Positions 1 through 64,000 of a DNA stretch of 64,000 nucleotides are shown here, in pieces. Origin of the DNA: Chloroflexota bacterium (GTDB taxonomy: Bacteria; Chloroflexota; Dehalococcoidia; GIF9; UBA5629); NCBI GenBank assembly GCA_036821185.1, contig DAISKD010000004.1, positions 6,063 to 70,062 of the forward strand. The letters are read 5' to 3'. The notes beneath the pieces are model-generated. The model saw only the letters and a list, made by a program, of their open reading frames with translations. It was not told where the DNA came from and did no database searches. The position numbers were made by a program, and so were the translations under genes. The first letter of the stretch is position 1. Each line of letters begins with the position of its first letter.

Positions 1-2
1 CT

Positions 3-893
3 GGTACTGCCGACGACTGTGGTGGCAACATAACACACCATATCCTCGACCAGCCTCATCATATCGGTATAGTCAGCGTAGGCCTCGTAGGCCTCCAGCA
101 TGGTGAACTCCGGGTTGTGCTTGGTGGAGATGCCCTCGTTGCGAAACACCCGCCCGATCTCAAACACCTTGTCAAACCCCCCAACCACCAGCCTCTTCAG
201 ATGGAGTTCCAGCGCAATGCGCAGATAAAGTTCCTCGTCCAGCGCCTCGTGGTGAGTCTTAAAACGACGGGCTAAAGCGCCACCAGCCACCGGCTGCAGC
301 ACCGGCGTCTCCACCTCGATAAACCCTCTCTGAACAAGAAACTCGCGTACAGCAGAGACTATCCGGCTTCTCGCCGCAAACAGGGACCTTGTCTCCTGGT
401 TGGCAATCAGGTCTAGGTATCTCCTCCGGTACCGCTTCTCCACATCCACCAGACCGTGCCATTTCTCTGGCAGTGGCTGAAGCGACTTGCACAGGATGGT
501 AAAATCGGCGACATCTAGAGTGACCTCGCCCGTCTTAGTACGGAAAAGGCTTCCCGTTACCCCTATGATATCACCGATATCAAGCTGGCGGAGCAACTCA
601 TATCCGCTGTCGCCAAGCCGCTCCCGAGTGAGGAACAACTGTATTTTCTCCGAGCCATCGCGCAAATCGAAAAAGGCTACCTTCCCCATGAAGCGGATGG
701 CAGTGACACGCCCGGCAAGCCTCAGTTCCGGCGGGGAGGACAGCTTCCCGGCCTCCACCTGGCGAAATAACTCCAGGGCCTCCTTGCAGGTATGTGTCCG
801 GCGATAAGAATGCGGGTAAGGTTCAATCCCCCGCTCCCTGAGCCTCTCCAGCTTCTCCAGCCGCTGCCGTGCTATCTGCTCCAGTCGCGCCAT
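3..893 (-). CDS. lysS: Lysine--tRNA ligase, class II (5' part; runs off the left edge)
   Basis: Manual translation from ATG at 893: [27 protein letters not shown]...[17 protein letters not shown]...[10 protein letters not shown]...[23 protein letters not shown]...FIEVETPVL...[48 protein letters not shown]. Not in the ORF track because no stop falls in the window. Confidence 0.97.
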
Positions 894-940
894 AGACTAC
901 CCGATAACCAAAATACCATTCACACTTCCGTGTCAACCGC

Positions 941-1417
941 CTAGCTTACATCCATGATAAGCAGCTTCAGCACCCCAGCCGGCGTCCGCACGTCGACCTG
1001 ATCGCCGATCCGTTTCCCCAGCAATGCCCTCCCCACTGGTGACTCGTTAGAAATCTTTCCCTCAATAGGATTGGCTTCGGTGCTGCCTACTATAGTGTAT
1101 TGCTCTATCTTGCCATCCTGGTTCTGTATCAGTACCTTATTTCCCAGCTCGACCACCCCGGGCACTGCCGGTGACTCTATGATCGTTGCATTCTTGATAA
1201 TATTCTCCAGCACCAGAATCCTGCCCTCAACAAAAGATTGCTCATTCTTGGCGTCCTCATATTCAGCATTGTTCTCAGTACCCCCCATCTCCCTCGCCCG
1301 TTTTATCTTCTGGGCGACTTCCACCCTGCGTACCGTCAACAAATGCTGTAGCTCCGCCTCAAGTTTAGCCAGACCTTCTTTTGTAATGAGGAACTTCTTC
1401 TGCGCCATGATAGCCAA
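941..1417 (-). CDS. greA: Transcription elongation factor GreA
   Basis: ENNAEYEDAKNEQSFVEGRI and KISNESPVGRALLG motifs. Start is TTG 1417 or ATG 1408. Confidence 0.97.
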   Translation of the reverse strand: MAIMAQKKFLITKEGLAKLEAELQHLLTVRRVEVAQKIKRAREMGGTENNAEYEDAKNEQSFVEGRILVLENIIKNATIIESPAVPGVVELGNKVLIQNQDGKIEQYTIVGSTEANPIEGKISNESPVGRALLGKRIGDQVDVRTPAGVLKLLIMDVS

Positions 1418-1437
1418 CCCCCTCTCCAGAAGCTAGT

Positions 1438-1471
1438 AAAAAAACTGAGAGCTTTACAGACACTCTCAGTT
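1438..1471 (-). terminator. Intrinsic terminator in the greA 5' leader (attenuator-like)
   Basis: Perfect 9-bp stem AACTGAGAG/CTCTCAGTT (1463-1471/1443-1451) with an 11-nt loop and a T-run to 1438 on the minus strand; lies between the promoter and the greA start. Confidence 0.8.
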
Positions 1472-1491
1472 ACCTCGGATGACGTGGACAT

Positions 1492-1520
1492 ATTATAGGC
1501 GCATATAAGCCGGTTGTAAA
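1492..1520 (-). promoter_or_regulatory. sigma70-type promoter for greA-lysS
   Basis: TTTACA (1520-1515), 17 bp, TATAAT (1497-1492). Confidence 0.75.
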
Positions 1521-1543
1521 GTCACTGGGGCAACGATTATAAT
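1514..1543 (+). promoter_or_regulatory. Divergent sigma70-type promoter for the DRTGG gene, overlapping the greA -35
   Basis: TTGTAA (1514-1519), 18 bp, TATAAT (1538-1543). Confidence 0.55.
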
Positions 1544-1588
1544 ATCTGCGCGCTACTGGCTACTCATCAACGCATACAGGGGAAAAGT

Positions 1589-2659
1589 GTGGTAACACCG
1601 CTATACGTCGCCTCCTCAGAGACCGCATGTGGAAGCACCACGTTGTGCGCTGGCATCGGCAAGAAGTTGATGGCTCGGAAAAAGGTCGGCTTTCTTATCC
1701 CCGTTAGGTTCCACGACGCTAAAGCTACCGGCGACCCGCTATCGGACGCTGCCTTCTTCAAAGAAGTATTTCAACTGCCACAAGATATAGAACAAATTTG
1801 CCCACTGGTGTTATCGCCCGCTGAATTATGGCAGTATCTCACAGAAGATTTGCCAGACTTCAGTCAGAAGTTGCAGCAGATATACCAGGACATCGCACGA
1901 GGCAAGGACATGGTCATCATGGAGGGGCTGGGCAACCTAATTAATGACAAGGTCTCCCAACTCGCCTGCTACTCCATCTCCGAAGCACTCGGGGCTAAGG
2001 TGGTCATCGTCCTCCGCTACACCACCAGACCGGAGACAGCCAGGTTGATACACATATGCCGAAAACTGGGCCAAAGCCTGTTGGGTGTGGTCATAAACCT
2101 GACACCCGAGTCAAAAATCGAAGGGGCGAAACAGCATCTCGCCAGGCAGTTTCAGGAGAGCGGCATACCCGTCCTCGGGATATTACCCCAAATTCGCAGT
2201 TTGCTCGGCATCACAGTCGCCGAGCTGAGCAAAGCCCTCGGTGCCGAGCTCATGCCCAATAACGGCGACACAAACGCTCTTATAGAAAATATAATGCTCG
2301 GTGCCGCTACTTCTGGCTCAGGCGTAGACTACTTTGCACATAAAGACAACAAAGCGGTTATCTTGAAAGCAGACCGACCTGATATGCAGCTAGCCGCGCT
2401 GCAGACATCCCTAAGGTGCCTTGTCCTCGTCGGTGCCACCAGCAAACCATCCCCTGCCGTTCTCTCCGCAGCCGAAGAGAAACGGGTGCCGATCATTGCC
2501 GCAGGGAAGAAAGTCCCGCAAGTCCTCGCCGACATCGAAAAGGCGTTGGAAAAGGTTAGCTTTGCCCATCCCGAAAAACTACAAAAGCTGAGCAACATCC
2601 TGGAAAGCCACTTCGACTTTGCTACGCTCTACGCAAAGCTCGGTATCGAGACTAGGTAA
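1589..2659 (+). CDS. Phosphotransacetylase-family protein (BioD-like AAA N-domain + DRTGG domain), no Pta catalytic domain
   Basis: N-terminal SSETACGSTTL P-loop-like segment, DMVIMEG, and VILKADRPDMQLAAL (DRTGG-like); 356 aa. Confidence 0.75.
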   Translation: MVTPLYVASSETACGSTTLCAGIGKKLMARKKVGFLIPVRFHDAKATGDPLSDAAFFKEVFQLPQDIEQICPLVLSPAELWQYLTEDLPDFSQKLQQIYQDIARGKDMVIMEGLGNLINDKVSQLACYSISEALGAKVVIVLRYTTRPETARLIHICRKLGQSLLGVVINLTPESKIEGAKQHLARQFQESGIPVLGILPQIRSLLGITVAELSKALGAELMPNNGDTNALIENIMLGAATSGSGVDYFAHKDNKAVILKADRPDMQLAALQTSLRCLVLVGATSKPSPAVLSAAEEKRVPIIAAGKKVPQVLADIEKALEKVSFAHPEKLQKLSNILESHFDFATLYAKLGIETR

Positions 2660-2885
2660 GCGGCTGTTCGTCAGCTAGAAGCTCCTTGGCAACAGAGGCG
2701 AACGCTGCCGGTACCTTGACCTCCACTTTACCCAACCCATTAACCGTAAACCCGTAGACCAGCCCGATGCTCTCATACCGCAGGACAACCGGTATCCCCT
2801 CACTTTCCAGACGCCCCTTGACTATCTCTGCCTCAGGCTGCCCCCAGGCTACATATACCGTCACCAAATGGTACTCTTCAGGCAA
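2652..2885 (-). CDS. DUF2007-like (P-II/signal-transducing fold) small protein
   Basis: EAEIVKGRLESEGIPVVL...VEVKVP...AKELL pattern. Confidence 0.75.
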   Translation of the reverse strand: MPEEYHLVTVYVAWGQPEAEIVKGRLESEGIPVVLRYESIGLVYGFTVNGLGKVEVKVPAAFASVAKELLADEQPLT

Positions 2886-3023
2886 CTCTTCTACGTCGCC
2901 TCAGCCAGTTGGACTTAGCACACCGTAAGGACTTCAGAATAAACACAAGCCCTGACTACTAGGCAACATACCTTTCGCCAGGGCTTATTAATGGCCTCGT
3001 CCTTACTTAGACCAAAGTCCTAC

Positions 3024-3707
3024 TTATTTCTTGTAGATACCAGGGTTGCTGAGTAGGTTGTCCTGCAGACACCAGGTCAGCGAGCAATGCTCGGTGTGCG
3101 GACAGCCGCTGATGCCCCAGTCACCGCCCTTACCGCCACCGCTGCACTCGCTCACGCCAAAATGGTTCGGGTGGTCGTCGCTAACCCGCGGATGGGCACT
3201 GATGCTGCCTCCTGCCCAGCTCTTGTTGGCGAAAGCCAAGCTCCGGCCCCAGCAGCAACAGCAGGTAGCCAGCTTGTTCTTCAACACTGGCTTTGATGGG
3301 CATTCGACCTCTTTCTGACCGGTGGCTGGACATGCTGCCTTGGAAAGTGAACCTTTACAGGCTGCCGGGTCTGAACAAATCGCAAGACCGCCCTGCTCTA
3401 CATCACGGCAAGCGGGACAGCCGGCGGTAGCACCACAGTCCCTGCTTGGGCAACTTATGCCAAAGAAATCACTGCACCATCTAGTTGGAGCACACAATCC
3501 TGAGAGCCTCGACATCGCCTGAATGGGCGTCCTGCCCCAATTCTTCAAATACAGGTTCCACGAATCAACGTTGTCCTGCCATTTCACCCTGTCCCAGGCG
3601 CCCTTCGCCAGCCCAGCATAAGTATCCTCCGCCGATACCACAGTCGGCATCAACACCAGAGACGATGCCAATGCCACAGCAAACAAAATACTTACTGCTT
3701 TCCTCAA
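3024..3707 (-). CDS. Secreted cysteine-rich hypothetical protein (18 Cys, including CCCC)
   Basis: TTG start with AGGAGG SD; Sec-type signal peptide MRKAVSILFAVALASSLVLMPTVVSA; own promoter upstream. Confidence 0.75.
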   Translation of the reverse strand: MRKAVSILFAVALASSLVLMPTVVSAEDTYAGLAKGAWDRVKWQDNVDSWNLYLKNWGRTPIQAMSRLSGLCAPTRWCSDFFGISCPSRDCGATAGCPACRDVEQGGLAICSDPAACKGSLSKAACPATGQKEVECPSKPVLKNKLATCCCCWGRSLAFANKSWAGGSISAHPRVSDDHPNHFGVSECSGGGKGGDWGISGCPHTEHCSLTWCLQDNLLSNPGIYKK

Positions 3708-3739
3708 TTTGTCACCTCCTTCTTGGCTTTGGTGCCTTG

Positions 3740-3768
3740 ATTTTACAAGGCAAAGACCCTATTGTCAA
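3740..3768 (-). promoter_or_regulatory. sigma70-type promoter for the Cys-rich gene
   Basis: TTGACA (3768-3763), 17 bp, TAAAAT (3745-3740). Confidence 0.75.
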
Positions 3769-3786
3769 GAGGTCTGCCAGCAAAAG

Positions 3787-3817
3787 TCTTGAAAATCAGT
3801 GCTTCAAGATATAAAAT
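3787..3817 (+). promoter_or_regulatory. speD-speE promoter with overlapping palindromic operator candidate
   Basis: TTGAAA (3789-3794), 17 bp, TAAAAT (3812-3817); perfect inverted repeat TCTTGAA-N9-TTCAAGA at 3787-3809. Confidence 0.65.
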
Positions 3818-3896
3818 TACAGCTTGCTGTTGTCAAATACGCAGCAGATAGGAGGTGAGAACTTCACGACAAAATCTTAAAAGGAGGGAAGGTGAT

Positions 3897-4265
3897 TTGA
3901 ATGCACTAGGGAGACACTTGTTACTAGAGTTGAGAGACTGCAATTCGGAGGTGCTCAATGACCTGAAGTTTCTTAAAGAATGCCTTTACCAAGCCGCCAA
4001 GGATATTGGAGCCACCATAGTCAGTGAATGTTTCCACGAATTTAGCCCCCATGGTATTAGCGGCGTGGTCATTATCTCGGAATCACACCTCTGCATCCAT
4101 ACTTGGCCGGAGCACGGGTACGCCGCTGTGGATATATTCACCTGCGGGGATACCGTGGATCCCGAGGGGGCTGTGAAACCACTCGTAGAAAAACTTGGCT
4201 CCAAAAACCCTTCTTTTATTGAAATGAAGAGGGGCATCCTGCAAGACAGCCGAGTCGGAGTGTGA
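3897..4265 (+). CDS. speD: S-adenosylmethionine decarboxylase proenzyme (SpeH/SpeD type)
   Basis: MNALGRHLLLEL, ISESHLCIHTWPE (pyruvoyl self-cleavage site) and AAVDIFTCG. TTG 3897 after AGGAGG is the likely start (track uses GTG 3855). Confidence 0.95.
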   Translation: MNALGRHLLLELRDCNSEVLNDLKFLKECLYQAAKDIGATIVSECFHEFSPHGISGVVIISESHLCIHTWPEHGYAAVDIFTCGDTVDPEGAVKPLVEKLGSKNPSFIEMKRGILQDSRVGV

Positions 4266-5203
4266 ACCAAATGGGCGACCCAGATAGTCCTGATAAAGAT
4301 AAAGGTAACTGGCTATACGACCCAATAAACCCTAACCTCTTCCAGCTCCATAGGATAAAGCGACGGATATACTCGGAGCGGACAGAATTCCAGTATCTGG
4401 AGATAGTGGAAACAGCCAGCTTCGGGATATGCTTGGTACTGGATGGAAGAATCCAGTCCAGCGAGCGCGACGAGTTCATCTATCACGAGGCGCTGGTCCA
4501 CCCGGTCATGCTGGCACATGATAGCCCCCAGACCGTTTTCATCGCCGGGGGAGGCGAAGGTGCCACATTACGAGAGGTGCTAAAGCACAAGACCGTTAAA
4601 AGAGTGGTCATGGTGGATATAGACAGGCGTGTGATAGATGTCTGCCAGCACCATCTTCCTGCTTTTCACCAGGGCTCATTTGAGGATGCCCGCCTCGATC
4701 TCCACTTCGCCGACGCTAGAAAATACCTTGAACAGACCTCGGAAAACTTCGATGTGGCAATAATAGACCTGGTAGAGCCGATAAAAGAGGGACCAGCCTG
4801 CCTGCTGTACACACGGGAATTCTACCAGCTCGTTAGAAGCAGGCTAGCCCCCCGCGGTATTCTTTGCACCCAGTCCAGCGCCGCCGGCTGGGCAAACCTT
4901 TCCCTGTTTACTGCAATAGTCAACACATTGAAAAGCATTTTTCCCATAGCCCGCCCCTACCACATCTATGTCCCCTCATTTGTCGATATGTGGGGGTTCA
5001 CCGCAGCCTCAGAAAGCATCGACGCAAGCAAGCTATCCCCCCGAGAGGTCAACCGCAGAATTGCCACCAGAATGGTAACAAAGCCCAAGTCTTACGACGG
5101 GCTTTCCCATCTGGCTATGTTCACCCTCCCCAGACATATCCGCCGCCGCGTGGCATCCACCCAGAGGATCGCCACGGACAACACCCCCTTTGTCATCCGC
5201 TGA
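4262..5203 (+). CDS. speE: Polyamine aminopropyltransferase (spermidine synthase)
   Basis: LVLDGRIQSSERDEFIYHEALVHP, IAGGGEGATLREV, FDVAIIDL; overlaps the speD stop. Confidence 0.95.
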   Translation: MNQMGDPDSPDKDKGNWLYDPINPNLFQLHRIKRRIYSERTEFQYLEIVETASFGICLVLDGRIQSSERDEFIYHEALVHPVMLAHDSPQTVFIAGGGEGATLREVLKHKTVKRVVMVDIDRRVIDVCQHHLPAFHQGSFEDARLDLHFADARKYLEQTSENFDVAIIDLVEPIKEGPACLLYTREFYQLVRSRLAPRGILCTQSSAAGWANLSLFTAIVNTLKSIFPIARPYHIYVPSFVDMWGFTAASESIDASKLSPREVNRRIATRMVTKPKSYDGLSHLAMFTLPRHIRRRVASTQRIATDNTPFVIR

Positions 5204-5236
5204 TATCTTCAGCACCACCACACTGAAATAAAGTCC

Positions 5237-5776
5237 CTACACCGACTGTCCCACAGAGGGCGTTTCCGGACGAAATATCTCCATGACCAAAAAAGAGTAG
5301 CCCCAGCAGAAAAGGCTCCCGCAGGGGGTAAAGCCACACTTTTTAAAGCACCTCTGTGCCCGTATATTCCAGTCAAGCGTCTTAAGGTACACCCTTCGCA
5401 GATTGGTGTGTGTGAAAATGTACTTCAGCAGGGTAGTAATGGCGTCTGCCCCATAACCACGGTTCCAATAAGCCCGGTTGCCGATCATTATGCCCAGCTC
5501 CGCTTCCCGTTTTCCTTCATCGATATTGAAAAAGCCGCAATTGCCAATATGTTCTCCCTCTAGGGTCTCTATAGCAAACCGCTGCCCTGAGTAATGGTGT
5601 TGCAATTCCCACACATAGTCCTGCAAAAACTCTTTAAAGGAGCAGGTGAGGGGCGAAGCAGCATCAAGACGACATAGTTCGGCATCCCGCCGCCAGGCAT
5701 AGTCGTTAGTTGCGTCCCCGAGGTGTTTTGGGCGTAACCTTACTTTTTCACCAACCAGTGATAACTGCTCAATCAA
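5237..5776 (-). CDS. GNAT N-acetyltransferase, RimJ/RimL (Acetyltransf_3) family
   Basis: AELGIMIGNRAYWNRGYG...NIRAQRCFKKCGF. TTG 5776 overlaps the upstream stop (TTGATTGA). Confidence 0.85.
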   Translation of the reverse strand: MIEQLSLVGEKVRLRPKHLGDATNDYAWRRDAELCRLDAASPLTCSFKEFLQDYVWELQHHYSGQRFAIETLEGEHIGNCGFFNIDEGKREAELGIMIGNRAYWNRGYGADAITTLLKYIFTHTNLRRVYLKTLDWNIRAQRCFKKCGFTPCGSLFCWGYSFLVMEIFRPETPSVGQSV

Positions 5777-6707
5777 GATCGTCCAGCGATTGCGACAATG
5801 GTTCTTCGTTGAAACGCAGCACCTCAAGAGCTGCTTCTGCTGCCTGGCGGATTCGCTCTTCGCTGCTATGCTGTAGCCTTATCAGCGCCTGCTTCGCTTC
5901 CCTTCCACCGATCTCGCCCAACGCCCGTATCGCCGCCTCTTGCACCTCGCTATCGACATCCTCAATTAATCGCAAAAGTTGTGGCACTGCCTCCATAGCC
6001 CCCAGCTCGGCACAGGCGTTGGCTGCTTCATATCTTGCAGCGGGGTCATCGCTCTCAAGCTCATCGAGCAGGAAGTCCAACCACAACATGTCGCAGTTGC
6101 GTCCCATGGTATATATGGCGCTCAGTTTGAATTCGGCACCGCCCTGGCGATATGCCTGCTCTATCAACTCCTTCACCCGCGGCTGGCTGAACACAGAGAT
6201 AGCCTCGAGGGCGCGCCGCCTGACCTGGACAGGCTCCTGTTCGTTGTTAATAACTTCAAGCAAGGCTTCATACACCAGGTCTTTATAGTAAGGAGATATC
6301 TCACCGCACTCAGCAAGCAGGGCAAAATTACCCAGGGCTGTAGCCGCCGCCTCTCGCACTCTAGCTGAACTGTCCTTTCTCAAGCGTTTCACCAGCGGCA
6401 TGATGAGTTGAAAGTTGTCCTCACCTTCCAGACCCAGTACTGCCTGCAACCTCACCGTCTCATCATCATCGCTTAGGCAAGAGACAAACACAGCAGTGAA
6501 GTCCAGTCCTAAGTCTGTCTCACTCAGATGTACCAGCCTCGAAATGATGTCCTTTTTTCGCGCTGAATCCAGCCCCGCCCAGTTAAGTTCGAAAAATTTC
6601 AGCTCTTCAAGTCCCAAGCCCGAGAGACATGCAAGCTCAGAGCTGGTCACCGGACTATCAGAGTTGAGCAGACCGTTTATCCTTTCTATACGCGCTGCCT
6701 GCTGCAT
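5769..6707 (-). CDS. HEAT-repeat (PBS lyase-like) protein
   Basis: Repeated D..VR..A..ALG units (DDDETVRLQAVLGL, SARVREAAATALG, SEVQEAAIRALG). Confidence 0.85.
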   Translation of the reverse strand: MQQAARIERINGLLNSDSPVTSSELACLSGLGLEELKFFELNWAGLDSARKKDIISRLVHLSETDLGLDFTAVFVSCLSDDDETVRLQAVLGLEGEDNFQLIMPLVKRLRKDSSARVREAAATALGNFALLAECGEISPYYKDLVYEALLEVINNEQEPVQVRRRALEAISVFSQPRVKELIEQAYRQGGAEFKLSAIYTMGRNCDMLWLDFLLDELESDDPAARYEAANACAELGAMEAVPQLLRLIEDVDSEVQEAAIRALGEIGGREAKQALIRLQHSSEERIRQAAEAALEVLRFNEEPLSQSLDDLD

Positions 6708-6710
6708 ACC

Positions 6711-7559
6711 TTAGAACTCCTCATCGTCATCCTCTTCTTCCTCACCCTCTCCCTCATCTTCTTCCTCTTCTACCTCTTCCTCGTCTTCCGGAGGCCACAC
6801 TGGCTTGGTATAGCGGTCGATATATTCGCCCATAGCCGCTGCTGCCACTTTTTTTATCTCTTCGTCCGACTCTTTTGCCAGCGCGGCCAGCTCTGCTAGG
6901 TCTATGTTAATGTCCAGTAGTTGCACCAGTACCTCGAGCACCGCCAGAGCGGCTTTAGGATTAGGGATCTTGGTAGTATAAGAAGGGACCTCACCAAGAA
7001 GACATATCCCCTCCACACCACATTCCTTAGCTACGCCAAGAAATAGCCCGTTGAGCCCGGCGATCTGGACATCGCCGCGTAGCACCACGTCATATTTCTT
7101 CAAGACTTCAATAAGCTTCCTGTTTGTGGCTGCTCCCCATACCCTCGGCTTCTCGGTATGATGAATTTTTGCCATAGCCGCAGCAGTAGTATAGACCCTC
7201 TTCACCTTCAGAGTCCTCCCGACATTAAGCACGCGGCGAGCCAGGTCGTAGCCCTTGAAACTGGGTTGTTCTTCACCAATGAACAGCAGTAGACCGCGGT
7301 CAGTGCGGGAGTTATGCCAGTAATAGAACTTGCTTTCTGGAAATCGTGGCGCCTCGATCAGATTGCCCTTCACCATGATGCCGATGGGGTCAAAAAACTC
7401 AAAGGGCTCCAGCTCCCCGATCTCCTCGGCACCCAGTTTATCTTGCAGGTACTTGGCCACAATTAGCCCTACATTACCGATGCCCGGCCAGGCAGCCAGC
7501 ATATCACAAACCTTAGGGTGGACTTCCTTATGCAACTTTATCGGACTTTTTGCCCTCAT
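6711..7559 (-). CDS. PAC2 (proteasome assembly chaperone)-family protein with acidic tail
   Basis: AAWPGIGNVG, IAGLNGLFLG, ICLLGEVP, PNPKAALAVL; 21 of the last 25 residues are D/E. Confidence 0.85.
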   Translation of the reverse strand: MRAKSPIKLHKEVHPKVCDMLAAWPGIGNVGLIVAKYLQDKLGAEEIGELEPFEFFDPIGIMVKGNLIEAPRFPESKFYYWHNSRTDRGLLLFIGEEQPSFKGYDLARRVLNVGRTLKVKRVYTTAAAMAKIHHTEKPRVWGAATNRKLIEVLKKYDVVLRGDVQIAGLNGLFLGVAKECGVEGICLLGEVPSYTTKIPNPKAALAVLEVLVQLLDINIDLAELAALAKESDEEIKKVAAAAMGEYIDRYTKPVWPPEDEEEVEEEEDEGEGEEEEDDDEEF

Positions 7560-7577
7560 GCCCCGATCACCCCCGGT

Positions 7578-8906
7578 CTAACCGCCCTTGGTAGCTACCG
7601 ACAGGCCTCGGCAATACAAACACGGGGTCAGCAACATACCCTCCACCCATCTTCTTTCCTTCCCGATGCCCTCAATCCGATTCAACACCTGGTACACATT
7701 ACCCGATACCATCGTGTCCTTCACCCTGCCTACAATCTCTCCATCCTCCACTTTGTAGCCCAGCAGGACGTTGCCACTGAAATCGCCGTTAAGCACATTT
7801 CCCTGTTCAGCACCCATCACCAGCTCCACCACCAGCCCTTCTTTGACGTCCCTCACCATGTCCCAGAAATTACCGTCCCCCTCGCCAACCACCAGCGAGC
7901 TGGGGTGGGGCGCGGGCAATCCGCCCTGCCGGTTGCCATTGCCAGTGCTCGTGGAACCGGAAAGGGCTGCAGTATGCAGGTCGTAAAGAAAATGGGCCAC
8001 CACCCCACGCTCCACCAGCGCTGTCCGTTGACCGGGCACCCCCTCATCATCACAGGGATAGCTACGGGACTGTAAAGGTAAAGTGGCATCGTCCCACAGG
8101 TTAAACCTGGCATCAAATGCCTGCTCTCCCAACTTGTCTTTCAACGGTGAAGCTCCGTCATAGACGACCTTGCCATTAAACGCTGCTACAAGCGAGGGCA
8201 GGAGACAACTGGCAACTCCATAGGCAGTGAAAATCACCGGCATCGCCCCTCCCTTGATACTTGCATTCCGCTTCGCCAATTCAAGCTGTCTTATCACCTC
8301 CTCAGCCACCGGTTTGAACTCCGTCAGCCGGCGACAAGAGCTCCGACTATCGCCGACAAACAGCATATCCTCTCCCCTGACCAACATACCATCGATGCCT
8401 ATTCTGAAATAACTCTTCCTGTAGCTGGCTTCACCGCCATTAGAGTTAATCAGGCGCACGGAGATGATCCGCTTTGTCACCACAGCATCGCACAAAAGTT
8501 CAGGCGTATGTGACCGAACAACGTCGATAAGCCCTTGCCCCAACTCAGCCATATCCTCGATAGGTACCCCGTCCACTTCGGGGTCAAAGGTCTCCACCGG
8601 TGCATGATCCACCCTCGCAGGAAAAGAAAAACTTTCAGGTACATCGAAGTAGCAAGCCTCCAGTGCCATCTGCACCAGGTCCACCGGCTTAATAAAGCCG
8701 CTTGCCTGGGCAAAGCCAGCTTTGCCTTTTCTTATGATCCTGAGCGCGGTGACGGTGCTCTCCCTGGTTTCCACCTGCTTCAACCGGTTGGCATGAAAAT
8801 GCACTGGCGTCGCCGCCGACACCGTCTGAAACACTTCAGCCTGCTCCGCCACCTCTTTAGCTTTCTCCAGGACCTCTTCTACTATTGTTTGCCTCCCACT
8901 AGACAT
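7578..8906 (-). CDS. pmbA: TldD/PmbA family protein (PmbA/TldE-like subunit)
   Basis: DDEGVPGQRTALVERGVVAHFLYD, GDFSG, VKDTMVSGN; ATG 8906 chosen as start. Confidence 0.8.
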   Translation of the reverse strand: MSSGRQTIVEEVLEKAKEVAEQAEVFQTVSAATPVHFHANRLKQVETRESTVTALRIIRKGKAGFAQASGFIKPVDLVQMALEACYFDVPESFSFPARVDHAPVETFDPEVDGVPIEDMAELGQGLIDVVRSHTPELLCDAVVTKRIISVRLINSNGGEASYRKSYFRIGIDGMLVRGEDMLFVGDSRSSCRRLTEFKPVAEEVIRQLELAKRNASIKGGAMPVIFTAYGVASCLLPSLVAAFNGKVVYDGASPLKDKLGEQAFDARFNLWDDATLPLQSRSYPCDDEGVPGQRTALVERGVVAHFLYDLHTAALSGSTSTGNGNRQGGLPAPHPSSLVVGEGDGNFWDMVRDVKEGLVVELVMGAEQGNVLNGDFSGNVLLGYKVEDGEIVGRVKDTMVSGNVYQVLNRIEGIGKERRWVEGMLLTPCLYCRGLSVATKGG

Positions 8907-10243
8907 CGCGATACCCTTATATGCGGGCTGCCATTGGAGACCGGTAAAGGCCACTGGTCACCCTTGCCGCAACCTCCCCCCTGCTCCATCGCGAGGTCAT
9001 TTCCGATGGCATCGATGTTCATCAGGGTAGTGAACACGTTGCCGCTGAGCACCACCGGACGGAGCAGCTCCGCTAGCTTCCCATTTCGTATCATGTATGC
9101 CTCTCCAGCGGAGAAGGTGAACATCTCTAGGCTGGTGGTACCCCCGTACCAGTCCCTGGCATAGACGCCCTCTTTAATATCACTTATCATGTCCTCAAAC
9201 GAGACTTTTCCGGGCTCTATGTATGTGTTGGTCATCCTGACTAGAGGAGGATAGAGATAGCTTATCGCCCTGGCATTGCCAGTGGGCTGCTCTCCCATCT
9301 TGGCCGCGGTCTCTCTAGAATGCAGCCTGCCCACCAATACGCCTTCCTTGATGAGATAAGTCTTCCCCGCCGGCACACCTTCGTCGTCATACTTGTAGCT
9401 GCCCCTCAACCCGGGGATAGCAGCGCCGTCCACGATATTCAATTCCTTGCTGCCAAACTTCCTCCCGAGCACCATTATCTCCTGCAGCCTCTGGTTCTCA
9501 TAGACATGGTCAGCTTCGGAGAGGTGACCGAAGGCCTCATGTACAAACACGCCAGCGAGAATGGGGTCGAGCACCACAGTGTATTCCCCGCCTTTGACAT
9601 AGGGTGCCGAAAGGAGTCTCACCGCCCTATGGGCCGTCTCCCTCACCTTCTCCTGCAGTCCTTCCACTACCGAAAAGTCTCCAGGGCTCCCCAGGCTCAA
9701 GCCCGCCTGCTGCACCTCTCCATCACTGGCCGCTATTGCTGAGAGACGCAGGTTGATGTCCAGCCTTGTCTGTTCGATGTAACTGCCTTCAGAATTGGCA
9801 AACACTGACTTCCGATGACTGTCCTGATAACCAATCTGACAGCTCCGCACCTTCGGCGTACTCATCACTATGTCGTTGTATTCGTCCAGCAACTGCTGCT
9901 TGAGCACCAGCGGTATTTCCACGGGATTCTTCTTTACTTCAGGCACCACAACATCCACTATAAGACCGGTGAAGCACAGCTTGCTAGTTTCTTTGCCCAC
10001 CAGCCTCGCCTGCCTCACCGCCATCTCTACCTTTTCCTTCAGTCCCTCCAGAGTATTGAAGCTGACAAAACCCCAACCACCATTCACCAGCGCCCTGACA
10101 TTACCTCCCACAGCCGATGTCCTGCCCACCTCATCGAGCCTGCCACCACGATACACGATCCGCGTTGCCTGGCTAGTTTCAACATGTACCTCTAAATAGT
10201 CGGCGCTGTGTCCCTTCAGAGCCTCAAAAATGGTATCACGCAT
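8882..10243 (-). CDS. tldD: TldD metalloprotease
   Basis: GVFVHEAFGHLSEAD (HExxxH), YDDEGV, RMTNTYI, GCGK..Q.LPV..GSPH. Confidence 0.92.
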   Translation of the reverse strand: MRDTIFEALKGHSADYLEVHVETSQATRIVYRGGRLDEVGRTSAVGGNVRALVNGGWGFVSFNTLEGLKEKVEMAVRQARLVGKETSKLCFTGLIVDVVVPEVKKNPVEIPLVLKQQLLDEYNDIVMSTPKVRSCQIGYQDSHRKSVFANSEGSYIEQTRLDINLRLSAIAASDGEVQQAGLSLGSPGDFSVVEGLQEKVRETAHRAVRLLSAPYVKGGEYTVVLDPILAGVFVHEAFGHLSEADHVYENQRLQEIMVLGRKFGSKELNIVDGAAIPGLRGSYKYDDEGVPAGKTYLIKEGVLVGRLHSRETAAKMGEQPTGNARAISYLYPPLVRMTNTYIEPGKVSFEDMISDIKEGVYARDWYGGTTSLEMFTFSAGEAYMIRNGKLAELLRPVVLSGNVFTTLMNIDAIGNDLAMEQGGGCGKGDQWPLPVSNGSPHIRVSRCLVGGKQ

Positions 10244-10322
10244 AGTTCGTTTCCCCGTTACGGTGCCTATAATTATACCACGCCAACGCTAACCTTAGTT
10301 TCAGCTACCGGTGTCTGGCTTA

Positions 10323-10357
10323 CCCTCACCCTAACCCTCTCCCTTAAAGGGAGAGGG
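10323..10357. repeat. REP-like palindromic element, copy 1
   Basis: CCCTCACCCTAA + CCCTCTCCC-TTAAA-GGGAGAGGG. Confidence 0.85.
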
Positions 10358-10530
10358 CAAAATAAAAAGGGGGAGGGCAAAAGAAGGAGAAAGGGGAAGG
10401 GTAAAACAAACAGAGAGGAAGCCTGCTGTTCTGGCCTCAGGACTGAAGACTAAAGTGTCACTGATCTATTGGACGAGTACAGATAATGGACTTCCTCCGC
10501 GGTTCAATGTATACTATTCACCGAAACACA

Positions 10531-10839
10531 ATGCAGTCCAGCCTTATTGGGAAGATAGAGAAAGCCAGGCGCTACGCAGAGGAGCCAGACCGCATCAAGT
10601 TTCAGGAGTTCACCGCCCAATTCTATGGTGAGCACAGCAGCTACACCGTGAGTTACAAGGACAAGAAATGGCAGTGCACCTGTCACTTTTTCTCCCAGTG
10701 GAAGCTGTGCAGCCACACTATGGCATTACAGCAAGTTCTGGCGAAAATGCTACCGGAGGAGGCGATTACCTCCCCAATTACCACTACTGCCTTAACTCTC
10801 ACCAACCCCCGAAGACAACCGCGTAGCAGCATAGTGTAG
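10531..10839 (+). CDS. Small SWIM-type zinc-finger hypothetical protein
   Basis: MQSSLIGKIEKARRYAEEP...WQCTCHFFSQWKLCSHTMAL (CxC-x8-CxH); TATACT at 10510-10515 upstream. Confidence 0.7.
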   Translation: MQSSLIGKIEKARRYAEEPDRIKFQEFTAQFYGEHSSYTVSYKDKKWQCTCHFFSQWKLCSHTMALQQVLAKMLPEEAITSPITTTALTLTNPRRQPRSSIV

Positions 10840-12138
10840 CGCTTCGGCGACCACGAAAAGCGAGCCGGTGACCAGCACTATGTCAGTCTCCCCGGTCACG
10901 CTCAGGGCTCGTGAAAGCGCCTCCGGGACGCTGGTACTCCGCTCAATTTTCACACCACTACCCTCAAATGCCTCAACTAGCACCGGGATAGAAGCTGCCC
11001 TGGGATGAGTTGAGCTGGTGATAATGACCCGGTCTGCCAGCGAGCGCAACTCCCTCACCATCCCCGGAATATCCTTATCGCAGGATGTGCCAAAGATAAC
11101 TATGCACTTATCATAGTGAAAATACCTCTTCACAGCCTCCGCCAGCCTGCGCATAGAATCGGCGTTGTGCGCCCCATCTACCACCACCAGAGGCTCCTTC
11201 TTGAGAATTTGGAGCCTTCCCTGCCATACCACACCCTTCATCCCCTGGAGGATTGCCTCGTCGGGAATTACCACCCCCAGGGACATCAGCGCTTCTATCG
11301 CTGCCACTGCGGTAGCTGCATTCTCCAGTTGATGATCACCGAGCAGTGGTATCTCAAGTTCATACTCGCTTCTCCGGGTACGCACCACCAGGCGCTGACC
11401 ATTTAGGTCGCCACCTTTCCTTTCCCAGGTGACGTCCTTACCTACTTTGACCAGCTCTGACCCTTTCTCGGCACATACGTTCTCGATCACTATAGCGGCA
11501 TCCTCTACCTGCGGGGCACTGACCACTATACTGCCCGGCTTAATGATCCCCGCCTTCTCGGCTGCGATCTTTGCCACAGTGTCACCCAGTATTTCCATGT
11601 GGTCAAGGCTGATGGAGGTAATCACGCAGACATCCCCTTGGGCTACATTGGTGGCATCAAGTCTGCCACCAAGACCTACCTCCAGCACCTGAAACTCCAC
11701 AGCTTTGTTCCTGAAATGGGCAAAAGCCACTGCGGTCAATATCTCGAAGGTGGTCAATGCCCCATATCTGGCTTCACTGTTGACTGCCTCCACCGCTGGC
11801 TTAATCTCAGAGACCAGCGCGGCAAATTCTTGCTCCGAGATCATGGCCCCATTGACCTTGATGCGCTCCCTTATGGTGTGAAGGTGTGGCGAAGTATATG
11901 TGCCAGTTTGATAACCAGCAGCAATAAGCACCTGAGAGACCATTGCCGCCGTGCTACCTTTGCCCTTGGTCCCGGCGATATGCACTGTCTTCCTCCCCAG
12001 ATGCGGGGTGCCCAGTAAGCGGAGCAGCTCCTCCATCCGCCTTAGGTCATAGTTAGCCGCCGTATAGGAAATACCGGGGATTTTCTCGTAATCGGTGAAG
12101 CTCAGGATATACTTTTCTGCTTGGTTAAAGTCCATCAT
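10792..12138 (-). CDS. folC: Bifunctional folylpolyglutamate/dihydrofolate synthase
   Basis: HIAGTKGKGSTA, YTSPHL, EVGLGGRLDATNV, DGAHN. ATG 12138 lies 6 nt after TGgTATAAT (leaderless). Confidence 0.96.
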   Translation of the reverse strand: MMDFNQAEKYILSFTDYEKIPGISYTAANYDLRRMEELLRLLGTPHLGRKTVHIAGTKGKGSTAAMVSQVLIAAGYQTGTYTSPHLHTIRERIKVNGAMISEQEFAALVSEIKPAVEAVNSEARYGALTTFEILTAVAFAHFRNKAVEFQVLEVGLGGRLDATNVAQGDVCVITSISLDHMEILGDTVAKIAAEKAGIIKPGSIVVSAPQVEDAAIVIENVCAEKGSELVKVGKDVTWERKGGDLNGQRLVVRTRRSEYELEIPLLGDHQLENAATAVAAIEALMSLGVVIPDEAILQGMKGVVWQGRLQILKKEPLVVVDGAHNADSMRRLAEAVKRYFHYDKCIVIFGTSCDKDIPGMVRELRSLADRVIITSSTHPRAASIPVLVEAFEGSGVKIERSTSVPEALSRALSVTGETDIVLVTGSLFVVAEALHYAATRLSSGVGES

Positions 12139-12234
12139 GGCACAATTATACCATCGGCTGAGAGTATGAGGACAATTGTTCTTCAAATATAGACTTGGAG
12201 ATATAGCAACCGTGGTCTATAATCTTTGCAGAGC

Positions 12235-13077
12235 ATGAAATTTATAGACAAGCTGCTGGCAGCCAGCCGAAAAAACAACAGTCTGCTCTGTATCGGGCTA
12301 GACCCCGACCCCGAGTTCATTTCGGGAATTGACCTCTTGGAATTTAACCGCGCTATCATCGATGCCACCTCCGACCTCGTCTGTGCCTACAAGCCCAACC
12401 TGGCATTCTACGAGGCATTGGGCATAGAGGGGATGAAACTACTGGTGAAAACCGTCGAGCACATCCCCGAACATATCCCGGTCATCGCCGATGGTAAACG
12501 GGGCGACATCGGAAACACCGCCAGAGTTTATGCCCGCGCCCTATTCCTCACATTCGGCTTCGACGCCGCCACGATAAACCCCTACCTTGGCACCGACTGC
12601 ATTGAGTCCTTCACCAGTTACCCGGATAAAGGGGTCTTCATTCTCTGCCGCACTTCAAACCCAGGAGCAATGGACTTCCAGAGCATCCCCGATCCCGAGG
12701 GCACTCCGTTATACGAGCTGGTGGCCAGGAAAGCCCGGGATTGGAATACCCACGGCAACATTGGCCTGGTCGTTGGCGCCACCTACCCCGAGGAACTGAA
12801 ATCGGTGCGCCGGCTCTGCCCGGACATGCCCCTGCTTATTCCCGGCGTCGGTCCTCAAGGTGGTGACCTGGCATCAGCAGTCCGCCACGGCACCGATGAG
12901 AACGGTGAAAAGGCCATCATCGTCAGCGCACGACAGATCCTCTATGCCGCCCAAGGCAAGGGGTTCGCCGCCGCAGCCAGAAGGGCTGCTATGGGGCTCA
13001 GGGACAGGATAAACGAACTCGTCGAAGCGGAGCGACATCTGTCCCAAAGGGACAGGCCCGAACGTAACAGCGGGTAG
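12235..13077 (+). CDS. pyrF: Orotidine-5'-phosphate decarboxylase
   Basis: LCIGLDP, AYKPNLAFYE, DGKRGDIGNT, CRTSNPG, GLVVGAT, LIPGVGPQGG. Confidence 0.96.
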   Translation: MKFIDKLLAASRKNNSLLCIGLDPDPEFISGIDLLEFNRAIIDATSDLVCAYKPNLAFYEALGIEGMKLLVKTVEHIPEHIPVIADGKRGDIGNTARVYARALFLTFGFDAATINPYLGTDCIESFTSYPDKGVFILCRTSNPGAMDFQSIPDPEGTPLYELVARKARDWNTHGNIGLVVGATYPEELKSVRRLCPDMPLLIPGVGPQGGDLASAVRHGTDENGEKAIIVSARQILYAAQGKGFAAAARRAAMGLRDRINELVEAERHLSQRDRPERNSG

Positions 13078-13079
13078 AA

Positions 13080-13286
13080 ATGGAGATCCGACTGGGTGAC
13101 ATCGTCCGTCTGAAGAAAAAACACCCCTGCGGTAACGATAGGTGGGAGGTGGTCAGAGTGAGTGCCGACATCCGCATCAAATGTCTGAAGTGCCAGCGTT
13201 ACGTACTCCTGGAGAGAAGCGAGTTCGAACGTCGTGTCAGAGCTACCCTCTCCGCTAACGACTGCAATATTCCATCACCCGGTTAG
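13080..13286 (+). CDS. DUF951 family protein
   Basis: GDIVRLKKKHPCG..RWEVVRVSADIRIKCLKC. Confidence 0.9.
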   Translation: MEIRLGDIVRLKKKHPCGNDRWEVVRVSADIRIKCLKCQRYVLLERSEFERRVRATLSANDCNIPSPG

Positions 13287-13328
13287 GGCAGCCTCAGGCA
13301 AGACTGCACCACCACAGCCCACAAATAG

Positions 13329-13379
13329 CCTGTTTTGACAAACAGGGGTGGTGCTGTTACAATGGAAAACTTGTGTTCT
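13329..13379 (+). promoter_or_regulatory. marR promoter with palindromic operator
   Basis: TTGACA (13335-13340), 17 bp, TGtTACAAT (-10 at 13358-13363); perfect IR CCTGTTT-tgac-AAACAGG (13329-13346) centred on the -35. Confidence 0.75.
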
Positions 13380-13445
13380 CGAAGAACCAGCCAACCTCTC
13401 TAGGGTATAGTGCTGCTAACAGTAGACTAAGACGGAGGAGATGCC

Positions 13446-13934
13446 ATGCCTGAATTTACAGAAGTAGACAGCAACTACAACTTGTGGTTATTACTGCGCC
13501 AGGTCTCTGACGTAATATTTTACGCCCGGGAGCAGGAATTGAAGGAGTTCAATCTCCCCGGGATGCAGGCGGAGGTCCTGTTCGCCATAAAAGCCATCGG
13601 GGGTAAAGCTACCCCGGCAGACATAGCCCGCTGGTTGTTCCGCAGACCGCATTCGGTCTCAGGTATCCTCGATAGAATGACCAAAGCCGGCCTGGTGCAA
13701 AAGTCTAAAGACCTGGACCGCAAAAACTTGGTCAGGATCAGCCTCACCGAGAAGGGCGAGAGGGCTTTCTCCCAGGCGCTAAAGAGGACTTCCATCCACA
13801 AAATAATCTCAGCACTCAACGAGGATCAGAAGAAACAGCTCCAGTCATTGCTCGACAACCTTCGGAATAAGGGACTAAAAGAACTGGGGCTGAACCTCAG
13901 AAAAATGCCCTATCCTAAATTCAGAGCATCCTAG
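13446..13934 (+). CDS. MarR family transcriptional regulator
   Basis: HTH HSVSGILDRMTKAGLV and wing DLDRKNLVRISLTEKG; GGAGG SD. Confidence 0.92.
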   Translation: MPEFTEVDSNYNLWLLLRQVSDVIFYAREQELKEFNLPGMQAEVLFAIKAIGGKATPADIARWLFRRPHSVSGILDRMTKAGLVQKSKDLDRKNLVRISLTEKGERAFSQALKRTSIHKIISALNEDQKKQLQSLLDNLRNKGLKELGLNLRKMPYPKFRAS

Positions 13935-14036
13935 TTTTTCAGCACTAAAAGCATCTGCCACCGTCGGGGCAGTAGACCTCTCCGGAAAGTTTGTAGTTGA
14001 TAGCTTCTTCATTCGTAGCTTATAATCGCACCGGAT

Positions 14037-15233
14037 ATGGTGCGCTGCATCTTTCACATAGACCTTGACGCCTTTTTCGTCTCCGTTGAGCAGTCCCTGA
14101 GGCCAGAACTGCGGGGTAAGCCTGTGGTCGTCGGTGGCAGGCCCGACCGGCGGGGAGTGGTAGCATCTGCCTCATACGAAGCCAGGGCATTCGGCATCAA
14201 GGCTGGAATGCCGCTTTACCGTGCTTACCAGCTCTGTCCCCAGGCAATTTTCATCGAAGGAAATGCCCCTCGGTACCGGGATGCTTCGCAGCGATTTATG
14301 ACCATACTGGCTGGATATTCACCGGACCTGGAGCCAGCCGGGCTGGACGAGGCATATTTGGACGTCACCGGCTGTAACAGTTACGGGACGCCACGTCTTT
14401 TAGCCCAACGCATAAAGGGGGAAATAAAGGAAAAGCTGAAACTCACAGCCTCTATCGGCATCGCCAGTTGCAAAGTAGTAGCCAAGATCGCCTCCGACGC
14501 GGCCAAACCGGACGGCCTGGTTGAAGTAGCACCAGGTACCGAGAAGGACTTTCTGGCGCCGCTGCCAGTCAATAGCCTACCTGGCGTAGGTAGTAAGACC
14601 GAGGCAATACTCAAGTCTTTGGGTATAACCACAATTGGGCAACTTGCTGTCTTGCCCCTCTCCCTCATCAAATCGTATTTGGGCACGAGCGGGGTCGTGC
14701 TGCACAATTACGCCAACGGCATTGACACCCGACGGGTAGAGCCGCCGGGTGAAGCTAAGTCAATCAGCCGGGAGGCCACGCTAGCCCAGGACACCCTGGA
14801 CCAGTCCCTGCTCAAAGCACTGCTCCGCTACCTCTGCGAGCAGGTGGGTGCCGAGCTACGTACTCAGAACAAGCAGGCAAAACGGGTGGCCCTGAAGCTG
14901 AGATATGTTGACTTCGACACAGTGACCCGGAGCTCAACGTCCGCAGAAGCAACTGCTAGCGATGACGTCATCTTCTCCAGAGCCGAAGAGTTGCTCCATA
15001 GGGCGCTCTCCCGGAGGCGAGATCTGATCCGCCTGATAGGTGTCGAGGTGTCCAACCTGGTGGACTACGGCAGACAGCTCCATCTTTTCCAGCCATCCCC
15101 ACAGCGCCTGGAATACTTAGACAGGGCGATCGACCGTATTCGCAAGAAGTATAGCTTCACCTCCATTCAGACCGGCTACACCCTGCCCCTCAAAGACTTG
15201 TTTGCTAGCGACCCGGAACTAACAACGCCTTAG
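14037..15233 (+). CDS. dinB: DNA polymerase IV (Y family)
   Basis: HIDLDAFFVSVE, VVASASYEAR, LDEAYLD, KVVAKIASD..KPDG, LPGVG. Confidence 0.95.
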   Translation: MVRCIFHIDLDAFFVSVEQSLRPELRGKPVVVGGRPDRRGVVASASYEARAFGIKAGMPLYRAYQLCPQAIFIEGNAPRYRDASQRFMTILAGYSPDLEPAGLDEAYLDVTGCNSYGTPRLLAQRIKGEIKEKLKLTASIGIASCKVVAKIASDAAKPDGLVEVAPGTEKDFLAPLPVNSLPGVGSKTEAILKSLGITTIGQLAVLPLSLIKSYLGTSGVVLHNYANGIDTRRVEPPGEAKSISREATLAQDTLDQSLLKALLRYLCEQVGAELRTQNKQAKRVALKLRYVDFDTVTRSSTSAEATASDDVIFSRAEELLHRALSRRRDLIRLIGVEVSNLVDYGRQLHLFQPSPQRLEYLDRAIDRIRKKYSFTSIQTGYTLPLKDLFASDPELTTP

Positions 15234-15353
15234 ACGTCCCATGTTAGGCCGTAATCGCCAACCACTCTTGCCTTTCCACAGCCCTAAGTTTATAATTAAG
15301 TCCATCGCTTGCAAATCAGTTTTGGTGAACGGTAATGGAAAGGAGAGGTGAGC

Positions 15354-16295
15354 ATGCCGCCATATGCTTTCTTTCAAAAACAGTTTATGCCGCTTGCTGA
15401 GGCTAAAATCGGCATCCTCACCCATGCCTTGCACTATGGCACCGCCTGCTTTGAGGGTATCAGGGGTAACTGGAACACAGAACAGGAGCAACTGTACCTA
15501 TTCCGCATGAAAGAGCACTATGAGCGCCTGCAGAAAGGCTGCCGCCTGTTAAAAATAGAGCTCCCCTACTCCGTAGAGGAGCTCTGCTCTACCACCACAG
15601 AACTGGTGGAGAAAAGCGGCTACCGTGAGGATGTGTATGTCCGCCCGCTGGCTTACAAAAGCTCACAGGCCGTTGGCGTCCGTTTGCATGACCTTGAGGA
15701 CGACTTTTTCATCATCGTCACCACTCTCCCCGCCTATCTGGACACCGACAAGGGCGTTCGTTGCTGCACCTCGTCATGGAGACGCGTGGACGACACCATG
15801 ATACCCCCGAGGGGCAAAATCACCGGGATCTACGTCAACAGCGCGCTGGCTAAGACAGAGGCAAACGAACTGGGGTTTGATGAGGCTATCCTACTCAACC
15901 AGGACGGCCATGTGTCAGAGGGTAGCGGCGAAAATATATTCATCGTCAGCAATAATAAACTGGTCACCCCACCCAGCTCAGACAACATCCTACTGGGGAT
16001 AACGCGGGACACGGTAATACAATTGGCACGGAACGAACTGGGCATAGACACCGTGGAGAGGTCCATCGACCGAAGCGAACTCTATCTGGCTGACGAAGCT
16101 TTCTTTACCGGCACCGCTGCCCATGTCAGCCCGATACTCGAAATTGACCACCGCCCCATCGGCGATGGCAAAGTGGGCAAGATTACCAGGAAACTACAAG
16201 AGCTATACTTTGATGTCATCAGGGGTAAAAACCCAAAGTACCTTCACTGGTGTACACCGGTATACACAAAGGTAGCTGAGAAAAAACGCGCCTGA
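15354..16295 (+). CDS. ilvE: Branched-chain amino acid aminotransferase
   Basis: ALHYGTACFEGIRG, KITGIY, EGSGENIF, ILLGITR, EAFFTGTAA. Confidence 0.95.
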   Translation: MPPYAFFQKQFMPLAEAKIGILTHALHYGTACFEGIRGNWNTEQEQLYLFRMKEHYERLQKGCRLLKIELPYSVEELCSTTTELVEKSGYREDVYVRPLAYKSSQAVGVRLHDLEDDFFIIVTTLPAYLDTDKGVRCCTSSWRRVDDTMIPPRGKITGIYVNSALAKTEANELGFDEAILLNQDGHVSEGSGENIFIVSNNKLVTPPSSDNILLGITRDTVIQLARNELGIDTVERSIDRSELYLADEAFFTGTAAHVSPILEIDHRPIGDGKVGKITRKLQELYFDVIRGKNPKYLHWCTPVYTKVAEKKRA

Positions 16296-16333
16296 GCAAA
16301 AACCTCTTAAAAAATGCGGCAGACAGCTTACGA

Positions 16334-16897
16334 TCAGCCCACCTTGATCTGCAGCATCTTGAGTAAGCAAAGAAGTCGACAGCTCTCTTCAAGCGTGGTG
16401 GTATAGTAGTAAGCTTCCTCCAACAACTGTCCTACAGCAAAGCTCCCGTGACCGCGTACCAGTACCACCTTATGCGTGGTCAGCGCCTCAGCTATTTCCT
16501 CAGCCATCTCCCCAGGGACCACTGGTCCCTTCTTGCCGAGTACGGGTACCTTCGAGAGCAAAAGTATCCCCTCCATGTCACAGGGGACAATTTCTTTTTC
16601 GCAGAACGAGAGAGCAACGGCATAGGCCGGATGGGCATGGACTATGGCTGAAGCTGAAGTACGCTTGTATATCTCGCGGTGCACCGGCAGTTCAGTTGAA
16701 GCCAGCGGCGTGAAGCGGTCGTTCTTATATATTCCCGTCTCCACCAGGTCATGCTCTTCCAGTTGCCCCAACATGCTGCCCCGATGGGTTATGCACAGCC
16801 GTTCACCAAGCCTGATGCTGAGGTTACCGCTGTGCGACGACACCAGCCCTCTGGCACAGAGCTCACGCCCCACTGCCTGAAACTGCCGGATAAGCAT
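16334..16897 (-). CDS. Class II aldolase/adducin family protein (fuculose-phosphate aldolase-like)
   Basis: SGNLSIR, STELPVHREIY, AIVHAHP, LVRGHGSF. Confidence 0.9.
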   Translation of the reverse strand: MLIRQFQAVGRELCARGLVSSHSGNLSIRLGERLCITHRGSMLGQLEEHDLVETGIYKNDRFTPLASTELPVHREIYKRTSASAIVHAHPAYAVALSFCEKEIVPCDMEGILLLSKVPVLGKKGPVVPGEMAEEIAEALTTHKVVLVRGHGSFAVGQLLEEAYYYTTTLEESCRLLCLLKMLQIKVG

Positions 16898-17000
16898 CGC
16901 CTAACTTTTACACCAACCCCGCAGGAAAGTCAAATCAACCTCATCTGTCAACAATTGGGCCAGGACAATTTCTCTAATCCGCACCAACAACAGGCACTAA

Positions 17001-17294
17001 TCACTTTTTCGTCCCACCAGCAGCAGAGAGCTTTGCCTCATTCAACTTTTTCATCAGGCGCGATTTGCGCCTGGCAGCATTGTTGGGGTGAATCACCCCT
17101 TTCTCCGCAGCCCTATCCAGAGCACTTATGGCCCGGACCACCAGCGGCTCAGCTTCCGCAAGGTTACCAGAAGCGACAGCCTTTAGCGCCCTAGTGATCC
17201 ACGTCTTGGTGGCACTCTTCACCGACTTATTCCTTATTCTCTTCCTTTCAGCAGCTCGGGCAGCCTTCAATACAGACTTGCTCTTCTTGGGCAA
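17001..17294 (-). CDS. rpsT: 30S ribosomal protein S20
   Basis: RNKSVKS..KT, LDRAAEKGVIHPNNAARRKSRL; TTG start with AGGAGG SD. Confidence 0.97.
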   Translation of the reverse strand: MPKKSKSVLKAARAAERKRIRNKSVKSATKTWITRALKAVASGNLAEAEPLVVRAISALDRAAEKGVIHPNNAARRKSRLMKKLNEAKLSAAGGTKK

Positions 17295-17303
17295 TGTTAC
17301 CTC

Positions 17304-17456
17304 CTATTTTCTTATCAGCGTCAGCGCTCCCCAAACGATGAGAAAGATACCGATTATCCACTGGGCGATATAGAACTTCCATATCACCAGAATACCAGCC
17401 ACAATAGCCAGTATCCCCAGTGCTACTTCGCTCAAAGTGATGCTTTTCTTCGCCAT
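17304..17456 (-). CDS. 50-aa two-helix membrane protein (DUF3096/DUF308-like), absent from the ORF track
   Basis: Manual translation MAKKSITLSEVALGILAIVAGILVIWKFYIAQWIIGIFLIVWGALTLIRK*; GAGG SD; its TAG overlaps the rpsT SD (TAGGAGG). Confidence 0.8.
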   Translation of the reverse strand: MAKKSITLSEVALGILAIVAGILVIWKFYIAQWIIGIFLIVWGALTLIRK

Positions 17457-17480
17457 GGCAGCCTCACATAAACGGTAAGT

Positions 17481-17510
17481 ATGATATCGAGTTTGTCATC
17501 AGTCTGTCAA
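17481..17510 (-). promoter_or_regulatory. Promoter for small membrane ORF + rpsT
   Basis: TTGACA (17510-17505), 18 bp, TATCAT (17486-17481). Confidence 0.65.
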
Positions 17511-17551
17511 TTCCTGTCCTGCGTACTGGTTTGCAGTACGTTCCCGCCGCC

Positions 17552-17585
17552 AAAAAAGCAGGTGCTCTGTGGAAAGAGCACCTGC
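17552..17585 (-). terminator. Intrinsic terminator downstream of dnaK
   Basis: 11-bp stem GCAGGTGCTCT/AGAGCACCTGC, 6-nt loop, followed by T6 on the minus strand. Confidence 0.9.
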
Positions 17586-17611
17586 CTTTCTTCACAAACG
17601 CGGTGTCTGTC

Positions 17612-19495
17612 CTAGATTTCTCTGAACTCGCCCTCGACCGTCCCTTCGTCGCCACTAGCGGACTGCCCTGTCGAGCCGCCGGGAGGAGTCCCTGCCTGCT
17701 GATAGACCGCAGCCCCGACCTTTTGCATTACCTGGGAGAGGTCGTTGACCGTCGTCCTTATATAATTTATGTCGGTGCCCTGTAGAGCTGAACGCACCGC
17801 AGCCACCTTACCTTCCACTTCTTGCCTCAAATCGGCTGGGATCTTATCACCGTGCTCCCTGAGCGTCTTCTCAGCGGTATAGACAAGGCTGTCAGCCATA
17901 TTGCGAGTCTCCGCCGCCTCCTTCTTTTTGGCGTCCTCAGCAGCATGCATCTCAGCCTCCCGCCGCATCCTCTCCACTTCCTCCTTGTTGAGCCCGCTGG
18001 AGGCAGTAATGGTTATCTTCTGCTCCTTGCCAGTACCTTTGTCCTTTGCCCGCACGCTCAAAATGCCATTGGCATCTATGTCAAAGGTCACCTCAATCTG
18101 AGGCACACCCCTGGGTGCTGGTAGTATCCCGTCCAGTATAAAACGGCCAAGGGTACGGTTGTCCGTTGCCATGGGGCGCTCCCCCTGCAGCACATGGATC
18201 TCCACGCTCGTCTGGTTGTCGGCTGCAGTGGTAAATATCTGGCTCTTGGCCGTGGGTATAGTTGTATTGCGCGGGATGAGCGGCGTCATCACACCGCCCA
18301 GTGTCTCGATCCCCAGTGTCAGCGGTGTCACATCGAGGAGCAGTACCTCTCTGACGTCACCTTTGAGCACACCCGCCTGAATGGCTGCTCCCAGCGCCAC
18401 CGCCTCGTCAGGGTTTATGCCCTTTATGGGTTCCTTACCGAAGAACTGCCGCACCAGCTCCTGCACCTTGGGCATCCTGGTCTGACCACCCACCAGGATC
18501 ACATCATTTATCTGCGCCACCGTGAGCCCGGCATCGCTTAACGCCTGACGGCAGGGTCCGAGGGTCTTTTCCAGCAGGTCCAGACATAGTTGCTCCAGCT
18601 TCGCCCGCGTAAGGGTAATGTTCAAGTGCTTCGGCCCCGAGGCATCGGCAGTGATAAACGGCAGGTTTATCTCCGTCTGTGCCACCGTGGACAGCTCGCG
18701 TTTGGCTTTCTCAGCGGCATCCTTGAGCCTCTGCAACGCCATCCTGTCCTGCTTTAAGTCTATGCCCGTCTCTTTCCTAAACTCCTCGCACAGCCAGTCG
18801 ATGATCCTCTGATCAATATCATCACCCCCGAGATGGGTGTCACCGGCAGTGGACCTCACCTGGAACGTGCCCTCACCGAGCTCAAGTATAGAAATATCAA
18901 ATGTGCCACCGCCGAGGTCATAGACCGCAATCGTCTCCTCGCCCTTCTTGTCTAGCCCGTAAGCCAGCGCCGAAGCTGTAGGCTCATTGATGATACGCAG
19001 CACATTGAGCCCGGCAATAGTGCCAGCATCTTTGGTCGCCTGCCGCTGGCTATCATTAAAGTAAGCCGGCACCGTGATCACCGCATCGGTCACCTTCTCC
19101 CCGAGGTATGCTTCGGCATCGGCCTTCAGTTTCTGCAAAATCATGGCAGATATCTCGGGCGGACTGTACTCCTTACCACCCATCACCACCCAGGCATCGC
19201 CGTTCCGTGCCTCAATAATCTTGTAAGGCAGCCGCTTCATATCGAACTGCACCTCAGAGTCACGGAACTTCCGCCCCATCAGCCGCTTAATGCTGAAGAT
19301 GGTATTCTCCGGATTGGTTATCGCCTGCCTTTTCGCTAGAAGCCCCACCAGCCGCTCCCCCTTCTTGTCGATAGCAACCACAGAGGGCGTCAGCCTCTCG
19401 CCCTCAACATTGGGGATAACCTTGGGCTCGCCCCCCTCGATTACCGCCACTACACTGAAGGTAGTGCCAAGATCAATGCCTACTGCTCTTCCCAT
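17612..19495 (-). CDS. dnaK: Chaperone DnaK
   Basis: [48 protein letters not shown]. Confidence 0.99.
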
Positions 19496-19510
19496 AACTA
19501 ACCTCCTTAC

Positions 19511-20089
19511 TTAAGACCTTTCCTGCTCTCTCTCTGAATTTTCACCTTGTTGCCTCGCAGTGCCGTTCCCTTTCCCCACCACCACCTGAGGCGCCCGCAG
19601 CAACCTGTCCCTGAGCCAGTACCCTTTGCGCACTTCCTCCACCACCAATCCCTCCTCACCCTCGCCCTGGGCAACTGCCTCGTGGACCTGGGGATCGAAG
19701 ACCTCGCCAACACACTTCACCTCAGACAGCCCGTGTTTGCCCAGCACGTCCAGCAGCATACGCTGGATCTGCCTGAAGCCCTCGATCCAGCCCCACTTTT
19801 CATCGTCAGGGGAAACCCCCTTAAATGCCCGGTCGAAAGCATCAAGCACTGGCAGTATATCGCAAACCAGCGCTGAATTAGCCATCTTTATCAAATCCTT
19901 CTTCTCCTCCTCTTCTCGCCGTTTATAGTTCCTGAAATCAGCCTCCGCCCTCTGCCAGTTGGCCAGGTACCTTTGAGCCTTTTCCTTCTCCCTGGCTAAT
20001 GCCTCGCGGAGGGACTTGATATCATTTTCTATCTCCTCGCCAGCACCGACCACCTCCTCACCGGGCGCCGCTTTTTCTTCTTCAAACAA
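19511..20089 (-). CDS. grpE: Nucleotide exchange factor GrpE
   Basis: AEADFRNYKRR, FDPQVHEAV, RKGYWLRDRLLRAPQVVV; TTG 20089 follows a GGAGG SD. Confidence 0.95.
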   Translation of the reverse strand: MFEEEKAAPGEEVVGAGEEIENDIKSLREALAREKEKAQRYLANWQRAEADFRNYKRREEEEKKDLIKMANSALVCDILPVLDAFDRAFKGVSPDDEKWGWIEGFRQIQRMLLDVLGKHGLSEVKCVGEVFDPQVHEAVAQGEGEEGLVVEEVRKGYWLRDRLLRAPQVVVGKGNGTARQQGENSEREQERS

Positions 20090-20114
20090 TCTACCTGTTC
20101 CTCCAGTGCTCCAA

Positions 20115-21146
20115 TCAATCACCCGCACAAACGCGGGATACCAGGTCACTCAATACCTGCGACATATAGTCTACCGTGGAGATAGCCCGGCGATAGTCCA
20201 TCCGGGTAGGACCGATGACGCCGAGGGCACCGCTTGCTCTCCCCGGTACACCATACCTGCTGAACACCAGGCTCAGGTCCTGAAATACCTCATCCCCATG
20301 CTCACCGCCTATCACCACCTGAACACCAACATCGCCCGACCATTTCGCCAGTGTGGAACTGATCCATTCCCTGGTCTCAAACAGCTCCATCACACTGAGC
20401 ATTCTCTCCCGTCGGGCGAATTCAGGCTGGTCAAGCATCAAACGTATGCCTTCAAAATAGGGTTCCTCATACTCTGCCTCATCTTCGGCCCTCATGATGT
20501 CCAGCACCGCCTCCAGCACCTGTCCCTCCCTTGGCGTCAGCTCCAGGCGCTTTTTGCTGATCTCAAAGCTTGTCTGCCCGAAACACAAAGAGTTCAACCT
20601 TCCTGCAATACTGGTCAGCTCAGCCTGGGTCACCTGCTCGTTGAATGACAGCAGCCGCCTCTTCAATATCGCCTCGCTCAGCACCAGTACCATCAGCGCC
20701 AAAAACTCATGCAGCGCCACCAGCTCCAGGTGCCTGAAGCGACAGCGGCTGGGTTTGGGAAATGTGACCACAGCAGCACTCCTCACCAGATGCGACATTA
20801 CCATCGCCGCCAGCTTCAGCCATCTCTCAATTCCCTCGCTCACTTCACGGAAAAGTTCCTGTATGCGGTACTGCTCCTCAAACGGGAGCTCGTACTTCTT
20901 GGCTAACGACTCCACATAACGCCGATAGCCTTTGTCCGTGGGCACACCACCCGCCGAAGTATGCGGCCTGGTGATATAGCCTTCCCTCTCCAGATATGCC
21001 ATGTCATTGCGAATGGTGGCCGGGCTGACCCCGAGATCATAGTTCCGATAAATAACCTCCGATGCCACCGGCTGAGCAGTGGCAACATACCCGTTGACTA
21101 TGATCCTTAGGACAGCTTCCCTGCGCGCAGCAACACTCCTTGCCAT
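20115..21146 (-). CDS. hrcA: Heat-inducible transcription repressor HrcA
   Basis: SPATIRNDMAYLEREGYITRPHTSAGGVPTDKGYRRYV, LGVIGPTRMDY; ATG 21146 lies just after the CIRCE. Confidence 0.97.
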   Translation of the reverse strand: MARSVAARREAVLRIIVNGYVATAQPVASEVIYRNYDLGVSPATIRNDMAYLEREGYITRPHTSAGGVPTDKGYRRYVESLAKKYELPFEEQYRIQELFREVSEGIERWLKLAAMVMSHLVRSAAVVTFPKPSRCRFRHLELVALHEFLALMVLVLSEAILKRRLLSFNEQVTQAELTSIAGRLNSLCFGQTSFEISKKRLELTPREGQVLEAVLDIMRAEDEAEYEEPYFEGIRLMLDQPEFARRERMLSVMELFETREWISSTLAKWSGDVGVQVVIGGEHGDEVFQDLSLVFSRYGVPGRASGALGVIGPTRMDYRRAISTVDYMSQVLSDLVSRVCAGD

Positions 21147-21148
21147 TT

Positions 21149-21175
21149 TTAGCACTCTCCAGCGTCGACTGCTAA
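21149..21175. promoter_or_regulatory. CIRCE element (HrcA operator)
   Basis: TTAGCACTC-N9-GACTGCTAA: one mismatch to the TTAGCACTC-N9-GAGTGCTAA consensus. Confidence 0.93.
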
Positions 21176-21185
21176 CATCACTCAT

Positions 21186-21214
21186 ACTTTATCATAATTA
21201 TGGCGGCATGTCAA
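21186..21214 (-). promoter_or_regulatory. hrcA-grpE-dnaK promoter
   Basis: TTGACA (21214-21209), 17 bp, TAAAGT (21191-21186), directly upstream of the CIRCE. Confidence 0.7.
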
Positions 21215-21330
21215 AGGGTGTGGCAGTGAACATCCCAACCCGGTGCGCCCTATTTCCTTCTAGAATAAACTATACGGGGCGGTCTAGAACAGACCGCCCC
21301 GTTTGAGGTGATCCCCGTTGTGTGCCAGGA

Positions 21331-22494
21331 TCAGTCTGAGTATGTGACCTCGAGGATGACGTTCGACCACTCTATAAATTCGGCGACATTGTCCCCATCA
21401 GCCACTTTCTGGAACAATGCCTCAACCTGGAACCTATTAATTGCCGCCGCAGTGACCGCGTTTATTTCGTAGGTAACGTCTATGACGCTGGGCGGGCTGT
21501 TAAGGATAGCGCTGGCACCGGTCAACCTGCTCCCACCGGCATAGCCCCAGCTGGGCAATTTGCTGCCATGCGTCGCCTTGCGTAGCTGCAGACCGCCCAG
21601 TCCTGTGACGCTGGAGAATGGGTCACCCACCACCTGTCTGGTGGTGAACTTTAAGCTCGCGCTCTGTATTTTCTTCCCGGCAAGACTGAAGACATCGAAA
21701 CTGAAGTAAGCCCGATAGCCCACATTATCAGCATCGTCGCCGGCAAGAAATCTCGAATTGTCTTTATCACCTGTAGAGTCCACGCAGCCCGACTCTTGTT
21801 CCACCATGGAAATGGTCACTGTCTTTACCACCGCCCCTACCGTGACCACAACATTCCCCCTGGTCTCGCCACCTTTGCCATCGCTCACGATCACTGTCAC
21901 ATTGTATTGCCCGCCCCGGTTCGGCGCTACCCAGGTGACTTTGTTGCCCGTCCCGGTGACGGTGCCATCGCTAACTGACCAGCTGTACCTGACCACATCG
22001 CCATCGGGGTCGGAGGCGATACAGGTGATTGTAGCACTGCCACCATAAATCACCCCTGACGGATTAGCCTCCAGGCTCTGGATAACCGGCGCCTGGTTAG
22101 CCACCACCGACATGTTAATGCTCGCCTGTGTTGACCCACCTTTGCCATCCTTAACCGTGACCACAATGGTGTAAACACCATATTTGGTAGGTGCCTTCCA
22201 CACCACTATAGGACCAGCGCCGCTGAACTCACCCCCGGTACAGGACCACTCAAAACTTACCTGGTCCCCATCGGGGTCTGCGGCATCGCACTGTATTTGG
22301 ACCGTACCCGATGGATAGACTTGCGGCTGTGCCGCTACCAGCCTCGATACCATCGGTGGCTGATTGCCCACAGTCGTAGTGGGCGGTGGCGTCGCCGGTG
22401 CCTCCTGCTTAGGCCCACAGGCACCCAGCAGGATCAGCAGTACGCAGGTAACCATCGCCGCAAAAAGCACCCCACCTCTACCTTTAACCCTCAT
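21331..22494 (-). CDS. Surface lipoprotein with two PKD/Ig-like repeats and a DNRLRE-like C-terminal domain
   Basis: Lipobox LLGAC; two N..P.....C.A.DPDGD...W...G......W.AP...G.Y.....V.DGKGG repeats; YRAYFSFDVFSL...IQSASLKF. Confidence 0.75.
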   Translation of the reverse strand: MRVKGRGGVLFAAMVTCVLLILLGACGPKQEAPATPPPTTTVGNQPPMVSRLVAAQPQVYPSGTVQIQCDAADPDGDQVSFEWSCTGGEFSGAGPIVVWKAPTKYGVYTIVVTVKDGKGGSTQASINMSVVANQAPVIQSLEANPSGVIYGGSATITCIASDPDGDVVRYSWSVSDGTVTGTGNKVTWVAPNRGGQYNVTVIVSDGKGGETRGNVVVTVGAVVKTVTISMVEQESGCVDSTGDKDNSRFLAGDDADNVGYRAYFSFDVFSLAGKKIQSASLKFTTRQVVGDPFSSVTGLGGLQLRKATHGSKLPSWGYAGGSRLTGASAILNSPPSVIDVTYEINAVTAAAINRFQVEALFQKVADGDNVAEFIEWSNVILEVTYSD

Positions 22495-22694
22495 AATAGA
22501 CCCCCTTTCTTTCAACGCCTGCTGTTGTTCATTTGTACAGGCTGACTTGAGTATAACACCATTTAACACCAGCGTAAAGTCATGCCTCCACACGGCACTT
22601 CGGTACCTCCTGGTGTGTGCAACTGAAATGCCGCACACTTGCCCGTTACCTCATTTCAGTGGTATTATTCTTTACAACCCTTGGAGGTATATTA

Positions 22695-23939
22695 TTGGCC
22701 AGCAGCCGTGCCATACGGGATACTGAAATAGCCCGTCTCTTAAAGCTCGAAGCCTGGCGACAGAAGGAGACCATAAACCTCATCGCCGCCGAAAATTATG
22801 CCAGCGCCGCTGTCCTTAAAGCTCAGGGCTCCGTACTGACCAACAAATATGCCGAGGGCTACCCGGGACAGCGCTACTATGCCGGCTGCACCAACATAGA
22901 TGCCATCGAAAGCCTGGCGATCGAACGGGCTAAGAAGCTGTTCGGCGCTGAACATACCAATGTCCAGCCCCACAGCGGCTCTCAGGCAAACATGGCAGCT
23001 TACCTCGCTCTCCTTGAACCGGGGGATACCGTTATGGGGATGAATCTGAGCCATGGCGGACACCTCACCCATGGTTCCCCAGCCAACTTCTCAGGGAGAT
23101 GGTACAAATTTGTCTCCTACGGCGTTGACAGGGAGACTGAGAGGTTGGACTACGCGGAAATAGAGAAACTGGCACTCAAGCACAGACCTAAACTGATAAT
23201 CGCCGGTGCCAGTGCCTATCCCAGGATAATCGACTTCCAGCGCTTCCGCGCCATCGCCGATGCCGTCGGTGCCCACCTCCTGGTCGATATGGCACACATC
23301 GCCGGACTCGTCGCCGCCGGGGTGCACCCCTCGCCTGTCCCCCACGCCCTAGTGGTCACCTCCTCTACCCACAAGACGTTACGCGGTCCTCGCAGCGGCT
23401 TTATCCTGTGTAAACAGGAACTGGCAGCGAAAATCGATGCCGCCGTCTTCCCGATGACACAGGGTGGCCCCCAGATGCATGCCATCGCTGCCAAAGCGAT
23501 AGCTTTCTTCGAAGCCATGCAACCGGAGTTCATCAGCTATCAGAAGGCCGTCCTGGAAAACGCGCAGATGCTGGCATCCGAACTCAAGCGCCACGGCCTC
23601 AGGCTCATAAGCGGCGGCACCGATAACCACCTGATACTCATCGACCTTGTCCCCACCGGCATCACCGGCAGGGAAGCCCAGAACGCTCTGGAAGCTGCCG
23701 GCATACTGGTCAACCGCAATGCTATCCCCTTCGACACCCGACCGCCACAGATCGCCAGTGGTATCAGACTGGGCACACCGGCTGTTACCTCGCGCGGTTT
23801 CGGCACAGAGGAGATGAAACAGATAGCCTCTTCAATAATTAAAGTGCTCTCAGACCCGAAGGACAAGAAAATACAGCAACAGGTCAGAGAGCAGGTGATT
23901 TCCCTGTGCCGGCGCTTTCCTGCGCCTGGGATAGATTGA
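22695..23939 (+). CDS. glyA: Serine hydroxymethyltransferase
   Basis: [51 protein letters not shown]; TTG 22695 after GGAGG. Confidence 0.98.
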
Positions 23940-23953
23940 CCGCTCTAACGGTC

Positions 23954-24238
23954 CTACCGCTGCCTGAAATACGATTTAGTCATGCTTACCAGCCACTGCC
24001 AGTGGATGGCGATATGAACAATAAACATTATAGCCAGGGCAAGCGCCAGCCATTGGTGCACGTCCTTCCACTCCTGCCTCGCTAGAAGAAAGCTGCCAGC
24101 CTGCTCATCGCCGAGCCCTCCGCGGTACCTGTACCCTCCCGGGGCCAGAAACCAGAGCAGCGCCCCGGTGATACCCTGCCCCAATAGCAAAATCCCAAAG
24201 ATAATGTCGACGATATAGTTCAGAGTGACCCGTCTCAT
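23954..24238 (-). CDS. DUF4405-like membrane protein
   Basis: Two TM segments; W..VH.W......IVHI..HW.W His pattern. Confidence 0.75.
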   Translation of the reverse strand: MRRVTLNYIVDIIFGILLLGQGITGALLWFLAPGGYRYRGGLGDEQAGSFLLARQEWKDVHQWLALALAIMFIVHIAIHWQWLVSMTKSYFRQR

Positions 24239-24425
24239 CTTATCTTTCCTCCGACCTGCCCGCTATTCCGGCTGCAAAGATTTTGTCAAAAAAGGGCTAA
24301 CCGCTTAATAATTTTCTAACAATTCGTCGTTATACTATATGAGAAAACAGCTAAATAAGCAACTGCGGCGGCAGGGACATATTCATAGCCGCTGTAGTTA
24401 CAAAAACAGAAGGAGGTCAGTCGCA

Positions 24426-25151
24426 ATGAACAGATGGGTCAAGGTCGCTCTAAGCGTCCTGTTAGCAACTACCTTGCTGGCGGTGCCTTCAGGCATTGCC
24501 CTGGCCCAAGATGAACAGCCCAAGCCGCCGCAGGACGCTCTCACCGCCCGCGTGGCTGAGATCCTGGGCATCCAGCAGGAAGCGCTGGAAAACGCCATAG
24601 CACAGGCGCAGCAGGAACAGTGGCTGAAAGCCCTGGAGGCGAGGCTCAACCAGATGGTGGAAAAGGGTGTGATCACCCAGGAACAGGCACAGTCTTTCCT
24701 GAACTGGCTTAAGGCGAAACCTGATATTCCTGGACTGAGGGGACTGTATGGCTTCGGTCCCGTGAGGGCATGGGCTATGCGCCCTGGCGTTGACGGTAAA
24801 CAGGATGAGATCCTCTCCAGAGTCGCTGAAATACTGGGCATTGACCAGCAAAAGCTGGCGGACGCCTTCAAGCAGGCACGGCAGGAACAGCAACAAAAAG
24901 CGCTTGATGCCTGGCTGAACAAGCTGATAGAGAAAGGCGTGCTCACTGAAGAGCAGGCCAAGGCTTACAGGGACTGGATAGAGTCAAGGCCCGAGGGTGC
25001 ACCCGGTATATTGTGCCCCGGCCTGGCACCGGGACGCTTTGGCAAGCACATGCTGCCCTGGCAACCCGGGAAGCAGCAGACAAATCCCAATAATGCCCAG
25101 GGCACAGGGAGCTATACGCAGAATTTGAACAGACCGCCGGCAACATGGTAA
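24426..25151 (+). CDS. Secreted hypothetical protein with two internal helical repeats (DUF2680-like)
   Basis: AGGAGG SD; signal peptide ending ALA-Q; repeats RVAEILGI....L..A..QA.QEQ..KAL.A.LN...EKGV.T.EQA......W. Confidence 0.75.
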   Translation: MNRWVKVALSVLLATTLLAVPSGIALAQDEQPKPPQDALTARVAEILGIQQEALENAIAQAQQEQWLKALEARLNQMVEKGVITQEQAQSFLNWLKAKPDIPGLRGLYGFGPVRAWAMRPGVDGKQDEILSRVAEILGIDQQKLADAFKQARQEQQQKALDAWLNKLIEKGVLTEEQAKAYRDWIESRPEGAPGILCPGLAPGRFGKHMLPWQPGKQQTNPNNAQGTGSYTQNLNRPPATW

Positions 25152-25167
25152 AATAAATATACTGCAC

Positions 25168-25824
25168 TCACCCCCCTCCATAAAATTTACACACCTCCCT
25201 TAATAAACACCTCGTGCAGAGTGGTAGGCGGGCACGACAAGCCCGCCTACCATGCGTTATCAGCAGGACATGGAAGCGATATACATCCTCAGGCGCCACC
25301 ATTGACTCCAGTTCCCGGTGCGCAATCTCCACCGAAGTCCCTTCCTCTATCAGTCCCAGCCTGGTTGCCACCCGATACACATGTGTGTCCACCGGCAATG
25401 CTGGCATCCTGAGACCAAAAAGCAGTACACAGCTCGCCGTCTTCATCCCCACCCCGGGCAGCTCCGTCAGCCACCGTCTGGCATCCTCGACCGACATTTC
25501 CTTCAAAAAACTCAAGTCGAAACCGCCGCACCTCCGCCTTATCTCCGTAAGCGCCTGCTTAATGTACCTTGCCTTAACCTTTCCCAGACCGCCGCTTTGA
25601 ATACATCTTGCTATTTCCTCCTCACCAGCCTGGGCCATTTCTTCCCAGGTGGGAAACGAGCCCATCAGCCTTCTGAAAGCTGGCTCCGAGTTTCTGTCTG
25701 AAGTATTCTGTGAGAGGATGGTCTGCACCAGCACCGCTATCGGGTCGCCACGTACCCGCCACCGCGGTAGCCCGTACTCCTGTTTTAGAAGCTGTAAAAT
25801 CCGCTTTGGGTCTTTCCTTGCCAT
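25168..25824 (-). CDS. nth: Endonuclease III (HhH-GPD, 4Fe-4S)
   Basis: ILSQNTSD, LPGVGMKTA.C, PVDTHVYRV, CRARLPLCTRCLLREVC. Confidence 0.9.
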   Translation of the reverse strand: MARKDPKRILQLLKQEYGLPRWRVRGDPIAVLVQTILSQNTSDRNSEPAFRRLMGSFPTWEEMAQAGEEEIARCIQSGGLGKVKARYIKQALTEIRRRCGGFDLSFLKEMSVEDARRWLTELPGVGMKTASCVLLFGLRMPALPVDTHVYRVATRLGLIEEGTSVEIAHRELESMVAPEDVYRFHVLLITHGRRACRARLPLCTRCLLREVCKFYGGG

Positions 25825-25937
25825 GAATGCTATTATACAACAGGGTAAAACAAGAACTGGTATTCACCGTCCTCGAAGGCGAGAGCCAACAAAACCGAAA
25901 TTCGACCAGAAATGAAAAACGGAGTTCCCACGGTCAA

Positions 25938-26148
25938 GGGAGAGGGAAAGCGCAGGCGAAGTGGAACGATAGCACAAGAGCATTTGGAAGCCCCCTCTCC
26001 CTTGATGGACAGGGTAGTATGTGTCCGTGTGGGAATCGACCGTTGGAACACTCCCCCTCTCCCTTAAGGGAGACCGCCAAAAATCCTCTCCATTTAGGGA
26101 GAGCCCCCACAAAACCCTCTCCCTTTAGGGAGAGGGTTAGGGTGAGGG
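25938..26148. repeat. Cluster of REP-like palindromes (one full copy plus several degenerate tandem hairpins)
   Basis: Full copy CCCTCTCCC-TTTA-GGGAGAGGG-TTAGGGTGAGGG at 26115-26148; related hairpins at 26058-26073, 26085-26103 and 25991-26014; half-site at 25938-25946. Confidence 0.8.
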
Positions 26149-26222
26149 TGATAACCTTCTACATAACACACCGAAGAGCATTGGTGCTATAATTATCTCA
26201 CCGATAGCAAAGGGGAAAGCCA

Positions 26223-27161
26223 ATGGACGAACTCAAGGTCTTCACCGGCAATGCCCACCCGGTCCTGGCTCAGGCGATCTGCGATTACCTCGGCATACCG
26301 CTGGGCAAGGCTGAGGTGTTTGAGTTCAGCAACGAGAACATCTTCGTCCGCATCCTGGAAAATGTACGCGAGCGGGACGTGTTCATCGTCCAGCCCCTGT
26401 CCTCGCCGGTGAACAAGAACCTGGTAGAGCTGCTCATCATGATAGACGCCTTCAAGCGGGCTTCCGCGGGCAGGATCACCGCCGTCATCCCGTATTATGC
26501 CTACGGTCGCACCGATAAGAAAGACCAGCCCCGGGTGCCCATCACCGCCCGACTCATTGCTGATTTGCTCACCACCGCCGGTGCCAATCGTCTGCTCACC
26601 ATCGACCTCCATGCCCCCCAGATCCAGGGGTTCTTTAATATCCCCGTGGACGAACTCACCGCGCTGTTCATCCTCAGCGAGTACTGGAAAAAGAAAAAGC
26701 TCGATGACCTGGTGGTAGTTGCCACCGACATCGGCATCACCAAACGCGCTCGCGACCTGGCAGCCAAGCTCCATGCTCCGCTGGCTATTATCGAAAAAAG
26801 GCGCATCGGCAACATCGACGCCACTGAGACGCTGAACATCATCGGTGAGGTCGAGGGCAAACGCGCCCTCACCGTGGACGACGAAATAGATACCGCTGGC
26901 TCTCTGGTCGGCGCCGTGGATACTCTCTTAAAGCAGGGTGCCACCGAGGTCTATGCTTGCTGCACCCACCCCATATTCTCCGGACAAGCTATAAAGCGCA
27001 TCGCTGAGTCACCGGTCAAAGAGGTTGTGGTCACCGATACCGTGCCGGTAAACGGCGAGAAAAAACTGGGCAAGATGACAGTGCTCTCCGTAGCCTCGCT
27101 GCTCGGTGAAGCCATCCATCGCATCCATACCGGCCTCTCTATAGGCGCCATGTTCGAATAA
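26223..27161 (+). CDS. prs: Ribose-phosphate pyrophosphokinase
   Basis: [53 protein letters not shown]. Confidence 0.97.
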
Positions 27162-27166
27162 ACGTT

Positions 27167-29773
27167 ATGTTTAAATGGCTTGGCAGTCTCCTGGACTCCA
27201 ACGAAAAGGAACTGAAACGTCTCGAACCCTTGGTGGCAAAAATAAACTCCCTCGAGCCACAGTTCGAGAGGCTGACTGACGCCCAACTCCGTGACAAAAC
27301 AGAAGAGTTCAAAACCCGCCTGAAGTCTGGCGAGACTCTGGATGACCTCCTCCCTGAAGCCTTCGCCGCCGTGAGGGAAGCATCCAAACGCACGCTGGGA
27401 GAACGCCACTTCGATGTACAGCTAATGGGCGGCATCGTCCTCCACCAGGGCAAAATCGCCGAGATGAAGACCGGTGAGGGCAAGACACTAGTTGCCACCC
27501 TCCCTCTATACCTAAACGCCCTCACCGGCAAGGGCTGTCATCTGGTCACCGTTAACGACTACCTGGCACGCCGCGATGCCTACTGGATGGGCCCCATTTA
27601 CCACCTTCTCGGACTTACCGTAGCAAGCATCTACCCTCCCCTCCATCCGGACGAGCACTTGCCAGCACGACTCTACGACCCAACCTACAACGATGAAAAA
27701 GACACACGGTGGACACATTTTCGTCCTATAACCCGCCGGGAGGCCTACCTGGCAGACATCACCTACGGCACCAACAACGAGTTTGGCTTCGACTACCTCA
27801 GGGACAACATGGCTCTCGACCTTTCCCAATGTGTCCAGCGCGAACTGAACTATGCCATCGTGGACGAGGTGGACAACATCCTTATAGACGAAGCCCGCAC
27901 CCCGCTCATCATCAGCGGTACCGCCCAAGAAGCCACAGACAAATACTATACCTTCGCCCGCCTGGTGGCACAGCTCAGACCCGACGAAGACTACACTATG
28001 GAAGAAAAAGAGCGCCAGGTCTACCTCACAGAATCTGGCATGAGTAAGATGGAGCGGTGGCTCCGCCAGGAAGGCATGCTAAAAGCCCCCAACCTCTATG
28101 ACCCCTCCAACTATGCTCTAAACCAGTACATAAATAATGCCCTCAGGGCACAGGTACTTTTCAAGCGTGACCGCGACTATGTGGTCAAGGACGGGCAGGT
28201 TATCATCGTCGATGAGTTCACCGGCAGGTTGATGTTCGGCAGACGCTACTCTGAAGGCCTGCACCAGGCGATTGAAGCCAAAGAACGGGTAAAAATACAG
28301 CCGGAAAGCATCACCATGGCCACCATCACCTTCCAGAACTACTTCCGGTTGTACAAGAAGCTGGCAGGCATGACCGGTACTGCTGCCACCGAAGCCGAGG
28401 AGTTCCACAAGATCTACAATCTAGAGGTGGTGGTCATCCCCACAAACAAGCCCATGATCCGTGTGGACTATCCCGATAAAGTCTACAAGGACGAAGACTC
28501 CAAGTTCAAAGCTGTGGTCAAGGAAATAGAGGAGCTGCACCGCCAGGGGAGACCGGTACTGGTCGGTACAGTCTCCATAGAAAAATCGGAAAAGCTCAGC
28601 GACATGCTCAAGAGGCGAGGCATCCCCCACCAGGTGCTCAATGCCAAACACCATGAAAAAGAGGCTGCCATCATCGCCCAGGCAGGACGTATTGGCGCTG
28701 TCACCGTTGCTACCAACATGGCGGGGCGTGGCGTGGACATCATCCTCGGTGGCAATCCGGCGGGCCGCGACCCCAAAGAGTGGCAAGAAGAACATGACAG
28801 GGTCGTCCAGCTCGGCGGCCTGCATGTCACCGGCACCGAGCGTCATGAAGCCAGGCGGATCGACAACCAGCTCCGCGGTCGTGCTGGTAGACAGGGCGAC
28901 CCCGGTAGCTCCCGCTTCTATGTCTCGCTTGAAGACGATATCGTCCGACGCTTCGGCGGCGACCGTATCAAAGGCTTCATGGAGTGGGCGGGCTTCGACG
29001 AGAACACCCCCATTGAACACCCAATGGTCAGCAAAGCGATCGAAAATGCCCAGGTAAGGGTAGAGGGCTACCACTTCGACATCCGCAAGCACCTCGTGGA
29101 ATATGACGATGTGGTCAACAAACACCGTGAGGTCATCTACTCCGAACGCCGAAAAATCCTCGAGGGCGCTGACCTCAAAGCCAACATCTTGAATATGGTG
29201 AGGAAGGAGATAGAAAAGCTGGTCTCCATCCACTGCGGTGAAGAGGTACTTGAACCGGACATCGAGGGCTTACAACAGGAGCTTGCTTTAATCTTCCCCA
29301 CACCTCCCCGGATTGACCCCAATTTAATCACCCGCCTCAGACCAAAGCAGCTTGCCGAGTCCCTTGTCAGACATGCTGAGGAGCTCTACGAACAGAAAGA
29401 AAAGGAGATCGGCAGTTACAACATGCGCCTGGTGGAAAGGCTGGTGATGCTTCGCACCATAGACACCCTGTGGATGGAGCATCTCACTGCCATGGACCAT
29501 CTGAGACAGGAGGCTAACCTGTACGCCATCCGGGGCATTGAGCCCCTGGTCATCTACAAAAAAGAGGGGCACGCCCGCTTCAACAGCCTCATCGCCAGCA
29601 TCCAGCACGATGTTGTCCACACCATCTTTAGAGTAGAGCTAAAGAAAGAGCCGGCCCCACAGAGGCAGCCCCAGAAGGCCCCGGTCGGGGTCAGGGCAAG
29701 CAAAAAGGTGGGGCGCAACGACCCCTGCCCCTGTGGCTCAGGCAAAAAATACAAACACTGCTGCGGCAGATAG
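27167..29773 (+). CDS. secA: Preprotein translocase subunit SecA
   Basis: [72 protein letters not shown]. Confidence 0.99.
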
Positions 29774-29783
29774 CCCGCTTTCC

Positions 29784-29819
29784 CCTCTCCCCTGATGGGG
29801 AGAGGATTAGGGTGAGGGG
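29784..29819. repeat. REP-like palindromic element directly after secA
   Basis: CCTCTCCCC-TGAT-GGGGAGAGG + ATTAGGGTGAGGGG. Confidence 0.85.
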
Positions 29820-29937
29820 CAAGGACTAACAAAAAGTCCCCATTCCACTAAGCGCTCATATGTGTCACCACCCCCGAAATCTGCTACACTAGTATCAAGA
29901 AACATTCGGGGATAGAAAACGGCAGGGGGGGCTGCAA

Positions 29938-30180
29938 ATGAAAGCCAGCCTGGGGGTCACCACCTGTGACAAATGCCAGCAACCCATGACCAAAGGACAA
30001 CCTGTTATTATAGTAGTTGAGGGCGACATCGCCGAGTCAGGTGACATTTTGACTTTCGACGGTTCCTGCGTCCACTACGCCTGCCACCGCGAATGCTGGG
30101 ACAGGATAAAAGAAGCTGACGAAGCTGGAGCCGACAGGGCCCTGCCACCGCGAATGCTGGGACAGGATTATAGACAATGA
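29938..30180 (+). CDS. Small hypothetical protein, possible Zn-binding (CDKC...CHREC)
   Basis: ATG after a G-rich SD; TACACT -10 at about 29884; C-terminus overlaps a 28-bp duplication. Confidence 0.6.
   Translation: MKASLGVTTCDKCQQPMTKGQPVIIVVEGDIAESGDILTFDGSCVHYACHRECWDRIKEADEAGADRALPPRMLGQDYRQ
30080..30168 (+). repeat. Exact 28-bp direct repeat x2 separated by 33 bp
   Basis: CCTGCCACCGCGAATGCTGGGACAGGAT at 30080-30107 and 30141-30168. Confidence 0.95.
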
Positions 30181-30212
30181 GGAACATATAAGCCCCGGAG
30201 GATTATAAGCTC

Positions 30213-31031
30213 ATGAACTACTGGATGGCAGTAGGTTCACCGGCAAACTGGAAAGAGGCGTTCGAAAAGGGAAATATATGGGGGCTTACAGCAAGACAAG
30301 AACATCGTTGGGACAAACTTCACGAAAATGATATCATCCTGTTCTACGCCACTCAGCCAATTGCTGGCATCATAGGCTACGGCTTGGTGCAAACAAAGTT
30401 TCGCCAAGATAAGCCACTCTGGCATGAAGAAATTAAAGAGAACAAGGTAATATATCCATTACGTTTTGAGTTCAATGTGGAACACTGTCTTCCGCCAGAC
30501 GCGTGGCAAACTGAAAGAATAACCTCCGACGCTTTAAAGCTCAGGGTTTCCATAGGCTTTCAATCGCTTGACCCTCAGTTAGCCGAGCAAATAATCTCCG
30601 AGCTCAAAAAGCATGGGATCGAGCAACCGCAGGAGGCGCTCTCGCATAAAGAACTCCAGCAAAAACTAATTCAAATTGGTAGACTCCAGAACTACATTGC
30701 AGAATCAGAGTATCCTTTTGACATAGGAAAGCTCGATGTGGTCTGGAGAAGGATAGAGCGCTCAGTACCTACCTTCGTCTTTGAGATTCAAATCGGCGGG
30801 GACATTTACCATGCCCTGGCAAAGCTTAAGCACGCATACGACATGTGGAATAGTCACCTTTATTTAGTAGCATCCAAGGATGACTATAATAAAGCAAGAG
30901 GCCTCCTGTCAGGGACTTTCCACGAAATAGCTGACCGAACCAAGTTCATCGAAACCGAGAAGGTGCAGGAGCTTTACCAGCGGAAAATGGCTTTTATAGA
31001 ACTCGAAAAGGAACTCGGTATTAGCATTTAG
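30213..31031 (+). CDS. EVE-domain protein fused to a PD-(D/E)XK-like nuclease domain
   Basis: N-terminal MNYW...NW......WG......W......D.ILFY.......IIGYG.V (EVE/PUA-like); C-terminal E...E.......D-VVW...FVFEIQ..G.I..AL.KL. GGAGG SD; AT-richer than neighbours. Confidence 0.75.
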   Translation: MNYWMAVGSPANWKEAFEKGNIWGLTARQEHRWDKLHENDIILFYATQPIAGIIGYGLVQTKFRQDKPLWHEEIKENKVIYPLRFEFNVEHCLPPDAWQTERITSDALKLRVSIGFQSLDPQLAEQIISELKKHGIEQPQEALSHKELQQKLIQIGRLQNYIAESEYPFDIGKLDVVWRRIERSVPTFVFEIQIGGDIYHALAKLKHAYDMWNSHLYLVASKDDYNKARGLLSGTFHEIADRTKFIETEKVQELYQRKMAFIELEKELGISI

Positions 31032-31053
31032 ATTCTCAGAAGAGACACAAGAC

Positions 31054-31274
31054 ATGCTTGACCGGGATGTGGTGGAGCAATTCCTTAACTGCAAGCTTGC
31101 AGACATAGAAATGCCCGCCGATATCGATAGGGCGGCTCTCGTCGAGGCTTTTTTCGGTATGTCGAGGACGACTACTACGAATGGCTCAAGGACAACTTTA
31201 AGTCCTTCTTTAACCACGGAGACCCTGACTGGGAGTGGATAAGACGGAAAATCGCACTCCTGGAAATGACCTAG
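31054..31274 (+). pseudogene. Frameshifted (or -1 recoded) small acidic protein, paralog of 31341-31574
   Basis: Frame 0 gives MLDRDVVEQFLNCKLADIEMPADIDRAALVEAF; a -1 shift at T6 (31149-31154) gives FRYVEDDYYEWLKDNFKSFFNHGDPDWEWIRRKIALLEMT* (TAG 31272-31274), which aligns with the next ORF. Confidence 0.75.
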
Positions 31275-31287
31275 AAATAGGCCCCGA

Positions 31288-31316
31288 TTGCACACCGCCC
31301 GTCTTCGGCTTATACT
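31288..31316 (+). promoter_or_regulatory. Promoter for acidic protein-polX
   Basis: TTGCAC (31288-31293), 17 bp, TATACT (31311-31316). Confidence 0.7.
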
Positions 31317-31340
31317 CTATGAGAGAGGGGGAATTTAAAT

Positions 31341-31574
31341 ATGTTAGACAGCGAATTTGAGGACGAGTCCGCAGGTTGGGAACTGGACGAGTTTGACCTG
31401 GAAAGTACCGATGACCTCGATCTGGACATGCTGGCAGAGGAAGTCGTATCCGAAGCCCTCGACGAGGAGTATTTCGACTGGCTCAAGGACTATTTCGAAC
31501 CTTTCTTCAAAAAGGGCGACCCGAACTGGGATGAAATAGACGAGCGGATCCGCCGCCTTGGACTGGACAATTGA
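31341..31574 (+). CDS. Highly acidic small hypothetical protein (29 D/E in 77 aa)
   Basis: G-rich SD, own promoter, stop overlaps the polX start region. Confidence 0.75.
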   Translation: MLDSEFEDESAGWELDEFDLESTDDLDLDMLAEEVVSEALDEEYFDWLKDYFEPFFKKGDPNWDEIDERIRRLGLDN

Positions 31575-33295
31575 CCATGAAGAATATCGAAATAGCTAAA
31601 GTCTTCCAGGATATGGCCGATTTGCTGGAGCTTAAGGGCGAAAACCCGTTTAAGATCCGCGCCTACCAGCGTGCCGCCAGGGCCATCGAACATTTGCCCA
31701 AAGAGCTGGAAATCATGGTCGAAGAGGAAGAGGACCTACAGGGTATCCCGGGCGTCGGCGAGGCGATAGCAAAGAAAATTACCGAACTGGTGACCATCGG
31801 TAAGCTGCGCATCTATGAGGAGCTGAAAGCTGAATTCCCTGAGGGCATAACCGCACTGCTGGAAATACCCGGCATCGGTCCCAAGACGGCAAAGAGGCTG
31901 TCTACCGAACTGGGTATCAGGTCAGTGGACGAGCTGGAGCAAGCAATCAAGGACGGTAGGGTGGCTAAACTGTTCCGCCTTGGCGAGAAGACCGCCGAGA
32001 ATATCTTGCAGCAAATCCAGGCGCTCAGACGTAAGGATCAGCGCATCCCAATCGGAGAAGCCCTACCCATCGTCGAGGAGGTGCTCAGTGCCCTGCGCAA
32101 CATTCCGGGCGTGAAAAATCTTACCCCCGCTGGCAGCCTGCGCCGCTTCCGAGAAACGGTGGGCGATATCGACCTCATGGGCACCGCCGATAACCCCGAG
32201 GAGGTAATCAAGGCCTTCGTCTCTCTGCCCCAAATCAGACAGGTGCTGGCACAGGGACCTACCAAAGCCAGCGTCATCCTCCCCGGCGGGCTTCAGGCTG
32301 ACCTGAGGATGGTGGAACATGACTCTTTCGGCTCACTCCTTCAGTACTTCACCGGCAGCAAACAGCATAACATCGCCCTGCGCACTAAGGAACAGAAGAA
32401 AGGACTGAAGCTCAGTGAGTACGGGATAACTGACCTGTCCACCAACACCCTGGAGAAGTTCGCCACCGAGGAGGAGTTCTATCACCGCCTCGGTCTGCAG
32501 TATATCCCGCCGGAATTGAGGGAAGACCAGGGTGAGATAGAACTTGCCGAAAAGGGCGCCCTGCCCAGGCTCGTTGAGCTTTCGGACATTAGGGGCGATT
32601 TCCATGTTCATACTAAGTGGAGCGATGGGCACGACTCTATCGAGGACATGGTCAGGGCAGCTAAAGCGCTGGGGTATAAGTACATCGCCATCACCGACCA
32701 CTCCATAGGGCGGGGCATAGCCAAAGGGCTTAACGAGGAACGTCTGAGACAGCAGATAGAGGAAATAAGGCGCCTCAATGAGAGCATGAGTGATTTCTCC
32801 ATCCTAACCGGCATCGAGGTGGATATCAGGGCTGACGGTACGATAGACCTGCCGGACGAACTCCTCGCCGAACTGGATGTGGTCATCGCCGCCATTCATT
32901 CCGCCATGACACAGAGCGAGGAACAGATAACCAGGCGCATCCTCAATGCCATTGAGAACCCGCATGTGGACATCATCGCCCACCCCACCTGCCGCCTCAT
33001 CGGCGAGCGCGAGCCAGCTGCCGTGGACATGGAAGCGGTGTTCAAAGCTGCAGCCAGATATAATAAGGCACTGGAGATAAATGCCATGCCCGACAGGCTG
33101 GATCTCAAAGACACACATATCTACCGGGCAAGGGAGCTCGGCGTGAAGCTGGCTATAGGCACGGATGCCCACAGCGCCACCCAACTGGGCTTTATGCGCT
33201 TCGGCGTGGGCATCGCCAGACGGGGCTGGTGTCGGGCAGAAGATGTGCTCAATACTAGACCGCTCGACCAGGTGCTGGCTTTCTTCCGTCGCTGA
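31571..33295 (+). CDS. polX: DNA polymerase/3'-5' exonuclease PolX (Pol X + PHP)
   Basis: GSLRRFRETVGDIDL, ADLR, YFTGSKQHN; PHP motifs HVHTKWSDG, TDHS, AHPT, TDAH. Start TTG 31571 or ATG 31577. Confidence 0.96.
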   Translation: MTMKNIEIAKVFQDMADLLELKGENPFKIRAYQRAARAIEHLPKELEIMVEEEEDLQGIPGVGEAIAKKITELVTIGKLRIYEELKAEFPEGITALLEIPGIGPKTAKRLSTELGIRSVDELEQAIKDGRVAKLFRLGEKTAENILQQIQALRRKDQRIPIGEALPIVEEVLSALRNIPGVKNLTPAGSLRRFRETVGDIDLMGTADNPEEVIKAFVSLPQIRQVLAQGPTKASVILPGGLQADLRMVEHDSFGSLLQYFTGSKQHNIALRTKEQKKGLKLSEYGITDLSTNTLEKFATEEEFYHRLGLQYIPPELREDQGEIELAEKGALPRLVELSDIRGDFHVHTKWSDGHDSIEDMVRAAKALGYKYIAITDHSIGRGIAKGLNEERLRQQIEEIRRLNESMSDFSILTGIEVDIRADGTIDLPDELLAELDVVIAAIHSAMTQSEEQITRRILNAIENPHVDIIAHPTCRLIGEREPAAVDMEAVFKAAARYNKALEINAMPDRLDLKDTHIYRARELGVKLAIGTDAHSATQLGFMRFGVGIARRGWCRAEDVLNTRPLDQVLAFFRR

Positions 33296-33357
33296 CAAAT
33301 CGTAAAATCTGATTCGGTCGTTGCGTTTACATACATGCGACAGAAGTGGGGACCTAT

Positions 33358-34062
33358 ATGTCGGACAAAATAACGCAGGACGCCCCGAAGAACGAGGCTG
33401 ACGCCAGAGCCATCGAACACCTCAAACGCTCGGTAGCCGAGGGCAAGCACTGGTACATCGCCCTGCTCGAAGCTATCAGGCTGTGGAAAAGCTCTGAAGA
33501 AGACTACGAGGGACGCCACTACCGCTACCTCATCGCCAGTGAGGCTTTTGACTGGTTGCTTCTGGCGGAGCGTCTCCTCGATGAGCTCGGCGATGCCGTG
33601 CCTGAGCAGGAGAAAATAGATTTACTTTTCTTCGATCGTCCACCTCTAGAGCTAAGCCATCAGGAGTTCAAGGAGCTTATCGGCCCCGCCAAGTACCGCG
33701 CCTATCTGAACTTTCTTTACGGCGTGCTGGTCGAGGAGGCGCTGGTGGCTGCGGTGGTGGAGGAGCTGCGTAAGGAACATTCCGTCCTGGGTATAACCAG
33801 CGACCAAGACGTGCTTAATAAGGCCTTCCGCCGGGTCTATGGCGAAAGCCGCGACGTCCTCCTCGACATGTTCAGGAAAGAGAAGCACTACCGCAAGCGG
33901 AAGTCCCTTACCCTGGACGAGCTTAAAGAGTTCACCTACTGGCTGTTCAAGTACCGGGTGAACCGGGCTGAGAGGTCCAGGGTCGCCAGCGATACTAAGA
34001 AGGCGCTGCTTAAGATGCAGCGCGATATGAAAGTTAAAGGGCTTAAGCCCTTTAAGGGCTGA
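33358..34062 (+). CDS. Conserved hypothetical protein
   Basis: Long ORF with typical codon usage (HWYIALLEAI, FDWLLLAERL, FTYWLFKYRV); function not recognised. Confidence 0.75.
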   Translation: MSDKITQDAPKNEADARAIEHLKRSVAEGKHWYIALLEAIRLWKSSEEDYEGRHYRYLIASEAFDWLLLAERLLDELGDAVPEQEKIDLLFFDRPPLELSHQEFKELIGPAKYRAYLNFLYGVLVEEALVAAVVEELRKEHSVLGITSDQDVLNKAFRRVYGESRDVLLDMFRKEKHYRKRKSLTLDELKEFTYWLFKYRVNRAERSRVASDTKKALLKMQRDMKVKGLKPFKG

Positions 34063-36772
34063 ACTGCTCCAGCTCCTGCTTCAGTCTTTGCAACCTGTCC
34101 CGATGGCCCTCAAGCTTCTGCTGCTCTTTCGCCACCACTGCTGCCGGCGCCTTGGAAAGGAATTGCTCGTCCTTCAGTCGTTGTTCCAGACGACTGATCT
34201 CCTCATGCACCATTGCCATCTCTTTCTCCAACCTTTGCCTTTCCGCCACCACGTCCACCATACCCTCCCAGGGCAAGACTACCTCCGCTTCCTTCAGCAC
34301 CATTACAAGTCCTTTCTCTCCCTTTTGCCTTTGCTCCCGACCGAGGATTGCCACCGGCCTTGCCCGGGCAAGCGTCTCTATAGTTGCCCTGTGAGACTCG
34401 ATGGCTGACTTTAGTTCATTCGTGTACACGCGCGCCGCTATCCACTTGCCCGCCGCCACCTTGTGCTCCGCCCGCGCATTACGCATGGCACGGATGATCT
34501 CGATCACCGCACTCATCGCCCGCTCCGCCTGCGGGTCAATAGCCCCTCTGTAAACCCGGGGATAGCGGGCCACCATTATCGAGGGGGCGATCAGCAGCCC
34601 CTCCGGCAACCGTCGCTTCAGCCCCTGCCATAGCTCCTCGGTGATAAAGGGCATAAAGGGATGCAACAAACGCAGTGTAGTCTCCAGCACTATAGCCAGA
34701 TAGGACAAAGGGGATGAATTGGGGTGGGAAAGACGGATCTTGCTTATTTCGATGTACCAGTCACAAAATTCTCCCCAGAAAAAGTCATGGATACGGCGCT
34801 CAGCCTCGCCGAACTGGTAGTCAAATAGAAGCTCATCCACTTCGAGGATAAGGTTATGCAGCCGACTCACAATCCAGCGGTCCTCAACATGGCTGGTGGC
34901 GGCGGCCATGGCTAAAGCCCGACATATGTCCACTCCCTTCAGCCTTGCCAGTTGTGCCAGCTCCGTCAGCACCCGGCTCGTTTTCTCCTTGTCGGCATCA
35001 AGGCTGCTGAAGACAAACCGGGCCGCGTTCCATAATTTGTTGGCAAAGTTCCTGCCAGCTTCAAGCCTGTCCCTGCCCAGATTGACGTCATTGCCCGGCG
35101 CCGTACCAACGGTGAGGGCAAAGCGAAGTGCATCCGTGCCATATTGCTCGATCAGCTCGGTGGGGTTGAGCACGTTGCCCCGCATCTTGCTCATCTTTTC
35201 GCCCTTCTCATCACGGATGAGCCCGTGGAGATACACCACCCGGAACGGCACCTTGCCCGTGTCCTCCAGCCCCATCATGATCATCCGCGCCACCCAGAAG
35301 AAGAGTATGTCATAACCGGTCTCCATGACCGAGGTGGGATAGAAATAATTAAAGTCTTCGGTGTCATCCGGCCAGCCGAGCGTGGAGTGGGGCCAGAGGG
35401 CGGAGCTGAACCATGTGTCAAGCACGTCCGGGTCCTGGAAGATGTCAGCCGAACCACAGTGCTGACAGGCAGTGGGCTCATCAACGGACACAGTTAGCCC
35501 ATCACATTTGTGGCAGTACCACACTGGAATGCGGTGCCCCCACCAGAGCTGGCGACTGATGCACCAGTCGCGGATATTTTCCATCCAGTTGAGATATATC
35601 TTGGTAAAGCGCTCCGGTATGATGACTATCTCTCCCCCTGTGACTGCCTTGACCGCCGGGTCTGCCAGAGGTGCCACACGGACAAACCATTGCTTGCTCA
35701 CCTTGGGTTCTACCATCGTCTGGCAGCGGTCGCAGTGCCCCACCGAATGTGAATAGGGCTCTATCTTCTCCAATAGTCCAGCTTTTTCGAAGTCCTCCAC
35801 CACCCTTTGCCGACAGACAAAGCGGTCGAGCCCGGCATAGGGTCCCGCCTCTTCATTCATGGTGGCATCGGGGTTCATTACGTTTATTATGGGCAACCCC
35901 TTCCTCTCCGATATTTCGAAGTCCACCGGGTCATGCCCCGGGGTTATCTTTACGGCGCCGGTGCCAAAGGATGGGTCCACTGCTGGGTCCGCGATGATAG
36001 GTATCACCCTGCCGATTACAGGAAGCACCACCTTATTCCCCACGATTGCCTTGAACCGCTCATCGTCCAGGTTCACCGCCACCGCAGTATCGCCAAGGTA
36101 GGTCTCAGGCCGGGTGGTGGCAACGGTTATGAAGCCGCTGCCATCGGCGAAGGGGTAACGCAGGTAATAGAGGCGGCCAGCCACCTCTTTATGTTGCACC
36201 TCAAGGTCGGAAAGCGCCGTGAGACACCTGGGACACCAGTTTATCAGCCTTTCGCCCCGGTAGATCAGCCCTTTGTTGTACAGGCGGACAAAAGCGGTAC
36301 GCACCGCACGGCTCGGTCCCTCATCCAGGGTAAACCGCTCACGCGTCCAGTCACAGGACGCCCCCAATCGCTGGTGCTGATAGGTGATGGCACTTCGCGA
36401 TTTTCTCACCCATTCCCAGACGTGCTCCAGGAACTTCTCCCTGCCTAGCTTGTGACGGTCCAGCCCCTCTTGAGCAAGCTTCTGCTCCACCACCACCTGC
36501 GTGGCGATGCCTGCGTGGTCAACGCCGGGCAACCATAGCGTGGGCTCGCCCTTCATCCGGTGCCACCTCACCATGATGTCCTCCAGCGTCGCCGTAAGCG
36601 CATGCCCCAGGTGTAGTTCGCCGGTGACATTGGGTGGCGGCATGATGATGACGAAGGGCTTGCGTCTGCGGTCTATCTTCGGGGTGAAATAACCTTGCTC
36701 CAACCAGAAGCGGTACCACTTCTGCTCTACCTGTCCTGGTTCATAAGCCTTCGGTATCTCGCTCATCGCCAT
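34052..36772 (-). CDS. valS: Valine--tRNA ligase
   Basis: PPPNVTGELHLGH (HIGH), WCISRQLWWGHRIP, KMSKMRGN, C-terminal coiled coil. Confidence 0.99.
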   Translation of the reverse strand: MAMSEIPKAYEPGQVEQKWYRFWLEQGYFTPKIDRRRKPFVIIMPPPNVTGELHLGHALTATLEDIMVRWHRMKGEPTLWLPGVDHAGIATQVVVEQKLAQEGLDRHKLGREKFLEHVWEWVRKSRSAITYQHQRLGASCDWTRERFTLDEGPSRAVRTAFVRLYNKGLIYRGERLINWCPRCLTALSDLEVQHKEVAGRLYYLRYPFADGSGFITVATTRPETYLGDTAVAVNLDDERFKAIVGNKVVLPVIGRVIPIIADPAVDPSFGTGAVKITPGHDPVDFEISERKGLPIINVMNPDATMNEEAGPYAGLDRFVCRQRVVEDFEKAGLLEKIEPYSHSVGHCDRCQTMVEPKVSKQWFVRVAPLADPAVKAVTGGEIVIIPERFTKIYLNWMENIRDWCISRQLWWGHRIPVWYCHKCDGLTVSVDEPTACQHCGSADIFQDPDVLDTWFSSALWPHSTLGWPDDTEDFNYFYPTSVMETGYDILFFWVARMIMMGLEDTGKVPFRVVYLHGLIRDEKGEKMSKMRGNVLNPTELIEQYGTDALRFALTVGTAPGNDVNLGRDRLEAGRNFANKLWNAARFVFSSLDADKEKTSRVLTELAQLARLKGVDICRALAMAAATSHVEDRWIVSRLHNLILEVDELLFDYQFGEAERRIHDFFWGEFCDWYIEISKIRLSHPNSSPLSYLAIVLETTLRLLHPFMPFITEELWQGLKRRLPEGLLIAPSIMVARYPRVYRGAIDPQAERAMSAVIEIIRAMRNARAEHKVAAGKWIAARVYTNELKSAIESHRATIETLARARPVAILGREQRQKGEKGLVMVLKEAEVVLPWEGMVDVVAERQRLEKEMAMVHEEISRLEQRLKDEQFLSKAPAAVVAKEQQKLEGHRDRLQRLKQELEQFSP

Positions 36773-36887
36773 GTCCTCTTATTCAAACTCATGACCGCAT
36801 TCCGTACGATAACAAAAGACCACACACATCGAACCCGCGGTCAAACTTTGCCCACTCAAATGGATAGCTATCTCAGAAGCGGCCGGC

Positions 36888-38066
36888 TCACGGACCGAGG
36901 AGCCTGACCACCCTGTCAAGTATGCTATCAGCAACCTCTCGCTTAGGAAGCAATGGTAGCTCTTCAACTCCACCAGTCCGTTCAATCAGCACCACCCGGT
37001 TTGTCTCGGCACCGATTGCAGACACGTCGTTGGCAACAATTAGGTCGAGCTGTTTCTTCCTAAGTTTTTCCCTGGCATTGGCTAGCAGGTCCTCGCTCTC
37101 GGCAGCAAAACCCACCCTGAGGAAATTACCCTTTACTTCACCGAGGATATCGGGCGTCCTCTCCAGTTCCACGGTCAACCTCTCCGCCCTGTCGCGCTTT
37201 ATCTTGCTCTCAGCCATTCTGGCAGGACGATAGTCAGCTACCGCCGCTGCCATAATCAGGACATCGGCCTTCTCCACCGCCCTCTTCACCGCCTGGTACA
37301 TCTCCTGCGCTGTGATGACTTCCACCACCTCCACACCGTAGGGTCTGGGCAGGGTGGTGGGGGCGGTGACTAGCACCACCTCAGCACCGCGGTCCCTGGC
37401 GGCCTCAGCAATGGCATAGCCCATCCTGCCCGAGGAGCGGTTGGTGAGACAGCGCACCGGGTCCAGGGGCTCCTGCGTCCCGCCCGCGGTCACCACAATG
37501 CGCTTCCCCGCCAGGTCACCGCTCTTGCCCAGCACCCGGGAAATAGCCGCCATAATCTCGCTTACGTCCACCAGCCGCCCCAGGCCCATTTTCCCCGAAG
37601 CCAGCCTGCCGTAACCGGGACCGACAAAAATGAAGCCACGAGCCTTGAGTCTAGTTATGTTTTCCTGAGTTATCTGGTTTTCATACATATTGACGTCCAT
37701 AGCCGGTGCCACGATCACGGGGGCTTTGGTCGCTAGCACCGTACAGGACAGCATATCATCGGCTATACCGGTGGCTATTTTGGCAATGGTATTTGCCGTC
37801 GCCGGTGCTATCACCACCACATCAGCCGCTTCAGCCAGTGCCACATGCTCCACGCTATACTCGGAAGCTAGCTCGAACATTTTAGTCACCACCGGCCTGC
37901 CGGTGATGTTGCGAAAGGTCAGTGGCGTGATGAACTGGGTTGCCGCCTCGGTCATCACCACCTCCACCTTTGCCCCCGCCTGAGTCAGCTGGCTCGCCAG
38001 CTCAGCAGCCTTATAAGCTGCTATACTTCCAGTCACCCCGAGTACCACTGTCTTGCCTTTTATCAT
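36888..38066 (-). CDS. coaBC: Phosphopantothenoylcysteine decarboxylase/ligase
   Basis: GSIAAYKA, APATANTIAK, PAMDVNMY, TAGGTQE.LDPVR..TNRSSGRMG. Confidence 0.97.
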   Translation of the reverse strand: MIKGKTVVLGVTGSIAAYKAAELASQLTQAGAKVEVVMTEAATQFITPLTFRNITGRPVVTKMFELASEYSVEHVALAEAADVVVIAPATANTIAKIATGIADDMLSCTVLATKAPVIVAPAMDVNMYENQITQENITRLKARGFIFVGPGYGRLASGKMGLGRLVDVSEIMAAISRVLGKSGDLAGKRIVVTAGGTQEPLDPVRCLTNRSSGRMGYAIAEAARDRGAEVVLVTAPTTLPRPYGVEVVEVITAQEMYQAVKRAVEKADVLIMAAAVADYRPARMAESKIKRDRAERLTVELERTPDILGEVKGNFLRVGFAAESEDLLANAREKLRKKQLDLIVANDVSAIGAETNRVVLIERTGGVEELPLLPKREVADSILDRVVRLLGP

Positions 38067-38070
38067 GTAC

Positions 38071-38844
38071 TCACTCCCTGCCTCTGTTCATCTCGTATAT
38101 CAGACGTAAGCCGACCAGCGTAAGGTCAGGATTCACCTCCTCAATCACCGGAGTCTCTCTAGCTAGAAGCTCAGCATACCCGCCAGTAGCAATCACCTTC
38201 GCCTTCACGCCAAGCTCCTTCTGCATGCGGGATATCACCCCCTCGATGAGCCCGGCGTAACCATATACAATCCCTGATAGCATCGCTGCCACCGTATTCC
38301 TGCCAATAGCCCTCTTGGGCACATCAAGCTCCAGCCTGGGCAGGGCAGCCGTCCGAGTGAAAAGAGCCTCGGTGGCAATGGCGATCCCGGGAGCAATGGC
38401 ACCCCCCAGATAGTCCCCCTCTTCGGAGACAGCATCGAAGGTGATGGCAGTCCCCAGGTCAATCACAATCACCGGCCCACCGTAGAGATGGTGTGCTGCC
38501 ACCGCGTTCACCACTCGGTCAGCACCCACCTCCCTGGGGTTGTCCAGGCGAATCTTTACCCCCGTCTTCACTCCAGCCTCCACCACGAGTGGCTTGGTCC
38601 TGAAATACCGCCGGCACATCTCCTCGAAAACGCCTACCAGCGGCGGCACCACGCTGCACAGCACAGCCTCATTTATACTGGCTGCTGTCAGCCCATGCCG
38701 TTCCGTGAGATGAAGAAACAGGCTGCCATATTCGTCAGAGGTGCGATGCACGTCCGTTCCTATTCGCCAGGTCGCCTTCAATTTGCTGCCATCAAACACC
38801 CCAACGGTAATATTGGTATTGCCTACATCAAGAGCCAGCAACAC
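38071..38844 (-). CDS. coaX: Type III pantothenate kinase
   Basis: LALDVGNTN, GADRVVNA, IDLGTAITFD, GGAIAPG, ATGG. Confidence 0.96.
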   Translation of the reverse strand: MLLALDVGNTNITVGVFDGSKLKATWRIGTDVHRTSDEYGSLFLHLTERHGLTAASINEAVLCSVVPPLVGVFEEMCRRYFRTKPLVVEAGVKTGVKIRLDNPREVGADRVVNAVAAHHLYGGPVIVIDLGTAITFDAVSEEGDYLGGAIAPGIAIATEALFTRTAALPRLELDVPKRAIGRNTVAAMLSGIVYGYAGLIEGVISRMQKELGVKAKVIATGGYAELLARETPVIEEVNPDLTLVGLRLIYEMNRGRE

Positions 38845-38846
38845 GT

Positions 38847-40424
38847 CTAACCTCCCGAACCAGTCGCTTTGAGATGTTTTATCACCCTGGGCAGGACGGG
38901 CAAAAGGTCGCTTGCCAGCATCCCGGCGTCGCCCAGCTCTTCTCTCACCACCTCTCCAGCCTCTCCATGCAGATAGACACCGCAGGCAGCAGCATCAAAA
39001 GGCGCTAGTCCCTGCGCCAGCAACCCGGCAATCACCCCACTGAGCACATCACCAGTGCCTGCCGAGGCCAGACCGGGATTAGCCACCTGACTGATCTTCA
39101 CCTCGCCATCCTGTGCCGCCACCACAGTATAAGCACCTTTGAGCACCACCACTTGTTGCCACTCCCTGGCTTTCTCTCTCGCTATTTCTACGCGCCGCTG
39201 CTGCACCTCAGCGATAGTAGCCCTGCTCAAGCGCGCCATCTCTCCGGGATGCGGCGTTAGTATAGCACCACCACTCAGCTTCTGCCACCACTCTGGCACC
39301 TGCGACAAGATGTTCAGCCCGTCGGCATCGATGACCAGATGGGGCCTCTGTCTTACCAACATATCCAGCAGGAGAGACCTTACAAATTTGACCACCGAGG
39401 ATCTCTGCCCCAGTCCACAGCCGATCAGCAGCACTTCGTAATTAGGCAAATGTTCCAGCACAGTTACTGCAGCTTTCTCACCAACAACGCCTGTCTCCTT
39501 TTCAGGAAGCGGAATGTAGGTCACTTCGGTCAACTTCGTCGCCAGGATGGGTTGCAAGCTCTGGGGCACAGCCAGTGTTACCAGTCCGGCACCCACCCTG
39601 GCAGCCCCCATGCAGGCGAGATAGGCCGCACCTATATAGTTTATCGAGCCGGCCACCACCAGCACCCTGCCAAACGTTCCTTTGTTGGCATCCCGGGGGC
39701 GCACAGGCAAGACCGAGCGTGCCCATTGCGCAGTTATCAACTCAGCCTTAACCCCCTCTGCCAATTCTGGCGGTATCCCGATATCAACGACGATGACCTT
39801 GCCCGCCCTCTCTGCACCGGGAAAGTTGTAGAGCCCTAACTTGGGGTAGCCAAGCGTCACCGTAAAGTCCGCACCCGGACATCTAGGATCAACAGCCCCG
39901 GTATCGGCATCAAGCCCTGAGGGTATATCGACCGCCACGATGATGACCTCCGGACGGCTCATCTTGAGCTGTGATAGCTTGCCCAAAACTTCGCCCAACA
40001 CGCCTTCCAGCGCCCGACTTTTCCCCGTCCCCAGCACAGCATCAACCACAACTTCAGACGAACTCAAAAGACTGTCGAGGTTTCTGAAATCGTCATCCTC
40101 CCAGGCCTTGAATAGTGCCAGTCCCCGCTCCACAGCAAGTGCCAGATTCTTGTCCGCAGGAGACCGCTGGGCACAAAGATAGAGCACGACTTCAGCTCCC
40201 CAATCCGAGAGATAGCACCCAGCCACCAGCCCATCGCCGCCATTGTTGCCGGGTCCCACCAGCACCGACACCTTTCTACTGACAGCACCGCCCATGAGCT
40301 TTCGTGTCTCCTCAGCCACGGCTCGCCCGGCGTTTTCCATCAGCACCTCAGTGGTAATGCCGATATCGGCAGCGGCACGGTCTATACGGCGCATCTCCTC
40401 AGCGGAAACCACTTTCATAGCCAC
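38847..40424 (-). CDS. nnr: Bifunctional NAD(P)HX epimerase/dehydratase (YjeF)
   Basis: LMENAG, GPGNNGGDG, DIPSG, NKGTFG, IDADGLN, LTPHPGEM, AGTGDVL. Confidence 0.95.
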   Translation of the reverse strand: MAMKVVSAEEMRRIDRAAADIGITTEVLMENAGRAVAEETRKLMGGAVSRKVSVLVGPGNNGGDGLVAGCYLSDWGAEVVLYLCAQRSPADKNLALAVERGLALFKAWEDDDFRNLDSLLSSSEVVVDAVLGTGKSRALEGVLGEVLGKLSQLKMSRPEVIIVAVDIPSGLDADTGAVDPRCPGADFTVTLGYPKLGLYNFPGAERAGKVIVVDIGIPPELAEGVKAELITAQWARSVLPVRPRDANKGTFGRVLVVAGSINYIGAAYLACMGAARVGAGLVTLAVPQSLQPILATKLTEVTYIPLPEKETGVVGEKAAVTVLEHLPNYEVLLIGCGLGQRSSVVKFVRSLLLDMLVRQRPHLVIDADGLNILSQVPEWWQKLSGGAILTPHPGEMARLSRATIAEVQQRRVEIAREKAREWQQVVVLKGAYTVVAAQDGEVKISQVANPGLASAGTGDVLSGVIAGLLAQGLAPFDAAACGVYLHGEAGEVVREELGDAGMLASDLLPVLPRVIKHLKATGSGG

Positions 40425-40436
40425 AGACCGTTCCCT

Positions 40437-40964
40437 CTAGCCTTCGTGTCCACCCTCCTCTCCATCCCCACATTCCATGACAAGTCTCTGCAAGATGCGG
40501 TTCATAGCCTGCCAGTGAGTACCCCGCCAGTAAACGCGGTGGCAGGAAGGGCACTCCATAAATTGTTCTTTCGTTCTGAAAACATAGGGAGGCACCCGCC
40601 CGCGCACCTCTTCCTTTGTCCTTTCCACCAGAGTATGGTTACACTCCAGACAGATGGAGAACGGCTTGAAGCGGCAGTCCAGATGAAGTGCCTGTATCAC
40701 CTTACGCAGTTGTTCTTTAGGGTTGTCCACATCCAGAAACACAGCCTTCACCTTACCGCTGGTGACCACCTTCCTTCTCATAATCTGGCTGTCTTTGGTC
40801 AGCACCACCCTGTTCTGGACTAATGCCGTCCTGACCAAGCTGCCGTCGTCCTCGTCTTTGAACAGCACCGCGTTATAACCCATCATCCGCAACCATTTCG
40901 CCAGCTTTCCCACATTATGGTCTACCACAAATCTCGGTTCGTCAGACTGCGTTGTTTGGGACAT
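40437..40964 (-). CDS. Mut7-C RNase domain protein
   Basis: FVVDHNVGKLAKWLRMMGY, CLECN, CPSCHRVYWRGTHW. Confidence 0.9.
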   Translation of the reverse strand: MSQTTQSDEPRFVVDHNVGKLAKWLRMMGYNAVLFKDEDDGSLVRTALVQNRVVLTKDSQIMRRKVVTSGKVKAVFLDVDNPKEQLRKVIQALHLDCRFKPFSICLECNHTLVERTKEEVRGRVPPYVFRTKEQFMECPSCHRVYWRGTHWQAMNRILQRLVMECGDGEEGGHEG

Positions 40965-40966
40965 GG

Positions 40967-41635
40967 CTAGCTTACCTTCAATGGATTGAAATCGACCTGG
41001 TAGTCATATACATCGAGCCCTTCTTTGCGTTTCAGATAGCCCACCACCAGATAGGTGAATGGGGTGGCCATCACCTCATAGGCCACTTTGACCAGCCAGT
41101 GGCTGAGCACCATTGTCACCAGCACTGCCACAGGCAATACCCCAGCGAAAGCGATGCTGAGCACCACCACGGTGTCCACCCCTTGCCCCACCACAGTGGA
41201 GCCGATGGTCCTGGTCCATAACCACCGGCCACGAGTCCACACCTTCATCTTAGACAGCACTATAGCGTTGGTGAACTCGCCAGCGAGGTAGGCCAGAAAG
41301 GACGCCAGCAAGAAGCGTGGAGTACTGCCCAGTATACGCTCATACGCCTGCTGCGCTTCGAAGACCGAAGCCGGCGGCAATATTTTGGCCACCCATATAG
41401 CTGCCACAGCCACCAAGTTGCACAGGAAACCCAGCCAGATAACTCGCCGTGCCTGCTGGTAGCCGTAGACCTCGGTGAGCACGTCACCGATGATATAGCT
41501 CAGCGGAAAGATGATTATCGCCGCTGGCAGGACCAAGCCGGCAATGCTTACCTGCTTTACGATGATGATATTGGCTGTTATCAGACAGGTGACAAATAGG
41601 GCGGCTACGACTACAAATCTGTGTGACACCGTCAT
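40967..41635 (-). CDS. Queuosine precursor transporter (YhhQ/VUT family)
   Basis: ANII.VK, FPLSYIIGDVLTEVYG...ARR.IW.GF, RTIGSTVVGQ.VDT. Confidence 0.9.
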   Translation of the reverse strand: MTVSHRFVVVAALFVTCLITANIIIVKQVSIAGLVLPAAIIIFPLSYIIGDVLTEVYGYQQARRVIWLGFLCNLVAVAAIWVAKILPPASVFEAQQAYERILGSTPRFLLASFLAYLAGEFTNAIVLSKMKVWTRGRWLWTRTIGSTVVGQGVDTVVVLSIAFAGVLPVAVLVTMVLSHWLVKVAYEVMATPFTYLVVGYLKRKEGLDVYDYQVDFNPLKVS

Positions 41636-41662
41636 TCTAAAAGCCCATGTCTCATTCCAGCA

Positions 41663-42622
41663 TCACAGCCAGCCCCGGCGGTGCAACAACCACAGCATCC
41701 CCAACACAGATATTACCATTATCAAAAGAAGAAGCCCGAAGGAGGTCAGGGATCCTTCATCCACACCACCGGGCAAAGCCACGTTCATCCCGTAAATACT
41801 GGCAATCAACATAGGTGGTGTTAGTAATGCCATCACAATGGTCAACACCCGCATCGTCTCCTGTAACCGGTGGGACGTCAGCCAATTGGCGGTGTCCATC
41901 AAGCCATCAACTACCTCTTTGGCATCCTCAAGACCGTCCCAGATCTTCCTGATATGGTCGGCAATATCACCAAAATATATGTCCTGGTCCTCCTTGAAAA
42001 AGGGGTACTCCTCCTTCTCCAATGCCTCCATGACTGGTATCTGGGGATGGATAACACGTCGGAAGGAAATGAGGTCGCGCCGGATTAGCGATATTTCGTT
42101 AACCGTCTCCGGCACGGGACGGGCAAAGACCATGCTCTCCGCTTTTTCAATATTGTCAACTACCTTACGCAGGATAGGAAAACAATAGTTGACCAGGTTG
42201 TCCAGTATATAGTAAAGCAGGAACCCAGAGCTGCGCCCCATATATGTACTGGATATCCTTTCGTCCAGCCGGCATTCCTCAAAGAACTTAGCCAGCGGCT
42301 TCAAGTCTCCCTGTTTGTGCACCGTGACCACATAGGTCTCGCCGATAAAGATGTCCACCTCGCTGGGAGTAGTTACCCGGTTGCGCTTATCGAACACGGG
42401 GAAATGGAGCACAATGAACAGGTGGTCCTGATATTCATCAATCTTGGGACGTTGCACCCGGCTGAGCACATCGTCCAGGTTTAAATGGTGGAAGTTGAAG
42501 TTCTGTCGCAGGTACTCAACTTCTTTCTCAGTGGGCTTTTCGATATAGACCCAGTTCAGCTTACCATAGCTGATTGAGGTAACATTCAGCCCGTCTTTAA
42601 TGTCCACTCTGGGCGCAGCCAC
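41663..42622 (-). CDS. corA: Magnesium transporter CorA family
   Basis: QRPKIDEY and ASIYGMNV (GMN motif), two C-terminal TM helices. Confidence 0.93.
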   Translation of the reverse strand: MAAPRVDIKDGLNVTSISYGKLNWVYIEKPTEKEVEYLRQNFNFHHLNLDDVLSRVQRPKIDEYQDHLFIVLHFPVFDKRNRVTTPSEVDIFIGETYVVTVHKQGDLKPLAKFFEECRLDERISSTYMGRSSGFLLYYILDNLVNYCFPILRKVVDNIEKAESMVFARPVPETVNEISLIRRDLISFRRVIHPQIPVMEALEKEEYPFFKEDQDIYFGDIADHIRKIWDGLEDAKEVVDGLMDTANWLTSHRLQETMRVLTIVMALLTPPMLIASIYGMNVALPGGVDEGSLTSFGLLLLIMVISVLGMLWLLHRRGWL

Positions 42623-42688
42623 GGTACCACCTATTCTTCTTCAAATTTGTTGCCCTATTTTAGCACACTGCGATAAAGAGGCTGTAGG

Positions 42689-43972
42689 CTAATAGACACG
42701 CTCATCTACAATAAGTTTATGCCCTTCGGGTATTGTCCCCTGAGGTACGAATTCAACCCGATCCACCCTCACCCTGATCGCCCCGCTGACCGTCTCCTTT
42801 ATATCTTCAGCCAACCCCGCGGTGGGTAACACCCCCTCTTTAAGCTCCACTTTCAGCGTCAGTTCGTCCCGATAGCCCGGCCTGGTCACCACAGCCTGAA
42901 ATCTAGCTACCTGGGAAAATCGCGCCATCGCCGGCTCGAGCTGCCTGGGATGAACAAACAACCCCCTCACCCGCACCGCCTCACCCGTTCTGCCCAAGAT
43001 CCGCGTTATCCTCAGAGAGGTCCTGCCGCATGGGCAGGGTTCTGCTATCAGCGCAGCAAGGTCGCCGGTGCCAAACCTTATAAGCGGATAGGTCTCGTCT
43101 ATCGGTGTGACTACTACTTCACCGACTTCCCTCGGAGACACCGGGGCTCCCGTATCCGGGTTCAGTATCTCCACTATCACTCCCTCCGCAATATGCATTC
43201 CTTCTTTCCCACCGCACTCGTAAGCGAATAGCCCCACGTCTGCGGTCCCATAGACATCTCTGGTGGTGATGCCGTATTTCTCTTCCACCAGCCTCCTTAT
43301 AGGCCCACCCCCCATCTCCCCGCCAATACATGCCAGCCTAAGGTTAAAGTCCTTGATCACATCGTAACCCAGCTCCTCAGCCTTGTTGATAATATTCATA
43401 AAAAACCCGGTGCTGCCGAAGAAACCGGTCACTTGGAGCTGCCTCATCACCTCAACGTGGAGCTCGGTGTTCCCCACCCCCATTGGTATCACCGTAGCGC
43501 CAGCCCGCCTTAAAGCCTCGTCCACCATCAACCCGGCGGGCACCAGATGGTACGACCAGGCATTGATGATCACATCGCCCTTGCCGAACCCTACAGACTG
43601 GACCAGATGTCGATGTCTCTCCCAGAAAGCCTCGCTTTTGTGGTGCGGGTCATATATCGGTCCCGGAGATACGTACACCCTTTCCAGCTCAGTTACCGGC
43701 AAGGTTACCAGCCCCCCGAGAGGCGGCCGGCTCTTAAATAGGTCTATAAGTTCGTCCTTCCGCAGCACAGGCAAAGCCTGCAGGTCGCCTATACCCTTGA
43801 CCTTACGGGGGTCTATGCCCGCTTTCTCAAACCTTTCGCGTATGGACGGTGCCCTCTCACAAGCATAGATGACCACTTGTGCCAGCTTCTCGTCAAGATA
43901 GCGCTCCCTTTCCCCTTGGGACATAGCCGCCAACGTGTCTATCGGCACAGCAAAAAGTTCAGCCATCGTCAA
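42689..43972 (-). CDS. Phenylacetate-CoA ligase-family AMP-binding protein
   Basis: SPGPIYDP, YGTADVG, PLIRFGTGDL, GRTGEAVRVRGLFVHP. Confidence 0.85.
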   Translation of the reverse strand: MTMAELFAVPIDTLAAMSQGERERYLDEKLAQVVIYACERAPSIRERFEKAGIDPRKVKGIGDLQALPVLRKDELIDLFKSRPPLGGLVTLPVTELERVYVSPGPIYDPHHKSEAFWERHRHLVQSVGFGKGDVIINAWSYHLVPAGLMVDEALRRAGATVIPMGVGNTELHVEVMRQLQVTGFFGSTGFFMNIINKAEELGYDVIKDFNLRLACIGGEMGGGPIRRLVEEKYGITTRDVYGTADVGLFAYECGGKEGMHIAEGVIVEILNPDTGAPVSPREVGEVVVTPIDETYPLIRFGTGDLAALIAEPCPCGRTSLRITRILGRTGEAVRVRGLFVHPRQLEPAMARFSQVARFQAVVTRPGYRDELTLKVELKEGVLPTAGLAEDIKETVSGAIRVRVDRVEFVPQGTIPEGHKLIVDERVY

Positions 43973-44128
43973 CTATCTCCCGCTTAGTGGTTGCCATCAT
44001 CAGGACTATCACCCGCAATAGAACCCCACTCAAGCCCGCAGGTGGACTTCAGTATACCACTAGCCCACCACGTACTCAATAGCCCTCAAAGTAGCCAATA
44101 GGCCAGCGTTTTCTGGTGGAAATGTCAC

Positions 44129-44157
44129 TTGATATGTAGTCAGCAAAAAGCTATAGT
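44129..44157 (+). promoter_or_regulatory. Promoter for lacD-pyk-pfkB
   Basis: TTGATA (44129-44134), 17 bp, TATAGT (44152-44157). Confidence 0.65.
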
Positions 44158-44186
44158 GTAACATAAGGACTACAGGGGCAAGGAAA

Positions 44187-45182
44187 ATGCGAACGCTGAG
44201 CATCGGCAAAATAAGAGGGTTGCAGCAGATATCGACCGCTGATGGCATATTCACCATGTGCGCCATGGACCACCGCGACTCACTGAAGAGCATGATCGAA
44301 AAGGCACAGGGTAAACAGCCTGGATATGAGGAGATGGTCGAATACAAACTCGACCTGTGCGCCGCACTTGCCCCCCACGCCAGTGCCGTGCTTCTAGACC
44401 CCATTTATGGCGCACCGCAATGTATCGCCAGCGGAGTGCTGCCGCGTACCACGGGCCTGCTCGTCAGCATTGAAGCCACCGGCTATGAGAGTACCTCTGA
44501 AGGGCGGGTAACCAGATTGCTCAATGGATGGGGTGTGGACAAAATCAAGCGAATGGGCGCCTCCGCCGTAAAGATCCTCGTCTATTATCGCCCTGACATT
44601 ACCAAAGCAGCCACAAAGCAACAGGATACCATCAAAAAAGTAGCGAAGGATTGTCTTAAATACGACATACCCTTTCTGGTCGAACCGAAGACATACGCTT
44701 TGCGGAATGAGGACCCGAGGTCAGCGCAGTTCGCTGCCAGTAGGCCCAACCTTGTCATTGAGACTGTGCGTCAGCTGACCTCCATGCCGTTGGACGTGCT
44801 TAAGGTAGAGTTTCCCGCTGATTTCGAGTACGAGACTGATGAAAAGAGGCTTCTAGAGCTTTGCCACCAGCTTGATGAGGCGGCGACAGTGCCCTGGGTA
44901 ATACTCAGCGCAGGTATAGACTATCCGGCTTTCCGCAAAGAGGTAGAATTTGCCTGCCGTGCTGGAGCTTCGGGATTCCTCGGCGGCCGTGCCATATGGC
45001 AAGAGGCGGTAGCGATAAGGGACAGGAAAGAGCGGCTGAAGTTCCTCTCTACCACTGTGGTCGATAGGCTAAAAGAATTGACGGATATAGCCTCCAGATA
45101 CGGTATGCCATGGTACCGTAAGCTAAACATGGACAACTCCCGTCTTACCCCAATCGGTGACGGCTGGTACCGGGAGTACTGA
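44187..45182 (+). CDS. lacD: Tagatose-1,6-bisphosphate aldolase-family class I aldolase (LacD/YihT)
   Basis: AMDHRDSL, LLDPIYG, KILVYYRPD, PFLVEP, DVLKVEFP, PWVILSAG, SGFLGGRAIW. Confidence 0.9.
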   Translation: MRTLSIGKIRGLQQISTADGIFTMCAMDHRDSLKSMIEKAQGKQPGYEEMVEYKLDLCAALAPHASAVLLDPIYGAPQCIASGVLPRTTGLLVSIEATGYESTSEGRVTRLLNGWGVDKIKRMGASAVKILVYYRPDITKAATKQQDTIKKVAKDCLKYDIPFLVEPKTYALRNEDPRSAQFAASRPNLVIETVRQLTSMPLDVLKVEFPADFEYETDEKRLLELCHQLDEAATVPWVILSAGIDYPAFRKEVEFACRAGASGFLGGRAIWQEAVAIRDRKERLKFLSTTVVDRLKELTDIASRYGMPWYRKLNMDNSRLTPIGDGWYREY

Positions 45183-45185
45183 AAT

Positions 45186-46628
45186 ATGGGCCTTTACATC
45201 CCACCAAAGCCTTATCGCAGGACCAAAATCGTCTGCACCATCGGACCGAGCAGCAGTTCCGCTGAGACCATCCAGAAAATGCTTGAGGCTGGTATGGATG
45301 TCGCCAGGCTCAACTTCTCTCATGGCACTCACAAGGAACATGCCGCGGTGATAAGAACGTTACGCAGGGTAGCCAGGAGAGCTGGCTTCCCTCTGGCTAT
45401 AATGCAGGACTTACCTGGCCCTAAAAACCGGACAGGCAAACTGAAGAATGGCACCATAGAACTAAGAGAGGGGGCAGAATTTATTTTGACCACAAAGCAG
45501 GTGCTGGGCAATGAGCACTTAGTCTCTGTCGAGCTACCAGAGTTGCCTAAAAAAGTGAAACCCGGACATGCAATCTACCTGGATGATGGTGCTATAGAAC
45601 TGAAAGTGATCGAAACCGGCTCCACCGATGTCCGCTGTCTGGTGGTGACAGGGGGCATACTCGGGGAGGAGAAAGGTATAAACGTCCCTAATGTAGACTG
45701 GGATACGCCAGCAATCACCGATGAGGACTGGGAGCATCTTCGCTTCGGCCTTAAACACGAGGTAGATTTTGTGGCACTGTCTTTCATTGAAGAGGCTGGC
45801 GACATTAAGAAAGTGAAAGAATTCCTGCGCCGGGGCAACACTCCCCCTGCAGTAATAGCCAAGATAGAAAGACAGGAAGCCCTGGATAACCTGGATGAGA
45901 TACTTGACACAGCCGATGGTGCCATGGTCGCCAGAGGCGACCTGGGTATTGAAATACCGCTGCCCAGAGTGCCTGTCGTCCAAAAGGAGATCATCAAAAA
46001 ATGCAATCGCCTTGGCAAGCCGGTCATCGTCGCCACCCAGATGCTAGAGTCCATGGTCAGTTCCCCCCGTCCCACCAGGGCTGAGGTCACCGATGTCGCC
46101 AATGCCATCTTTGACGGTGCCGATGCCATCATGCTCTCCGAAGAGACAGCGATAGGAGAGTACCCGGTTGAGTCCGCCTCCATAATGGCACAGATCGCTC
46201 TGGAAGCCGAGGCCGCCCTGCCCTACGAGGAGATACTTCTGAACAAGGAAAAGGACGTGCAGCCGAAAACCGATGATGCCATAAGCTACGCCGCCTGTCA
46301 TACCGCCCACCAGCTTGGAGCCGCTGCCATCGTAGCCTTCACTTCTTCAGGAAGCACCGCCAGACGCGCCTCAAAGTATCGTCCCAGAGCGCCCATCCTG
46401 GCTATCACCCCGAACCGTAGCACACAGCGCCAGCTCTCCCTGTCATGGGGGGTGCGCGCCTTTCACTTCCCCGAACCTTCGCGCCTAACAGTCCTCTTCG
46501 CTCGCGGTGGCCGGCTGGCTAAAAAGACTGGTCTGGCCAGGAAAGATGATATAGTGGTGATCACCGGCGGCGTGCCCATCGGTGTTCCGGGTAGCACCAA
46601 CTTGCTTAAGGTGGAAAGAGTGAGGTAA
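45186..46628 (+). CDS. pyk: Pyruvate kinase
   Basis: TKIVCTIGP, ARLNFSHG, IAKIE, MVARGDLG, ATQMLESM...PRPTRAE. Confidence 0.98.
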   Translation: MGLYIPPKPYRRTKIVCTIGPSSSSAETIQKMLEAGMDVARLNFSHGTHKEHAAVIRTLRRVARRAGFPLAIMQDLPGPKNRTGKLKNGTIELREGAEFILTTKQVLGNEHLVSVELPELPKKVKPGHAIYLDDGAIELKVIETGSTDVRCLVVTGGILGEEKGINVPNVDWDTPAITDEDWEHLRFGLKHEVDFVALSFIEEAGDIKKVKEFLRRGNTPPAVIAKIERQEALDNLDEILDTADGAMVARGDLGIEIPLPRVPVVQKEIIKKCNRLGKPVIVATQMLESMVSSPRPTRAEVTDVANAIFDGADAIMLSEETAIGEYPVESASIMAQIALEAEAALPYEEILLNKEKDVQPKTDDAISYAACHTAHQLGAAAIVAFTSSGSTARRASKYRPRAPILAITPNRSTQRQLSLSWGVRAFHFPEPSRLTVLFARGGRLAKKTGLARKDDIVVITGGVPIGVPGSTNLLKVERVR

Positions 46629-46630
46629 AC

Positions 46631-47560
46631 ATGATTGCCACAGTAACTCTGAACCCCAGTCTGGACAGGACGGTCACCGTTGAAGGACTGATTATCGAGG
46701 AGGCAAACCGCTGGACCAGCTTCCGTGAAGACCCCGGTGGCAAAGGTATAAACGTCTCACGCGTCGTCCACGAGCTTGGTGGCGAGACCATAGCCTATGG
46801 GTTCATCGGCGGTGCCGCCGGTGAGACGCTTAAAAGGTTGCTGAGAAAGCAAGGGGTCCCGTTCGATTTTACCCCGATCAAAGGAGAAGTAAGAAGCAAC
46901 TTTATCATCACAGATCTCAAGACGAACCGCCAGACCAGGATCGACGCCCCCGGTCCGCGCATCTCGAGAGAAGAACTGGCTGAACTTGTTAACACATTGA
47001 TACATATGAAGAAACAGCCCGACTACCTGGTCTTCGCCGGTAGCGTGCCACCCGGTATCCCCGACGACATATACTACAGGCTGATAATTGGCACCAAAAG
47101 CTACGGCATAAAGACGGTGCTGGACTCCGATAAACAGTGGTTAAGAGAGGGCATCAAGGCAAAACCTGACATAATCAAACCTAATGTACACGAGACGGAA
47201 GAGCTGCTCGGCACAGAGCTAAAGAACGAGGCGTCAATCGTCAAGGCCGCTCGAGCGCTGGTTGAACAGGGCATCGGTTTGGTAGCCGTTTCTAGAGGTA
47301 GACACGGTATGATCGTTGCCAACAGTGAAAAGGTCTTGAAAATAGTAGCCCCACGGGTGCGCGTTCGCAGCACTGTTGGTGCGGGCGACTCCGCCCTTGC
47401 CGCTTTAATCCTTAGATTAAGTCAGGGCTACAGCCTCGAAGAGTCCTGCCGCTGGGCAGTTGCCGCCGGCACGGCAGCTACGCTTACCCCGGGCACCGAA
47501 CTCTGCCGTCGCCAAGACGTGGAAAAACTCCTCCCTAAGGTAACGGTACAACAGCTTTAA
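46631..47560 (+). CDS. 1-phosphofructokinase-family (PfkB/FruK/LacC) hexose kinase
   Basis: TVTLNPSLD, GGKGINVS, IKPNVHE, STVGAGDS. Confidence 0.92.
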   Translation: MIATVTLNPSLDRTVTVEGLIIEEANRWTSFREDPGGKGINVSRVVHELGGETIAYGFIGGAAGETLKRLLRKQGVPFDFTPIKGEVRSNFIITDLKTNRQTRIDAPGPRISREELAELVNTLIHMKKQPDYLVFAGSVPPGIPDDIYYRLIIGTKSYGIKTVLDSDKQWLREGIKAKPDIIKPNVHETEELLGTELKNEASIVKAARALVEQGIGLVAVSRGRHGMIVANSEKVLKIVAPRVRVRSTVGAGDSALAALILRLSQGYSLEESCRWAVAAGTAATLTPGTELCRRQDVEKLLPKVTVQQL

Positions 47561-48134
47561 GGGCCTGCCCGCTTAGCGAATGTATTTGACCACATCCCGA
47601 TTTTTTGGGAGGTGCGGCTGGCTTCTCCCCGTCCATATAACCCAACGCTACGGCACAGACGAAACTGTAGCCTTCAGGTACGCCTAGCTCTTTCTTCAAC
47701 TCATCGCCTTTCCCCGAGGTAAACGCCAGCCCCGGAGAAGTCATCACGCACGAGCCTAAGCCCAGCGACTCAGCCACAATAGCGATGTTCCCTGCAGCCA
47801 GACCACAATCAATCTGGGCAAAGCGGTGCCTATCATCGGCAAATATCATTACCACCGTGGGCGCATGATAGAAGGTATGGTATTGGGGGTCGCTCACCCT
47901 CTGCTTCATTATTTCCGGACCGGAGCTCAACACATTTTCTCTGATGATTTCCACCATCCTGTCCAGTAGACCCTTATTCTGCACCACAGCAAAGTACCAG
48001 CGCTGGGCATTCATAGCGCTGGGCGCATGGACAGCAGCCTCCATAATCGTCTGTAACGCTCCTTCTTCCACCTGCTTTTCTTTGTACCGTCTGATGCTCC
48101 TCCGGCCCAAAACCACCCTTACCGTCTCACTCAT
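47535..48134 (-). CDS. Nitroreductase family protein
   Basis: RRSIRRY, APSAMNAQRW, AESLGLGSC, ALGY. Confidence 0.9.
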   Translation of the reverse strand: MSETVRVVLGRRSIRRYKEKQVEEGALQTIMEAAVHAPSAMNAQRWYFAVVQNKGLLDRMVEIIRENVLSSGPEIMKQRVSDPQYHTFYHAPTVVMIFADDRHRFAQIDCGLAAGNIAIVAESLGLGSCVMTSPGLAFTSGKGDELKKELGVPEGYSFVCAVALGYMDGEKPAAPPKKSGCGQIHSLSGQALKAVVPLP

Positions 48135-48170
48135 CTCCGAAACCTCCCTTCTGTGTTTGACCTATCTGGT

Positions 48171-48809
48171 CTATAGATCGACCAACATGGGCTTCAGTTC
48201 CACAAGGCTTGTCAGCGAGCCATCGCTTCCCCCGCTCCTGTCAAGGTGAAAGGCATGCATACCCACCTTCTGAGGAAATACAAAATCGAACTCCCTATTA
48301 TCACCGACATGGACGATCTGTTCAGGAGACACGCCCATTGCTCTGCAAATCTCCTGATAGAACTCTGGCGTCTTTAGTCGCCGGTAATCGGAAAGCGAGG
48401 AGAATACCCTGCTAAAATAGGGCTCTATACCTTCGAGAAGATGACACAAAAACTCTCGCATGGAACCTGAAGCCACAATCAGTATATACCGCTGACCCAG
48501 CTCAGCCAGCACACTCTTGACCTCAGGGTAATACGAGACTTTATGACGATAGCCTGCCATAACTGGCTCCGGTGAGCCCAGCCCGAATCTGTTAAACCAG
48601 TAGCGCACATCGTACCACTCCAGCCTCTGATCGCCCACTTTTTTGTACTCTTCCTCGATGATGCTCTTTGCCGTTGCAAAGTCAACGCCGTACCTCTCGG
48701 CATATTTCTCCGGGATAGCCTCGTACCAGATGGAATAGCTGAAATCTGTGGTCACCAGGGTACCCTCGGCATCAAAAGAGACTATTTTAATCTGGTCAAG
48801 TTTACCCAT
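48171..48809 (-). CDS. HAD family hydrolase
   Basis: SFDAEGTL, HVGDNREFD. Confidence 0.88.
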   Translation of the reverse strand: MGKLDQIKIVSFDAEGTLVTTDFSYSIWYEAIPEKYAERYGVDFATAKSIIEEEYKKVGDQRLEWYDVRYWFNRFGLGSPEPVMAGYRHKVSYYPEVKSVLAELGQRYILIVASGSMREFLCHLLEGIEPYFSRVFSSLSDYRRLKTPEFYQEICRAMGVSPEQIVHVGDNREFDFVFPQKVGMHAFHLDRSGGSDGSLTSLVELKPMLVDL

Positions 48810-48893
48810 TTTGCCCAGAAAATGTTATCATTTCCCCTTGCTAATTCCAAGACGAAATTGGAAATTTGAACGGCTAAAGTTTAAAATTAGATG

Positions 48894-50063
48894 ATGCGCC
48901 TGGGCTACCTTACCGATACATACAACCTTAACCTCTGCTTCGAAGTGGGACCTATAAGGCCCCCAAGCGAGGCATTTTCGCTGCTTATCAGGGCCACCAG
49001 GAATTGCCCCTGGAACCGCTGTCAGTTCTGCCCGGTGTACAAAGGGCAAAGGTTTGAGCTGCGTCCTGCGGATGAGGTGGTGAAAGACATCGAGACCGCC
49101 AAAGCCATCGCCGAGGGTATTAGGAAGCTTGCCTGGAAAGCTGGCTATGGGGACAGGGTGAGGGAAATAGCCGCCAGCATCTACAACAGCTATGCCCACA
49201 ACGCCAGCGTACGCAATGTCGCCCTATGGCTCTGGGCTGGGGGTACAACGGCTTTCCTTCAGGACGCCAATAGCCTGATAATGAGGACACCCGACCTGGT
49301 GAAGGTGGTGTCCGCACTTAAGCAGGCCTTCCCCGGGTTATCCCGGATAACTTCCTACGCCCGCTCCAAAACAGCGGCGAAGAAGTCCCTGGAAGAGCTG
49401 CGGGAATTGAAGGATGCCGGTCTATCACGCTTGCACATCGGTATGGAGAGCGGCTCGGACGCGGTCCTCGCCTACATGGATAAAGGAGTGACTGCCGAGG
49501 AACACGTCCTTGGTGGTAGAAAGGTAAAAGAAGCTGGTATTTCGCTCTGCGAATATGTCATGCCTGGCCTTGGTGGCAGAAAGATGTCCGCTGAACACGC
49601 CAGAGAGACCGCCAGGGTACTAAATGAGATCAACCCCGACCATATCAGGCTGCGCACCCTACAGGTGCATCCGAACACGCCGCTGTGGGAAAAACTGGAG
49701 TCCGACGACTTCCAGCTCCAGTCGGAGGATGAGATAGTCCATGAGATCGGTGAGTTCATTTCCAGGCTTGAGTTCACCGGCGAACTTAAGAGCGACCATA
49801 TCCTGAACCTGCTGCCTGAGCTGGAAGGCAAGTTCCCCGAAGCCAGAGACTCCTGCCTCGCCATCATTTCTAGATATTTTTCGCTGCCGGAAAACGAAAG
49901 GTTGAACTTCAAGCTGGGAAGGAGGCTGGGGCTCTACGAAAGACTGGACGACATACATGACCCGACGAAATACCAGCACATCGACCAAGCGCTAAGACGG
50001 ATAATGCAGTCTGGAGAAGATGTGGAAAAGGTCATCCAGAATTTCAAGGTCAGCTACCTGTAA
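48894..50063 (+). CDS. Radical SAM protein of unknown function
   Basis: RNCPWNRCQFC (CX4CX2C), HIGMESGSD; TAAAAT at 48882-48887 lies 6 nt before ATG 48894. Confidence 0.88.
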   Translation: MRLGYLTDTYNLNLCFEVGPIRPPSEAFSLLIRATRNCPWNRCQFCPVYKGQRFELRPADEVVKDIETAKAIAEGIRKLAWKAGYGDRVREIAASIYNSYAHNASVRNVALWLWAGGTTAFLQDANSLIMRTPDLVKVVSALKQAFPGLSRITSYARSKTAAKKSLEELRELKDAGLSRLHIGMESGSDAVLAYMDKGVTAEEHVLGGRKVKEAGISLCEYVMPGLGGRKMSAEHARETARVLNEINPDHIRLRTLQVHPNTPLWEKLESDDFQLQSEDEIVHEIGEFISRLEFTGELKSDHILNLLPELEGKFPEARDSCLAIISRYFSLPENERLNFKLGRRLGLYERLDDIHDPTKYQHIDQALRRIMQSGEDVEKVIQNFKVSYL

Positions 50064-50184
50064 ATATAGCCATGTCCAATAAGGGCTACCTCAATCTAAA
50101 CCGTTTCAAGTCAGGCAAATCGGTCAAAAAACAAGCAGCGCAGAGAAGAGATAAAGGACTGTCCAAGAGGAGGCTGGTGAATAA

Positions 50185-51936
50185 ATGAAAAAGAGAATAG
50201 CGATAATAGCCTGTGCGGCACTGGCCGCCATATGTCTGGTATTAGGCAGTATATATCTCACCCGCACCACCAGCACAAGGGTGCCTGGAGAAACCAAGGT
50301 CAAGGGCGTCTTCATTGAAGGGCAATCTGGCGGCGATGCCGAGACGCTCAACTGGATATTAGCTGCCGATGCCACCTCCTTTAGCTACGTGGGGCACACT
50401 CTGGACTCGCTGGCAACTTACGATAACAACTTCAATATCCAGCTCCGCTGCCTGGCTAAAGACATCGAAGTGTCGCCGGACGGTCTGGTCTATACCGTTA
50501 CCATCAGGGATGACCTCAGGTGGAGCGACGGCTCCCCGGTCACCGCCGAAGACTATGTATATACCCTGAAGAACCTCATGTTCTCCAACTGGTTGACCTA
50601 TCCCTATAAGAGCGACTGGCAGGAGGAGGTCAACGGAGAGAAAGTATTCGTTACTCCCGAGGTAGTGAATGAGACCACATTCACCATAACCCGTCAGACG
50701 GTGGACCCCGAGTTCGTCTATACCCTTTACGACCTCACTCCGTACCCCAAGCACATAGCCCAGAAGTACGAGGGGGCTGCTGAAGCATTCATGCAGGCAC
50801 CCGAGTTCAACAACCTGAGCTATACCGGTAACCTCGGTCCCTACCGCTTCAAAGAGTGGAACCGCAACGATAGGTTTGTGGTGGAGCGTAACCCTGACTA
50901 CTACCTGGGCAAAGATGTCGGTGCCCCTTACTTCGAGCAGTACATAATTAAACTGTTCGGCACCTCCGCCACCAGGCAGGCAGCGCTGGAAGCTGGGGAC
51001 ATTACCTACACCGGCATCGAACCGGAATTGGTAGCTAAATTTAAGAGCCTCCCCCACATCAAAGTCTATACCGTCCCCACCTCCGGCTATACCATCCTAG
51101 CCTACAACCAGAGGGCTAATGGATGGGAAGGGCTGAAGAACAAAGAGGTTAGGCAGGCCCTTTCCATGGCGATAAACAAGCTGGCGATAACCCAGACCAT
51201 ACTTCTGGGCTTCGCCGAGCCCGCATTCAGCTTCATTCCCAAGGTCTCCCCGTGGTACACAGAGGAAAGTGTTGTAAAGTACGGAGTCAGCCCATTGTAT
51301 GATAAACAAAAAGCTGCCGAGATACTTTACCGGCTGGGGTACGGCATAAGGCAGGCAGACAATACCATAAAAGTCACCAAAAAAGACGGCAGTCTCCTGC
51401 AATTGAGGCTGGTGGTAAACGTCGGCAGCAAGCCGGCAGAGGATATGGCTTTCTTCATTAGAAAAGAGCTCCTGGAACTGGGGATAGAGACGGAGATCAA
51501 ATTGGTGCCCTGGCCGACCCTGCTAAGGCAATATGTGATGAATACCGTGCCCGGCTCGAAGCAGGAGCCAGCCTATAACAAAGGCCCCGAAGCTGTAAGC
51601 CAGGAGGAATGGGACTTCATCCTCATGGGCTTCGGTACCGACCCGCTGGCACCTTCCGGGAGCCATGTGTTCTTTGCCTCACACGGCGGGCTTAACTTTA
51701 TGGGCTACTCGAACCAGGAGGTCGATGAACTGTTCGCCAGAGCGAAATCGAAGGAAGCACTGGACAAAGGGGTGAGGCAAAAGATTTACGCTGAACTTTC
51801 CCACCTGCTTTCCGAAGAACAACCGGTGAACTTCCTCGCCTTCCACAGGGCCAACCGCGGTTTCCTCAAGAACGTCATGGGCATCGAGCCCGGGGTGAAC
51901 ATGGGCTACAATTACCATTTGTGGTATTTTGAGTAG
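50185..51936 (+). CDS. Peptide/nickel ABC transporter substrate-binding protein (SBP family 5)
   Basis: WSDGSPVTAEDYVYT, GPYRFKEW, VVERNPDYY, VRQALSMAIN; N-terminal hydrophobic anchor. Confidence 0.92.
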   Translation: MKKRIAIIACAALAAICLVLGSIYLTRTTSTRVPGETKVKGVFIEGQSGGDAETLNWILAADATSFSYVGHTLDSLATYDNNFNIQLRCLAKDIEVSPDGLVYTVTIRDDLRWSDGSPVTAEDYVYTLKNLMFSNWLTYPYKSDWQEEVNGEKVFVTPEVVNETTFTITRQTVDPEFVYTLYDLTPYPKHIAQKYEGAAEAFMQAPEFNNLSYTGNLGPYRFKEWNRNDRFVVERNPDYYLGKDVGAPYFEQYIIKLFGTSATRQAALEAGDITYTGIEPELVAKFKSLPHIKVYTVPTSGYTILAYNQRANGWEGLKNKEVRQALSMAINKLAITQTILLGFAEPAFSFIPKVSPWYTEESVVKYGVSPLYDKQKAAEILYRLGYGIRQADNTIKVTKKDGSLLQLRLVVNVGSKPAEDMAFFIRKELLELGIETEIKLVPWPTLLRQYVMNTVPGSKQEPAYNKGPEAVSQEEWDFILMGFGTDPLAPSGSHVFFASHGGLNFMGYSNQEVDELFARAKSKEALDKGVRQKIYAELSHLLSEEQPVNFLAFHRANRGFLKNVMGIEPGVNMGYNYHLWYFE

Positions 51937-51999
51937 CAGTAATATACCGTAAGGGCAGGCGTGAGGCAGTCCAGCCAGAAGCGCTGGGCAAAGGCGACT

Positions 52000-52977
52000 A
52001 TGAGGAAAAGCTGGCTCCGCGACTATATCATAAAAAGGCTCCTTTACTCAATACTTATCGCTTGGGGCATACTCACCGTCACCTTCATCCTGGTGAGGGT
52101 GGGCCCCAGTTCCCCAGCCGACAAGTACCTGGCTAACCTGGCTGCTAAAGGACAGGATCCCTCACAGGTGATAGCTGCCATAGAAGCCAGATACGGCTTG
52201 GACAAGCCTATACTCCAGCAATACGGGGAATACATGCTAAACCTGCTCCGGGGAAACTGGGGGTGGTCGTTCAGCACCTCGATGCCGGTGATGGAGCTGA
52301 TCAAGCGCCACTGGGTCTATTCCTTCCAGTTGATACTGCTGAGCAGCATTTTCGCTGCCGTGCTTGGTATCCTCATCGGCATCTATTCGGCAGTGAAGCA
52401 ATACACCAAGGCTGACTATGCCTTCACCTTTCTCTCCTTCATCGGCATCTCGATACCCAATTTCTGGCTCGGCGTGATGCTCATCCTTGTCTTCTCTGTA
52501 AAGCTCGGACTGTTCAAGACCTATTATGACACCACATTGCCATTGTTCTCCCCGGCCAACCTCAAGGCATTGGTGCTACCGGTGATAACCCTGGGCACGG
52601 GCATGCTCGCTGCCTATGTCAGATATACCAGGTCAGCTATGCTGGACAATCTAAGAAAGCCCTTCGTCATCACAGCACGAGCTAAAGGTCTACCGGAGCC
52701 TCTGGTCATCGGAAAGCACGTTTTCCGAAATGCCCTGCTCCCCCTGGTGACTATAATCATGTTTGACCTGGGTAGCATCGTATTCGGCGGTGCTTACCTC
52801 ACCGAAATCGTCTTCGGCATCCCGGGGCTAGGGCAGGTATCCTTCAACGCCATCTTTGCCAACGATTACCCGGTGGTGGTCGCGATCACCCTTATCGGGA
52901 CACTGGTGGTGCTGCTGGTCAACCTGATTACAGACATAACCTATACTTATCTCGACCCGAGGATAAGATATGACTGA
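52000..52977 (+). CDS. Peptide ABC transporter permease (OppB/DppB)
   Basis: GLDKP...QY, ISIPNFWLG, ARAKGL...HVFRNALLP, DYPVV. Confidence 0.93.
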   Translation: MRKSWLRDYIIKRLLYSILIAWGILTVTFILVRVGPSSPADKYLANLAAKGQDPSQVIAAIEARYGLDKPILQQYGEYMLNLLRGNWGWSFSTSMPVMELIKRHWVYSFQLILLSSIFAAVLGILIGIYSAVKQYTKADYAFTFLSFIGISIPNFWLGVMLILVFSVKLGLFKTYYDTTLPLFSPANLKALVLPVITLGTGMLAAYVRYTRSAMLDNLRKPFVITARAKGLPEPLVIGKHVFRNALLPLVTIIMFDLGSIVFGGAYLTEIVFGIPGLGQVSFNAIFANDYPVVVAITLIGTLVVLLVNLITDITYTYLDPRIRYD

Positions 52978-53932
52978 CAGAAAGGAAGTAGCAGGCAAAG
53001 ACAGAACAGCTTTTCACGGCGGTGGTTTCAGGCTGGTCAGCTACTACTGGCAAAGGATGACGAGGAACCGTCTGGCTGTCTTCGGCCTCGCCTTCATTAT
53101 CTTCCTAGCACTGGTCGCCATCATCGGTCCCTTCTTCACCCCTGACCCCACGCAGGTGGACTTCGAGGCGAAAAACCTGCCACCCATCGGATTCACCACC
53201 ACTCAGGCTGTTTACGACATAACCACCGACCAGTTTATCACCAAAAAGATTTCAGGCACGTGGAAACACCCCCTGGGTACTGACCGGAAGGGACGGGACA
53301 TGCTGGCGATGATAGTCTCCGGGGCAAGGGTCTCCCTGCAGGTAGGTCTTCTTGCCACTGGGTTAGCCGTAATCATCGGCACCATCATTGGCGTCATGTC
53401 AGCTTATCTGGGTGGCTGGGTGGACAACGCCTTGATGAGGTTCACCGATGTGATGATGACCTTCCCCTTCTTCCTGTTGCTGGTGCTCATAGTGTTCATT
53501 TTCGGACCTAGCCTAGCCTTCATCGTTTTCGCCATCGGACTCACCGGCTGGACGGGCACCGCCCGCCTGGTAAGGAGCGAGTCACTATCTCTGAGAACAC
53601 GTGAATTTGTAATGGCAGCTAAAGCACTGGGAGCCAGCGATAGCAGAGTGGTCTTCCGCCACCTGATCCCAAACGTCATCAGCTTGATCATCGTCATTGC
53701 CACATTATCTATCCCCGGCGTAATCCTGGCTGAAGCCGCCCTTAGCTTCATCGGTCTTGGCGACCCCACCACACCGAGCTGGGGAATAATCCTGGAGGAG
53801 GGACAACACAGCCTGGATACCGCCTGGTGGGTGGCTGTGGAGCCCGGGATCATGTTGTTCTTGACCGTCCTTGCCTTCAACTTCCTCGGCGACGGGCTGA
53901 GGGATGCCTTTGACCCGAAAAGCAATGTTTAG
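52970..53932 (+). CDS. Peptide ABC transporter permease (OppC/DppC)
   Basis: HPLGTDRKGRD, EFVMAAKALGA, HLIPNV, EAALSFIGLG, NFLGDGLRDAFDPK. Confidence 0.93.
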   Translation: MTDRKEVAGKDRTAFHGGGFRLVSYYWQRMTRNRLAVFGLAFIIFLALVAIIGPFFTPDPTQVDFEAKNLPPIGFTTTQAVYDITTDQFITKKISGTWKHPLGTDRKGRDMLAMIVSGARVSLQVGLLATGLAVIIGTIIGVMSAYLGGWVDNALMRFTDVMMTFPFFLLLVLIVFIFGPSLAFIVFAIGLTGWTGTARLVRSESLSLRTREFVMAAKALGASDSRVVFRHLIPNVISLIIVIATLSIPGVILAEAALSFIGLGDPTTPSWGIILEEGQHSLDTAWWVAVEPGIMLFLTVLAFNFLGDGLRDAFDPKSNV

Positions 53933-53947
53933 CAGGAAAAGCCGGAA

Positions 53948-54931
53948 ATGCAGTCTCACAGCGGAAACAACATCATACTCAGCGTAAACGCTCTGCAGAC
54001 CTTCTTTTTCACCCGTCGCGGCATAGTCAGGGCGGTGAACGGGGTTAGCTTTGAGCTGAGACAGGGCGAATGCCTCTGCCTGGTGGGGGAGTCGGGATGC
54101 GGCAAGAGCGTCACCGCACTTTCTATCCTCAGGTTGTTCGATAGTCCCCCTGGCAGGATAGTCGGCGGTAACGTGGTCTACAACTCCTTAGACTTGACAT
54201 CGTGCCCAGAGCAGCAATTAAGAAAGGTCCGCGGCAAGGAAATCGCCCTTGTGCTTCAGGAAGCACAGTCGGCGCTTAACCCCGTGCTGACGGTAGGCGA
54301 CCAGATAATAGAGCAGATGAAAATCCACCTCCCTTTAAGTAAAGAAGAGGCAAGGCTGAAAGCCATAAGCCTGCTCCGCGAAATGGGCATACCGTCGGCA
54401 GAAGACGTCCTGGACTACTACCCCCACCAACTTTCCGGCGGCATGAAGCAGAGGGTACTGGTGGCCATGAGCCTCTGCTGCGACCCCCGAATACTTATTG
54501 CCGATGAGCCTACCACCGCTGTGGATGTGACTATAAAAGCCCAGGTCCTGGACATGTTCCGCCAGCTAAAGGAGAAACGGCAGATGTCCATCATCTTCAT
54601 AACCCATGACCTAGCAGTTGTAGCTGAGATCGGTGACCGGGCAGTAATCATGTACGGCGGCAGGGACATCGAGACCGCCCCAGTATCAGAGGTAATCGCC
54701 ACTCCGGCGCACCCTTACACCAAAGGTTTGCTGGCATGCCTGCCGGATGTGTCCCGGGAGGTGGACAGGTTGAGTTCGATCCCTGGCATGCCCCCAGACC
54801 CCTCAAAGTTACCACCGGGCTGCACCTTCCATCCCAGATGCCCGAAAGCAATGGACATCTGCCGTACACAGGAGCCATCGCTAACTGAAATCTCGAAAGA
54901 GCATAAGGTGAGGTGCCACCTGTATGCCTGA
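53948..54931 (+). CDS. Peptide ABC transporter ATPase (OppD/DppD)
   Basis: [41 protein letters not shown]. Confidence 0.94.
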   Translation: MQSHSGNNIILSVNALQTFFFTRRGIVRAVNGVSFELRQGECLCLVGESGCGKSVTALSILRLFDSPPGRIVGGNVVYNSLDLTSCPEQQLRKVRGKEIALVLQEAQSALNPVLTVGDQIIEQMKIHLPLSKEEARLKAISLLREMGIPSAEDVLDYYPHQLSGGMKQRVLVAMSLCCDPRILIADEPTTAVDVTIKAQVLDMFRQLKEKRQMSIIFITHDLAVVAEIGDRAVIMYGGRDIETAPVSEVIATPAHPYTKGLLACLPDVSREVDRLSSIPGMPPDPSKLPPGCTFHPRCPKAMDICRTQEPSLTEISKEHKVRCHLYA

Positions 54932-55901
54932 TAAAGAAAAGTCATTGCTGGAAGCCACAGACCTTAAAAAATACTACCCACTGACCGCGGGCATAATCTC
55001 TCGCCACATAGGCGATATAAAGGCTGTCGATGGGGTGACCTTCAACATTAAAGAGCGGGAGATCCTGGGGCTGGTCGGTGAGTCCGGCTGCGGTAAATCT
55101 ACCCTGGGCAAGACCGTCCTCAGGTTAGAAGAGCCCACCAGCGGCAGGATCCTCTATAAAGGGGCTGACATCACCAGACTGGACAAACGTGCCCTCAGAG
55201 AGCTGAGAAAGGAGATGCAAATAATCTTCCAGGACCCCGAGGCATCACTCGACCCAAGGATGACCGTTGGCCAGTCTATCTGTGAGCCCCTGCTGATCCA
55301 CAATGTCGGAGATGATAGGGAGAGGGAAGAGACGGTGGCACGGTTGCTGGAGCAAGTGGGACTGGAGCCGCACCAGGCAGACCTTTATCCCCATGAGCTC
55401 AGCGGTGGACAGAAACAACGCGTCGGCATTGCCCGCGCCCTGGCTCTGAGCCCCAAGCTTATCATCGCCGATGAGCCGGTAAGTGCCTTGGATGTCTCTA
55501 TTCAGGCGCAGATATTGAACCTGATGCTAGACATCCAGGATCAGATGGGCTTGAGCTACTTGTTTATCGCCCACGACCTCTCTGTAATCAAGTACGTAGC
55601 ACACCGTATAGCTGTCATGTATCTGGGCAAGATTGTGGAACTGGCTGATAATAAGGAACTATTCCACAACCCCCTGCATCCTTACACTGAAGCGCTTATC
55701 TCCGCCGTACCCGGCCTGAGAACAAAGGGCAGAAAAAGGACTATTTTGCCCGGCGAGGTCCCTTCCCCACTCAACCCACCATCCGGCTGCCGCTTTCATC
55801 CTAGATGCCCCTACGCTATACCGGTCTGCCAGCATGAAGAGCCGGTACTGATAGAGGTATCACAGGGACATTCCGTAGCCTGCCACCTGCACCGGCGCTA
55901 G
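54924..55901 (+). CDS. Peptide ABC transporter ATPase (OppF/DppF)
   Basis: [42 protein letters not shown]. Confidence 0.94.
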
Positions 55902-57325
55902 ATATGAGGAGCAGCATCCGGGCAGATTGCGATCGGACCGGCCTGGGCTGGCACCTGTGCTGCCAGTTCTTTCACCATATAGGCTCCGTCTAGCTCGTAG
56001 CCAAACTCAGAGCGGAAGTATTCCCTGGCGCCAACACCACTGATAACCGCTATCCTTGATGCCCCGAATTCGAGCCTGGCAATACGCTCAGCCTCCTGGA
56101 GCAGTCGTCTACCCAGTCCCCTATGTTGCACGGCGATGTCCGCTCGACTACCCAGCGGCACCTCTGTGCCGAATACATGCAACTCCCGTACCATGACTGT
56201 GCCGTCGGAGTCCATAAGTTTACCGCTGGCCCTCATCCTCAACAGGGCAAACAGAGTACCTTCGCTGTCCTCAAAAGAAAGGAAGACCTCCCTGCCGTCT
56301 GATGCCGTATAGTCTTGCCTTCTTAATTCCGGTTCACCAGGTTTCCAACCGTCACGCGTCCGGTGGCCGTACTCACGGCAACGGATACAACGACAGCTCA
56401 GCCCCAACTCGGCCATCTTTCTCTTCAGGGAACTCCTCAACGCCAGGTCCTTACAGCCAGCGACTATGTACTTGTCTGGAATATCTCGCATGACCCTGGC
56501 AATCCGGACATACGCCGGAATAAGAAGCTTGATGTCTATCATCAAATTCGCCAGTTCCTCCATACTGTAAGGTCGGTAACGACCATCATGATACCAACTC
56601 TCAAGTTCGGTGCCGGCTACCACCAGGGTGGGGTAAAGTTTCAGCCCATCAGGCCTGAAGTTTGCGTCCTGGAAAAGGGTTTGCGTTAGCTCCAGGTCGT
56701 GCTCAGGAGTAGAGCCCGGGAGTCCCGGCATCCAGTGGTAGTAGACTTTGAAGCCGTAGTCCTTGAGCAGCCTGGTCGCCCGAACCACGTCATCCACGGT
56801 GTGCCCACGTCTTACCAAGCGGAAAATATCATCGTCAAGTGTCTGTACGCCCAGCTCCACCCTCGTAGTGCCGAATTCCAGCATTCGCTTCACATCCTCT
56901 TCACTGCACCAGTCCGGCCTGGTCTCAATGCATAGTCCCACACAACGGTGCTTCGCCGTCTCGTTTATCTTTTTGGCGGCTTCCAGGGTTGGTGAATCAC
57001 ACTCATTGAGGACATCGTAACAGCTCTTGATGAACCAATACTGATAGTCTTCAGGGCAGGCGAGAAAGGTGCCGCCCATTACTATCAACTCCACCTTGTC
57101 CGCTGGGTGGCCCATAGCTGAAAGGGTCTTCAGTCTCACCTCGACCTGCTTCCTGGGGTCATATTCACAAGCTTTCGCCCTCAACACCGCTGGCGACTCG
57201 GGCGTGTAGCTCTTGGGTGTGTCCGCGAAATCGGGACAATAAATGCACTTGCCCGGGCAGCCGAACGGCTTTGCCATAACCGCCACCGGGGTCACTCCAG
57301 ATATAGTCCTTGAAATTTTCCGCAT
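55898..57325 (-). CDS. elp3: Elp3-family tRNA uridine(34) acetyltransferase (radical SAM + KAT)
   Basis: CPGKCIYC, GHPADKVELIVMGGTF, IETRPD, TRVELGVQ, PDGLKLYPTLV, RIARVMRDIP, CRCIRCRE, RELHVFG, QHRGLG, ISGVGAREY, GYELDGAYM. Confidence 0.95.
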   Translation of the reverse strand: MRKISRTISGVTPVAVMAKPFGCPGKCIYCPDFADTPKSYTPESPAVLRAKACEYDPRKQVEVRLKTLSAMGHPADKVELIVMGGTFLACPEDYQYWFIKSCYDVLNECDSPTLEAAKKINETAKHRCVGLCIETRPDWCSEEDVKRMLEFGTTRVELGVQTLDDDIFRLVRRGHTVDDVVRATRLLKDYGFKVYYHWMPGLPGSTPEHDLELTQTLFQDANFRPDGLKLYPTLVVAGTELESWYHDGRYRPYSMEELANLMIDIKLLIPAYVRIARVMRDIPDKYIVAGCKDLALRSSLKRKMAELGLSCRCIRCREYGHRTRDGWKPGEPELRRQDYTASDGREVFLSFEDSEGTLFALLRMRASGKLMDSDGTVMVRELHVFGTEVPLGSRADIAVQHRGLGRRLLQEAERIARLEFGASRIAVISGVGAREYFRSEFGYELDGAYMVKELAAQVPAQAGPIAICPDAAPHI

Positions 57326-57363
57326 ACTGTGATTTCCTTAAAGAAGTTTAGCAAATTGACACT

Positions 57364-58011
57364 ATGGGAACAAACGCTACTGTTTTTGATGAAATAGCTG
57401 AAAGTTGGTACCGCGTCCACCACTGGTCGCGCTTCAGCCATGAGCTTAAAGAGCTGTCCCTGAGGTGGCAGCAAGGTAGATTGCTCAATATCGGCTGCGC
57501 CCACGGTCCCGATTTTCTGCCCTTCAGGGAGCGATTCGAATTATGGGGCCTTGACGTTTCAGGGCAGATGATAGCGCTGGCTAAAAGATATGCCGCAAAG
57601 TTTAATCTTCAGGTGAACCTGGCAATAGCAGATGCCATCAGCCTTCCCTACCGCGACAACTCCTTTGATTGGGCTATCGCCATCGCAGTTTACCACCACA
57701 TTAGAGGAGAAAAGGAAAGATATCAGGCATTCCTGGAACTGAAGCGTGTACTCAAGCCCGGCGGCGAAGCCTTCATAACCGCATGGAACCGCTGGCAGCC
57801 CGGGTTCTGGCTAAAGGGCAAAGAGGTCAATATGCCATGGAGGTTAAGAGGACGCATACTATACCGCTATTACTACCTCTTCTCCTACGCAGAGCTCGAC
57901 AGGTTGCTGAAGCAGGTAGGATTTACCGCCCTACGCCTCTCCCCTGAAAAAATGCACCGTTCGCCGTTCCCCTTGCTGTCACGAAATATCTGTGCGCTGG
58001 TCAAAAAATAG
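57364..58011 (+). CDS. Class I SAM methyltransferase, Trm9/ALKBH8-like
   Basis: FDEIA..W, NIGCAHG, LPYRDNSFDWAIAIAVYHH, ER...ELKRVLKPGG.A.I.AW, V.MPW, YRYYYLFSYAEL. Confidence 0.8.
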   Translation: MGTNATVFDEIAESWYRVHHWSRFSHELKELSLRWQQGRLLNIGCAHGPDFLPFRERFELWGLDVSGQMIALAKRYAAKFNLQVNLAIADAISLPYRDNSFDWAIAIAVYHHIRGEKERYQAFLELKRVLKPGGEAFITAWNRWQPGFWLKGKEVNMPWRLRGRILYRYYYLFSYAELDRLLKQVGFTALRLSPEKMHRSPFPLLSRNICALVKK

Positions 58012-58123
58012 CACCCGTTGCTCGGCCAGCAACCAGCTTTGGAACAGTTGTTGCGGGCGACAGGATGCGTAGCAGCTCAGCGTCTGGAAAACGCTGACAG
58101 TATACGGATTCTTAGGCGCTGGA

Positions 58124-61120
58124 CTATAGCCCCTCAGTGAAGGTGGAAAGGGCGATGGGCAGAAAAGCTTCCACAAGCTGTGGGTCAAACTGGCTGCCAG
58201 CGCATCGCTTTAACTCTGCTATCGCCTCCTGATAGGACAAGGCACCACGATAGGGACGCGATGAGGTCATAGCATCAAATGCATCGGCTATGGCCAGTAT
58301 ACGTGCCTCAATAGGAATATTTTCCCCTTTCAGTCCTGTAGGATAGCCACTCCCGTCCCATCGCTCGTGGTGGTGGAGGATAGCTGGCACACAAGAGACT
58401 AAGTCAAGCACATGGCTCACGATAGTCGTTGACAATTTGGGGTGGGCACGGACCATTTCCCACGCCTGCGCGTCAAGGGCTCCCGGTCTGTTCAGCACCT
58501 CGTCAGGGATCCCTATCTTGCCGATATCGTGGAGCAGGGCAGCGGTGCTGATCACGGCCACCTTTTCTGGCGATAAGTCTAACTTCTCGGCTAAGGCAAC
58601 GGCGTAGTTACTCACCTTTCTAGAGTGCCCGTAAGTATACCGGTCTTTAGCTTCGATCGTAGCTGCCAGTGCGTATATAACATTGAGGGCTTCTTTATCG
58701 GAAGCTGTCCCAGGCATCGAAGCTACCGCAGTGCTCAAAATCCGAGACACGATACAGGTACGGTCACCACCTGTCTTCTTTGCATAATAGAGAGCCCTAT
58801 CCGCAGCGCTGAGTAGCGCATCAGGCATTACCCCGTCATTGGGCCAGGTGGCTATACCTACGCTGGCCGTTATCCTAGGGTCGACCTTGCCCATCTCCTG
58901 AGCAATCCTGCCACGGATGCGCTCGGCAACCACAAAAGCTGCAGCGGAGTCCGTCTGAGGTAGCAGTATAGCAAACTCATCACCATCATAGCGGAAAGAG
59001 AGGTCAGTGCTCCTCACCGACCGCTGGATTATCCTCCCTACATCAGCCAGCAGCTTATCGCCAGCCGCATGGCCATGGACATCGTTGTACGCCTTGAAAA
59101 GGTCGAGGTCCAGCAAGATCAAAGAAAATGTGCCACCGTATCTCTGGCGTAAGTCTATCTCTTGCTTCAACCGTTCATCGAAATGACGCCTGTTGAACAG
59201 CCCGGTAACCTCGTCTACCCTTGCCCTTTGCTCAGCCCTGCCATAGAGGCGGCTGTTCTCCACCGGCACTGCTATTTGTGCAGCCAGGCGCTCGAGCAAT
59301 GACACTTGCTCCTGCGTGTATGCATTGGGTCTGCGACTGGCAATTATCAGTCCTCCGATGGGCTCGCCTTTGGCGATCAGAGGTAGATAGACTATTGACC
59401 GGATGTCCTGCTTGAGGTGCAGGTCTCCAGTCCAGAACTTTCGACTTTCAGACAGGTCGGACTCAAACAGGGCTTTACGGTACTTCAGTACCCACTCCGT
59501 ACCCGTCCCCTCCAGAGGAATTCTATCTCCTTGCTGCCACGGCGAATCGATATCTGTAGCAAACAGAGCCTCAAAAACAAGCTCTTCTCCATCGACCAGC
59601 GCGATGGCTGCCCAGTCCACATCCACAACCTTTTTCAGCTCAGCCACAAAGGCAGCGTATACCTCTTGGATATTAAGGCTCGAGGTCATCACCCTGACCA
59701 GTTCATTTATCAGCGCTAGCTCCTGTTCCCGTTTTCTTAGTTGCTCGTGGAAATATTCCTTCTCTAAATTCGCAGCTAGCTGCTTGGTTACCGACTCCAG
59801 CAGCGCAATATCCTCGGCAGAATATCTCCCCGACCTCTTCCTACTAAGCGCCAGGATGGCAATTAGATTGTCGTCATTGATTAGAGGGAGGAGCAGTTCG
59901 AGATCCAGAGCTTGAAGCTGCGCTTTTACCTCGGCACCGAGATACATGAACTCCGGCGAAACCTCTATCTCATCACGCAGGAGATACCTGCGCTCGCGCT
60001 TTAACCACCTGACGATGGGAGTGTACTTGCCGATGCTCAGTGAGGAAGCGTCTACGCCTTTGGGCTCGACGAAGCTCGCCTTATAACTGCCGTCATTCGG
60101 TACAGGCAGCAGCAGCGCCGCCGATTTGGCGCCTAGACTGCCGGCAATCAGGGGCAGCAACTTATGCGCCAGCTCCGTTAAACTAGGAGTACGAGGTAGT
60201 TCACTGTTTACAAAATACAGCAACCTGTGACGATAGTTGCGCTCTCTCCTGCCTACAAACAATTGCTCCATGCCGGTGAAGATCAAGCCCCTCAGCCCAT
60301 AAGCGACGCCAACAACTATTATTGCTGAGACAGCAGAGACTCCCAGCGCCAGCCAGTCGAATGACTTGCCGGCAAGCCAATAAGCCAAAGCAAGGAGGCA
60401 GGCATAGACTGCAACACCGGCAAATATCAGGCCCACCCAGGCTAATGCCCGCCGCAGCACGATCTGTATGTCCAACAAACGGTGTTTCAGCAGCGCATAG
60501 GCCAAGGTAGCAGCAGTCAATAACGCGCCTACGCCAGCCACAGGATAACGCTTGCCGAAGTCGCTGAAAGCGTTCAGTAAGCTGAAACACGCCATCAGCA
60601 CGATGCCGAATAGCAGGTACATGTACTGATTGCGCCACAGCGGGTCAGTGATGGCTCCGAGCCTCCGACATAGCAGGTAAAAGTCCCTGCCAAACAGGAC
60701 CGCTAAGGCGGCTGGCAGGACAAAGGCCCACTTGTGATAGACCGGAACAGCGACGCCATTGTCTACCTTGAGGTCAGTCACAACGTAACCAGCCAGCACC
60801 ATGCCCACCAGGGCTACCATCAAGATGTAAGCAAAGGGAAAACGCAGTCCCCTGTTATCGTAAAAGGAGGCAAGAAAATAGTGGATCTGTACCGCTGCCC
60901 AGATGAACAAGTAGGCCGTGATCTGAAGCAAAAAAAGTCCATGCTGCGCAAAAAAGTTACTGCGAAAAAGAAAGTCACTCCATGTCCACAGGATGGTGGC
61001 GAGTACACACAGGGCAAAGAGTTTTTGTTGTCTGCCCCACGGACGATTAAGTAAAACTACTACACCCAACAGGACGAAGGCTACCGCGGTCACCAGGGAA
61101 ATCAATGCTGCTGCATTCAT
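58124..61120 (-). CDS. Membrane-bound GAF-GAF-GGDEF-HD-GYP c-di-GMP signalling protein
   Basis: About 7 N-terminal TM helices, two GAF-like regions, DEVTGLFNRR, DLDLFKAYND, RSTD...DGDEF, LHDIGKIG, HHERWDGSGYP.GL. Confidence 0.92.
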   Translation of the reverse strand: MNAAALISLVTAVAFVLLGVVVLLNRPWGRQQKLFALCVLATILWTWSDFLFRSNFFAQHGLFLLQITAYLFIWAAVQIHYFLASFYDNRGLRFPFAYILMVALVGMVLAGYVVTDLKVDNGVAVPVYHKWAFVLPAALAVLFGRDFYLLCRRLGAITDPLWRNQYMYLLFGIVLMACFSLLNAFSDFGKRYPVAGVGALLTAATLAYALLKHRLLDIQIVLRRALAWVGLIFAGVAVYACLLALAYWLAGKSFDWLALGVSAVSAIIVVGVAYGLRGLIFTGMEQLFVGRRERNYRHRLLYFVNSELPRTPSLTELAHKLLPLIAGSLGAKSAALLLPVPNDGSYKASFVEPKGVDASSLSIGKYTPIVRWLKRERRYLLRDEIEVSPEFMYLGAEVKAQLQALDLELLLPLINDDNLIAILALSRKRSGRYSAEDIALLESVTKQLAANLEKEYFHEQLRKREQELALINELVRVMTSSLNIQEVYAAFVAELKKVVDVDWAAIALVDGEELVFEALFATDIDSPWQQGDRIPLEGTGTEWVLKYRKALFESDLSESRKFWTGDLHLKQDIRSIVYLPLIAKGEPIGGLIIASRRPNAYTQEQVSLLERLAAQIAVPVENSRLYGRAEQRARVDEVTGLFNRRHFDERLKQEIDLRQRYGGTFSLILLDLDLFKAYNDVHGHAAGDKLLADVGRIIQRSVRSTDLSFRYDGDEFAILLPQTDSAAAFVVAERIRGRIAQEMGKVDPRITASVGIATWPNDGVMPDALLSAADRALYYAKKTGGDRTCIVSRILSTAVASMPGTASDKEALNVIYALAATIEAKDRYTYGHSRKVSNYAVALAEKLDLSPEKVAVISTAALLHDIGKIGIPDEVLNRPGALDAQAWEMVRAHPKLSTTIVSHVLDLVSCVPAILHHHERWDGSGYPTGLKGENIPIEARILAIADAFDAMTSSRPYRGALSYQEAIAELKRCAGSQFDPQLVEAFLPIALSTFTEGL

Positions 61121-61149
61121 TGTCAGAACTCTCTCCCTTCAGTAGTCTC

Positions 61150-61184
61150 AAAAAATGAGACCGACCCTTCTCGGGTCGGTCTCA
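61150..61184 (-). terminator. Intrinsic terminator (riboswitch expression platform)
   Basis: Perfect 12-bp stem TGAGACCGACCC/GGGTCGGTCTCA, 5-nt loop, T6, about 30 nt before the ATG at 61120. Confidence 0.92.
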
Positions 61185-61244
61185 CTACTTGCTCCACACC
61201 AGCTAAGTGACCGCATTGCCGCTGATGCTTCATCGCACCCCGAA
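61171..61244 (-). ncRNA. c-di-GMP-II-class riboswitch aptamer (variant pocket)
   Basis: Minus strand: UCGGG-gUGC-GAUGAA-GCAUCAGC-ggcaaugcGGUCACUUa-GCUGGUGU-GGA-GCA-AGUAGUGAGACCGA-CCCGA. P1 UCGGG/CCCGA, UGC/GCA, kink-turn GAUGA/GGA, 8-bp stem and pseudoknot UCAC/GUGA all form, matching the recalled class II consensus (GAUGAA...GGGCACUU...AGUAGUGCAACCGACC). Confidence 0.85.
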
Positions 61245-61327
61245 CCAGATCGGCCGCTTAGGGCTATATTCTCCTGTATTTACTCCTCCGACTCTGACTC
61301 CTGACTTACCAGCGTAGCTGGTCGGTA

Positions 61328-61356
61328 AATTTAACATAACTTCTACGCTTTGTCAA
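61328..61356 (-). promoter_or_regulatory. Promoter driving the riboswitch leader
   Basis: TTGACA (61356-61351), 17 bp, TGtTAAATT (-10 at 61333-61328). Confidence 0.8.
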
Positions 61357-61381
61357 GACCCCCACGCCAACCCATCCCCAC

Positions 61382-62056
61382 TCATCTTCTGCGAAACAGC
61401 TGAAAGAAGCGATCCTGGTATTCTTGAAACAATCCCCAGCGCCCGAGCTCGGTAGCCAGTTCCTGAGCCCAGCGCAGGTCACGTTCAGCCTTTGAGAACA
61501 ATTCCTCGATGTAGTGACGCGCGTCCCGTGGTATCCCTGCAGCATCGATGCTCAGCAGCCCCCTGCGTTCAAACTCCGCCACATTGGCATATACCGAGCT
61601 CTGGGTCAGTTCATAAGTGAACTTGAGCAACGAGACGTCCCACATCTCCTCAACGCCTTTTATGATGGCAGCCAAGGGGTCGCGCTGGCTATCTATCCGA
61701 CGATTTATCTTTTCCACTATCGCCGCCACAGGCTCCGAGACGATGTTCATCTCTTTGGGCTCGTTCTTGTAGCTATAAAAGATCCCCGGTTCGTGAGGAT
61801 GCTGCTCTGCCATCATTTCTATGAACCTCCTCGCCCCAGTACTGAACCCCTCAAGGTTTATCAAGTAGCTCGGCGTCACGATCTTGGGCCGGGCGGCAAT
61901 CACCCTGCCTTCTCTCACCACATTTACCCACTCGGTGAGTTCGGTTATCAGGTAATAATATATGTTGGTGCTACCAAAAGTGGCTAAACTCTGCTTCGGT
62001 GCTCTGAGCACCTTGGTATTTTCGATGGCGTTTTGGATCTTCTCGTCTACTTCCAC
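61382..62056 (-). CDS. Conserved hypothetical protein
   Basis: Long ORF (LATFGSTNIYYYLITE, VREGRVIAARPKIVTPSYL); function not recognised. Confidence 0.75.
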   Translation of the reverse strand: MEVDEKIQNAIENTKVLRAPKQSLATFGSTNIYYYLITELTEWVNVVREGRVIAARPKIVTPSYLINLEGFSTGARRFIEMMAEQHPHEPGIFYSYKNEPKEMNIVSEPVAAIVEKINRRIDSQRDPLAAIIKGVEEMWDVSLLKFTYELTQSSVYANVAEFERRGLLSIDAAGIPRDARHYIEELFSKAERDLRWAQELATELGRWGLFQEYQDRFFQLFRRR

Positions 62057-62075
62057 GGGTGCACACCTCGCACCT

Positions 62076-62816
62076 TTACAGAAACAGCTTCACCGCCTGG
62101 AAATTGCGCTCTACATTCGACTTACCACGGACAATACTACCATATTCAGTACTATGCCCCGCCACCAACAGTTCCACGTCAAGCTGTGACAGTCTCTCTA
62201 TACTCTTCTTCAATAGAGAAAGGCTACCGCTGGGAAAATCTGTCCTGCCTATGCTCCCGTAGAACACCACGTCCCCGGTGATGAGTATCTTTTTCTCTGC
62301 CCAGTAGAGGCAGATAGAGCCCGGGGAATGCCCCGGCGTGTGCAGTATCTGTAGCTCCACCTTGTTCTGAGTGCCAAGGCTCAGCGTGCCCTCTCTTAAA
62401 TAGAAGAGCGGCTCAAACTGCGGCGGCTTTATCCCGAACATGGAATACATCTTCTGTCCTAATGTATTGCGGAACTCGTCCTCTTCTTCGGAGAGGGCCA
62501 CCCAGGCACCGCTCTTCTCCACCAGCAGTTCATTTGCCTGACAGTGGTCGGGATGGCTGTGGGTATTGATTATTAGCCCCACATCGGCCACCTTAAAACC
62601 GGTCCTTTCCATCGCCTTGGTCAGATGCTCAAAACAGGTCTCCCCGAACTCGTTTGTTATATGCCCCGGATCAATAAGCACGTGAGGATGCCCGCCCCGA
62701 AGCACGTTTGTAAATAGACAGGTGTTGCAATTATTGCCCCTGCCCTGCCACACATAGCAGTAAAGGTTATCGGCAAGCTTTAATGCGCTATAGTAACCGG
62801 ACGTTCTGTAAACCAT
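62076..62816 (-). CDS. MBL-fold metallo-hydrolase
   Basis: THSHPDH, HTPGHSPGS, ITGDVVF..SIGRTD, AGH. Confidence 0.92.
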   Translation of the reverse strand: MVYRTSGYYSALKLADNLYCYVWQGRGNNCNTCLFTNVLRGGHPHVLIDPGHITNEFGETCFEHLTKAMERTGFKVADVGLIINTHSHPDHCQANELLVEKSGAWVALSEEEDEFRNTLGQKMYSMFGIKPPQFEPLFYLREGTLSLGTQNKVELQILHTPGHSPGSICLYWAEKKILITGDVVFYGSIGRTDFPSGSLSLLKKSIERLSQLDVELLVAGHSTEYGSIVRGKSNVERNFQAVKLFL

Positions 62817-62954
62817 TTTTTGATTGCAACTCAATTATAAGGTAAAATGCTTGCGAACACCAAATACGGGTTACTCCACATAATTATTGCGGCACTTGAC
62901 AAGTTCGGCACGAAGTGTATGCCGTATTTGGCAACCAGACAACAAGGACCAAAA

Positions 62955-63530
62955 ATGGGGGAACTTAAAAGCGCCCGAGAAATAGCCTTGGAAAAGGCCA
63001 AAAAGCTGGGTGACCTTTCACCGGAAGAGAGACGGAGACAGAAGGAAAAGGAGCATCTTCAAATTGCCCGGACCTTGGCTGATAAATATTTTGCCCACCC
63101 TGATGCGAAACTGCTGACCGGTGAGCTGGCAAAGCACGATGGTCAGGAAAGGGACTCAATCACCAGGCTCCTCATCCGCCAGCTTGTCGATGCGATAGAC
63201 ATTTCCGGCACCAGGGCACAACAGGCGATGGATGGTATCCTCAGTCTGGGTCAGAACAGTGCTATCAAAGACACCGTAGCCAGAATTAAAGATGTGCTAC
63301 AGGAGTACCAGTTAGCACAGGCCAGAGAAAGAGAGGATGTAGAAAAAGCCGGCAGAGAGATCCTGCACCAGATGCGCATCGCAGGTTCGGCGATTAGCCG
63401 GATAAACATCCGCGCCAAGCAGGAATGGCAGAAAAGGCTAGAAAAAATAGCAACCCCCTACAAAGAGACCCTGAAATCGCTGAAGAAGCTCCTCACTGAG
63501 GTTACTCTCTCGAATACCCGATCCCCTTAA
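62955..63530 (+). CDS. Conserved hypothetical helical protein
   Basis: AAGGA SD then MGELKSAREIALEK; all-alpha character. Confidence 0.7.
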   Translation: MGELKSAREIALEKAKKLGDLSPEERRRQKEKEHLQIARTLADKYFAHPDAKLLTGELAKHDGQERDSITRLLIRQLVDAIDISGTRAQQAMDGILSLGQNSAIKDTVARIKDVLQEYQLAQAREREDVEKAGREILHQMRIAGSAISRINIRAKQEWQKRLEKIATPYKETLKSLKKLLTEVTLSNTRSP

Positions 63531-63999
63531 TCTTCAGGTGTTTGCCCTCTACCGCTACCTGGGCACCAAACTTTCCCAGGACCGTCTCCACCAGCCATAA
63601 ATTCGCTTCCACATGGTCGGTTAGATGTGGTATCAGGTACTCGGTGACCCCCTCTGCTAAAGCGGCATAGATGACCGCCTGGTCGGCCAGAAACCTGTCC
63701 ACAGTAGCTCCAGAATTGATGTCTTCAATAAGGTTTTCCGCCACCTGTTTGCCGATCGCTTCCGCCCGCCTGCCCTTCTTGCCAGCCATATCCGAGCCCA
63801 GATAGCGGCCTTCAACGTCCACCCAAATAGCTAGGGCTGCACCGGGATGAGTGGCTGTGCTGTCATAGACAGCCTCTATGTCGACGTGGTAGCCGGCACG
63901 CTTTAATACGCGCTCGCATTCCTGCCCCATCCGCCCGCTGACCTGAGCTTGCTGCAGATGTGAGCTAAGCGCCACTCCTTTTATCCGCGAAACCGGCGT
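63502..63999 (-). CDS. rtcA: RNA 3'-terminal phosphate cyclase (3' part; runs off the right edge)
   Basis: Frame open to the window edge: RIKGVALSSHL...GSDMAGKKGRRAEAIG...VDRFLADQAVIYAALA...TDHVEANLW. Confidence 0.9.
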   Translation of the reverse strand, partial: TPVSRIKGVALSSHLQQAQVSGRMGQECERVLKRAGYHVDIEAVYDSTATHPGAALAIWVDVEGRYLGSDMAGKKGRRAEAIGKQVAENLIEDINSGATVDRFLADQAVIYAALAEGVTEYLIPHLTDHVEANLWLVETVLGKFGAQVAVEGKHLKIKGIGYSRE

Positions 64000-64000
64000 G

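Follow-up and report, generated by a model that had tools for sequence, protein, structure and literature searches.

The gene pair described here probably forms a two-gene module for tRNA wobble-uridine modification of the archaeal and eukaryotic type in a bacterium of the class Dehalococcoidia: Elp3 would produce cm5U34, and a methyltransferase (MTase) of the Trm9 family would convert it to mcm5U34. The window, that is, the whole stretch of 64,000 nucleotides analyzed, contains a complete elp3 gene (475 aa) at 55898..57325 on the minus strand and a gene for a SAM-dependent methyltransferase (215 aa), a predicted tRNA (cm5U34) carboxyl O-methyltransferase, at 57364..58011 on the plus strand. 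An earlier sequence-only reading had described the two genes as lying head-to-head over a 38-bp region and had proposed a cm5U-to-mcm5U module. The ORF listing and coordinates agree with this arrangement, and every motif that it quoted is present in the two proteins at the checked coordinates. The module itself is now supported computationally by the Trm9 placement of the MTase and by the conserved adjacency of the genes.

The spacer between the diverging genes (57326..57363, 38 bp) includes a Shine-Dalgarno-like element for elp3, AAGGAAA in the minus-strand reading, and a conserved AGTTTAnCAAAT block. These elements are kept in eight related loci with short gaps, while in most paired loci the spacer is 30 to 390 bp long. 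The promoter scan detected no sigma-70 consensus promoter around the spacer. Head-to-head genes on a short conserved spacer may be co-regulated.

The identity of the first component, a radical SAM and KAT (GNAT) tRNA U34 carboxymethylating enzyme by its family, is clear. Against NCBIfam TIGR01211 it scored 585 bits (cut-off 350; profile positions 57-522). Pfam domains Radical_SAM (PF04055), Radical_SAM_C (PF16199) and Acetyltransf_1 were detected, the last by a weak match of 19.4 bits, just under the 20.7 cut-off. The protein is a full-length ortholog of the structurally characterized Elp3 of D. mccartyi, DmcElp3 (PDB 5L7J, 6IA6), matching 5L7J with 632 bits and 63% identity, and it shares with it the short N-terminus, the Zn Cys motif and every catalytic residue cited for it: K77, K193, E386 and Y441, reported as catalytic in DmcElp3, are kept as K77, K193, E381 and Y436. 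The [4Fe-4S] cluster motif CPGKCIYC (57236..57259, minus strand) was confirmed by translation and is invariant in 10 Elp3 orthologs. It had been named correctly before, with the small correction that it is the canonical CX3CX2C arrangement of C23, C27 and C30. The Zn-binding motif CRCIRC (56378..56395, minus strand) is typical of bacterial and archaeal Elp3, in which a three-Cys Zn motif is a conserved feature (PMC6367351). Translation also confirmed the acetyl-CoA motif QHRGLG of the KAT domain at residue 400 (56111..56128, minus strand) and the sequence ISGVGAREY. The earlier description of a complete Elp3 holds. A 390-aa ORF at 48891..50063, which clustered with Elp3 in BLAST families and was considered as its paralog, turned out to be a generic radical SAM protein.

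The second component required more careful placement. At the level of domains it is a Methyltransf_11 protein (Pfam, 69 bits), and its NCBIfam matches are weak UbiE-like ones, all far under their cut-offs. In its AF2 model (pLDDT 77) the strands follow the Rossmann-type order of the class I SAM MTase fold. In the Foldseek search of the PDB, Yarrowia Trm9 (5cm2_Z) took the first rank (E 3.7e-13; target TM-score 0.80), with a narrow lead over generic class I MTases. The same Trm9 was the joint best profile match in the PDB (8e-17), tied with PH0226, whose match lies on the SAM-binding core; among the four best profile matches with alignments, only Yarrowia Trm9 (positions 41-197) covers the C-terminal half of the MTase. 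No chain named CmoM or SmtA was found among the PDB sequence matches, where Trm9 stands at the top. By hhalign, authentic fungal Trm9 matched the MTase family with E 1.6e-27 and the wider prokaryotic family with 3.4e-44; for a paralog encoded in the same genomes, used as the control, the E-values were 7e-17 and 3e-12.

Within the window the fungal Trm9 HMM matched the MTase ORF alone, with 67.5 bits. The same profile recognized all full-length family members (137/137) at 59-95 bits and the family overall at 57 bits or more, whereas other MTases in related loci reached at most 24 bits. The control paralog outscored the family on Pfam Methyltransf_11 despite its low score on the Trm9 HMM. This placement, based on profile scores, fold and signature residues with few outgroup MTase sequences compared, agrees with the affinity proposed from motifs in the earlier reading. 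Together with the essential residues discussed below, it makes the assignment of the MTase as Trm9-like, and not as a generic Methyltransf_11 protein, well supported. Existing labels are divided: JGI pipelines call many family members "TRM9", many other sources say UbiE, and the cluster names of distant representatives are "UbiE" or absent.

Eight residues of S. cerevisiae Trm9 (ScTrm9) are essential by mutagenesis: R29, D72, H116, W145, W168, R241, Y243 and N271 (PMC4678810). In the MAFFT alignment all eight correspond to conserved residues of the family, and seven are identical in the window MTase, the eighth being an Arg to His replacement. This conservation extends to 150 representatives of clusters formed at 50% identity. 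On the plus strand, the N-terminal helix motif FDEIAESWYRVHHW (57385..57426), confirmed by translation, aligns with VYxxIAxHFSxTRYKPW of Trm9. Close to its end lies the replaced position, His at MTase position 19 (57418-57420), equivalent to R29, where 19 of 22 family members have Arg. It is followed by SAM-binding motif I, LNIGCAHG (57484..57507), found by alignment and translation, and by D64 (57553-57555), the SAM-binding Asp equivalent to D72 and invariant in the family alignment. By alignment, H111-H112 (57694..57699) correspond to H115 and the essential H116, W141 (57784..57786) to W145, which has been proposed to stack on U34, W159 (57838..57840) to W168, and R168-Y169-Y170 (57865..57873) to R241-Y242-Y243. 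N208 (57985..57987) aligns by MAFFT with N271, the proposed reader of uracil O2/N3; this equivalence is the least certain one because N208 comes after a loop of about 10 residues that is specific to the family. Translation also confirmed the motifs FDEIAESWY, DWAIAIAVYHH, RVLKPGG, MPW and YRYYYLF.

How strictly does this active site specify the product? The position equivalent to H116 is Asn in three relatives and Cys in many distant ones, so that the family as a whole varies as H/N/C at position 112 and as R/H/K at position 19. Such variation in the catalytic dyad, the extra loop before N208 and an identity to fungal Trm9 of only about 27% would fit a true Trm9-family homolog that works with Elp3 but has a chemistry or end product other than mcm5U, whether it acts on another Elp3-dependent intermediate, on another carboxylated U34 derivative, or before further processing specific to the clade. 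Grosjean et al. likewise suspected that the archaeal products are similar, yet not identical, to mcm5s2U. We consider this explanation unlikely. All residues for which contacts with the cm5 carboxylate and the uracil have been proposed are retained (PMC4678810), and an archaeal member of the family, H. volcanii Trm9 (HVO_1032, with Trm112), has had its Trm9 function shown biochemically. PDB 6F5Z, at first taken for this protein, is according to the text of its paper Hvo_0019, a Trm112 partner of unknown function.

If Elp3 and the MTase serve one pathway, then we can ask: How stable is their linkage? The divergent pair is kept in 74 of the 78 testable species genomes selected by the MTase and in 67 of the 71 testable metagenome loci selected by Elp3. 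The adjacency noticed in the single locus thus holds in about 95% of the testable loci, whichever gene is used for their selection. It persists down to an MTase identity of about 42% (42-45%) while the flanking genes change: an ABC transporter lies beyond Elp3 in 21/48 loci, and a GGDEF protein directly downstream in 29/56. In both selections one of the genes stands alone in a few loci. The paired loci all come from one bacterial class. None of the DPANN and other distant homologs examined (L081-L084, L168) adjoins Elp3; one DPANN homolog lies among translation and tRNA genes. An 871-aa radical SAM protein beside the L168 homolog was considered as an intein-containing Elp3 and is actually an intein-containing AmmeMemoRadiSam enzyme.

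These data bear on the possibility that the MTase has a non-tRNA substrate, for instance the small molecule or quinone that its frequent UbiE label would imply, and that its position beside elp3 is inherited synteny of no functional meaning. The generic domain matches would allow this, as would the restriction of paired loci to one class, in which the GGDEF neighbor is often syntenic too. Such a reading is nevertheless highly improbable, since the UbiE-like matches fall so far below their cut-offs, the C-terminal signature specific to Trm9 is conserved, the Trm9 profile leaves a gap of more than 30 bits between the family and co-resident MTases, and the pair survives the replacement of both flanks and deep divergence of the MTase.

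Alternatively, the pair could be a decaying or functionally altered relic, with a bacterial Elp3 barely active on tRNA and perhaps acting on another RNA or in regulation. According to a review (PMC7663514), DmcElp3 is very weakly active in vitro, its N-terminus is short and its affinity for tRNA reduced, and demonstrations of xcm5U34 derivatives are lacking for Elp3-bearing bacteria of this type. In one reduced genome (L075) Elp3 is truncated and the MTase intact, and the few genomes with separated genes point in the same direction. However, strong purifying selection acts on both proteins in over 140 loci, where the catalytic residues are invariant, and it is specifically tRNA that triggers the hydrolysis of acetyl-CoA by DmcElp3 (PMC6367351), which makes a relic very unlikely. 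The functional Elp3-Trm9 pair remains the preferred reading.

In this module Elp3 alone, without other Elongator subunits, would carboxymethylate U34 at C5 to give cm5U34, drawing on acetyl-CoA and on radical chemistry that starts from SAM. Members of the family are established to catalyze this step, which is assigned to the window protein by its orthology to DmcElp3. The divergently encoded MTase of 215 aa would then use SAM to methyl-esterify the carboxyl group of cm5U34 to mcm5U34, a step suggested by gene linkage and by the conserved residues of the active site. Of these, His-His, Arg and Tyr may position the cm5 carboxylate at the methyl group of SAM, W141 may stack on the uracil, and N208 may read O2/N3, as has been proposed for yeast and Yarrowia Trm9. 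Thiolation at position 2 by another enzyme could take place afterwards.

The best structural match, Trm9-Trm112 of S. cerevisiae and Y. lipolytica (PDB 5CM2), and the MTase domain of ALKBH8 share with the window MTase the class I SAM MTase fold, the N-terminal helix motif, the SAM-binding Asp, His-His, W, PW, RYY and the C-terminal N. Yeast-type Trm9 is also functionally tied to Elp3, as the window MTase appears to be by gene linkage. In contrast to Trm9, the window MTase has GCAHG in place of GCGNG in motif I, an extra loop before the last strand, and His at the R29 equivalent; it lacks the RRM and AlkB domains of ALKBH8. Further differences concern Trm112, a zinc-knuckle protein that is required by eukaryotic and Haloferax Trm9. 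Regular-expression and jackhmmer searches of the window and of 164 related loci (1.78 Mb) revealed no Trm112/YcaR-like ORF (PF03966), so that no Trm112 gene lies nearby. The hydrophobic Trm112 interface is partly replaced: F101, D102 and N85 are kept, E59 and S/T100 are changed, and Yl F78 of the interface aligns with E59.

The archaeal system resembles this one in combining a stand-alone Elp3 with a Trm9 homolog, the genes being clustered in Sulfolobus (S. solfataricus), as was noted in 2008; HVO_1032 and the Sulfolobus genes were compared with ours by description only. Here, in contrast, the host is bacterial, and the genes diverge and are paired almost throughout the clade. The nearest MTase relatives outside Dehalococcoidia include DPANN archaeal proteins, and therefore the pair was probably acquired from archaea. 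The usual bacterial enzymes MnmE/MnmG (xm5U34) act on C5 of the same nucleotide, U34, with enzymes and chemistry unrelated to Elp3 and the MTase. CmoM, the cmo5U carboxyl methyltransferase, belongs to the class I MTases too and forms a methyl ester on a carboxylated derivative of U34. Neither MnmE/G nor Cmo genes were found in the 64-kb window. One paper, citing Glatt 2016, says that MnmE/MnmG are missing from Elp3-bearing bacteria. It is possible, if somewhat doubtful, that Dehalococcoidia have swapped MnmEG for a laterally acquired archaeal cassette of Elp3 and Trm9 and make mcm5(s2)U34 with a minimal, Trm112-independent Trm9.

In the literature searched we found no description of a bacterial Trm9, of bacterial mcm5U or of a bacterial Elp3-Trm9 pairing, and for DmcElp3 the open literature searched names neither a Trm9 partner nor an in vivo product; the window locus offers a candidate second step. 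The earlier suggestion that the module is undescribed therefore stands for bacteria; it does not extend to the clustering in Sulfolobus, nor to the JGI annotation, which already reads TRM9. With the DmcElp3 structure known as well, the novelty is moderate.

The finding yields a concrete, testable prediction, namely mcm5U-type wobble uridines in one bacterial class. The Elp3 of Dehalococcoides is a main structural model of Elongator, and reviews call its in vivo modification unknown. The Trm9 assignment would help to correct many "UbiE" annotations of the MTase family. If the MTase does not depend on Trm112, it would be a handy minimal system for the structure and mechanism of a reaction tied to human disease (ALKBH8, Elongator). 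If MnmEG has truly been replaced by such a Trm112-independent cassette, this would be the first case of bacterial mcm5(s2)U34 and the simplest known complete cm5U-to-mcm5U system. The pair also suggests that the pathway from Elp3 to Trm9 can travel between genomes as a compact two-gene unit.

The two genes stand head to head. elp3 (55898..57325, minus strand) encodes 475 aa, the Trm9-like methyltransferase (MTase) gene (57364..58011, plus strand) encodes 215 aa, and in the window sequence 38 bp separate their start codons. This divergent pair and the motifs quoted for it by the sequence-only reading were all located at the coordinates checked. The 38-bp spacer is kept among the short-gap loci and carries AAGGAAA, a Shine-Dalgarno-like element serving elp3; a promoter scan detected no sigma-70 consensus promoter around it. 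At its other end elp3 shares 4 bp (55898..55901) with the last ABC ATPase gene, in a tail-to-tail overlap.

By its sequence, the 475-aa product is unambiguously Elp3. Its TIGR01211 score is 585 bits (cut-off 350), and it has the Radical_SAM and Radical_SAM_C domains plus a weak GNAT match and aligns over its full length with the crystallised D. mccartyi Elp3 (DmcElp3, 5L7J; 632 bits, 63% identity), which is structurally characterised (PMC6367351). The Fe-S cysteines C23, C27 and C30 and the CRCIRC Zn and QHRGLG motifs are retained, as are K77, K193, E381 and Y436, whose counterparts are functionally important in DmcElp3 (PMC6367351). In the Dehalococcoidia MAG chromosome CP070810.1 (locus L075, ~1.03 Mb), Elp3 is shortened to the radical SAM half (8942..9733, minus strand; 263 aa, matching residues 1-223) and followed by a 900-aa MalT-like regulator (5972..8674, minus strand), while the adjoining Trm9-like MTase is intact.

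Is the second protein a Trm9 or a generic methyltransferase? Curated libraries assign it only the generic Methyltransf_11 domain, and it falls far under every cut-off of the named NCBIfam models, including UbiE. In a PDB search with the single sequence, Yarrowia Trm9 (5cm2_Z) ranked third (1.1e-11), with an alignment spanning the C-terminal YRYY motif. With the 22-sequence family profile Trm9 reached 8e-17, a tie with the uncharacterised PH0226; the PH0226 match is confined to the SAM-binding core (positions 31-137), that of Trm9 extends over positions 41-197. Foldseek comparison of the AlphaFold model (pLDDT 77) with the PDB placed Trm9 first (E 3.7e-13, best target TM-score 0.80), its lead over other class I MTases being small. 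Against fungal Trm9, hhalign gave E 1.6e-27 for the MTase family and 3.4e-44 over 196 columns for the broader prokaryotic family; the control paralog, a second Methyltransf_11 protein from several genomes carrying the MTase, gave 7e-17 and 3e-12. On Pfam Methyltransf_11 itself this paralog outscores the window MTase (82 against 69 bits). When the fungal Trm9 HMM was run on 5,398 ORFs from the window and 164 related loci, the MTase ORF was the sole match in the window (67.5 bits). Every one of the 137 full-length family members matched (59-95 bits), as did four more distant homologs in L081-L084 (57-100 bits), of which three have archaeal gene surroundings; the remaining methyltransferases of these loci scored at most 24 bits. 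JGI automated annotation labels many family members "tRNA (uracil-5-)-methyltransferase TRM9". A second protein of Methyltransf_11 type, 239-271 aa long, lies convergent and just 3′ of the Trm9-like gene in L012, L042, L055, L056, L059 and L069 (e.g., L056 10740..11459, minus strand); it lacks the Trm9 signature and scores ~21 bits on the Trm9 profile.

Alanine mutants of yeast Trm9 (ScTrm9) lose function in vivo at R29, D72, H116, W145, W168, R241, Y243 and N271 (Letoquart et al. 2015, PMC4678810). When authentic fungal Trm9 sequences were aligned with the MTase family and its distant relatives, these residues corresponded to MTase position 19, D64, H112, W141, W159, R168, Y170 and N208, seven of the eight being identical in the window protein; ScTrm9 H115 likewise corresponds to H111. 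The N208 equivalence, which crosses a family-specific loop of ~10 residues, is the least secure. At position 19 (57418..57420) the window protein shares His with its two closest relatives, whereas 19 of 22 sequences have Arg. The control paralog misses most of the eight. At position 112 the relatives P0005, P0007 and P0077 carry Asn, and ~40 of 150 distant representatives, forming an 'HC' subfamily, carry Cys. Several independent tests (PDB searches, Foldseek, essential residues, hhalign and the Trm9 HMM) point to a Trm9-like rather than a generic protein, and they back the placement first proposed from motifs.

A profile scan of one genome per species confirmed 340 MTase relatives. The best 80 of these, all from Dehalococcoidia or Chloroflexota MAGs, were used for adjacency, and in 74 (74/78 testable) Elp3 lies divergent and directly upstream. 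Most of the gaps measure 30-390 bp; five are of 684-1582 bp. Of the other six loci, two offer no upstream sequence, and the remaining four (L018, L064, L070 and L080) show no Elp3 within 2-10 kb upstream although space is available; three of these four share a different upstream context. Conversely, among 80 metagenome loci chosen by Elp3 the MTase is divergent and adjoining in 67 (67/71 testable); nine are short of upstream sequence and four (L106, L116, L119, L150) lack it within 1.6-4 kb despite room. The adjacency, whose conservation the earlier reading had proposed as a check, holds from both sides. In deeper branches the divergent pair is kept at 42-45% MTase and 60-62% Elp3 identity to the window proteins. 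Across the loci the flanks are far less stable: an oligopeptide ABC transporter lies beyond Elp3 in 21/48 loci, and a GAF-GGDEF-HD-GYP gene directly 3′ of the MTase in 29/56. The linkage therefore exceeds background synteny, yet it is limited to one bacterial class.

In the deeper-branching L166 and L167 the genes run HAD hydrolase, 390-aa radical SAM, Elp3, MTase, GGDEF protein. In the window (48171..50063; 50185..55901) the 390-aa radical SAM gene and elp3 are separated by an oligopeptide ABC transporter operon of five genes, which therefore appears to be an insertion. The gene convergent with the MTase gene (58124..61120, minus strand), present in 51/80 related loci, encodes a membrane protein of 998 aa that combines GAF, GGDEF and HD-GYP domains. 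A c-di-GMP-II riboswitch (RF01786, 60.8 bits; 61165..61249, minus strand) sits directly 5′ of it; a gene for c-di-GMP synthesis or breakdown thus seems to be controlled by a sensor of the same molecule. The window also holds a sugar-phosphate cluster (44187..47560, plus strand) with tagatose-1,6-bisphosphate aldolase-like, pyruvate kinase and 1-phosphofructokinase/hexose kinase genes.

A profile search run exhaustively over 1.84 billion representatives yielded 98 clusters with E <= 1e-30, rising to 2,770 with the limit at 1e-10. The best 150 are mostly of 200-230 aa; R/K19, D64, H111, W141, W159, R168 and Y170 are almost universal in them, and position 112 varies among H, C and N. Named members beyond Dehalococcoidia are DPANN archaea (Nanoarchaeia, Micrarchaeota, "archaeon"). 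One DPANN homolog lies in a translation/RNA-processing cluster with exosome genes, TYW3, GluRS and ribosomal proteins; no Elp3 stood beside the archaeal and other distant homologs examined. We infer a probable archaeal origin of the pair, which fits the precedent of archaellum clusters transferred from archaea to Chloroflexota. In the archaeal locus L168, an intein-containing AmmeMemoRadiSam radical SAM enzyme of 871 aa (5851..8466, plus strand) is flanked by a Trm9-like MTase and a TrmI-like tRNA methyltransferase.

By orthology with a family for which the reaction is shown, Elp3 alone would convert U34 to cm5U34 with SAM and acetyl-CoA; the MTase, from its residue signature and linkage, would methyl-esterify cm5U34 to mcm5U34. 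According to a 2020 review (PMC7663514), direct evidence for xcm5U34 derivatives in these bacteria is lacking and the DmcElp3 tested was very weakly active. A passage in one paper citing Glatt 2016 describes MnmE/MnmG as missing from Elp3-bearing bacteria. Trm9 of eukaryotes and Haloferax works with Trm112, and no PF03966-like ORF was found in the 1.78 Mb of the window and related loci. In the alignment, F101, D102 and N85 of the Trm112 interface are kept, while F78 and R115 of Yarrowia Trm9 align with E59 and S/T100. The MTase may be Trm112-independent or may depend on a partner encoded elsewhere.

The Elp3-to-Trm9 pathway of eukaryotes is textbook knowledge. Archaeal Elp3 and Trm9 are documented, and it was noted in 2008 that the two genes cluster in Sulfolobus solfataricus. 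Literature searches aimed at the bacterial pair yielded only structural work on Elp3; within the searchable literature neither a bacterial Trm9 nor Elp3-Trm9 pairing in Dehalococcoidia is described or discussed. On that literature the claim of novelty stands for the pairing in bacteria, but it must be narrowed, since archaeal clustering was already known and automated annotation half-recognises the MTase as TRM9. With the eukaryotic and archaeal pathway and DmcElp3 known, the bacterial representative is new while its family and pathway are not. The bacterial Elp3-Trm9 pair makes a solid lead that can be tested; it is no categorical surprise.

Follow-up and report, generated by a model that had tools for sequence, protein, structure and literature searches.

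The window, that is, the whole 64-kb stretch of DNA that was analyzed, has a GC content of 54% and carries housekeeping genes, those for DnaK, SecA, ValRS, PolX, pyruvate kinase, a Mur ligase and TldD/PmbA. It is an ordinary piece of the chromosome of a Dehalococcoidia-like bacterium. Near one end of it a gene for a protein of 998 aa is encoded on the minus strand, and an identical protein is encoded on a contig longer than 1.1 Mb. Read along the minus strand, the order of the elements at this locus is a 224-aa ORF, a promoter, a leader, an aptamer, a terminator, a ribosome-binding site (RBS) and the ATG, located as follows.

61382, minus strand: end of the upstream 224-aa ORF
61328–61356, minus strand: sigma-70-like promoter (TTGACA at 61356–61351, TAAATT at 61333–61328)
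61250–61322, minus strand: 5′ leader of approximately 72 nt, upstream of the aptamer
61165–61249, minus strand: c-di-GMP-II-type aptamer, as matched by Rfam RF01786
61150–61184, minus strand: intrinsic terminator (5′ arm 61184–61173, loop 61172–61168, 3′ arm 61167–61156, U6 61155–61150)
61118–61139, minus strand: purine-rich RBS AAGGGAGAGAG (61139–61129) and ATG (61120–61118), from a reading of the sequence; both lie 3′ of the terminator and are not part of it
58124–61120, minus strand: regulated gene encoding 998 aa, from Pfam domains, motifs and PDB matches

A promoter at 61356–61328 had been proposed in an earlier note on this DNA and was confirmed, being the sole match within the 800 nt scanned. 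It agrees with the consensus at 10 of 12 positions, has a spacer of 17 nt and carries an extended −10 TG. From this promoter a transcription start at approximately 61321 is predicted. The motif GGTCTTGACAAAG...TTATGTT is common to the loci of three orthologous genes described below (L144, L139/L015 and L145) and is also present at a fourth which has no riboswitch (L140). The leader opens with a conserved hairpin at 61322–61308 (ACCAGC-UAC-GCUGGU), which appears in the minimum free energy (MFE) fold, and it contains purine-rich AGGAG repeats as well as a segment, CAGCTACGCTG, which is unchanged across four loci. In a folding test the whole leader was no more stable than its shuffles.

The aptamer is the only Rfam family found in the 64-kb window, with a score against RF01786 of 60.8 bits (gathering score 53.5; E-value 4.7e-11 for the window) and a match spanning model positions 1–84 of 84. 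Its core, from P1 to P1, occupies 61244–61170 (approximately 74 nt) and contains the following elements, all on the minus strand.

61244–61239 with 61175–61170, minus strand: P1
61237–61235 with 61192–61190, minus strand: P2
61234–61229 (GAUGAA) opposite 61195–61193 (GGA), minus strand: internal loop
61228–61221 with 61203–61196, minus strand: P3
61206–61213, minus strand: 5′ strand of the pseudoknot, C-GG-UCACU, in the P3 loop, from the RF01786 alignment
61177–61186, minus strand: 3′ strand of the pseudoknot with the pocket, AGUGA-GA-CCG (CCG at 61179–61177)

The pseudoknot joins 61213–61206 to 61186–61177 and is broken by a two-base bulge, G61181-A61180. When 23 aligned aptamers were compared with a hand-written structure that included the pseudoknot, 89.9% of the cells were paired, as against 34–42% in slid controls on the same alignment. 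Double-sided changes were seen in 18 of the 25 pairs, and none of 500 shuffles reached the observed values. Covariation thus backs all four helices, the pseudoknot included. The pseudoknot was also examined with a search pattern in which two positions, one in the loop and the one facing it in the 3′ strand, were left as N. Among 108 unique aptamers from the matches listed, this free pair was A/T in 47 and G/C in 59, with two mismatches, and the adjacent pair was C/G in 100, T/A in six and C/A in two. On this evidence the aptamer is assigned to the class II c-di-GMP fold, and the earlier proposal of a 74-nt class II aptamer, together with the covariance-model check suggested for it, was borne out by the full-length match above gathering and by the four covarying helices. 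Folded by itself under MFE, the aptamer did not recover its native structure and was no more stable than shuffles (z −0.11). A weak z-score is expected here because MFE programs omit pseudoknots and ligand, and the result was for that reason dropped as evidence in either direction.

The terminator consists of UGAGACCGACCC, a GAGAA loop and GGGUCGGUCUCA followed by U6, with a 12-bp stem. Its folding energy is −26.8 kcal/mol (z −7.3, none of 200 shuffles being as stable), and it dominates the MFE fold of the entire leader. As a GC-rich stem-loop lying directly before a U tract it has the form of an intrinsic (Rho-independent) terminator. A simple rule-based terminator scan did not list the hairpin, likely since part of the U tract can join the stem through A-U and G-U pairing, as it does in the MFE fold of the leader, so that fewer than five U are left. 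The folding result puts the existence of the hairpin beyond doubt. It had been claimed that the aptamer's own 3′ strand serves as the 5′ arm of this hairpin. This holds for the arm in full, as it is made up of three pseudoknot, six pocket and three P1 bases, all of them aptamer sequence. The same overlap followed by a T tract was seen at L005, L007, L018, L017 and L004 and at the orthologous L139, L144 and L145, so that it is conserved at four orthologous and several paralogous loci. Differences in stem and loop among the related copies preserve the hairpin, and a T tract follows it in every one of them.

Since the 5′ arm lies wholly within the aptamer, the terminator and an aptamer with ligand bound cannot form at the same time, and the conservation of this overlap makes ON wiring the natural reading. 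Ligand-bound class II c-di-GMP riboswitches have been described as turning expression ON (PMC7583470, a review). The direction of switching at this locus would be default termination with ligand-induced read-through. Only about 15 nt separate the completion of P1 from that of the terminator, and switching must for this reason be kinetically tight.

To define the pocket, the aptamer was compared with the nucleotides listed as binding the ligand in structure 3Q3Z, namely A13, A14, U37, G39, U60, A61, C68, A69, A70, C71, C72, G73 and A74 (PMC7288161, a review). Against the RF01786 consensus, the loop reads CGGUCAC (61213–61207) in place of UGGGCAC and the 3′ strand reads GUGAGACCG (61185–61177) in place of GUGCAACCG, the match line of the alignment being blank at both altered positions of the 3′ strand. 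Three of the 13 contact nucleotides are changed: U37 to C (C61213), C68 to A (A61182) and A69 to G (G61181). G39, A70 (equivalent to A61180), C71, C72, G73 and A74 are retained. An altered binding pocket had been claimed beforehand, and all three changes indeed fall on the 3Q3Z contact list. The claimed pseudoknot co-variation from GCAC/GUGC to UCAC/GUGA is likewise found, as the change of C68 is matched by one of its pseudoknot partner, G40 to U (U61210). With departures from the canonical identity at positions 37, 68 and 69, the aptamer is judged to share the class II fold and not to be a canonical member of the class.

The same three changes are present in the consensus of Rfam family RF03169, c-di-GMP-II-GAG (...CGGuCGCC...GGCGAGACCG...), and the window aptamer bears the GAG signature, its P3 loop containing CGGUC and its 3′ strand G(N)GAGACCG. 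RF03169 has a gathering score of 40 bits. It was the best model on a paralogous Dehalococcoidia copy that is 87.5% identical to the one in the window (L018, 62.7 bits), on an Anaerolineae copy (L017, 65.7 bits), on a Mycobacteriales copy (L016, 54.9 bits) and on the orthologous L145 (54.6 bits). At the window site itself, in a scan at the gathering thresholds, RF01786 was best in its clan, and two further clan members with lower scores were suppressed there. The window copy is labeled canonical by annotation because RF01786 outscores RF03169 in clan competition, and annotation of this kind hides the variant pocket of Chloroflexota copies. The resemblance to c-di-GMP-II-GAG that had been pointed out earlier is thus upheld by the signature and by the scores on L018 and L145, and not by the best model on the window copy itself. 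By its signature the aptamer can be placed in the GAG variant subtype, which is already catalogued.

A scan of a genome collection in which G was required at the A69 position and the loop was left unconstrained returned 19 loci. Seventeen of these were aptamers with Rfam support, and the other two (L001 and L013), which had none, were treated as chance matches. The GCG type, GUGCGACCG, was found in Deinococcus, other Deinococcales and one Alkaliphilus, and the GAG type, GUGAGACCG, in Dehalococcoidia, Anaerolineae and one Mycobacteriales MAG. With the loop left free in this way, the equivalent of U37 was C in 16 of the 17 supported aptamers carrying the A69 to G change. A metagenome scan specific to the GAG type gave at least 118 stretches, and the variant is common and abundant. 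A scan of viral contigs for canonical aptamers gave a single match, which was unlike a riboswitch.

The regulated gene encodes a protein with a multi-pass membrane N-terminus, its N-terminal third being hydrophobic, followed by two GAF domains, a GGDEF domain and an HD-GYP domain according to Pfam. The motifs of the HD-GYP domain are intact (HDIGK and HHERWDGSGYP; Pfam HD_5, 1.3e-42), and the whole of the domain can be aligned with PmGH (4mcw), V-cGAP3 (5z7c) and PA4781 (4r8z). The top whole-sequence PDB match of the protein is V-cGAP3 (HD-GYP E-value 1.7e-41), while per domain PmGH scores 131 bits against 117 bits for V-cGAP3. In the GGDEF domain the motif is degenerate, reading RYDGDEF, which departs from the GG[DE]EF of active cyclases. 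RYDGDEF is shared by the window protein and three of its orthologs (P0002–P0004), RYDGDTF occurs in P0005 and RYEGDEF in P0007 and P0008, all of these being close relatives of the window protein, and the canonical RYGGDEF is present in all distant orthologs and in P0006. The domain retains an RxxD I-site (RSTD) and GHAAGD. The Asp of the latter motif specifies guanine, and GGDEF domains of the cGAMP-making Hypr group have Ser/Thr in its place; identity as a Hypr-GGDEF, i.e. a cGAMP synthase, was rejected on this ground. From these motifs we infer that the HD-GYP domain is active and the GGDEF domain inactive, and that the protein now acts mainly as a phosphodiesterase, possibly one regulated through the I-site and the GAF domains. 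The downstream gene had been described as an HD-GYP gene; this is right as to the intact HD-GYP domain, but the protein is a composite GAF-GGDEF(degenerate)-HD-GYP rather than a plain one.

Thirty-five full-length or nearly full-length orthologs of the 998-aa protein were found, several of them annotated as Chloroflexi or Dehalococcoidia. Synteny is kept, with genes for RTC, an MBL-fold hydrolase, the 224-aa ORF, the 998-aa protein, a methyltransferase, an Elp3-like radical SAM protein and an ABC transporter. The orthologous riboswitch copies were located by way of the protein and not by way of the RNA. They lie upstream of orthologs at 85% (L144), 82% (L139, identical to L015 over their overlap) and 77% (L145) protein identity, and each comprises promoter, leader, aptamer and overlapping terminator, with GAGACCG kept in all. 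In Rfam scans, even at permissive thresholds, the riboswitch was absent upstream of the orthologs at 74% (L140), 59%, 55%, 53% and 49% identity. At L140 the promoter motif GGTCTTGACAAA is kept and approximately 170 nt holding the leader hairpin, aptamer and terminator are missing. Control by the riboswitch is therefore limited to the closest orthologs, those of at least 77% identity, and the gene does not depend on it. L140 shows that the cassette has been gained or lost within a narrow clade. The unit of aptamer and terminator is also 87–89% identical to copies lying before a secreted protein of about 330 aa in related MAGs, one of which, H12_119, holds both kinds of copy (L015 and L018). Close relatives that keep the promoter and the gene, and either have or lack the cassette between them, offer a clean natural case of riboswitch gain or loss.

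The genes controlled by other GAG copies were used to consider the ligand. Among the matches listed, 111 copies had a downstream ORF, and in the majority this ORF belonged to no Pfam family. Where Pfam families were found they included GT2 glycosyltransferases (six copies), DUF11 surface repeats (four), BldD (two) and peptidases, and AsnC-type regulators were present in six of the 111, usually as the second gene. A signal-peptide-like N-terminus was seen downstream of 72 of these 111 listed copies, and one copy of Chloroflexi type precedes an adhesin-like protein with thioester and Ig-like domains. Within the same set, only the copy in the window precedes a gene of the GGDEF/HD-GYP kind. BldD is a regulator that binds c-di-GMP, and genes for matrix components and adhesins belong to the classical outputs of this signal. 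Owing to the presence of bldD, GT2, adhesin-like and c-di-GMP-turnover genes downstream, c-di-GMP is favored and is the most likely ligand of the GAG variant, at about two chances in three. It should also be noted that gene context does not separate c-di-GMP from related cyclic dinucleotides, as was likewise the case for c-di-GMP and cGAMP in the GEMM-I precedent, and that HD-GYP enzymes include the V-cGAPs, which are specific for 3′3′-cGAMP. Weinberg et al., in PNAS in 2017, reportedly defined the variants and proposed that they might recognize a different signaling molecule. No demonstrated ligand for the GAG or GCG variant was found in the accessible literature, and a full-text search on the variant names returned only Rfam family lists.

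The reading preferred here, to which a probability of roughly 0.65 is given, is that of a transcriptional ON riboswitch of the GAG variant which senses c-di-GMP and belongs to the 5′ UTR of the gene for the GAF-GGDEF(degenerate)-HD-GYP protein. Transcription would start at approximately 61321. With no ligand present, the hairpin at 61184–61156 and its U6 would form and transcription would stop before the gene. Once ligand is bound, the pseudoknot, pocket and P1 would sequester the 12 nt of the terminator 5′ arm, the polymerase would read through and the phosphodiesterase would be made. If the ligand is c-di-GMP, a high level of it would induce the enzyme that degrades it, giving negative feedback. 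The 998-aa gene and its riboswitch form a simple pair of RNA and enzyme with which the ligand of the variant and the homeostatic loop could be tested in vitro.

A different ligand is considered unlikely. Under such a reading the GAG pocket (A68-U40, G69, C37) would have shifted to some other nucleotide signal, for example 3′3′-cGAMP, a mixed, non-canonical or other cyclic dinucleotide, or a linear product such as pGpG, with the HD-GYP protein and its decayed GGDEF domain as the dedicated hydrolase and the same ON wiring. The three changed contacts are conserved across phyla, from Chloroflexota to Actinobacteria, and the occurrence of C at position 37 together with G at position 69 in 16 of 17 aptamers suggests a coordinated remodeling of the pocket; this co-occurrence could also be a compensating tertiary pair or an effect of GC content that leaves the pocket unchanged. 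There is precedent in the c-di-GMP-I class, in which one pocket change gives a cGAMP sensor (cited in PMC9295807). The match of the HD-GYP domain to the cGAMP-specific V-cGAP3 points the same way, but the c-di-GMP phosphodiesterase PmGH scores higher per domain, and in the GGDEF domain it is the guanine-specifying Asp that is retained, not the Ser/Thr of the Hypr type. The associations with bldD, exopolysaccharide-type GT2, adhesin-like and GGDEF/HD-GYP genes are moreover those of c-di-GMP regulons. Were a shifted specificity true, it would mean a second nucleotide-signaling circuit in these phyla and would supply a ligand for the variant.

That the aptamer is decaying or insensitive to ligand is considered very improbable; the hairpin would then attenuate or terminate transcription constitutively, or would end that of the 224-aa gene. 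P1 is short (5–6 bp), related genomes do without the riboswitch and the aptamer alone folds no better than shuffles, all as might be seen in a relic. Set against this, the RF01786 match is full length and above gathering, P3 and the terminator are upheld by compensatory changes among the orthologous copies, and apart from the GAG signature every core nucleotide is intact. Nor is the hairpin the terminator of the 224-aa gene, as the conserved promoter sits between that gene and the aptamer. Least probable of the readings weighed is a functional riboswitch with other wiring, in which ligand turns expression OFF or translation is controlled. The RBS is indeed close, 11–21 nt past the U tract, but it is unpaired in the computed folds. 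Mutual exclusion follows from a terminator 5′ arm (61184–61173) that is entirely aptamer 3′ strand, no separate anti-terminator element was seen on reading the leader, and the hairpin has a T tract after it in every related copy.

The c-di-GMP-II riboswitch class is reportedly that of Lee et al. in 2010, and the C. acetobutylicum structure 3Q3Z is said to be that of Smith et al. in 2011. With this canonical class (RF01786) the window aptamer shares P1, a 3-bp P2 with a GAUGA/GGA internal loop, P3, the pseudoknot from loop to 3′ strand and the 5′ UTR site, together with the ON logic reported for the class. It differs in the three contact changes given above, at positions 37, 68 (with the matching change at 40) and 69, and its host belongs to the Chloroflexota and not to the Firmicutes. 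With c-di-GMP-II-GAG (RF03169) it has in common the CGGUC loop, the GAGACCG 3′ strand and the secreted or surface types of gene, as well as a sense-strand position in a 5′ UTR with an expression platform. The consensus of that family is GC-rich with a UCGCC/GGCGA pseudoknot, whereas the lineage of the window has UCACU/AGUGA. The c-di-GMP-II-GCG variant (RF03170), as represented by the Deinococcus and Alkaliphilus loci, has G in place of A69 as well, along with the U37 to C change in 10 of 11 loci, and some GCG copies (L004) have the same terminator-overlap ON design. Unlike the window aptamer, GCG keeps the canonical C68-G40 pseudoknot pair (GUGCGACCG), and it occurs in different phyla.

Among other riboswitches, the shift of GEMM-I from c-di-GMP-I to 3′3′-cGAMP in Geobacter is comparable in that a lineage-conserved substitution in the pocket changes the ligand while the fold is kept. 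The GEMM-I fold is unrelated to that of the window aptamer, and the change of ligand is known for GEMM-I but hypothetical for GAG. The HD-GYP proteins PmGH (4MCW), PA4781 (4R8Z) and V-cGAP3 (5Z7C) share with the 998-aa protein the HD, the HHE...DG.GYP motif and the downstream Asp. What differs is the company of this C-terminal domain in the 998-aa protein, where a membrane module, a pair of GAF domains and a GGDEF domain reading DGDEF are joined to it. The riboswitch in the window is a Chloroflexota representative of a catalogued and abundant variant, and it is distinctive for its pairing with a c-di-GMP-turnover gene.

Positions 61150–61322 of the window were compared with L140 (positions 2326–2503), an orthologous locus whose protein shares 74% identity with that of the window. 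The promoter GGTCTTGACAAA is retained in L140, and approximately 170 nt containing the leader hairpin, the aptamer and the terminator are missing from it. The riboswitch was also missing at the orthologs more distant than L140. This distribution indicates gain or loss of the riboswitch in the form of a cassette, confined to a narrow clade. The features of the window referred to here and below are:

61250–61322, minus strand: leader of approximately 72 nt, from the inferred start to the aptamer
58980–59000, minus strand: GGDEF active-site motif of the 998-aa protein, residues about 708–716
55898–57325, minus strand: 475-aa Elp3-like protein with Radical_SAM and Radical_SAM_C domains

Within the leader, the 5′-proximal hairpin CAGC-UAC-GCUG is invariant and, like the AGGAG repeats, is conserved in four loci; no start codon is present in this leader (61250–61322, minus strand). 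The strongest terminator of the region (61150–61186, minus strand) was overlooked by the rule-based terminator scan, probably because extension of the stem into the U tract by A-U and G-U pairs leaves fewer than five U for the rule. It should also be noted that several independent assemblies end at or just upstream of the riboswitch (the end of L015 and the starts of L139, L145 and L020, the last of these corresponding to window 61200). Such breaks would be expected if each genome carried several near-identical aptamer-plus-terminator cassettes of approximately 100 nt, and two copies (L015 and L018) were found in MAG H12_119.

Among the 998-aa protein and its orthologs (P0001–P0036), a decayed GGDEF motif (RYDGDEF, RYDGDTF or RYEGDEF) was found only in the close relatives of the window, with RYGGDEF elsewhere, and the I-site and HD-GYP motifs remain intact. 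The match between decay and presence of the riboswitch is imperfect, as the riboswitch accompanies a GGDEF motif in P0006 and is absent for P0007, whose motif is EGDEF.

Positions U37 and A69 are both listed as ligand-contact nucleotides of 3Q3Z (PMC7288161). In the genome scan (L002–L019), conducted with the loop unconstrained, C occupies the U37 position (window 61213) in 16 of the 17 aptamers whose A69 equivalent (window 61181) is G, U being kept solely by the Alkaliphilus copy (L019). This co-occurrence could reflect a compensating tertiary pair or an effect of GC content. In this Alkaliphilus serpentinus locus, the GCG-type c-di-GMP-II aptamer (7838–7921, 68.7 bits) lies less than 3 kb from a c-di-GMP-I riboswitch (4988–5073, 77 bits) encoded on the same strand.

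Beside the 475-aa Elp3-like gene lies a methyltransferase gene, an arrangement conserved in all orthologous loci; Elp3 homologs are uncommon in bacteria and are known from Dehalococcoides. In Actinobacteria-like contigs (L016, 3316–3810; L137, 477–1019), bldD (Pfam BldD-like_C, E 3e-36) lies directly downstream of GAG-type aptamers, its product being a developmental regulator that binds c-di-GMP.
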